From Variovorax sp. H27-G14 (lineage in GTDB: Bacteria > Pseudomonadota > Gammaproteobacteria > Burkholderiales > Burkholderiaceae_C): DNA of 24,000 bases. Both the position numbers and the translations under genes were made by a program. The stretch covers positions 87,170-111,169 of the forward strand of contig NZ_JAYLVN010000015.1 of NCBI RefSeq assembly GCF_046156345.1, written 5' to 3'. How positions within the stretch are numbered: position 1 is the first letter of the stretch; each line of letters begins with the position of its first letter. The notes below the pieces were generated by a model. That model made no database searches. It was not told where the DNA came from and saw only the letters and a program-made list of their open reading frames with translations. This document shows, piece by piece, positions 1 to 24,000 of this stretch.

Positions 1-485
1 TGCGCTTCGTGGGCCTGGTGGACAGCTTCGTGATGGACGAGAGTTTCGACGCGGGTGATTGGTACGAAGAGCTGCGGCAGTTTGTTGCCGACCTGGCCTA
101 CGAGAGCGCGGGCAAGGCACGGGTCGATGCGTTGCTCGATCGCCTCGAGTCGATCCGCAACGCTTCGGACGCAGTGGTCGACCAGGCCGTGGGCGAGATT
201 TTGACGACGCTCGGCATCGACATGGGCGAGGTCGACGTCGGCGAGCGCATCGCGATGTCGCGCCGTTTCAATGCGGCCACCGCGGCAATGCCCGCGCTGC
301 CGGTGCTGCAGGCGGAGGCGCACGTCTGGTGGAGCAAGGGGCGCACCGCGCAAGACCGCGTGCAACTGCTGCACGAACTGCACGGACGTGCACGCGTGGG
401 CGCGGACGTCGATACGAACCACCAGGGAATCGTGCGCGACGCCGGGCTGTTCGATGCGGTGCGCGAGGCACTCGCGGCAGGCTGA
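1..485 (+). CDS. Hypothetical protein, C-terminal fragment (gene enters from upstream of window)
   Basis: Frame 3 is open from the window edge (RFVGLVDSF...) to TGA at 483-485. Third codon positions are GC-rich. The sequence is acidic and helical-looking with no motif I recognise. Confidence 0.5.
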   Translation, partial: RFVGLVDSFVMDESFDAGDWYEELRQFVADLAYESAGKARVDALLDRLESIRNASDAVVDQAVGEILTTLGIDMGEVDVGERIAMSRRFNAATAAMPALPVLQAEAHVWWSKGRTAQDRVQLLHELHGRARVGADVDTNHQGIVRDAGLFDAVREALAAG

Positions 486-505
486 AAACGGGCCGGCAAA
501 CGATT

Positions 506-537
506 CGGCCCCCGGCGCAAAAAGGCGGCGGGGGCCG
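506..537. terminator. GC-rich hairpin between convergent genes (possible bidirectional terminator)
   Basis: cggcccccggcgc (506-518) pairs with gcggcgggggccg (525-537): 9+3 bp with one mismatch and a loop aaaaag. It lies between the stop at 485 (+) and the stop at 589 (-). There is no clear U-tract. Confidence 0.4.
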
Positions 538-588
538 AGGGGTCGTGTGACAGCGATGAGGAGGCGGCGCGCCTGGCGCCGCGCGGGA

Positions 589-2967
589 TCAGAACTTGTA
601 GCGTGCCGTCATGGTCACCGCGCGTTCGTTGCCGCGGTAGCACTCGCCGTGATAGCAGATGGAGAAGTACTTCTTGTTGAACAGGTTGGTGACGTTGAGT
701 GCGAGGCGCCACGGGCCTGTTTCGTAGTGCACGGCCGCGTCCGCGACGGTCACGCCGCGTTCGTAGGAGGTGTTGTGCTCGTCGTTCTGGCGCTTGCCGA
801 CATAGCGCACGCCGCCGCCGAAGCCCAGGCCGTTGCCCAGGGTGTAGTCCAGCCAGACCGAGGCGGACTGCTTGGGCACCAGCGGCGGGATCTTGCCGAG
901 TTCGTCCGGGTCGGCGCTGTTGAGCACCTTCATGTCCAGCCAGGTGTAGGAGGCCGCAATGTTCAGGCCGGGGGCGAGTTCGCCCTTGGCCTCCAGTTCC
1001 AGGCCGCGCGAGCGCTGCTTGCCGATCTGGCGGCCTTCGAAAGTGACCGGGTCGTACGTCACCACGTTGGTCTTGCGCAGGTCGAACACCGCCGCGGTGA
1101 ACGAGGTGCGCGTGCCTTCGGGCTGGTACTTCAGGCCCACTTCCACCTGCTTGCCGCGGCTGGGCTTGAAGGGTTCGTTGTTGCCGTCCAGGCCGCTGTT
1201 GGGCAGGAAGGATTCGGTGTAGCTCAGGTAGGGAGCCCAGCCGTTGCCCACCAGGTAGGTCAGGCCGGCGCGTCCGCTGAAGGCGTCGTCCCGGTTCTTG
1301 GTGTAGCTGGTGTTCAGGGTGTCGTTGGTGATCGAGGTCACGCGGTCCTGGCGCCCGCCCAGCGTGACGACCCACTTGTCGTCGATCTTGATCTGGTCCT
1401 GCGCATAGATGCCGATCTGGCGCGTCGTTTGCCGGTAGTTCTGCGTCGCCTCGGTGGGCGGGGTCACCAGCTGGTTGTAGACCGGCGCGTACAGATCCAG
1501 GTCGGGCGCGGCGCCGCGGAACTGGCGCGACTTGCCCTTTAGCTCGTTCCAGTCGACGCCGAACAGCAGCGTGTGTTCCGTGATGCCCGCGCGCACCTTG
1601 CCCTGCACGTTGGTGTCGAGCACGCTTTGCTTGAGCGGGTCGTTCCAGGTGCGCGCGATGCGGTAGATGGTGCGCTCGTCCTCGGCGACCGAGTCGGCCC
1701 AGACCACGCGCCGGTCGAGCGCGATGGTGGTGTAGCGAAAGCTCTGGCGCAGCGTCCACTCCGGGGCGAGCTTGGTCTCGAAGCGGTAGCCCAGCGAGGC
1801 CTGTTCCTGCTTGATGCCGCTGAAGCTCGGGTCGCCCATCTTCACGTTGGTGAAGCGGCCGTTGGCGTTGATGTAGTACGGGTCTTCGCCCGAGCGGTTC
1901 TTGAGGAATTCGCCGAACACGGTGAGGGAGGTGTCGGCGTTGGGTTGCCAGCGCACCGATGGCGCCAGATACGCGCGCGTGCGGTTGAGCTTCTGGCCGT
2001 CGGAATAGCGGTCCTGGTCGTTGCTGTCGAGCGAAACGCCCACCAGCCGGTAGCTCAGGTCGGTGTTGCCGATGCGGTCGCCAAGGTCGAAGGCCAGTTG
2101 CTTGCGCTGGAAGCTGCCGTACTGCACCTCGATCTCGCGGATCGGCTCCCCGGTGGGCTGCTTGCTCACGCGGTTGATGATGCCGCCGGCGTCGCCGCGT
2201 CCGAACACCATCGACGACGGGCCGCGCAGCACTTCGACGCGTTCGAGCGCGTAGGGCTCGGTGATGTAGTAGTTGACGCTGAACGGCGTCTGCGCGAGGC
2301 CGTCGCGGTAGCTGCTGTTGTAGGTGTTGAAGCCGCGCAGCAGGATGTCTTCCCAGCCGCGGTTGTCGGGGCCGTACATGCTGGTGGTCACGCCGGGCGT
2401 GTAGCGGATCGCGTCCATGATGTCCTGGGCGCCGCGCGCTTCCATTTCATCGCGCCCGATGATGGAGATCGACTGTGGCACTTCGAGCACGGGCGTGTCG
2501 GTCTTGGTGGCGGTGACGCTGCGGCGGGCGACATAGCCGGTCACAGGGCCGGTGGGCGATTCGTCGGCGTTGGCCACCACCTGCACCGCGGGCAGGGTGC
2601 TTTGCGAGCCGGGAATGTCCGCGGCGCGGCGAACCGCGAAGCCGCCGTTGCCGGTGCGCGTGGCTTCCAGCGTGGTGCCCGCGAGCATCTGGCGCAGAGC
2701 CTGGTCGAGCGTCAGCTTGCCTTGCACGGCGCGCGAACTGGTGCCGGCGACCACATCGCCGGCGGCGAACACCTGCACGCCGGTCTGGCGCGAGAACTCG
2801 TTGAGCGCGGCACCAAGGGCCTGCGACGGCACCTTCACGTCGAACACCTGCGCCACGGCCTGGCCGGAAGCCTGTGCGAAAGCCACGGGGGCGCAGAGGG
2901 TGAGAACCGAACCGAACGCCGCGGCAAGCGCGGCACTCAGCAGATGTTGACGAGGCAGGGGACGCAT
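589..2967 (-). CDS. TonB-dependent ferric-siderophore receptor/transducer with N-terminal STN signalling domain (FpvA/FecA type)
   Basis: ATG at 2967 with GGAG upstream. Signal peptide MRPLPRQHLLSAALAAAFGSVLTLCAPVAFAQA. STN-type domain (VKVPSQALGAALNEFSRQTGVQVF...GKLTLDQALRQMLAGTTLEA). Plug region (PQSISIIGRDEMEARGAQDIMDAIRYTPGV). Long beta-barrel ending in the aromatic ...TARYKF. Confidence 0.93.
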   Translation of the reverse strand: MRPLPRQHLLSAALAAAFGSVLTLCAPVAFAQASGQAVAQVFDVKVPSQALGAALNEFSRQTGVQVFAAGDVVAGTSSRAVQGKLTLDQALRQMLAGTTLEATRTGNGGFAVRRAADIPGSQSTLPAVQVVANADESPTGPVTGYVARRSVTATKTDTPVLEVPQSISIIGRDEMEARGAQDIMDAIRYTPGVTTSMYGPDNRGWEDILLRGFNTYNSSYRDGLAQTPFSVNYYITEPYALERVEVLRGPSSMVFGRGDAGGIINRVSKQPTGEPIREIEVQYGSFQRKQLAFDLGDRIGNTDLSYRLVGVSLDSNDQDRYSDGQKLNRTRAYLAPSVRWQPNADTSLTVFGEFLKNRSGEDPYYINANGRFTNVKMGDPSFSGIKQEQASLGYRFETKLAPEWTLRQSFRYTTIALDRRVVWADSVAEDERTIYRIARTWNDPLKQSVLDTNVQGKVRAGITEHTLLFGVDWNELKGKSRQFRGAAPDLDLYAPVYNQLVTPPTEATQNYRQTTRQIGIYAQDQIKIDDKWVVTLGGRQDRVTSITNDTLNTSYTKNRDDAFSGRAGLTYLVGNGWAPYLSYTESFLPNSGLDGNNEPFKPSRGKQVEVGLKYQPEGTRTSFTAAVFDLRKTNVVTYDPVTFEGRQIGKQRSRGLELEAKGELAPGLNIAASYTWLDMKVLNSADPDELGKIPPLVPKQSASVWLDYTLGNGLGFGGGVRYVGKRQNDEHNTSYERGVTVADAAVHYETGPWRLALNVTNLFNKKYFSICYHGECYRGNERAVTMTARYKF

Positions 2968-3043
2968 AAAAGGGCAACTCCAGTTTTTTGAATTTCGACG
3001 CATTCACATTCGGGTGCGGCCACCGGCCCGACTTCGGGGCTTT

Positions 3044-3068
3044 GGCGCATCTATGAGTAAGACGTTCG
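3044..3068 (-). promoter_or_regulatory. Candidate ECF-type promoter upstream of receptor gene (weak)
   Basis: The minus strand reads CGAACG-N14-GCGCC, the same geometry as the TGAACA-N14-CCGTC pair at 6283-6375. It lies ~77 nt upstream of the ATG at 2967. The -10 deviates (CGCC rather than CGTC). Confidence 0.25.
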
Positions 3069-3132
3069 AACTCATAAAACAGAGACACCTCCCGTCGCAA
3101 TTTTTTTGTCAGCGCGCACGCGCCGCGAAATT

Positions 3133-4434
3133 TCAGGTCTGGATGGCCTCTGCCTCCCGCCGCGGGTGCGGCGCGGCACCGGCCGCTGTGGCCAGCAGTG
3201 CACTGCCGATTTCGCCGGTTCTGACCGAGGTGACCGACAACAGGGTGTCGCTCAGGCCGTGCGAATCCTCGCAGGCGCCCTGCAGGTAGATGGCCGGATG
3301 AAAGTCCGGCGTGGCCTGCAGGCGGTACTGGCGGTCGACCGTGTAGTCGCCCAGGTAGCCCGCCAGCGGCGCGAGCAGGGCCTTGTGCTGATCCCGCGCG
3401 TAGCCGGTGGCGAGCACCACGGCGTCGTAGCGCACTGTGTGCTCGCGCTGGACGTTCTGGTCCCACAGCGTGAGGTGCACCCCCTGGGCGTCGGCCACGA
3501 CGTTGCGGATGTCATGCTGGCGCAGAAAGCGCAGTCGGTTGCCGCCGGTCACGCGCTGTTGGTAGAAGGCCTTGTAGATCTGCTGGATCAGCTCCAGGTC
3601 GGCCACCGCGTAGTTGGTGTGCCAGAACTCGTCGAGCAGCGCGGCGCGCTCCGCCTCGGAGCGGCTGAAGGTGTAGTCGGTGAACTCGGCGTTGAAGATC
3701 TCGTTGACGAAGGGGCTGTCGTCTGCCGGTCGGATCGAGCGTGCGCGCGTGATCAGGTCGACCTGCGGCGCGCCGGGGCGGCCCTGCAGGTCCATGAAGA
3801 TCTCGGCCGCGCTCTGCCCCGCGCCCACCACGGCAACGCGCCGGGCCTCGGCGTGCTTCGCCATGTTCTGCAGGTAGCTGCTCGAATGGAACACGCGCGG
3901 GTCGTTGCGCAGCGTGCGAAAGCCATCGGGAATATTGGCCGTGCCGCCAATGCCGACCACGAGGTTGCGCGTCAGGCGTTCGATGAGCTTGCCCGCGTGG
4001 TTGCGCGAGCGCACGCGCAGCAGCGTCACCTCGCCGCCCGCATCGTGCGGCAGCACCTCGACCACTTCCTCGCCATAGGCGCAGGCATCTTCGAACTGCT
4101 CGGCCGCCCAGGAGAGGTAGTCGTTGAATTCGTGGCGGCTGGGAAAGAAGCTCTTCAGGTTGGCGAAGGCGGTCAGCCGGCCTTTTTGGTGCAGGTAGTT
4201 GACGAAGGTGAAGCGGCTGGTCGGGTTGCGCAGCGTGGCCAGGTCCTTCAGAAAGGAGATCTGCATGTGCGCATGGTCCAGCAGCATGTGCGGATGCCAG
4301 GCGAAGCTCAGCTGCTTCTCGATGAACAGCGCGTCGAGCGGCCGGCTGGCATGGCGCTTTTCCTCGAGTGCGATGGCCAGGGCGATGTTGGACGGGCCGA
4401 ACCCGATCCCGACCAGATCATGGACGTGTGGCAT
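3133..4434 (-). CDS. pvdA: L-ornithine N5-monooxygenase (PvdA/SidA/IucD family flavin N-hydroxylase)
   Basis: FAD motif GIGFGPSNIALA, NADPH motif VVGAGQSAAE, DAVVLATGY and SHGLSDTLLS motifs. It is collinear by eye with PvdA throughout. ATG at 4434 lies 9 nt after GGAG; the TTG at 4443 in the ORF track is less likely. Confidence 0.93.
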   Translation of the reverse strand: MPHVHDLVGIGFGPSNIALAIALEEKRHASRPLDALFIEKQLSFAWHPHMLLDHAHMQISFLKDLATLRNPTSRFTFVNYLHQKGRLTAFANLKSFFPSRHEFNDYLSWAAEQFEDACAYGEEVVEVLPHDAGGEVTLLRVRSRNHAGKLIERLTRNLVVGIGGTANIPDGFRTLRNDPRVFHSSSYLQNMAKHAEARRVAVVGAGQSAAEIFMDLQGRPGAPQVDLITRARSIRPADDSPFVNEIFNAEFTDYTFSRSEAERAALLDEFWHTNYAVADLELIQQIYKAFYQQRVTGGNRLRFLRQHDIRNVVADAQGVHLTLWDQNVQREHTVRYDAVVLATGYARDQHKALLAPLAGYLGDYTVDRQYRLQATPDFHPAIYLQGACEDSHGLSDTLLSVTSVRTGEIGSALLATAAGAAPHPRREAEAIQT

Positions 4435-4524
4435 GAAAATCAACTCCTGTGATGGGGGCGGCGCGCCGTGTGCGGCGGCCTGCCCTGGGCCGTGTGTAAG
4501 AAGACGCTCGGCGGCGCCGGATGT

Positions 4525-5361
4525 TCACGCGTCCACGGTCTCGGCCAGCAGGGCCAGGCCCTGATGAAGCGCCGGGAACAGGCTGCGATTGAAATTGTTC
4601 CAGCGCAGCTCGAGGATGGTGTCCTCGGGATCGATGTCTGTGCCCAGCACGTCGAAGATGACTTCGCCGGAGTCGATGCCGGTGTCCACATAGTGCAATG
4701 ACGCGCCGGTCTTGCGCACCGGCTCGACCGAGACCGTTTCGCGCGTGTGCCAGTCGACCACCCGCTGGCCCCGCGCGCCGTGCAGCGCATCCAGCGTGGC
4801 CCAGGCGCCGCGGCGCTCGAAGGGCGACCCCAGCCGCGTGATGCCCGGGTGGATGTTCACGATCCTGCGAAAGAACGGGCTTTGCGGCCGCGCCAACTGA
4901 TCGAGGATCACCAGCAGCCCGTCGAGCACGACGATGTCGGCGCGCAGTGCGTGCAGGCGATCGAGCAGGCGCTGCTCGAACTCCTTTTTGCCGGCGGCGC
5001 GTTCGGCGGTGGCCTCCAGCGGCAGCCGGCGGTAGGTCGACGGCACGTTGTGAAAGATGTCGTTGACGCGGCGGCCCTGCGCCTGGAGCTCGCCGGGAAA
5101 GATGCACTGGCGCGACGGCGCAAAGCCGAACCCGTAGTCCTGCAGGGCCTTGCGGTCGCGCGGGGAGCCTTCGTCGTCGTCGAACAGCACCGCCTCGAGC
5201 GCGTAGGCGTCGCCCAGCGGCGTGCTGTCCAGGGCTTGCGCCAGCGACTCCAGCGGGGACTTCATGTAGCGCTGCTGGCCCCTGTAGTCGATGTGCTGGC
5301 CGGCCTTGTCGGCCGCCGCATTCCTCAGGGACATGATGTAGACGAGTTTTGCCTTGGGCAT
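4525..5361 (-). CDS. pvdF: N5-hydroxyornithine formyltransferase (PvdF-like, GART fold)
   Basis: N-terminus KLVYIMSLRNAAADKAG...RYMKSPLESL resembles PvdF as I recall it. Formyltransferase motif IVNIHPG. About 278 aa, like PvdF, and adjacent to a pvdA-like gene. Confidence 0.8.
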   Translation of the reverse strand: MPKAKLVYIMSLRNAAADKAGQHIDYRGQQRYMKSPLESLAQALDSTPLGDAYALEAVLFDDDEGSPRDRKALQDYGFGFAPSRQCIFPGELQAQGRRVNDIFHNVPSTYRRLPLEATAERAAGKKEFEQRLLDRLHALRADIVVLDGLLVILDQLARPQSPFFRRIVNIHPGITRLGSPFERRGAWATLDALHGARGQRVVDWHTRETVSVEPVRKTGASLHYVDTGIDSGEVIFDVLGTDIDPEDTILELRWNNFNRSLFPALHQGLALLAETVDA

Positions 5362-5424
5362 GGAGATGGGGAGCTGGGCTCGGTGGGTGGTTGGAAGAAA
5401 AAACGAGAAGGCGCAGTGCTGCGT

Positions 5425-6243
5425 TCAGCGGTGCTTTGGCGACAGCGGGCAGACGCCGCAGTAGCCCTCGCCGGGCAGGAGGTGAAGCAGGCAGCACTGG
5501 CGATGCAGCTTCACGGCCTGGTCTCGGCCCTGGAAGCGCACGCGAATCTCGCGCTGCGGGCCGGGCAGGGGGTTGGCCCAAACCATTTCGACTGCTTCAA
5601 ATGCATCGGCTGCATCGGCTGCATCGGCTCCATTGGCTTCATTGGACGAAGGACTGCCGGCCCCCCACGCCGGGTTGTGCAGCAGTTGCTGGCGGTCGTT
5701 CGCGATGGGCGCCGCTCCACCGGTCAGCGCCAGGGCCTGGTCCAGCACCGGCTCCAGGTTGCGCGCGGCATTGCCCCACAGGATCTTGGTGGCGATGCCC
5801 GTCAGGTGTCGCAGCGCCGAGAAGAGCGGCTCCAGGTGCTCGCGCAGCAGCGCCGAATAGCGTGCCTGGGTGCTTGCGCCCCGCTGCGGCCGGCCCAGCT
5901 CGCGGATGTGAAAGCTCAACGGGTGGGCGTGCGCGTCGAGCCGCACCCAGACCTGATCGGCGGCCATCGGGAACACGTGCTGCAGCACGCTGGCGGCGGC
6001 TGCGGTGGGTGGCAGCAGCGTGCCGAGGTAGCGCAGGCTCCAGGCCGACGCCACCGCGCGCAAGTCGGCGCCCGCTACGCCCAGGTGCGCCGCATGCTGG
6101 CGCAGCACACGGCCCAGCAGGTCGGGCGAGCGCACCAGGTCGGCCACGCGCAGCGCGCCCGCGGGTGGGTGCGGCGCGCATTGCAGCGCCTCGCCGTGTG
6201 GCGCCAGATCACCCCGGAACAGCGGTTCCAGCAGCGCGATCAT
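5425..6243 (-). CDS. fhuF: Siderophore-iron reductase, FhuF family (C-terminal 2Fe-2S motif)
   Basis: C-terminal motif CCLLHLLPGEGYCGVCPL (C-C-x10-C-x2-C) typical of FhuF. Size ~270 aa. Siderophore context. Confidence 0.8.
   Translation of the reverse strand: MIALLEPLFRGDLAPHGEALQCAPHPPAGALRVADLVRSPDLLGRVLRQHAAHLGVAGADLRAVASAWSLRYLGTLLPPTAAAASVLQHVFPMAADQVWVRLDAHAHPLSFHIRELGRPQRGASTQARYSALLREHLEPLFSALRHLTGIATKILWGNAARNLEPVLDQALALTGGAAPIANDRQQLLHNPAWGAGSPSSNEANGADAADAADAFEAVEMVWANPLPGPQREIRVRFQGRDQAVKLHRQCCLLHLLPGEGYCGVCPLSPKHR
5602..5646. repeat. In-frame 9-bp tandem repeat inside fhuF-like CDS
   Basis: tgcatcggc x3 perfect (5602-5628), followed by tccattggc and ttcattgga. It encodes ...NEANGADAADAADAF... 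on the minus strand. Confidence 0.9.
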
Positions 6244-6282
6244 GGCGCGGTCGTGGTGCGGTGTTTTGCAGGGTGCATACAG

Positions 6283-6312
6283 CTAGGACGGATGGACCGC
6301 CCCGGTGTTCAT
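6283..6312 (-). promoter_or_regulatory. ECF-sigma-type promoter for the fhuF-pvdF-pvdA (possibly receptor) transcription unit
   Basis: The minus strand reads TGAACA (6311-6306)-N14-CCGTC (6291-6287)-CTAG. The -10 lies ~45 nt upstream of the fhuF ATG (6243). It is near-identical to the plus-strand site 40 bp away. Confidence 0.5.
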
Positions 6313-6346
6313 GGCGCACGGCGCGATCCACGGTGTGAACCCCAGC

Positions 6347-6375
6347 GTGAACATTTCTGCGGGCCGCCCGTCTAG
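6347..6375 (+). promoter_or_regulatory. ECF-sigma-type promoter for the pvdE-fur-macAB-opmQ operon
   Basis: gTGAACA (6348-6353)-N14-CCGTC (6368-6372)-TAG, with the classic ECF AAC/CGT cores 16 nt apart. It lies ~100 nt upstream of the ATG at 6472. A second GTGAAC sits at 6335-6340. Confidence 0.5.
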
Positions 6376-6471
6376 AGGAGTACAGGCGGCCCGGTCGCCC
6401 TTCGTTCGCGTCGGTGGCAGGGGTTGCCCTGCCACCGACCACAGTCGCCTGCGGGCGGAAAGAGTTCTTGC

Positions 6472-8159
<1,688 letters not shown>

Positions 8160-8163
<4 letters not shown>

Positions 8164-8747
8164 ACGACGGCCTGGAACCCCACGACGCGCAACGCCCGGC
8201 GTTCTTGACGCAACTGCGGGCCGCATGCATCCGGCCGTCGGTCGTGCGGCTGTGCGTGCTGCAGACGCTGGCGGACGCCGGCACCGAGTGGCAGCGCGGC
8301 GAAGAGGTGTTCCGCCGCATGCTGCTGCGTGGCACCTCGGCCAGCCTGACCACGGTCTACCGCATCCTCAAGGAGTTCGAGCATGCGGGGCTCATCGAGC
8401 GCGAATGGGTGCGCAGCCGGGGCGGCGCGCTGGCGGTGTTCCGCTACGCAGCACCCGACGCGCACGCCAATGCCGCGAGTGTGCGCATGCGCTGCAGCGG
8501 TTGCGGCGCCGCCACCGAGGTGCACGACCGCGAACTCCACGAGGCGCTGACCCGCGTGGCGCGGAACCAGGGCCTGCCGCCCAGGGGCACCTTCGACGTG
8601 CAGATCCACGGCGCCTGCGCGGCGTGTCGGCAGGCTGGCGCCTTCGAGTCGTCGAGCGACAGCGGATCGGGCGGTCACGCCAGGATGCTGCCGCTCGCGG
8701 GTTTCCAGCCCCGCCCACGTGCGCGCGCGCAGCGTCTGGCGGCGTAG
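8160..8747 (+). CDS. Fur-family transcriptional regulator, divergent paralog with C-terminal extension
   Basis: ATGA start/stop overlap with pvdE (8160-8163). Winged-helix part (RLCVLQTLAD...SLTTVYRILKEFEHAGLIER) and CxxC...CxxC (CSGCG...CAAC) are collinear with E. coli Fur. The His-rich regulatory site is largely absent. There is a ~50 aa Ser/Arg/Pro-rich tail. Confidence 0.8.
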
Positions 8748-8750
8748 CGG

Positions 8751-9947
8751 GTGGGTGGCGTGAGTGATATGCACGATGCACGCGATGCGCGTCAGGGCGC
8801 CTGGCGGCGACGTGCGGTTGCGTGGCTGTTGGTTTTCTTGTGCGCGGCGGCCGGCGCGGGGCTGCTGTGGGGGCGCGGCGAGGCCGCGGATGTGGCGTCC
8901 GTGGCGGTCGTGCGAGGCACCATCGAATCCAGCGTCACGGCGCTCGGCGTGCTGCAGCCGCGGCACTACGTGGACGTGGGCGCACAGGTCTCGGGGCAGA
9001 TCCTGCGGTTGCACGTGCAGCCGGGCGACGTCGTCGAACGCGGGCAACTGCTGGTGGAGATCGACCCCAGCGTGCAGCAGGCCACGGTGGACGCGGGCCG
9101 TGCGTCGCTCGCGGGGCTGCGCGCACAGCGCGACGACCAGCGGGCCCAGCACCTGCTGGCGCAGCAGCAGCACCAAAGGCAGCGCCAGATGGCGGCCGAC
9201 GGCGCCACGCGCGACGAGGACGTGCAGGGCGCGCAGGCCACGCTGACATCGGCCGCTGCGCGCGTGCGCCAGTTCGAGGCACAGGTGGTGCAGACCCAGG
9301 CGACGCTGAAGGCCGACGTGGCCCGCCTCGGCTACACGCGCATCTACGCGCCGATGGCCGGCACCGTCGTGTCGGTGGAGGCCCGGGAAGGCCAGACGCT
9401 CAACGCCACCTACCAGACGCCCAACGTGCTGCGCATCGCCGACCTGTCGTCGATGACGGTGTGGTCCGAGGTGTCGGAGGCTGACGTGCGGCGCATCAAG
9501 ACCGGCATGCCGGTCTACTTCACCACGCTCGGCGAAAGCCAGCGCCGCTGGCAGGGCCGCGTGCGGCAACTTCTGCCCGCGCCGCCGGTGCCCGAGAACA
9601 AGTCGAACGGCGACGGCGGCGCCAAGGCCTCCGGCGCGGCGAGCAAGGTGGTGGTCTACACGGCGCTGTTCGACGTCGACAACGCCGACGGCGAACTGAT
9701 GCCGCAGATGACGGCCAAGGTCGCCTTTGTCGAATACGCCGAGAAGGACGTGCTCTTGGTGCCGCTTGCCGCGCTGGTGCCGGTGGCCGGCAGCGGCGAT
9801 CGCTTCATCGCGCGCGTGTTGCGCCCCGACGGCAAGGTCGAGCCGCGGCAGCTGCGCGTTGGCGTGCGCAACCGGCTTTCCGCCCAGGTGCTGGACGGCA
9901 TGCAGCCGGGGGAGCGCATCGTCACCGCCACGGCGGCGAAGCCATGA
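8751..9947 (+). CDS. macA: Periplasmic adaptor (HlyD/MacA family; PvdR-like) of tripartite efflux pump
   Basis: N-terminal TM anchor, lipoyl/hairpin motifs (VSGQILRLHVQPGDVVERGQLLVEID, coiled-coil, YTRIYAPMAGTV). The start is GTG 8751 or ATG 8769. The stop overlaps the macB start (ATGA at 9944-9947). Confidence 0.88.
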   Translation: MGGVSDMHDARDARQGAWRRRAVAWLLVFLCAAAGAGLLWGRGEAADVASVAVVRGTIESSVTALGVLQPRHYVDVGAQVSGQILRLHVQPGDVVERGQLLVEIDPSVQQATVDAGRASLAGLRAQRDDQRAQHLLAQQQHQRQRQMAADGATRDEDVQGAQATLTSAAARVRQFEAQVVQTQATLKADVARLGYTRIYAPMAGTVVSVEAREGQTLNATYQTPNVLRIADLSSMTVWSEVSEADVRRIKTGMPVYFTTLGESQRRWQGRVRQLLPAPPVPENKSNGDGGAKASGAASKVVVYTALFDVDNADGELMPQMTAKVAFVEYAEKDVLLVPLAALVPVAGSGDRFIARVLRPDGKVEPRQLRVGVRNRLSAQVLDGMQPGERIVTATAAKP

Positions 9948-11950
9948 CGCCGGCGGCAAGCGCTGGCGGCGACACGCCCCGGCCCCTGATCGAACTGCAG
10001 GGCATCGGCAAGTCTTACGGCGGCCAAGACGCCTTGGCGGGCGCTCCGGCCACCACGGTGTTGCATGGCATCTCGCTGCGCATTCATGCCGGCGAATTCG
10101 TGGCCATCGTCGGTGCCTCGGGCTCGGGCAAGTCCACGCTGATGCACATTCTGGGTTGCCTCGACCGGCCGAGCGCTGGCCGCTACCTGTTCGACGGGCA
10201 GGACGTGGCCAGCTTCGACGCCGACGCGCTTGCCTGGCTGCGCCGCGAGGCCTTCGGCTTCGTGTTTCAGGGCTACCACCTTGTGCCCAGCGAATCGGCG
10301 CGCGAGAACACCGAGATTCCCGCGCTCTACGCCGGCATGCCCGAAGCCGAACGGCGCGCGCGTGCAACCGCACTGCTCGAGCGGCTGGACATGGGCGCGC
10401 GGCTCGACCATCGCCCGCACCAGCTGTCGGGCGGGCAGCAGCAGCGCGTGGCCATCGCGCGCGCGCTGATGAACGGCGGGCGCATCATCCTGGCCGACGA
10501 GCCCACCGGTGCGCTCGACAGCAAGAGCGGCGCCGAGGTGATGGCGCTGCTGCACGAGCTGGCGGACGCGGGCCACACCATCATCCTCATCACGCACGAC
10601 CGGACGGTGGCCGCGCAGGCGCGCCGCGTCATCGAGATCCGCGACGGGCGCATCGTGGCGGACGCGGGCCACGGCGAGAGCGACGGCATGGCCGCTCCCG
10701 CGCCCGGCGCCGCGCCTGCGCCGGCGGCGCCCTTCAGGCACCCGACCTCGCCCGGCGGCGCGTCGCTGCTCGCCGACATTCACGAAGCCACGAGGGCGGC
10801 CTGGCGCGTCATGTGGAGCAACAGGTTGCGCACCGGCCTCACGCTGCTGGGCATCGTGATCGGCGTCGCCTCGGTCATCGTGATGCTGGCGGTGGGCGGC
10901 GGCTCGCAGCAGAAGGTGATGGCGCAGTTCGAAACCTTCGGCACCCGCACCATGTTCGTTGCCGCGCAGATCGCCAGCCTGCGCAACCCGAGCGCGCCGC
11001 TCACGCTGGAGGACGCGCTGGCCATCGGCACGCTGGCGAACGTGGAGGGCGTCGCGCCCTACATCGAGGACAAGGTGGTGGTGCGCCGCGGCAACGTCGA
11101 CCATCTCACGGAGGGCGGGGGCGCCACTGTCGATTTCTCGCGCGTGCTCGGCTGGGCCGTGAGCCAGGGCGTGATGTTCGACGCCGAGGACGAACGGCGC
11201 GTCGCCAAGGTGGCCGTGATCGGCGAGACGGTGCGCAAACGCTTGTTCGCCGACGGGCAGAACCCCCTCGGTCAGGACATTCTGGTGGACAAGGTGCCGT
11301 TCCAGGTGGTCGGCGTGCTGGCCTCCAAGGGCGCCACGGACGGCGAGGACCAGGACGACCGGGTGGTGGTGCCGCTGTCTTCGGCGGCCACCCGGGTCTA
11401 CGGTCATGCCAACCCGACGTGGATTGCGGTGCAGGTGCGCGACATCGACAAGGCTCAGGAAACGGCCACCGCCATCGAGGCGCAACTCGAGCGGCAGCAG
11501 GCCGGGCGCAACGTGCTGGTATGGAACCGTGTCGAGGCGTTGCGCGTGCAGACCGAGACCGCCCGTGCCATGACCATGATGCTGGGGCTGATCGCGATCG
11601 TGTCGCTGGTGGTGGGCGGCATCGGCGTGATGAACGTGATGCTGATGACGGTGCGCGAGCGCACGCGCGAGATCGGCATCCGCATGGCCACCGGCGCGCG
11701 GCAGCGAGACATTCAGCGTCAGTTCATGACGGAGGCGGTGCTCGTGACCTCGGTGGGTGGGACGCTCGGCGTTGCCGCGGGGCTGGGCATCGTGGTGGCG
11801 CTGTTGCTGGCGGGCGTGCCGGTGACGTTCTCGCTGCCTGCGAGCATCGGCGCCTTCGGCTGCGCGGTGCTGACGGGCGTGATCTTCGGCTTCATGCCGG
11901 CGCGCAACGCCGCGCGGCTCGACCCGGTCGTGGCGCTGGCGGGGGAGTGA
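9944..11950 (+). CDS. macB: MacB-type ABC transporter, fused ATPase-permease (PvdT-like)
   Basis: N-terminal NBD (GASGSGKST, LSGGQQQRVAIARAL, ILADEPTGALD) followed by an FtsX-like four-TM permease with a large periplasmic domain. 668 aa. Confidence 0.92.
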   Translation: MTPAASAGGDTPRPLIELQGIGKSYGGQDALAGAPATTVLHGISLRIHAGEFVAIVGASGSGKSTLMHILGCLDRPSAGRYLFDGQDVASFDADALAWLRREAFGFVFQGYHLVPSESARENTEIPALYAGMPEAERRARATALLERLDMGARLDHRPHQLSGGQQQRVAIARALMNGGRIILADEPTGALDSKSGAEVMALLHELADAGHTIILITHDRTVAAQARRVIEIRDGRIVADAGHGESDGMAAPAPGAAPAPAAPFRHPTSPGGASLLADIHEATRAAWRVMWSNRLRTGLTLLGIVIGVASVIVMLAVGGGSQQKVMAQFETFGTRTMFVAAQIASLRNPSAPLTLEDALAIGTLANVEGVAPYIEDKVVVRRGNVDHLTEGGGATVDFSRVLGWAVSQGVMFDAEDERRVAKVAVIGETVRKRLFADGQNPLGQDILVDKVPFQVVGVLASKGATDGEDQDDRVVVPLSSAATRVYGHANPTWIAVQVRDIDKAQETATAIEAQLERQQAGRNVLVWNRVEALRVQTETARAMTMMLGLIAIVSLVVGGIGVMNVMLMTVRERTREIGIRMATGARQRDIQRQFMTEAVLVTSVGGTLGVAAGLGIVVALLLAGVPVTFSLPASIGAFGCAVLTGVIFGFMPARNAARLDPVVALAGE

Positions 11951-11952
11951 CC

Positions 11953-13434
11953 ATGTTGCGCACACCGTTTGTATTTCGCACTGCCTGGGTGTTGTCGTGC
12001 GCGGCATGGGTGAGCGGCTGTGCGTTGCAGGGCGACCGCGCAGATCGCGCGGTGGCGCTGCCTGCTGCGTGGCAAGCCGCACCGCCCGCACCGCCCGCAC
12101 CGCCCGCACCGCCCGCACCGCCTACACCGCCTGCACCAGCCGCGGCGGGCCCGGTCGATGCAGATTGGTGGCGCAGCTTCGGCAGCACCGAACTCGACGC
12201 GCTGGTTGCGCTCGCGCAGGCGCAAAGCAACGATCTGGCCGCCGCCGCGGCGCGCGTGGCGCAGGCCGACGCGCTGGCCCGCATCGCCGGTGCGGCATTG
12301 CGCCCGCAGCTCACGGCCACGCTGGACGCTGCCCGCGAAGGGCGATTGGGCGGGCAAGCGGCGGTCGATGGCAGCACCTACGCCGCCGGCTTCAGCGCCC
12401 GCTACGAACTTGACCTGTGGGGCCGCGACGCCGCATCGCGCGACCAGGCGCTGCAAGACGTGCGTGCAAGCGCCTTCGAGCGCGACACAGTGCGGCTGGG
12501 CGTGACGGCCAGCGTTGCATCGGCGTGGCTGCTGGGGCAGGCACTGCGCGAGCGCGCCGGCATTGCGCAGCGCAATCTCGACAATGCGCGCCGCGTGCTG
12601 GCGCTGGTCGAATCGCGCAGCCGTGCCGGCGCGGTGTCGCCGCTGGACCTGGCACAGCAACGCGGGCTGGTGGCCGCTCAACAGCGCAGCGTTGCGGCGC
12701 TGCTGCAGCAGGCACGCGATGCGCAAGCCGCGCTCGCGGTGCTGCTGGGAGCCACATCGCCGGTGGCCGCAGGGCCGGGCCTTGCACTCGATTTGCTGCA
12801 GGTGCCGTCCATTGATGCCGGCGCGCCGTCGGCGCTGCTGCTGCGTCGCCCTGACATCGCCCGCGCCGAGGCGCAGCTGGCCGCTGCCGACGCCAATGTG
12901 CTGGCCGCGCGCGCCGCGTTGCTGCCCACCGTGTCGTTGAGCGCGTCGGTGGGCACGGGGCAGGGCCGCTTCGGCAGGCTGTTCGACAACCCGCTCTACA
13001 GCCTGGCCGCGGGCTTGGCCGCGCCGATCTTCGATGGTGGCCGGCTGGCCGGCGGTCGTGAGCTTGCGCAGGCCCGGCGAGAGGAACTGCTGGCCGCCTA
13101 CCGCGGTGTCATCGTCGCGGCGCTTGCCGATGCGCAGACTGCGCTGAACGCGGTGTCGGGCACCGACGCACAGGCCGGCGCACAGGCCGTCGAGCTGGCC
13201 GAAGCGCGGCGCGCGGCCGTGCTGTCGGAGTCGCGCTACCGCGCGGGCGCCGAGACACTGCTGAGCTTGCTGGACGCGCAGCGCACGCTCTACGTGGCGC
13301 AGGACCTGTCGGTGCAGTTGCGCATGGCGCGCCTGCAGGCGCGGGTTGCGCTGTACCGCGCGCTGGGTGGCGGCTGGCAGGCGGACCTGCGTGCGGGTGC
13401 GCCTTCTGCGGTGAAGGCGGCAACGCCCGGCTGA
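11953..13434 (+). CDS. NodT/OprM-family outer-membrane efflux lipoprotein (OpmQ-like)
   Basis: Lipobox WVSGC, Pro-rich linker, and two TolC-like repeats (WW..F....L..L...A...N.DL, SRYRAGAETLLSLLDAQRTLY, LYRALGGGW). It starts 2 nt after the macB stop. Confidence 0.9.
   Translation: MLRTPFVFRTAWVLSCAAWVSGCALQGDRADRAVALPAAWQAAPPAPPAPPAPPAPPTPPAPAAAGPVDADWWRSFGSTELDALVALAQAQSNDLAAAAARVAQADALARIAGAALRPQLTATLDAAREGRLGGQAAVDGSTYAAGFSARYELDLWGRDAASRDQALQDVRASAFERDTVRLGVTASVASAWLLGQALRERAGIAQRNLDNARRVLALVESRSRAGAVSPLDLAQQRGLVAAQQRSVAALLQQARDAQAALAVLLGATSPVAAGPGLALDLLQVPSIDAGAPSALLLRRPDIARAEAQLAAADANVLAARAALLPTVSLSASVGTGQGRFGRLFDNPLYSLAAGLAAPIFDGGRLAGGRELAQARREELLAAYRGVIVAALADAQTALNAVSGTDAQAGAQAVELAEARRAAVLSESRYRAGAETLLSLLDAQRTLYVAQDLSVQLRMARLQARVALYRALGGGWQADLRAGAPSAVKAATPG
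12079..12141. repeat. In-frame 9-bp tandem repeat (gcaccgccc) in the OMP lipoprotein linker
   Basis: Four perfect units (12079-12114) plus three degenerate ones. It encodes APPAPPAPPAPPAPPTPPAPA just after the lipobox. Confidence 0.92.
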
Positions 13435-13443
13435 ACATTCGCG

Positions 13444-13785
13444 GTGCTGGTTCGTCTCTTTCATGACAGGCCGGTGTCACGCGTGCAGATGCGCGGCGCG
13501 CCCGGCAACCATCCAACCGAACCCTACAGCCCTGGAGCAGCAGCCGTGGCCCCGCAAAACCATTCGGAGGCGCCGTCCGCGGACGAGACCGCATGGCGTC
13601 TCTACATGGACCTCAGAGAGAACCCCTGCCGCACGAGCGCGCTGAAGCTGACGCACTGGCTGCGTGAAGGCCACGCACACCCGAAGGCGTTAGAGCGTGC
13701 ACTTCGGCTCTGGGCGCTCGCGGGTGCGGCGCTGGTCGTCTCGCGCCGCAGAGACCTGCATCCGCCCACGGGCGGCATCGAATGA
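13444..13785 (+). CDS. Small soluble protein with a single FecR-N-terminal-like (DUF4880-type) sigma-binding domain, copy A
   Basis: Motif AWRLYMDL...LKLTHWLREGHAHPKALERALRLW, with W-x17-W spacing and His at +7 as in FecR N-domains. No TM helix. The start is uncertain (GTG 13444 or ATG 13489). Third positions are mostly GC. Confidence 0.6.
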   Translation: MLVRLFHDRPVSRVQMRGAPGNHPTEPYSPGAAAVAPQNHSEAPSADETAWRLYMDLRENPCRTSALKLTHWLREGHAHPKALERALRLWALAGAALVVSRRRDLHPPTGGIE

Positions 13786-14090
13786 CGCGCGGCGAGCTGG
13801 CCATTCGCGCCGATGTGCTCGATGTGCCCGATGAATGCATTCGCGCCGCGGCGTCGCTCTTCGCCAGCGTGCATGCGGCGCCGACGTTGCAGAACGCCGA
13901 ACGGCTGGTGCATTGGCTTGGCCAGCACCCGCTGCACGCGCGGGCGCTGGACATCGCGCTCACGCAGTGGGGGCTGGCGCAGTCGGGGCATTCCGCCACC
14001 TTCGGCATCACCGCCACCGCCAACTCCAGCAACGACTCCGGCGTCACCGCTTGCCTTGACGCCTGTGTCCCTTCCGCGAATGGCGGCTGA
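13782..14090 (+). CDS. Small soluble protein with a single FecR-N-terminal-like (DUF4880-type) domain, copy B
   Basis: ATGA overlap with copy A (13782-13785). Motif AASLFASV...AERLVHWLGQHPLHARALDIALTQW with the same W-x17-W spacing and His at +7. No TM helix. High GC3. Confidence 0.62.
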   Translation: MTRGELAIRADVLDVPDECIRAAASLFASVHAAPTLQNAERLVHWLGQHPLHARALDIALTQWGLAQSGHSATFGITATANSSNDSGVTACLDACVPSANGG

Positions 14091-14113
14091 CGCGCGCAGG
14101 CCCGGCGTGCGCT

Positions 14114-15193
14114 TCAGCGCATCCGCAGGGCCACGCTGCCGTCGCCGCGCTGCTCGCTCGCAAGCGGCAGGATCGTCGGAAGCACGGCCACCAGGCCGTC
14201 GGAATCGTTGGTGCGAAAACGCCCCGAGAGTCGCATGGCGTCGATGCGCGTGTTGGTCGTGACGATGGGCTGCGCGCGGTAGCTGTTGATGGCGGCAAGC
14301 GCGTCGCCCAGCGGCGTGTTCTCGAACACCAGCCAACCGCTGCGCCACGCGGACAGCGCGGCCGTGTCGGTCTGGCGCACGGTGCTGGCGTGGCCGTCGC
14401 CGTCGATCTCGAGCAGGTCGCCCTTGCGCAGGTCGATCACGTCGCCCTGCATGCTGCCCTGCGTGCCGCCGGGCCCGCGGCGCGGCGCCAGACGCACCCG
14501 CACATGGCCGTGTTCCACGCCCACGGTCACAGGGCCGCCGCGGTCGCGCACGGTGAAAGCGGTGCCGACCACCTCGATGGTGGCGCTGCGCGTGTGCACC
14601 TCGAACGGGCGGTCGCTGTCTGGAGACACCTCGAAGCGCACCTCGCCGCGTGCCATGTCGACGAAGCGGCGCTGGCGATACAGCGTGACGTCGATGGCGC
14701 TCTGCGGTGCCAGGTCGAGCTGGCTGCCTGCATGCCCGCTCCCCTCGCGCCCATCCACCAGTGTCACCTTCAGCATCTGCGCGGTGCGCGTCTGGTAGGC
14801 CGAGCGAAACACCGGCTGCTGCCAATACCACTGCACGCCGCGTCCCGCCACCAACCCGGCGCCCAGCAGGCCCGCCACGCTGAACAGCATCTTGCGGCGC
14901 TGCTGCTGCCGCTGGCTGGACGATGCGGTCGCGGAGGCCGCGGCCGCCGCGTTGGCCATCAGCGGGCCTGCGGGTTCGTCGAAGTGCGCGCGCAGGTCGT
15001 GCGCCATGCCGCCCAGGGCGCTCCAGCGTTGGCGTGCTTCCTGCACGGCCGCTGCATGTTCGTTCGACTTGACGCGCCACTGGTTGAGCGCCGTGCGGGC
15101 CGGGTCCGCGGCATCGCCGGGTGCCATTTCGCCTTCGAGGATCAGCGCCAGGGCGCGTTCGACCAGTCGTTCGCGCGGTGCGCCCATTGCCAT
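14114..15193 (-). CDS. fecR: FecR-family transmembrane anti-sigma factor / sigma regulator
   Basis: N-domain (LNQWRVKSNEHAAAVQEARQRW), one TM helix (MLFSVAGLLGAGLVAG), a periplasmic FecR domain (VVGTAFTVRD...VGVEHGHVRV) and a C-terminal VFENTPLGDALAAINSY...RLSGRF. ATG at 15193 lies 8 nt after the sigma stop. Confidence 0.9.
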   Translation of the reverse strand: MAMGAPRERLVERALALILEGEMAPGDAADPARTALNQWRVKSNEHAAAVQEARQRWSALGGMAHDLRAHFDEPAGPLMANAAAAASATASSSQRQQQRRKMLFSVAGLLGAGLVAGRGVQWYWQQPVFRSAYQTRTAQMLKVTLVDGREGSGHAGSQLDLAPQSAIDVTLYRQRRFVDMARGEVRFEVSPDSDRPFEVHTRSATIEVVGTAFTVRDRGGPVTVGVEHGHVRVRLAPRRGPGGTQGSMQGDVIDLRKGDLLEIDGDGHASTVRQTDTAALSAWRSGWLVFENTPLGDALAAINSYRAQPIVTTNTRIDAMRLSGRFRTNDSDGLVAVLPTILPLASEQRGDGSVALRMR

Positions 15194-15201
15194 CCCGCCG
15201 C

Positions 15202-15831
15202 TCACGAAAAATCTTCCGCCAGCGCCGCGTCGAAGCCCTGGCGGTTCGCCAGCACCTGCGGCTCGATCAGTTCGGCGCGCAGTTGCGCGAACACGCGCGA
15301 GCAGTCGATGGTGGCGCGCAGCATGTGCTTGGCCACAGCCATTTCGGTGATGTTCAGGCGCTGCGCGATTTCGGCGCGCGTGTGGCCGTAGGCACGAAAG
15401 AGCAGGAACACTTCGCGCCGGCGCGGCGGGAGCTTTTCCATGGTCTCCACCACGCGTGCGAGCACGCGCTGCTGGGCAACCACGTATTCGCTGGACTGGG
15501 CCGTCTGGTGCATGCCGACGTCGGCGTGCGCGCCGGCCCACTCCTGCGCCACCTTTCGGTGGCGAGCGTCGTCGATGCACAGGTTGCGTGCCACGCGAAA
15601 GAGCAGGGCGCGGGGCGACTCGATGGCTTCATGCACGCCGGGCGTGCCTGGCATGCCTGGCATGCCTGGCGTGGCGGACGGGCCGCCACGCGACTTCAGC
15701 GCCGCCGAATACACCCGCTCGAAGCTGGACTGCGCGATGTCGGCCGCGTAATGCGGGTCTCTCAGGTCGCGGGTGAGCTGTCGGCGCAGGTCCGCATAGT
15801 GAGCTACCAGTTCCTGAACGAGGTCGCGCAT
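15202..15831 (-). CDS. ECF sigma-70 factor, FecI/FpvI/PvdS-like iron-starvation type
   Basis: Region 2 (ADIAQSSFERVY...LLFRVARNLCIDDARHRK) and region 4 HTH (LPPRRREVFLLFRAYGHTRAEIAQRLNITEMAVAKHMLRA). ATG at 15831 follows GAAGG. It is adjacent to fecR. Confidence 0.9.
   Translation of the reverse strand: MRDLVQELVAHYADLRRQLTRDLRDPHYAADIAQSSFERVYSAALKSRGGPSATPGMPGMPGTPGVHEAIESPRALLFRVARNLCIDDARHRKVAQEWAGAHADVGMHQTAQSSEYVVAQQRVLARVVETMEKLPPRRREVFLLFRAYGHTRAEIAQRLNITEMAVAKHMLRATIDCSRVFAQLRAELIEPQVLANRQGFDAALAEDFS
15641..15676. repeat. In-frame 9-bp tandem repeat inside the ECF sigma CDS
   Basis: ggcgtgcct, ggcatgcct, ggcatgcct, ggcgtggcg. It encodes ATPGMPGMPGTPG between sigma regions 2.1 and 2.2. 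Confidence 0.9.
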
Positions 15832-15923
15832 CCGGCCGCCTTCTCGCAAGCATCGACGATGGACCCCAAGACCCTTCTTCCGAGCGCGTTGACGGCTCGG
15901 TGCGGGATGTCTCGGGAGGAGTG

Positions 15924-15969
15924 AATAAGAACTATTCCTATTGAAGTGTATCACTGAATTGTTAGCCAA
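15924..15969 (-). promoter_or_regulatory. Candidate sigma-70 promoter with overlapping Fur-box-like sequence upstream of the ECF sigma gene
   Basis: The minus strand reads TTGGCT (15969-15964)-N18-TTCAAT (15945-15940). ATAGGAATAGTTCTTAT (15941-15925) matches 11/17 of the Fur-box core ATAATGATAATCATTAT. It sits in a local AT-rich island inside a GC-rich genome. Confidence 0.3.
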
Positions 15970-16025
15970 TTGCATGGCTGTGTTGCGTTGGCGACGGCCA
16001 TGTCTCCAGTGAGGTAATAGAAAAA

Positions 16026-16070
16026 CTAACGTTGTTAGATTACGATCGGTTTTCAATCTAACGCCGTCAG
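16026..16070. promoter_or_regulatory. Two copies of a 13-bp pseudo-palindrome CTAACG-NN-GTYAG (putative TetR operator) upstream of the SIP gene
   Basis: CTAACGTTGTTAG (16026-16038) and CTAACGCCGTCAG (16058-16070). The second, with its left flank ATCGGT...AATCTAACGC, recurs at 17545-17573 in front of the tetR gene. Confidence 0.45.
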
Positions 16071-16112
16071 GTTCCTCGGCCTCCACCTCTTCCGCTGTTC
16101 AAAGAGTTGCTC

Positions 16113-16871
16113 ATGTCTTCTTCCAACACCGCCCGCGAAGCACCCCCAAACGTTGCACAGCCAAACGCTGCCGCGCCAGGGCTTGTGGAACGCACGCTCA
16201 CACGCTTGTTCTTGCGCCCGGCGCGCGTCATCTCTGCCACCACGCTGTCGGCGCGCTTCCGGCTCATCGACCTGGAGGGCGTGACCTTCGAGGGCAACCA
16301 ATGGTCGCCCGGCCAGAAGGTGCAGATCAAACTCGACGGCGGCTTCATGACGCGCACCTACACGCCCATGCGCTGGGACGCCGCGCGCGGCGTGACCCGC
16401 ATCGTGGCCTTCGCGCATGGCGAGGGGCCGGGCAGCAACTGGGTGTGCCGCACTGGCCGGGGCGATGCGCTGCAGGTGTTCGGCCCGCGCCGCTCGCTCG
16501 ACCTGGCGCCGCCGCCGGTGACCAGCGTGGTCTTCGGTGACGAGACTTCGTTCGGCCTCGTGGCGTCGCTGGGTCTGCAGGGGAGCGCTCGCGCCGTGTT
16601 CGAAGTGGGCGCCATTGCAGAGTCGCTGCAGGTGTTGCAAGCGCTCGGCATCCAGCCGCTGGCGCTGATGGAGCGCCGCACCGACGACTCGCACCTTGCC
16701 GAGCTGCAGTCGGCGATGCTGACGCCTTCGGACGCCAGCACGCAGTACGTGCTGACCGGCAAGGCGTCGTCCATCCGGCAGATGGGCCGCGCGCTGAAGG
16801 CACAGGGCATCGAGGCGCGGCGCATCAAGGCCAAGGCCTACTGGGCGCCAGGCAAGAGCGGGCTCGACTGA
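16113..16871 (+). CDS. Siderophore-interacting protein (SIP/ViuB family FAD-binding ferric-siderophore reductase)
   Basis: FAD-binding part (GQKVQIKLDGGFMTRTYTPMRWD, R-x-Y-T/S motif) and an NAD(P)H-binding C-half (VVFGDETSFG...YVLTGKASSIRQMGRALK). ATG at 16113 lies 6 nt after AAAGAG. Confidence 0.82.
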   Translation: MSSSNTAREAPPNVAQPNAAAPGLVERTLTRLFLRPARVISATTLSARFRLIDLEGVTFEGNQWSPGQKVQIKLDGGFMTRTYTPMRWDAARGVTRIVAFAHGEGPGSNWVCRTGRGDALQVFGPRRSLDLAPPPVTSVVFGDETSFGLVASLGLQGSARAVFEVGAIAESLQVLQALGIQPLALMERRTDDSHLAELQSAMLTPSDASTQYVLTGKASSIRQMGRALKAQGIEARRIKAKAYWAPGKSGLD

Positions 16872-16901
16872 GCGGGCGCGCCCGCTGCGCTATTTCTTTT
16901 T
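16871..16901 (+). terminator. Rho-independent-type terminator after the SIP gene
   Basis: Perfect GC palindrome AGCGGGCGCGCCCGCT (16871-16886) followed by tatttcttttt. The T-tract overlaps the 3' end of the convergent tetR CDS. Confidence 0.5.
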
Positions 16902-17528
16902 CGAGGCCCGGATGCGGTCGGCCAGGCCGGCAATGAACACGTCAAGGCCGAGCGCGAAACGCTCTTCCACGTCGGTGTGGAACAGCGCGTCGGCGCATGC
17001 GAAGACAGCAGGAAACTTGCCGCTCGACAGCGCGAGGAATTCCGCCTTGTTCTCGACCGCGTCCATGCCGTCCGCGGGCCACAGCGCCTGCTCTTCCATC
17101 ACGAAGCCGAGCACGTAATACATCATGCCGAAGGCCCCCCACGACGCGAGCTTGTGGCTGGCGCCCGCGCCCAGCAGCGGCGCCAGCATGGCCTCGCCCA
17201 TGCGCAGTGTGTTGTCCGAGGTGACGTAGGTGCCCGCGTACACGCGCGCGCCGTCGCGGTGCGCCAGCAGGCCCTGGCGCAGCTGCTGACCCACCGCGCA
17301 CACCGCGTCCTGCCACGGCAGGCCCTCGGCCGGCGTGCGCGCCACGCCCTCGACCAGCGCGTCGGCCATGCCGTCGATCAGTGCCTTCTTGTTGGGAAAG
17401 TGCCAGTAGAGCGAAGGCGCCTGCACCTGCAGGGCCTGTGCCAGCGCGCGCATCGTGAGGCCGTCGAGCCCGTGCTCGTCGAGCAGCACCAGGGCGGTGG
17501 CGATGATCTGGTCGCGCTGGATTCGCAT
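16890..17528 (-). CDS. TetR-class transcriptional repressor (tetracycline-repressor-like C-terminal domain)
   Basis: HTH LTMRALAQALQVQAPSLYWHFPNKKALIDGMADAL is collinear with TetR(B) [32 protein letters not shown]. ATG at 17528. 212 aa. Confidence 0.88.
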   Translation of the reverse strand: MRIQRDQIIATALVLLDEHGLDGLTMRALAQALQVQAPSLYWHFPNKKALIDGMADALVEGVARTPAEGLPWQDAVCAVGQQLRQGLLAHRDGARVYAGTYVTSDNTLRMGEAMLAPLLGAGASHKLASWGAFGMMYYVLGFVMEEQALWPADGMDAVENKAEFLALSSGKFPAVFACADALFHTDVEERFALGLDVFIAGLADRIRASKKK

Positions 17529-17560
17529 TGTGTCGCTGTGTTCAATCGGTGGGGGTAAAT

Positions 17561-17573
17561 CTAACGCTGTCAG
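17561..17573. promoter_or_regulatory. Third copy of the CTAACG-NN-GTYAG motif, in the tetR / M20 peptidase divergent region
   Basis: CTAACGCTGTCAG lies 33 bp upstream of the tetR ATG. It is preceded by AATCGGT-N6-AAAT, as at 16045-16057. Its right part TGTCAGTGTAG resembles a tetO half-site (TATCAGTGATAG). Confidence 0.45.
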
Positions 17574-17673
17574 TGTAGCCAGCGGCTTGACCCGTTCGCG
17601 GCGCGGGTGATAGCCTGCCGCGGCCCTTACGACCCTTGCCGACCATTTTCGACAGCCCATAAGAACGGAACAC

Positions 17674-18960
17674 ATGACGACTCGCACGCGCCTCATCGCC
17701 TCGACTTTCTCCCTGCCGACCCACTCCCGCCGCTTGGCGCGCAGCGCCTGCCACGGCGCCGTGTTGGCCTGTGCGTTGCTCGCAGGCAATGCCATGGCCC
17801 AGAAGCCGCACCAGGGCGCGCTGGACGCGGCCACGCAGAGCAAGGACGAGGCGCTCAAGATGCTGGAGCGCATGGTCAACATCGACTCGGGCTCGGCCAG
17901 CACCGAGGGGCTGGACAAGGTGCGCGAAATGGCGGTCGATGAACTGCGCAAGCTTGGCGCGCGCATCGAGACCTTTCCGGCCGACCCGCACCCGGGCACC
18001 AACGTGGTCGCCACGCTGACGGGACAGGGCAAGAAGAAGATCCTGATCCTCGCGCACATGGACACCGTGTTCAAGGAAGGCACGGCCGCGGCCAAGCCCT
18101 TCTACATCAAGGACGGCCGCGCCTACGGCCCGGGCGTGATGGACGACAAGGGCGGCGTGGTGGCGGGCCTGTATGCGCTGAAGATCCTGCAGCAGATCGG
18201 CTTCAAGGACTATGGGCAGATCACCTTTCTGCTCGACACCAACGAAGAGGTCGGCTCGGTGGGCACCAGCGCGCTGATCGAGCGCATTGCCAAGCAGCAC
18301 GACGTGGCGCTCAACCTGGAGCCGGGCCGCCCGGCCGACGGCTTGGTGGTGGAGCGCAAGGGCTCGGCCACCGCGCTGCTCGAAGTGAAGGGCGTGGCCG
18401 CGCATGCGGGCGTGGCGCCAGAGGCCGGCCGCAACGCGGCGATGGAGCTGGCGCACCAGGTGCTGCAATTGTCGAAGACGGGAGACGCCGCGAAGAAGAC
18501 CACGGTCAACTTCACCGTGCTCACGGCCAACGGCCCGACCAACGTGATTCCGGCGGCGGCCAGTGCCAAGGCCGATGTGCGCGTGGCCACGCCCGAGGAG
18601 TTCGACCGCGTCGAAAAGGACATGGTGCGCATCGCGCAGAACAAGCTCATTCCCGAGACCGAGGTGCGCGTGCGCCTGAGCCGCGGCCTGCCGCCCATGC
18701 CGCGCCTGCCTTCGTCCGACAAGCTGGTGAAGATGGCCGAGGGCATCTACGCGGAGATCGGCAAGAAGCTGACCATCGAGAGCAGCGGCGGCGCGGCCGA
18801 CGCGAGCCTGGTGGCCGGCGTCGGCATTCCGGTGCTCGACGGCTTCGGCATCGTGGGTGGTGGCATCCACACGCCGGAGGAGTATGCGGAGGTAGAGAGC
18901 GTGGTGCCTAGGCTCTACCTGCTCTCGCGCATGCTGATGGATCTGTCGGCCAACAACTGA
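17674..18960 (+). CDS. cpg2: Secreted M20-family glutamate carboxypeptidase (carboxypeptidase G2-like)
   Basis: Signal peptide ending ...LLAGNAMAQK. Motifs ILILAHMDTV, YGPGVMDDKGG, DTNEEVGSVG, GVAAHAGVAPEAGRNA, and C-terminal PRLYLLSRMLMDL. It is collinear by eye with CPG2 as I recall its sequence. Confidence 0.85.
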   Translation: MTTRTRLIASTFSLPTHSRRLARSACHGAVLACALLAGNAMAQKPHQGALDAATQSKDEALKMLERMVNIDSGSASTEGLDKVREMAVDELRKLGARIETFPADPHPGTNVVATLTGQGKKKILILAHMDTVFKEGTAAAKPFYIKDGRAYGPGVMDDKGGVVAGLYALKILQQIGFKDYGQITFLLDTNEEVGSVGTSALIERIAKQHDVALNLEPGRPADGLVVERKGSATALLEVKGVAAHAGVAPEAGRNAAMELAHQVLQLSKTGDAAKKTTVNFTVLTANGPTNVIPAAASAKADVRVATPEEFDRVEKDMVRIAQNKLIPETEVRVRLSRGLPPMPRLPSSDKLVKMAEGIYAEIGKKLTIESSGGAADASLVAGVGIPVLDGFGIVGGGIHTPEEYAEVESVVPRLYLLSRMLMDLSANN

Positions 18961-18964
18961 ACGG

Positions 18965-19669
18965 TCAGCCGCGCTTGGGAATGTTCAGGCCCCGGGTTAC
19001 CGCGGGGCGCGCCACGAAGGCTTCGAGCACGCGCGCCACGTTCGCAAAGTCCTTGAAGCCCACCAGGTCGCCAGCTTCGTAGAAGCCGACCAGGTTGCGG
19101 ATCCACGGGAAGGTGGCGATGTCGGCAATGGTGTAGTCGTTGCCCATGATCCAGGCGCGGTCGGCCAGGTGCTTGTCGAGCACGCCCAGCAGGCGCCTGG
19201 ACTCGGCCACGTAGCGGTCGCGCGGGCGCTTGTCTTCGTAGTCCTTGCCGGCAAACTTGTTGAAGAAGCCGAGCTGGCCGAACATGGGGCCGATGCCGCC
19301 CATCTGGAACATCACCCATTGCAGGGTTTCATAGCGACCTGCGGCGTCCTGCGGAATGAACTGGCCGGTTTTCTCCGCCAGGTACATGAGGATGGCGCCT
19401 GATTCGAACAGCGGCAGCGGCTTGCCGCCCGGACCGTCGGGGTCGAGGATGGCCGGGATCTTGTTGTTCGGGTTGAGCGACAGGAACTCGGGCGACATCT
19501 GGTCCTGTGTTTCGAAGCTCACCAGGTGCACTTCGTAGGGCAGGCCGGTTTCCTCCAGCATGATCGACACCTTCACGCCGTTGGGCGTGGGCAGCGAATA
19601 AAGCTGCAGGCGCTCGGGGTGCTGGGCGGGCCACTTTTTCGTGATGGGAAAGTGCGAGAGATCGGTCAT
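18965..19669 (-). CDS. Nu-class glutathione S-transferase (YfcG/YghU-like)
   Basis: LYSLPTPNGVKVSIMLEE...SPEFLSLNPNNKIPAILD...PLFESGAILMYLAEKTG...LQWVMFQMGGIGPMFGQ...YTIADIATFPW is collinear with E. coli YfcG. ATG at 19669 follows AAGGAA. Confidence 0.88.
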   Translation of the reverse strand: MTDLSHFPITKKWPAQHPERLQLYSLPTPNGVKVSIMLEETGLPYEVHLVSFETQDQMSPEFLSLNPNNKIPAILDPDGPGGKPLPLFESGAILMYLAEKTGQFIPQDAAGRYETLQWVMFQMGGIGPMFGQLGFFNKFAGKDYEDKRPRDRYVAESRRLLGVLDKHLADRAWIMGNDYTIADIATFPWIRNLVGFYEAGDLVGFKDFANVARVLEAFVARPAVTRGLNIPKRG

Positions 19670-19792
19670 GGATGTTCCTTGTTCCTGGATGAGGGGCGGC
19701 CAAGCGCCGGATTCTGCCCGGCTGCGCGGCGCGGCGTGCGCGCATGGAATTGCGGGCACGCTGGCCGCGACAACGTCTCTAGTCCTGGGAAA

Positions 19793-19844
19793 GTTGTCGG
19801 GGCAGGTTGTCGGGGCAGGTTGTTGGGCCGGGTGTTCAGGGCGC
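19793..19844. repeat. 13-bp tandem repeat (gttgtcggggcag)
   Basis: Two perfect units (19793-19818), followed by the degenerate units gttgttgggccgg and gtgttcagggcgc. Intergenic. Confidence 0.85.
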
Positions 19845-19943
19845 GTGCGAATGAGGCCGGGTGGTCCCCTCCGCGAATGTCCCCCGGGGCTGCGCCCCTC
19901 CTCCTTTATTTCGCTGCGGGGACCACCCGACCTCATTCGCACG
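19844..19943. repeat. REP/MITE-like palindromic element, copy 1 (26-bp stem around a 48-nt core)
   Basis: cgtgcgaatgaggccgggtggtcccc (19844-19869) pairs with ggggaccacccgacctcattcgcacg (19918-19943) with one mismatch. The core 19870-19917 contains the GGGGC-tgc-GCCCC and GCGAA/TTCGC sub-stems. Confidence 0.85.
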
Positions 19944-19987
19944 AGAAGCGCGGCTGTTGTTCCGCTCGATCAACCAGAGCACTGACA

Positions 19988-20093
19988 CGCTCACGCCGAT
20001 GGGGTGCCTTGCGCAGCGAAACAAAGGAGGAGAGGCGGTAGCGCGCAGCCCCGGGGGACATTCGCGGAGCAAGGTACCCCGTCGGCGTGAGCG
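19988..20093. repeat. REP/MITE-like palindromic element, copy 2 (inverted orientation, 25-bp stem around a 56-nt core)
   Basis: cgctcacgccgatggggtgccttgc (19988-20012) pairs with gcaaggtaccccgtcggcgtgagcg (20069-20093); the two differences are G-T/T-G wobble-compatible. The core 20013-20068 is the reverse complement of the copy-1 core with 2 substitutions and an ~8-nt insertion. Confidence 0.85.
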
Positions 20094-20197
20094 CGCTACC
20101 GCCCTCGATAGCTCTTGCCGAGAACCTCGATACAGCAGCCCCAGACTCACCGGCCGCAAGCTGCACCCTCGCAGCGCGCGACCGGAGACCTTTCGCT

Positions 20198-20896
20198 TCA
20201 AGCGCGGGGCTTGCGGGGGGCCTTGACCGACGTGACCAACGTGGTGGGTGCAGCGACAGGTGCCGCGAACAGGCGCGAGATGGCCTGGCGCACGTCGGTC
20301 TTCATGGCATCGATGGCGGTGGCATCGCCCGACAGGTGCTTGAGCAGCGCCTGTTGAAAGAGCCCATCGAACAGCGCGTAAGTGGCCGATGGCGGCATGC
20401 CGCTCGGCGCGCCCGAGAGCTCGGCAAAGCGGCTCATGATGCGCCAGATCATGTCTTCCAGGCTCTTGTCGATCTGCACGACATCGGCGCGAAAAGCCTC
20501 CTCGAACAACGCCTGCGAACGCAGGTCGTACCACAGGCGGTGCACATGGCCTTCGTCGCGCAATGTGTCGCCAAGGCTCTGCAGGAAGCCTTCCATGAGC
20601 TCGTCGTAGGTGGTGGCGCCTTCCACCGCGTGGTCGTAGCGCGTGACGCAGCGCGCCTTGTACTGCTTCACGCTGCAGATGATCAGGTCGACCTTGTCGC
20701 TGAAGTAGTAGTGCAGCACGCCGTGCGAGAACTCGGAGTTCTGCGCAATCTCGCGCAGGCTGGTGCGCGCATAGCCGAGCGCGGCCAGTGTGGTGAGTGC
20801 GGCTTCACCGAGTTCGGCGCGCCGCTCGGAGAACTTGTCGACACGTGCCTTGGGCACCCGCGCTGTGTGTTTGCTGACCCGTTGATGTGTCGTCAT
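20198..20896 (-). CDS. TetR/AcrR-family transcriptional regulator
   Basis: HTH ALTTLAALGYARTSLREIAQNSEFSHGVLHYYFSDKVDLI. ATG at 20896. 232 aa. It is divergent from the SDR operon. Confidence 0.85.
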   Translation of the reverse strand: MTTHQRVSKHTARVPKARVDKFSERRAELGEAALTTLAALGYARTSLREIAQNSEFSHGVLHYYFSDKVDLIICSVKQYKARCVTRYDHAVEGATTYDELMEGFLQSLGDTLRDEGHVHRLWYDLRSQALFEEAFRADVVQIDKSLEDMIWRIMSRFAELSGAPSGMPPSATYALFDGLFQQALLKHLSGDATAIDAMKTDVRQAISRLFAAPVAAPTTLVTSVKAPRKPRA

Positions 20897-21027
20897 TGAA
20901 AGCCTGGTCGCCTGCCTGCCGACCGTGTGTTCTTTGGTGTGTTCTGCGTTGCCGCAAACCATAGCACGCAAGCGGGAGAACCCGCATCCGGCTTGGTACG
21001 GATGCCATTTTTCTGAAACCTGGACAT

Positions 21028-21050
21028 GTGTCAAGAAAAAATCTTGACAC
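21028..21050. promoter_or_regulatory. Perfect 9-5-9 inverted repeat, probable operator of the adjacent TetR regulator
   Basis: GTGTCAAGA-aaaaa-TCTTGACAC, followed by an extra half-site ccGTCAAGtc (21051-21060). It lies 63 bp upstream of the SDR ATG, in the divergent intergenic region. Confidence 0.6.
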
Positions 21051-21112
21051 CCGTCAAGTCGATTTCTAGCATGACCGCTCCATCTCATAAACATACTGAC
21101 AGGAGACAAGCG

Positions 21113-21925
21113 ATGGCCAAGTTCGACTTGAAAGGGCGCAAGGCGCTCGTGACGGGCGGTGCGCGCGGCATTGGCGCAAGCATTGCCGAAGCGCTGGCGG
21201 CAGCGGGTGCCGCGGTGATGATCGGCGACGTGCTCGCCGACCTGGGGCGGGAAACCGCTTTGCGGTTGTCAGCGTCGGGGGCGAAGGTGGGCTTCGTGCC
21301 GCTGGACGTCACCCAGGACGCCGACTGGGCGTGCGCCACCGAAACCACCGTGAAGGAGCTGGGCGGTTTCGACATCCTCGTGAACAACGCGGGCATCGAG
21401 ATCACCTCGCTGGTGATCGACGTGAACGGCGACGACCTGCGCCGCATGCTCGACGTGAACGTGGCCGGCACGCTGCTGGGCATGAAGCACGCGTTTCGCG
21501 CGATGCGCCCTGGTGGCATCTCGGGCATGTCGAACGGGGGCGGGGCGGTGGTGAACATCGCTTCGGTCGCGGCCACCATCGCGTTCCCGGCCATCGCGGG
21601 CTACTCGGCCACCAAGTCGGCCGTGGACCGCGCCACGCGCGTGGCGGCCATGGAGTCCGGCAAGCTGGGCTACGGCGTGCGCGTGAACTGCATCTACCCG
21701 GGCCTGGTGCCCACCGACATGGGCATGAAGCTGGCCAACGACATCGTGGCCGCGGGGCTGGCGCCCAGCGTGGAAGCGGCCGTGGGCGACGTCATTGCGC
21801 AGACACCGCTCGGGCGCCTGGGCGAGGTCGGCGACATGGCCGACGTGGTGGTCTTCCTGTGCAGCGACGCGGCCCGCTTCATCACCGGCGCGGGCCTGGC
21901 GGTGGACGGCGGCATGGGCATGTGA
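21113..21925 (+). CDS. Short-chain dehydrogenase/reductase (SDR) family oxidoreductase
   Basis: AGGAGA RBS. TGGARGIG cofactor motif, NNAG, and catalytic S...YSATK. 270 aa. Confidence 0.9.
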   Translation: MAKFDLKGRKALVTGGARGIGASIAEALAAAGAAVMIGDVLADLGRETALRLSASGAKVGFVPLDVTQDADWACATETTVKELGGFDILVNNAGIEITSLVIDVNGDDLRRMLDVNVAGTLLGMKHAFRAMRPGGISGMSNGGGAVVNIASVAATIAFPAIAGYSATKSAVDRATRVAAMESGKLGYGVRVNCIYPGLVPTDMGMKLANDIVAAGLAPSVEAAVGDVIAQTPLGRLGEVGDMADVVVFLCSDAARFITGAGLAVDGGMGM

Positions 21926-21951
21926 ACACACGAACACCAAGGAGACACAGC

Positions 21952-23109
21952 ATGAGCAACAGCATGAACAACAGCACGAGCAAGAAGAACAAACCCGTCG
22001 TCGTCTACGGCGCCTCCGGCTACACCGGGCGCCTGGTCTGCGAGTACCTGCGCGAGTACAACATCCCCTTCATTGCCGCGGGCCGCAGCGCGCAGAAGGT
22101 GGACGATGCCATGAAGTCCCACGTGCCCGGCATCGAAACCGCGAGCCACGATGTGGTGGAGGTCGCGCATTCGGTGGCCGCGCTCACCGAGCTCTTCACC
22201 GGTGCATCGGTCGTGCTCAACACCGTGGGGCCCTTCGCCAGGTTCGGCACCGAGGTGGTCGAGGCCTGCCTGGCCGCCGGCTGCCACTACACCGACACCA
22301 CGGGCGAGCAGGACTGGCTCATCACGCTAGAGCAGGCCTACGGCGCCAAATTTGCCGCCGCCGGTCTGCTGCTGTCGCCGGGCCTGGCGCACATGTACAC
22401 CACCGGCGAAATTGCCGCGCAGCTGTGCCTTGAGACGCCCGGGCTCGACACGCTGGACATCGCCGTGTTCTGGGGCGGCAGCCCGACCATCGCGTCCACC
22501 CAGACCATTCTGGTGAACGCGGCCACCTCGAAGGCCTACTACCTGGAGCAGAACGAGTACGTGGAATGGCAACCCGACGCCGGTCTGTACCACCTGTCGA
22601 TTCCGGGCCAGCACGAGGCGGCGCTGGCGCTGCCCTGGGGCGGCACGTCGCACCCCGTGTGGTTCAAGCGAGATCCGCGCGTGGCCAACGTGAAGGTGCT
22701 GGGCGGCGTGTTCAACAAGGCGCTGATGCAGGGCGTGCCGCAGATCGTGGCCGCCGCGCTCAAGGCCACCGAGGGCATGAACGAAGACGACCGCTATGCC
22801 GCGCTGTCCAAGACGGCATCGAGCGTGATGAACACCATGCCGCCGCGCGAGAACCCGCGCATCAACAAGTCGGTCGATTCGGTGCATGCCTCCGGTCCGC
22901 TGGGCCGTGTGCACTGCGTGATCTTCGGCAACTGCAACTACAAGCAGACCGGCTTGCTGCAGGCCTATGCGGCGGCCTCGCTGCTGCAACAGGCGCCGCG
23001 CCGCGCCGGCTTTGCCTCGGGTTGTCAGGCCTTCGGGCATCGCGAGCTGCTGGGTGCGCTGCGCAGCTTCGGGTTGGTGCAGGAGCCCGTGCTGACGCGG
23101 CTGGGCTGA
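21952..23109 (+). CDS. Saccharopine-dehydrogenase-like NAD(P)-binding reductase (trans-acting enoyl-reductase-like family)
   Basis: GGAGA RBS. N-terminal Rossmann motif VVVYGASGYTGRLV, then VVLNTVGPF and GCHYTDTTGE motifs typical of the Sacchrp_dh_NADP family. 385 aa. Confidence 0.75.
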   Translation: MSNSMNNSTSKKNKPVVVYGASGYTGRLVCEYLREYNIPFIAAGRSAQKVDDAMKSHVPGIETASHDVVEVAHSVAALTELFTGASVVLNTVGPFARFGTEVVEACLAAGCHYTDTTGEQDWLITLEQAYGAKFAAAGLLLSPGLAHMYTTGEIAAQLCLETPGLDTLDIAVFWGGSPTIASTQTILVNAATSKAYYLEQNEYVEWQPDAGLYHLSIPGQHEAALALPWGGTSHPVWFKRDPRVANVKVLGGVFNKALMQGVPQIVAAALKATEGMNEDDRYAALSKTASSVMNTMPPRENPRINKSVDSVHASGPLGRVHCVIFGNCNYKQTGLLQAYAAASLLQQAPRRAGFASGCQAFGHRELLGALRSFGLVQEPVLTRLG

Positions 23110-23114
23110 CGGCC

Positions 23115-24000
23115 ATGCGCCTCGTCGACTACCTCGACAAGGGTGCCCAGCTGGGCGCCCATTCGCCGTGTCTGACCCTGGGCGACACCGACCTGAGCTA
23201 CGCCCAGGTGCAGCGCATCAGCTGGCGCGTGGCGCGCGGCCTGCAGCGCGCCGGTGTGCGGCCGGGGGACAAGGTGGCCGTGCTCTCGAGCAACGACGCG
23301 ATGGCGTTCGCCACCGTGTTCGGCATTTCGCGCGCGGGCTGCGTGTGGTGCCCGGTCAACCCGCGCAACGAGGCGAGCGAAAACGCCTTCGTGCTCGACG
23401 CCTTCGATTGCGCGTGCCTGCTCTTTCACGGCAACTACGCGCCCATGGTCGAGCAGATGCGCTCGCAACTGCCCAAGCTGCGGGCGCTGGTCTGCCTCAG
23501 TGAGCCGCAGGCCTTCGCGCCCTCGCTGGACGAATGGCTGGAGGGCCTGGACGACTCGCCCCTGGACATCACGCCGCCCGACGACGTGGCCATGATCGCG
23601 GGCACCGGCGGCACCACCGGGCAACCCAAGGGCGTGATGCTTTCGGGGCGCAACCTGGAGGCGATGTCGGCGCTGACCTTGATGGGTTATCCCTTCGAGG
23701 GCCGGCCTGCTTACCTGGCGCTTGCGCCGCTCACGCACGCGGCGGGTGTGTTGTGTCTGCCGGTGATGGCGATGGGTGGGCGGGTGGTGATCATGCCCAA
23801 GCCGGAGCTGGGCGAGTTTCTCGGGCTGATCGAGCAGCACGGCATCACCCACACCTTTTTGCCGCCCACGCTGATCTACATGCTGCTGCAGCATCCGCTG
23901 CTGGCCACGGCCAGGCTCGATTCGCTGCAATGCTTCTGGTATGGCGCGGCGCCGATGTCGGCCGCGCGGCTCGAAGAGGCGCTGCAAAAAATCGGCCCTG
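23115..24000 (+). CDS. AMP-dependent synthetase/ligase (acyl-CoA synthetase), 5' part, truncated by window end
   Basis: My own translation from ATG 23115: MRLVDYLDKGAQLG...LSYAQV...GDKVAVLSSN...IAGTGGTTGQPKGVMLS (AMP-binding P-loop)...FWYGAAPMS. There is no stop before 24000, so it is absent from the ORF track. Confidence 0.88.
   Translation, partial: MRLVDYLDKGAQLGAHSPCLTLGDTDLSYAQVQRISWRVARGLQRAGVRPGDKVAVLSSNDAMAFATVFGISRAGCVWCPVNPRNEASENAFVLDAFDCACLLFHGNYAPMVEQMRSQLPKLRALVCLSEPQAFAPSLDEWLEGLDDSPLDITPPDDVAMIAGTGGTTGQPKGVMLSGRNLEAMSALTLMGYPFEGRPAYLALAPLTHAAGVLCLPVMAMGGRVVIMPKPELGEFLGLIEQHGITHTFLPPTLIYMLLQHPLLATARLDSLQCFWYGAAPMSAARLEEALQKIGP

Follow-up and report, generated by a model that had tools for sequence, protein, structure and literature searches.

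The Fur-like gene that lies within the siderophore-exporter operon of this Variovorax DNA, hereafter furL, is confirmed by sequence comparison as a real, conserved gene that appears as an internal, overlap-coupled member of the operon in every ortholog. We tentatively read its product, at a likelihood just short of even, as a functional dimeric DNA-binding protein of the Fur fold that would no longer use a regulatory metal. The features on which this reading draws are collected in Table 1, with positions counted in the window, that is, the whole stretch of 24,000 nucleotides that was analysed.

The furL frame runs from an ATG (8160-8162) to a TAG (8745-8747), and its third-position GC (0.89) is similar to that of the flanking genes. 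As the initial annotation had described, its start overlaps the stop of the PvdE-like gene (TGA 8161-8163) as ATGA, and an ATGA or GTGA overlap is kept in 10/10 orthologs, in 5/5 OMF-FurL relatives and in the metagenome locus L073. The pvdE-like start itself was fixed at ATG 6472 by aligning orthologs. On the other side, macA could start at GTG 8751, GTG 8760 or ATG 8769, of which 8760 is best supported because orthologs conserve GTGAGTGAT; the gap to the furL stop is then 12 nt, within the 3-21 nt given earlier. The MacA, MacB and outer-membrane factor (OMF) trio corresponds to a PvdRT-OpmQ-type tripartite exporter. FurL orthologs were found in ten Variovorax species; in each of them the overlap is present and the genes run PvdE-FurL-MacA-MacB-OMF, an order that recurs in a metagenome at 30% identity. 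A scan from pvdE to the operon end revealed no promoter-like and no convincing terminator-like site, which, with the overlap in all ten orthologs, bears out the earlier placement of furL inside the operon.

Table 1. Features of the furL locus and its control regions (window coordinates; strand "." where a feature is given without orientation).
Feature	Position	Strand	Remarks
Divergent ECF-sigma-type promoters, TGAACA ... CGTC	6283..6375	.	predicted, conserved blocks; drive fhuF-pvdF-pvdA and pvdE-furL-macAB
PvdE-like cyclic-peptide/siderophore ABC exporter, operon gene 1	6472..8163	+	TIGR01194, 619 bits
furL (Fur-like, 195 aa)	8160..8747	+	winged-helix DNA-binding domain, dimerisation domain, disordered linker, conserved C-terminal motif
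ATGA start/stop overlap of furL and the PvdE-like gene	8160..8163	+	translational coupling signal; PvdE-like TGA 8161-8163
Remodelled former primary site	8289..8519	+	W44 8289-8291, R95 8442-8444, R109 8484-8486, E120 8517-8519
Recognition helix, residues 63-76	8346..8387	+	LTTVYRILKEFEHA, carries Y67 and R68
Cys4 structural zinc site (predicted)	8493..8627	+	C112, C115 (8493-8504); C153, C156 (8616-8627)
Ser/Gly/Pro-rich variable linker, residues 161-175	8640..8684	+	predicted disordered; dN/dS 0.99, indel-rich, pLDDT <50
Conserved C-terminal motif, residues 176-195	8685..8744	+	RMLPLAGFQPRPRARAQRLAA; dN/dS 0.14, dS 0.88
MacA-like adaptor, MacB-like ABC pump, outer-membrane factor	8760..13434	+	8760-9947, 9944-11950 and 11947-13434, respectively
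Fur-box-like palindrome just 5' of the ECF sigma gene	15924..15942	.	AATAGGAATAGTTCTTATT (sigma strand); sigma gene 15202-15831, -

Membership in the Fur family, proposed from the start, was upheld by a Pfam FUR match (PF01475) of 47 bits against a gathering cut-off of 23.1 and by the predicted structure. The AF2 model of FurL has the Fur order of secondary-structure elements, with a pLDDT of 79-92 over the DNA-binding domain, and all top 50 Foldseek matches (50/50) in the PDB were Fur, PerR, Zur, Mur or Nur proteins. The surface that reads DNA is equally recognisable. In M. gryphiswaldense Fur, Tyr56 and Arg57 read bases while Lys15 and Arg20 also contact DNA (PMC4506495); by alignment, Lys15, Arg20, Tyr56 and Arg57 correspond to R25, R30, Y67 and R68 of FurL, so the winged helix was rightly described as retained. 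These four are among just eight residues that 90% or more of the sequences in an 81-sequence clade alignment share, and purifying selection is evident both in the DNA-binding domain (dN/dS 0.17) and in the dimerisation domain (0.39).

The metal-sensing sites have fared differently. HMMER alignments of FurL with the P. aeruginosa and E. coli Fur proteins, approximate in the loop around residues 101-108, reproduced the replacement of the regulatory His cluster seen earlier: of the eight regulatory ligands only E120 persists, and the other seven have given way mostly to Arg, Trp, Ala or Phe. Relative to P. aeruginosa Fur, the primary site reads H32 to W44, E80 to R95, H89 to R109 and E100 to E120, with the Glu alone retained, and the second site H86 to A101, D88 to A103, E107 to H127 (a variable position: H, Q or R) and H124 to F145. 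Among FurL homologs R95 is invariant and W44, R109 and E120 are conserved in at least 90%. In M. gryphiswaldense Fur, the H33A/H90A and E108A/H125A mutants lost function in vivo (PMC4506495); FurL has a natural replacement for each of the four residues concerned (H33, H90, E108 and H125). The loss also extends beyond the orthologs: in 127 of the 142 nearest full-length sequence clusters both sensing sites are missing, a site being counted as missing when it has two or fewer residues of ligand type, and Arg is found more often than any other residue at the E80 position (65/142) and at the H89 position (66/142). Altogether, these alignments support the view that the loss of the metal sites in FurL is a conserved trait and no one-off decay.

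What the remodelled site might do instead bears on a different explanation, in which FurL senses a non-metal ligand. Two conserved Arg residues and a Trp stand exactly at the ligand positions of the hinge site, and the gene is always found with siderophore exporters or uptake genes. The W44/R95/R109/E120 pocket could bind a small anionic molecule, for instance the siderophore in iron-free or ferric form, a precursor, or some other metabolite with carboxylate or phosphate groups; the hinge would open or close on binding, and exporter expression would be matched to the siderophore load of the cytoplasm, in the way that local repressors control efflux pumps. Other families of metal sensors include members that have come to respond to non-metal signals. 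However, the Arg-Arg signature is common to relatives with different siderophore systems and therefore speaks against a siderophore-specific pocket, and the remaining pocket positions vary widely across the 142 relatives; we consider a non-metal ligand unlikely.

The initial annotation had called for a comparison with the known Fur subfamilies and for a search for a canonical fur elsewhere in the genome. The latter was found, scoring 173 bits against the 146-bit cut-off of the Fur equivalog NF006999, and FurL itself fell below every equivalog cut-off: 38.5 bits for Fur (NF006999, cut-off 146), 24.5 for Zur (NF008646, cut-off 167), 26.1 and 28.9 for Irr (NF045677 and NF045678, cut-offs 170 and 150; N-terminal domain only) and 19 for PerR (NF052545 and related, cut-off 180). 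That FurL is nevertheless an ordinary Zur, Irr, PerR, Mur or Nur protein whose alternative metal or haem site is still intact could be argued from its Cys4 site, which is as in Zur and PerR, and from the weak Irr and Zur matches of its N-terminal domain. Yet its scores over all the equivalog models (19-38 bits) compare with cut-offs of 146-220, and the positions of sites 2 and 3 used by these subfamilies carry no conserved His, Asp or Cys: FurL has no conserved His, Cys or Asp at the hinge positions in the comparison with Zur, and Trp, Arg, Arg and Glu at the site-2 residues in that with PerR. Inspection of its sequence found neither a Cys-Pro haem motif nor an HxH motif, and in the tree the site-less group stands apart from the site-complete Fur proteins with moderate support (SH-aLRT 80). 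A decaying pseudogene, the other form of this explanation, is contradicted by purifying selection and by conservation in 10 species, and we regard either form as highly improbable.

The one metal site that FurL keeps is the Cys4 pair, which had been reported as retained and is indeed invariant in 19 homologs (C112-S-G-C115 and C153-A-A-C156). It also marks the limit of the earlier proposal of a non-iron-sensing regulator: the proposal holds in that both canonical sites are gone, and the term "non-iron-sensing" itself stays inferential because iron could be sensed by an Fe-S cluster bound to the Cys4 residues that remain. FurL could sense iron or redox state there, through a [2Fe-2S] cluster or a thiol redox switch in place of structural zinc, and the invariance of C112, C115, C153 and C156 in both the ortholog and the 50%-identity groups would agree with such a role. 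Such a cluster has been reported at site 1 of E. coli Fur, and a 2024 Chem Rev review that notes it calls the generality of the finding unclear (PMC11672702). Against it, the site is absent from more distant exporter-linked relatives, namely the OMF-FurL group and P0092, a protein encoded in a PvdE-FurL-MacAB arrangement, and the function shared by the clade therefore needs no Cys4; sensing at this site is in our view distinctly unlikely.

The C-terminal tail differs from its first description as about 50 residues rich in Ser, Arg and Pro: it extends 39 residues past C156, is not of uniform low complexity and has two parts, a variable linker and, after it, a terminal motif that is conserved. 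The 20-residue motif (pattern MLPLAGFxxRPRxxQRLAA) is under strong purifying selection, its dN/dS at the given dS (Table 1) placing the constraint at the protein level, and L177, P178, G181, R185, P186, R187 and A195 are invariant among homologs. The genome holds no second copy. The FurL end, RLAA, recalls the tmRNA tag of the same genome (ANDERFALAA), and an ssrA-type ClpX degron was considered on this ground. The likeness is suggestive but weak: about one third of the homologs end in LSA instead of LAA, and LAA ends ~0.4% of the long ORFs of this Ala-rich genome, that of the neighbouring PvdE-like protein included.

A constrained motif of this kind raises the question of whether FurL works mainly by protein contacts, either in mixed dimers with canonical Fur or by docking through the motif to ECF sigma or mini-FecR proteins, the exporter ATPase or a protease adaptor. 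The dimerisation domain is kept, the motif is constrained like the DNA-binding domain while sitting on a disordered linker, as is typical of short linear docking motifs, and it is confined to the group with a MacAB-OMF-mini-FecR cassette. On the other hand, most clade members are without such a tail, and the best-conserved residues across the clade are the DNA contacts, so that we judge a role mainly in protein contacts to be very unlikely.

The cluster carries a sigma/FecR/STN-receptor signalling set. A FurL-specific operator was sought by alignment of 15 loci that contain FurL, over their fhuF-pvdE and sigma-upstream regions. Both ECF promoter blocks are kept in all ten ortholog loci and likewise in FurL-less clusters. 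The only strong palindrome is the Fur box at the sigma gene, AATAAGAA-NNN-TTCTTATT, which forms an invariant block in the 15 loci; it was rejected as a FurL-specific operator, since FurL-less clusters have it too and the genome holds more than 10 further sites of its motif family, and it is probably the canonical Fur operator. The centre of this box reads TAG in clusters with FurL and TAA in those without, a difference that we did not use because it is confounded with lineage and has counter-examples (G306 and G387). The hairpin in the pvdE 5' UTR (13-bp stem) was likewise discarded as an operator and looks like an RNA element, because FurL-less clusters share it and its base changes preserve pairing. 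Across the 15 FurL loci no cis-element was limited to FurL-carrying clusters when compared with the FurL-less ones, and scanning the window with the E. coli consensus Fur box returned nothing at 12/19 matches or better.

On our preferred reading of FurL as a Fur-fold protein that dispenses with a regulatory metal, its input would be its own abundance, because it has no sensor of its own, and this abundance would follow from the expression of furL together with the exporter operon that the ECF sigma drives. Since an ECF sigma drives the operon and the sigma gene carries a Fur box, FurL would be made at low iron only; it would appear when the siderophore system is on, i.e. once Fe-Fur has left the DNA, and would then bind AT-rich Fur-box-like sites irrespective of iron. 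The outcome would be either negative feedback on the siderophore system or a hierarchy, or cross-regulation, among iron-uptake systems. Pairing of R95 and R109 with E120, and packing on W44, may replace the metal in locking the DNA-binding domain to the dimerisation domain, and the C-terminal motif on its floppy linker would probably serve as a docking or turnover signal that tunes FurL activity. Several points stand against this explanation. No DNA target of FurL was identified, and the sigma Fur box, the ECF promoters and the hairpin all occur in FurL-less clusters as well. The salt bridge is put in doubt by the alignment of the 142 relatives, in which its partner E120 is not conserved across the wider clade. 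Finally, the AF2 model places the two domains relative to each other with low confidence (pTM 0.48), and its best superposition is on PerR structures in the apo/open form, a match that offers no backing for a FurL permanently closed and ready to bind DNA.

Judged from its relatives, FurL is part of a wider, undescribed group of apparently sensor-less Fur proteins in iron-transport operons. In relatives at 30-50% identity the gene again lies directly 3' of one for siderophore export or uptake, in many cases with an overlap; the contexts include PvdE-FurL, TBDR-PepSY_TM-MacAB-OMF-FurL and TBDR-PepSY_TM-FurL. The basic system can do without FurL, as about 45 species of Variovorax carry an orthologous PvdE gene and lack FurL beside it, a point that also counts against our preferred reading. 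An order-level genome search with the ortholog profile gave mainly ~54-bit matches that are probably canonical Fur, and a profile search of a 5.8-billion-protein set was dominated by close orthologs and added just three usable distant proteins, among them P0105, which lacks an iron context, and P0201, a canonical fur beside bamE and recN. Current genome labels for such genes are "Fe2+ or Zn2+ uptake regulation protein" or "transcriptional repressor"; for FurL-type genes the label is probably misleading. In the literature we found no description of FurL or its clade, and papers on the Variovorax and Delftia siderophore clusters are silent on FurL.

A bolder reading concerns the whole clade, taken as at least about 125 sequence clusters that are mostly betaproteobacterial and metagenomic. 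All of it may have abandoned metal sensing, its members being operon-embedded, translation-coupled reporters of siderophore traffic that act as readers of a non-metal ligand or as iron-independent stand-ins for Fur; we hold this to be possible though doubtful. If it were true, the hinge ligand could be, for example, the siderophore itself at the Arg/Trp-remodelled site, the stand-ins would re-impose repression or rank uptake systems during starvation, and in the Variovorax group the C-terminal motif would add turnover or docking control. Fur-family proteins are textbook metal sensors, and a conserved site-less subfamily with a DNA-reading surface would extend the family just as CstR and FrmR widened the CsoR family. 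Tied by start/stop overlap to siderophore operons, the FurL clade points to a possible unrecognised regulatory layer beneath those of Fur and the ECF sigma factors. The setting is that of the siderophore systems of soil and rhizosphere Betaproteobacteria, e.g. the Variovorax clusters of delftibactin/vacidobactin type, under study for the promotion of plant growth and for antagonism towards Pseudomonas. According to a comprehensive recent review, every Fur-family member has one or two metalloregulatory sites (PMC11672702).

Among known systems, FurL shares its winged-helix and alpha/beta dimerisation domains with Fur sensu stricto (E. coli, P. aeruginosa and M. gryphiswaldense; PDB 8J6W, 1MZB/6H1C and 4RB1), Fur 6H1C being its best sequence match (43 bits) and the Cys4 site of E. 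coli Fur having its counterpart in FurL. In contrast to these proteins, it has the 39-residue tail with its conserved terminal motif, and its gene sits overlap-coupled within an exporter operon and is no stand-alone global regulator gene. A parallel in terms of ligands is NE0730 of the betaproteobacterium Nitrosomonas europaea, a Fur paralog reported to have none of the eight P. aeruginosa Fur ligands and yet to group with Fe-Fur; it failed to complement a fur mutant of E. coli and did not repress an E. coli Fur-regulated reporter (PMC3050691). By analogy, this failure would count against our preferred explanation of FurL. The likeness to NE0730 is one of description, with no exporter-operon context or C-terminal motif reported for it. 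MAP3773c of Mycobacterium avium subsp. paratuberculosis is presented as a Fur-like protein whose gene lies on a genomic island, inside an operon with a putative role in metal transport (PMC7192006); it comes from an unrelated lineage and is likened by that description to FurL, being like it a Fur paralog besides the housekeeping regulators. The haem-responsive Irr of alpha-proteobacteria, the source of the second-best NCBIfam matches of FurL, resembles FurL in its proposed function, as both would be active at low iron without Fe(II) co-repression. Irr, however, lacks the Cys4 site that FurL keeps, and whereas Irr is inactivated or degraded via haem, FurL would be controlled by transcription and possibly by proteolysis.

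The gene furL lies inside an export operon, between the gene for a PvdE-like exporter and, on its 3' side, genes for a MacA-like adaptor, a MacB-like pump and an outer-membrane factor (OMF). As the initial annotation had described, its ATG (8160-8162) overlaps the pvdE-like TGA (8161-8163), and the macA start placed 3-21 nt after its stop is the GTG at 8760, 12 nt downstream, which is kept in orthologs. Third-position GC of the ORF (0.89) equals that of its neighbours, and neither a sigma-70-like promoter nor a convincing terminator was found from pvdE to the operon end. The surroundings are a complete hydroxamate-siderophore locus, encoding an STN-domain TonB-dependent receptor (TBDR), an ornithine N-monooxygenase, a formyltransferase, a FhuF-like reductase, an ECF sigma factor with FecR and a SIP reductase, with ~10 NRPS condensation domains at C15:50-87 kb, directly upstream of the window. 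Judging from this sequence context, FurL is predicted to be co-expressed with the siderophore exporters.

Coordinates of the furL locus (window positions unless a contig, C, is named) and of the other Fur-family genes of the genome (G000)
Feature	Position	Strand	Description
Window	C15:87170-111169		Variovorax genome, 7.7 Mb
PvdE-type/cyclic-peptide ABC exporter gene	Directly upstream of furL		TIGR01194, 619 bits
furL ORF	8160-8747	+	195-aa FurL (P0001); fourth Fur-family gene
pvdE-operon 5'-UTR hairpin	6410-6439		13-bp stem, GTCGGTGGCAGGG-GTTG-CCCTGCCACCGAC
Canonical fur	C10		HHDH motif and Cys4; 173 bits, cut-off 146
Second Fur-like gene (L002)	G000:C11:87400-87756		121 bits to Fur equivalog, below 146
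Weak Zur-like gene	C7

FurL is indeed a Fur-family paralog: it scores 47 bits against Pfam FUR (cut-off 23.1), and the top Foldseek matches of its model in the PDB are all Fur, PerR, Zur, Mur or Nur. The AlphaFold2 model (input alignment of 19 homologs) has its secondary-structure elements in Fur order and predicts disorder for residues 161-195; pLDDT ranges over 79-92 for the DNA-binding domain and 62-81 for the dimerisation domain. The lowest rmsd was to apo/open PerR, but at pTM 0.48 the arrangement of the domains is unreliable. FurL reached the cut-off of none of the NCBIfam equivalog models for Fur (38.5 bits, cut-off 146), IrrA (28.9, 150), Irr (26.1, 170), Zur (24.5, 167) and PerR (19, 180), and we consider it very improbable that it is a member of a known subfamily or a decaying gene.

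We mapped the metal ligands by HMMER alignment to P. aeruginosa Fur (6H1C, 1MZB; numbering used here) and E. coli Fur (8J6W), which reproduced the reported replacement of the E. coli Fur regulatory His cluster. In the primary regulatory site H32, E80 and H89 are replaced by W44, R95 and R109, and E100 is kept as E120; in the second site H86 and D88 correspond to A101 and A103 (in a loop, residues ~101-108, where the alignment is approximate), E107 to H127 (variable) and H124 to F145. R95, F145 and the structural Cys4 site (C112, C115, C153, C156) do not vary among 19 homologs (65-84% identity), where W44, R109 and E120 are each kept in 90% or more. The winged helix is likewise retained, with equivalents of the Fur DNA-reading residues kept (R25, R30, Y67, R68); in canonical Fur, Lys15 reads minor-groove shape, Arg20 contacts the backbone and Tyr56 and Arg57 read bases (PMC4506495). 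M. gryphiswaldense Fur loses its in vivo function in H33A/H90A and E108A/H125A mutants (PMC4506495); all four equivalent positions are naturally substituted in FurL, and so, on the alignment, the canonical metal-activated mechanism cannot operate. An Arg-Glu bridge may form in FurL; that a non-metal ligand is read at the Arg/Trp hinge appears rather unlikely.

This loss of ligands extends to a wider clade. Searched against 1.84 billion representative proteins, the ortholog profile yielded only 717 matches at E<=1e-3, of which 124 reached E<=1e-10. Among the best 150 of the 717, 127 of 142 full-length proteins retain no more than two ligand-type residues at either regulatory site, and the E80 (65/142) and H89 (66/142) positions are most often occupied by Arg; site-complete Fur proteins first appear at about rank 85 of the match list. 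Only L19, R25, R30, Y67, R68, C112, L130 and G138 are at least 90% conserved in the 81-sequence clade alignment, mainly predicted DNA contacts. A quick maximum-likelihood tree, from a set without curated Zur, PerR and Irr references, placed 60 site-less and 10 site-complete Fur proteins on opposite sides with moderate support (SH-aLRT 80), and the ortholog group and a 50%-identity group as sisters (SH-aLRT 94). Named members come from Variovorax, Xenophilus, Pseudothauera and Kerstersia, annotated generically throughout.

Four Fur-family genes are present in the host genome, among them a canonical fur, whose existence elsewhere the initial annotation had left as a question. The near-canonical C11 paralog retains an intact primary site (H, E, H, E) and lacks Cys4 and part of the second site. 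It is quite improbable that FurL acts by contacting other proteins or by heterodimerising with Fur.

Across 148 Variovorax species (one genome apiece), ten including H27-G14 carry full-length orthologs (347-382 bits), all with the order TBDR-PvdA-PvdF-FhuF, divergent PvdE-FurL-MacA-MacB-OMF, and an ATGA or GTGA overlap of pvdE and furL. Six additional species have ~50%-identity relatives with the W, R, R substitutions and Cys4 and without the terminal motif, 60-100 nt 3' of the PvdE ortholog, where MacAB is absent. Three of these clusters (L033, L036, L038) contain a small ORF between fhuF and pvdE (~80 aa, MNSRHHVPSDPAFSEAWRLFRELHD...), similar to a FecR N-terminal domain, with its own ECF-type promoter TAAACAT...CGTCTA and a second such promoter before pvdE. 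In a 40%-identity group (Variovorax and another Comamonadaceae genus), FurL comes last in TBDR-PepSY_TM-x-MacA-MacB-OMF-FurL and overlaps the preceding stop in 5/5; here even the Cys4 site is missing. A metagenomic relative (P0092, 30% identity), also without Cys4, is encoded in a PvdE-FUR-MacA-MacB-OEP array that has overlaps of 4 nt and 7 nt, beside NRPS, ECF sigma, DUF4880 and hydroxamate-tailoring genes. Fe-S or redox sensing by the Cys4 site is improbable, because these distant exporter-coupled relatives do not have it. In other genera, one relative is the final gene of a TBDR-PepSY_TM operon and another adjoins an FTR1-type iron permease.

A PvdE ortholog (>=71% identity) occurs in about 60 Variovorax species, and FurL is absent beside most; two clusters with 93% identical PvdE (L044 in G348, L045 in G346) lack the FurL-MacA-MacB-OMF-mini-FecR block as a unit compared with the otherwise nearly identical L024-L029, and two others have MacAB-OMF without FurL. 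FurL is therefore an accessory component travelling with exporter modules. In the short form (L044, L045) pvdE still ends ...GCATGAAC or ...GCATGAGC, with a convergent FecR gene ~70 nt on. Some copies look degraded: one (L035, G357) has an in-frame TGA within the second CxxC motif, two (L043, G356; L050, G419) are reduced to the N-terminal DNA-binding half beside pvdE, and two representatives (P0023, P0024; 115-128 aa) have a similar appearance.

Two divergent ECF-type promoters are conserved in the fhuF-pvdE intergenic region, as is a 5'-UTR hairpin located 3' of the ECF promoter and 5' of the ribosome-binding site (fold of 6395-6475: MFE -39.7 kcal/mol, z = -3.5), whose arms both vary among orthologs with pairing maintained. 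As it is also found in FurL-less clusters, the exporter transcript probably carries this hairpin as an RNA element. Upstream of the ECF sigma gene lies a block of promoter plus palindrome that does not vary, TCGGTGATACACT-N-AATAAGAATAGTTCTTATT; the motif family of the palindrome has >10 other genomic sites, and the palindrome is most simply a canonical Fur operator. All three elements occur in FurL-less clusters too; no FurL-specific element was found in the fhuF-pvdE and sigma-upstream regions, and cis evidence for where FurL binds is therefore absent. The centre of the sigma Fur box (15924-15942) reads TAG in 10/10 ortholog clusters and in four of five 50%-identity clusters checked (TCG in the fifth), and TAA, giving a perfect 9-1-9 palindrome, in most FurL-less clusters, a lineage-confounded pattern with exceptions (G306, G387).

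A C-terminal tail is present as annotated, with 39 residues after C156 instead of ~50. Over ten orthologous furL genes, dN/dS was 0.17 in the DNA-binding domain, 0.39 in the dimerisation domain, 0.99 in the linker (residues 161-175, also variable in length) and 0.14 in the last 20 residues (dS 0.88). The contrast between the last two values marks the tail as a neutral spacer followed by a terminal motif, MLPLAGFxxRPRxxQRL(A/S)A, constrained at the protein level, with no other occurrence in the genome. The C-terminus resembles the end of the host tmRNA tag ANDERFALAA, but LAA is not rare (~0.4% of long high-GC3 ORFs in this Ala-rich proteome), is shared by the PvdE-like protein and is LSA in ~1/3 of FurL homologs, so that a degron is only one possibility. 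LAA ends both PvdE-like exporter (…LESLAA, 8158-8163) and FurL (…QRLAA, 8739-8747).

Altogether, FurL is a real, selected Fur-fold protein with intact DNA-reading residues and without the sensory ligands; what had been observed initially is confirmed, and its interpretation is supported in part. With exporter co-expression, these features best fit, tentatively and at somewhat less than even chance, a regulator whose own abundance is the input and which binds Fur-like sites independently of iron. The cluster's ECF sigma, its gene preceded by a Fur box, would drive the exporter operon, so FurL would accumulate only at low iron with the siderophore system on; it would then bind AT-rich Fur-like sites without iron, either feeding back on the siderophore system or setting the uptake systems in a hierarchy. 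FurL is a testable lead. Our literature search found no description of the protein or clade, including in Variovorax/Delftia cluster papers. A 2024 review ascribes one or two metalloregulatory sites to the members of the Fur family and lists only sensors of metal, peroxide or haem (PMC11672702). The nearest precedent, N. europaea NE0730, is a Fur paralog with none of the eight ligands; it failed to complement a fur mutant of E. coli, and its study stopped there (PMC3050691).

Follow-up and report, generated by a model that had tools for sequence, protein, structure and literature searches.

The 24,000-nucleotide stretch of Variovorax sp. H27-G14 DNA analyzed here (the window) contains two small plus-strand ORFs, ORF A and ORF B, annotated as VLK31_26820 and VLK31_26825. 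The flanking genes encode an OEP efflux protein, a FecR, an ECF sigma factor, and a TonB receptor that contains an STN domain (Table 1). The locus is pyoverdine-like, and its sigma factor is predicted to drive biosynthesis and export genes. An earlier note on this DNA had described two plus-strand ORFs joined by an ATGA overlap, lying between an efflux gene and a convergent fecR/ECF sigma pair with a 23-bp gap, and this layout was borne out. The sigma factor probably has the full-length FecR as its primary partner. Its orthologs are highly conserved in four other loci (L001, L005, L024, and L025), and the sigma factor is near-identical in Variovorax and Rhodoferax loci that carry a small gene of this kind. 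The small genes are tied to the same sigma/FecR orthogroup in the window and in those four loci. A scan of 13300-14300 found neither an intrinsic-terminator-like site nor a sigma-70 promoter, and an Rfam scan of 12500-15500 gave no match.

Table 1. Features of the ORF A-ORF B locus and copies of its promoter motif, in window coordinates.
Feature	Position	Strand	Remarks
Promoter motif	4503..4527	-	Just 5' of PvdA-like ornithine monooxygenase gene; kept in L005
Promoter motif, divergent	6287..6311	-	5' of FhuF/formyltransferase genes; kept in L001 and L005
Promoter motif	6348..6372	+	5' of export operon (ABC exporter, Fur-like, HlyD, MacB, OMF)
ECF/iron-starvation-type promoter, TGAACA-N15-CGTC	13432..13458	+	Directly 5' of ORF A; -35 region TGAACAT, 13432-13438; -10 region CGTCTC, 13453-13458
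Shine-Dalgarno GGAG	13534..13537	+	8 nt 5' of the ORF A GTG; read from sequence
ORF A, A-type mini DUF4880-like protein, 79 aa	13546..13785	+	GTG start; VLK31_26820 (GenBank start 13444 too long)
ATGA overlap	13782..13785	+	Stop of ORF A is start of ORF B (translational coupling)
ORF B, B-type mini DUF4880-like protein, 102 aa	13782..14090	+	VLK31_26825
Convergent gap, 23 bp	14091..14113	.	ORF B stop at 14090; fecR stop at 14114 (minus strand)
Full-length FecR-type sigma regulator, 359 aa	14114..15193	-	PF04773 FecR at 1e-18
ECF (FecI/PvdS-like) sigma factor, 209 aa	15202..15831	-	Sigma70_r4_2 2.6e-14; ECF superfamily TIGR02937 49.6 bits

The length of 102 residues given earlier for ORF B is correct, and the 98-113 residues given for ORF A are too many. 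Longer starts at 13444 and 13492 were rejected because they lie in or just past the conserved promoter and because the homologs are shorter. A search with ORF A returned 11 homologs, all 79-80 residues long and 70-83% identical, and the ORF A copies in the Variovorax loci have this length too and keep the GTG start. The CTGGAG at the ORF A Shine-Dalgarno site is likewise kept in the aligned loci. ORF B homologs are 72-91 residues long with 64-78% identity. Their conserved core corresponds to residues 21-70 (nucleotides 13842-13991), ending in WGLAQSGH, and the N- and C-terminal tails vary.

Both ORFs are conserved under purifying selection in 11 other Variovorax loci. The junction TCGAATGA is kept in all 11 of these loci, and a distinct lineage (L026) has the same kind of stop/start overlap, ATCCAATGA. 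The conservation and dN/dS check proposed in the earlier note found the ORFs conserved, with dN/dS of 0.07-0.27 for ORF A and a median of 0.20 for the ORF B core. GC3 is 0.75 for ORF A and 0.84 for ORF B. The two proteins match each other by BLASTP (E 1e-6) and by hhalign (95%). Judged by these comparisons, A and B are paralogs and real genes. Long chance ORFs are abundant in high-GC DNA, here 68% GC, and the variable ORF B tails would also suit non-functional relics, either chance ORFs or decaying fragments of a duplicated fecR. Such relics would not be expected to keep the length and start of ORF A, the junction, and the promoter in 11 loci, or to belong to a family of about 90 clusters. The conservation and the dN/dS values effectively refute this idea, and we regard it as highly improbable.

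The motif W-L-x5-H-x2-A-L-x6-W is present in ORF A (WLREGHAHPKALERALRLW) and ORF B (WLGQHPLHARALDIALTQW), and the W-x17-W spacing with His at +7 recurs in the neighboring FecR (WRVKSNEHAAAVQEARQRW), as had been proposed. Neither protein has a transmembrane helix (maximum Kyte-Doolittle(19) of 1.24 for A and 1.00 for B) or a match to the periplasmic FecR domain PF04773, again in line with the earlier reading, and both end after three predicted helices. AlphaFold2 places the helices of ORF A at residues 12-25, 29-41, and 46-71 (pLDDT 65) and those of ORF B at 17-32, 36-46, and 50-68 (mean pLDDT 90-92 over residues 21-60). The minimal FecI-activating FecR fragment consists of residues 9-59, and L13, W19, W39, and W50 are conserved in the sigma-activating region of Escherichia coli FecR (PMC9249621). 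The predicted three-helix proteins match this minimal fragment in size. In ORF A, residues 17, 38, and 56 are Trp and the C terminus reads ...TGGIE. By alignment, ORF A keeps the first conserved Trp; in ORF B it is replaced by Ser, with W45 and W63 kept, and the local FecR also lacks it.

The earlier note assigned the two proteins to the FecR N-terminal domain, Pfam DUF4880 (PF16220), and had named the absence of a DUF4880 match above threshold as grounds for rejection. Formally, this is what the scan returned. The gathering threshold is 25 bits; ORF B scores 13.8 bits, and ORF A gives no match at E <= 10. Eight family-type members scanned singly score 13.7-23.1 bits on DUF4880 or do not match, all below threshold. 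The N-domain of the neighboring full-length FecR itself scores just 16.1 bits. DUF4880 is the only recurrent Pfam match, found in 10 of 12 A-type members, 7 of 8 B-type members, and 19 of 29 members of the wider family, always below threshold and in register. The best E-value among the 12 A-type members is 1.8e-4, and in six of the eight scanned members matching DUF4880 the alignment spans all or nearly all of its 43 model positions or at least the greater part of them. A search of 1.8 billion proteins with the family profile reached the bona fide DUF4880 proteins P0045 (41 bits, E 2e-4) and P0047 (36 bits, E 8e-4), and this link is reciprocal. The similarity is therefore consistent, specific, and near-full-length at the family level. 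The consistent in-register matches and the reciprocal profile link identify A and B, from their sequences, as remote homologs and divergent paralogs of the FecR N-terminal (DUF4880) domain, so the assignment stands at the family level and not at the Pfam threshold. Alignments with the neighboring FecR N-domains are in register over all three helices, including the W/H/W positions, and hhalign gives just E 0.004 and a probability of 9%. A recent copy of the neighboring FecR N-domain was rejected on the same value, set against 70-93% identity among the FecR N-domains. No NCBIfam family matched either ORF, a PDB sequence search with profiles A1, A2, and canonical P0045 gave chance matches only, and Foldseek against the PDB found no match for the small proteins.

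A promoter of the ECF/iron-starvation type, TGAACATTC-N13-CGTCTC, lies directly 5' of ORF A, its start coinciding with the OMF stop codon TGA. Across the window, 0.07 copies of AACATT-N13-CGTC are expected and two are present, at 6350 and 13434; T[GA]AAC-N16-17-CGTC occurs five times compared to 0.33 expected. Seven aligned Variovorax loci share identical -35 and -10 blocks and differ in spacer and leader. The promoter accompanies ORF A even where the upstream gene differs. In other loci the motif is found directly 5' of the mini gene (L014, L021, and L024) or 5' of its operon (L017, L025, and L026). Thus, the pair is not simply the tail of the export operon, as first described. An ECF-type promoter shared with the siderophore genes had been correctly anticipated; the pair has a separate copy of it, where read-through from the export operon had been assumed. 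The motif pattern indicates that the A-B pair is its own transcription unit with a promoter of the kind that the ECF sigma factor of the locus would read, which would make it a member of the sigma regulon: the motif is shared with siderophore operons and conserved in relatives. A motif scan of the window found no copy at the sigma-fecR operon.

ORF A and ORF B are members of a family of stand-alone proteins that comprises about 90 clusters. Most of these come from Variovorax and Rhodoferax, and the typical length is 79 residues. A genome-collection scan returned only Variovorax because its patterns are specific to the A-type, and the wider taxonomy comes from other searches. Every member found lies within a hydroxamate siderophore cluster, and some are already annotated as 'DUF4880 domain-containing protein' or 'FerR'. 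Most members are single-copy. A second lineage (L026) also has the A-B tandem, and in a third (L017) A and B are fused as one 135-residue protein, P0021. No FecR or sigma gene was found within 8-10 kb of the family members in L014/L027 and L017. L021 contains a sigma factor, a canonical stand-alone DUF4880 protein (27.5 bits), and, under its own promoter, a family-type mini. The C-terminal residue is Gln or Glu in 90 of 96 A-type members, and 69 of 96 end in LQ. The terminal residue is not a by-product of the ATGA overlap: in single-copy members, whose genes close with CTGCAG-TGA, CTGCAG-TAG, or CTGCAA-TAG, no start codon overlaps the stop. The earlier note knew of no characterized system of this kind, and we found no published functional study of the family; this locus is not the only one with the architecture, which is one form of the wider family.

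In a role unrelated to the sigma factor, the DUF4880 resemblance would reflect only a shared helical fold. The proteins might be small accessories of siderophore export or maturation, or partners of the Fur-like regulator (8160-8747) embedded in the operon. The mini genes always adjoin a PvdE-like exporter, PvdA, a PvdQ-like acylase, or a MacB-OMF pump, and P0031 joins a Fur-like wHTH to a mini domain. Every DUF4880 match is sub-threshold, and FecR proteins are not known to share the conserved C-terminal LQ. Against this stand the facts that DUF4880 is the sole recurrent match and is in register at the W/H/W positions, that the link to true DUF4880 proteins is reciprocal, and that no similarity to transport or enzyme families was found. 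We judge a sigma-unrelated role unlikely.

The closest known counterparts are the FecR-type N-domains, such as E. coli FecR 1-59/1-85, Pseudomonas aeruginosa FpvR 1-67, FoxR 1-93, and the P. capeferrum PupR ASD. Like A and B they comprise about 50-80 residues, form a predicted three-helix bundle, and have Trp, Leu, and His in register (W-x17-W, His at +7). They also occur in the same setting of a siderophore locus with a FecI-type sigma factor, a FecR, and a TonB receptor bearing STN. Soluble fragments engineered from these regulators bind sigma region 4 and either activate (FecR, FoxR, and FiuR) or inhibit (FpvR) the sigma factor (PMC9249621). In contrast, A and B are natural separate genes, a coupled pair without the single transmembrane helix and the periplasmic PF04773/C-terminal signaling domain of FecR. 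They score below the DUF4880 threshold and have their own sigma-type promoter, and the A-type ends in a conserved [LIM][QE] for which no FecR counterpart is described. Stand-alone 'ECF sigma - DUF4880' modules are annotated in Stutzerimonas receptor loci (PMC13037486) and in a Halomonas NRPS siderophore cluster (PMC10291192). These modules, known from annotation and also present in L021, resemble A and B in pairing a siderophore locus and ECF sigma factor with a short DUF4880-only protein that lacks a transmembrane or periplasmic domain. Their proteins pass the DUF4880 threshold, as the L021 example does, and their genes lie beside the sigma gene in the same orientation, apparently encoding its primary partner. 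A and B instead converge on fecR-sigma with fecR in between, and in other loci the mini gene sits among export and biosynthesis genes. They form a separate divergent family found alongside a full-length FecR (in L021, alongside the canonical stand-alone protein), and are putative members of the sigma regulon.

Class I anti-sigma domains of the RsrA or ChrR type are four helices that clamp sigma regions 2 and 4. Autoregulated operons of an ECF sigma factor and a soluble class I anti-sigma resemble the proposed A-B scheme in that a sigma-dependent promoter yields a small cytoplasmic anti-sigma-related protein and feedback. A and B differ in having just three predicted helices, without the helix 4 that contacts the second sigma domain, in lacking Zn-binding or redox motifs, and in not being co-transcribed with the sigma gene.

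A feedback loop on the sigma factor is a reasonable inference because A and B stand under the same ECF promoter type as the siderophore genes. When the sigma factor is active, under iron limitation and siderophore signaling, A and B would be made in equal amounts. They would act jointly, probably as a heterodimer; the conserved ATGA coupling and the natural fusion P0021 suggest joint working. In the cytoplasm they would bind sigma region 4 without the need for membrane-bound FecR, and binding would feed back on sigma activity. The pair may be a soluble anti-sigma or reservoir resembling the FpvR N-fragment, capping and stabilizing the sigma pool. Sigma binding, heterodimerization, and the direction of the effect are what we infer. 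Negative feedback or buffering is the most likely sign, and the sign is the weakest step of the model; the probability that sigma-induced soluble A and B bind region 4 and feed back negatively or buffer is roughly one in three. A sigma-dependent regulator branch is usual in ECF systems. The sigma-fecR operon lacks the motif, and therefore A and B would supply this branch, which favors the negative sign. In the pyoverdine system, a 67-residue N-fragment of FpvR inhibits and stabilizes PvdS and FpvI (PMC9249621), and by analogy the pyoverdine-like character of the locus argues for the same sign. The arrangement in L021, a canonical stand-alone DUF4880 protein plus an extra mini, argues for a role distinct from that of the primary partner. 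Counting against the feedback model are the sub-threshold DUF4880 scores and the lack of any for ORF A, the hhalign result, the absence of a PDB match, the missing first Trp of ORF B, and the loci without a nearby FecR or sigma gene. The near-invariant C-terminal LQ/LE of the A-type is also unaccounted for by it.

The sign of the effect could be opposite, since FecR 1-59, FoxR 1-93, and FiuR 1-91 activate their sigma factors without signal (PMC9249621). A and B would then mimic the FecR N-tail released by RseP, acting as a pro-sigma that binds region 4 and stabilizes or activates the sigma factor. Siderophore genes would stay on without ongoing FecR proteolysis, and in clusters with no full-length FecR nearby the minis would supply the pro-sigma function constitutively. 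Their size of just three predicted helices, that of the activating fragment, their sigma-type promoter, and the lack of FecR in cis in L014/L027 and L017 are all consistent with this possibility. It is made doubtful by the inhibitory N-fragment of the pyoverdine system and by the weakening of signal control that a signal-independent loop would bring. We consider it somewhat less likely than the negative sign.

Instead of the sigma factor, A and B could bind the N-domain of membrane FecR through its dimerization surface and so free or block the sigma factor indirectly, as an anti-anti-sigma by domain mimicry. The PupR anti-sigma domain homodimerizes via M18, L22, and F57, the same residues that bind PupI region 4 (PMC12809585), and A and B look made for pairing. 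Yet the family is present in loci without FecR within 8-10 kb, the neighbor of the sigma factor in L021 is itself a stand-alone domain, and the minis are just remotely similar to the local FecR N-domain. We consider this mechanism quite improbable.

A sigma-induced A-B heterodimer could also act as a built-in stand-in for the FecR N-tail that proteases release, or as a partner-switching decoy of the FecR N-domain, and turn a transient surface signal into a self-sustaining, resettable state. The A-type C-terminal Leu-Gln/Glu would determine how long the module lasts, as a degron or a docking tail. With the same-operon Fur-like protein, the pair would form an unrecognized cytoplasmic control layer over FecI-type signaling, widespread in Comamonadaceae siderophore clusters. 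We offer this as a speculative reading that will probably not hold as a whole.

FecA/FecR/FecI cell-surface signaling is understood as a three-protein relay that ends with proteolysis either releasing or destroying the FecR N-domain. In A and B, evolution appears to have turned this domain into separate soluble genes under the sigma factor's own promoter type, a natural counterpart of the truncations by which pro- and anti-sigma activity were defined experimentally. The DUF4880/FecR N-domain kind is already known, and A and B are a divergent form of it in a family that is unstudied. That family is compact, with about 79 residues, a strongly conserved core, a near-invariant C-terminal LQ/LE, and A-B coupling or fusion. 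The analysis also corrects the start annotated for VLK31_26820 and gives the locus a defined promoter motif. Variovorax is soil- and plant-associated, and its variochelin-like lipopeptide siderophores are of ecological interest. The likely job of the mini family is feedback control of its sigma factor. If A and B bind the sigma factor, they would add a further level of feedback, a possible explanation for hysteresis in siderophore production or for its capping.

ORFs A and B were matched, at 100% each, to the hypothetical proteins VLK31_26820 and VLK31_26825 of Variovorax sp. H27-G14. The genes around them are a hydroxamate, pyoverdine-like siderophore locus. The Fur-family gene lies inside the export operon, an odd site for a Fur paralogue, where it would fall under the ECF-type promoter at 6348; it is also kept in three of the compared loci (L001, L002, and L005). 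The sigma of this strain has a PGMPGMPGTPG insertion in its inter-domain linker (15637-15669, minus strand). The length and sequence of this linker vary in L001, L005, L024, and L025, and the remainder of the sigma is nearly invariant.

Features of the siderophore locus and promoter motif copies, in window coordinates
Feature	Position	Strand	Remark
TonB receptor with STN signalling domain	589-3003	-	
PvdA-like ornithine monooxygenase	3133-4524	-	
Promoter motif TGAACA-N15-CGTC	4503-4527	-	promoter position
Formyltransferase-like gene	4525-5424	-	
FhuF-like gene	5425-6282	-	
Promoter motif TGAACA-N15-CGTC	6287-6311	-	promoter position
Promoter motif TGAACA-N15-CGTC	6348-6372	+	promoter position, export operon
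PvdE-like ABC exporter	6376-8163	+	
Fur-family gene	~8160-8747	+	PF01475, 46.9 bits
HlyD/MacB/OMF pump	8748-13434	+	
Promoter motif TGAACA-N15-CGTC	13432-13458	+	promoter position, ORF A
ORFs A and B	13546-14090	+	
fecR	14114-15193	-	convergent to ORFs A/B
ECF sigma	15202-15831	-	
Siderophore-interacting reductase	16107-16871	+	

The gene anatomy described in the earlier note was present: an ATGA overlap of the two ORFs (13782-13785), a 23-bp gap from ORF B to fecR, the signature W-L-x5-H-x2-A-L-x6-W in both ORFs with its W-x17-W/His spacing repeated in the neighbouring FecR, and no TM-like segment in either ORF. The length first given for ORF A was too long. All 11 homologues found with ORF A are 79-80 aa and start MAPQN..., which maps to the GTG at 13546, preceded by GGAG at 13534-13537. 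Judged by these homologues, the true start is GTG 13546, giving 79 aa. The conserved promoter contains the GenBank start of VLK31_26820 (GTG 13444, 113 aa) in its spacer and -10 region. In every one of 11 further Variovorax loci ORF A is 79 codons from GTG and the A/B junction is TCGAATGA; ORF B preserves a 50-residue core with variable tails on both sides. Pairwise dN/dS was 0.07-0.27 for ORF A with a median of 0.20 for the ORF B core, and GC by codon position in both ORFs is consistent with coding sequence. The N-terminal tail of ORF B is hypervariable from strain to strain. A 9-nt tandem repeat, ATGAGGCGC x3 (MRRMRRMR), opens ORF B in L001 (10237-10263) and likewise in L002 and L012, which creates three alternative in-frame ATGs.

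The sequence relationship between A and B (36% identity across 44 aa, E 1e-6; hhalign 95%, E 2.5e-8) identifies them as paralogues. AlphaFold2 predicted a three-helix bundle for each, with a mean pLDDT of 90-92 for residues 21-60 of the B core and a lower value, 65, for A. The earlier assignment to DUF4880 did not hold at the Pfam threshold: ORF A had no match, and ORF B scored 13.8 bits against a 25-bit cut-off. At the family level DUF4880 was the sole recurrent Pfam match (10/12 A-type, 7/8 B-type, and 19/29 wider members), always sub-threshold at 13-23 bits, and in six of the eight scanned and matching members the alignment spans the 43-position model wholly or for the most part. The N-domain of the undoubted FecR next door scored only 16 bits. 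An exhaustive profile search of 1.8 billion representatives yielded no more than 29 proteins at E < 1e-3, almost all of them stand-alone and 60-88 aa long, and it reached the bona fide DUF4880 proteins P0045 (E 2e-4; Pfam 41 bits) and P0047 (E 8e-4; 36 bits). From these sequence comparisons we take A and B to be remote relatives of DUF4880 that form a separate lineage. Recent copying from the local fecR was rejected, the family being aligned in register but weakly to the neighbouring FecR N-domain (E 0.004).

A profile search of a 5.8-billion-protein set gave 90 clusters. Variovorax supplies most of them (V. paradoxus, V. boronicumulans, and numerous species without a name), next to one Rhodoferax and metagenomic sequences. 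Members are typically 79 aa long with the consensus AW-LF--LHD-PS---A--L--WLG-DP-HVRALDEALTLWALAGAAL, and a few already carry the label 'DUF4880 domain-containing protein' or 'FerR'. The A-type C-terminus is Q or E in 90/96 members and LQ in 69/96, and the ~15 residues before it vary freely; ORF A itself ends in Glu79 (GAA, 13780-13782). The constraint acts at the protein level. Gene overlap was excluded as its source, since single-copy genes end CTGCAG-TGA, CTGCAG-TAG, or CTGCAA-TAG with no overlapping start. The terminal residue matches no known FecR feature and may be a degron or docking tail. One metagenomic contig encodes P0031 (L013 353-898), a 181-aa fusion of a Fur-like wHTH half (39% identity to the export-operon Fur-like protein, E 2e-20) to a mini DUF4880-like domain ending TLQ. 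Its gene is directly 3' of an ABC exporter, joined by an ATGA overlap. P0031 may connect the Fur-like protein to the mini family in the manner of a Rosetta stone, or it may have arisen by an accidental deletion.

All mini-gene contexts examined are hydroxamate siderophore clusters. The Variovorax arrangement of the window is OMF, A, and B, then convergent fecR-sigma; in some strains a PepSY_TM gene stands between OMF and ORF A (L001 8564-9880), and none is present at window position 13434. A single mini gene lies between PvdA and an acylase after an ABC gene in V. boronicumulans (L025, with STN receptor-FecR-sigma nearby), and it follows sigma-FecR-STN receptor and precedes ABC and acylase genes in Rhodoferax (L024). 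The A-B tandem is present again in a second, 63% GC lineage (L026: ABC, HDAC-like gene, A of 76 aa, ATGA overlap, B of 80 aa, with an ECF sigma where the contig ends), and a third lineage has the two fused (L017, GCA_001425785.1: ABC, then a 135-aa A+B fusion). Both cases argue for joint action of A and B. FecR and sigma are absent within 8 kb in L017 and within 8-10 kb in the widespread V. paradoxus type (L014/L027: MacB, OMF, mini, acylase). Such loci count against a simple sigma-binding model, as do the sub-threshold homology and a C-terminal motif that the model leaves without explanation, and a role unrelated to the sigma is possible. In the metagenomic locus L021 (2286-3197), the gene for an ECF sigma is followed by one for a canonical DUF4880 protein of 82 aa that stands alone (27.5 bits), and then by MbtH. 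This arrangement exemplifies the uncharacterised 'ECF sigma - DUF4880' module, and a family-type mini gene lies at a distance of 1.4 kb from it.

The window has exactly two copies of AACATT-N13-CGTC (0.07 expected), one at 6350 upstream of the export operon and one at 13434 directly upstream of ORF A. The looser T[GA]AAC-N16-17-CGTC has five matches against 0.33 expected; the fifth (2280-2304, plus strand), antisense within the receptor gene, is probably chance. The -35 and -10 blocks are unchanged across seven aligned Variovorax loci while spacer and leader drift, and the motif remains with ORF A where the upstream gene is PepSY_TM instead of OMF. In L014, L021, and L024 the motif immediately precedes the mini gene, and in L017, L025, and L026 it precedes the operon that contains this gene; in L021 it is also found before MbtH. 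Within the window there was no copy before the sigma-fecR operon and no clear copy upstream of the TonB receptor gene. The form fits the ECF/iron-starvation-box pattern (TAAAT-N16-CGT for PvdS). We infer that the locus sigma reads the motif, and the four copies likely define its regulon.

The DUF4880 domain and its general biochemistry are already known. FecR 1-59 binds FecI region 4 and activates FecI without signal, with L13, W19, W39, and W50 essential in FecR; FoxR 1-93 and FiuR 1-91 likewise activate their own sigmas, and in contrast a 67-residue FpvR fragment inhibits and stabilises PvdS and FpvI (PMC9249621). The PupR N-domain uses one surface for homodimerisation and for binding PupI residues 99-173 (PMC12809585). 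Binding of A and B to the FecR N-domain is possible. For DUF4880-only proteins beside ECF sigmas, the literature yielded only passing annotation-level mentions, one for Stutzerimonas (PMC13037486) and one for an NRPS cluster of Halomonas (PMC10291192), and no functional study; they are also absent from the ECF reclassification paper. Four features appear undescribed so far: the stand-alone form, the predicted sigma-dependent expression, the paired or fused form, and the conserved C-terminus.

We infer that A and B would be soluble, sigma-induced binders of sigma region 4 that operate as a pair and exert feedback on this sigma. Positive feedback, with A and B as pro-sigma mimics, is nearly as likely as negative feedback. 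We lean toward a negative or buffering sign because the system is pyoverdine-like and its sigma-fecR operon lacks the motif, so that A and B would supply the usual sigma-dependent regulator branch.
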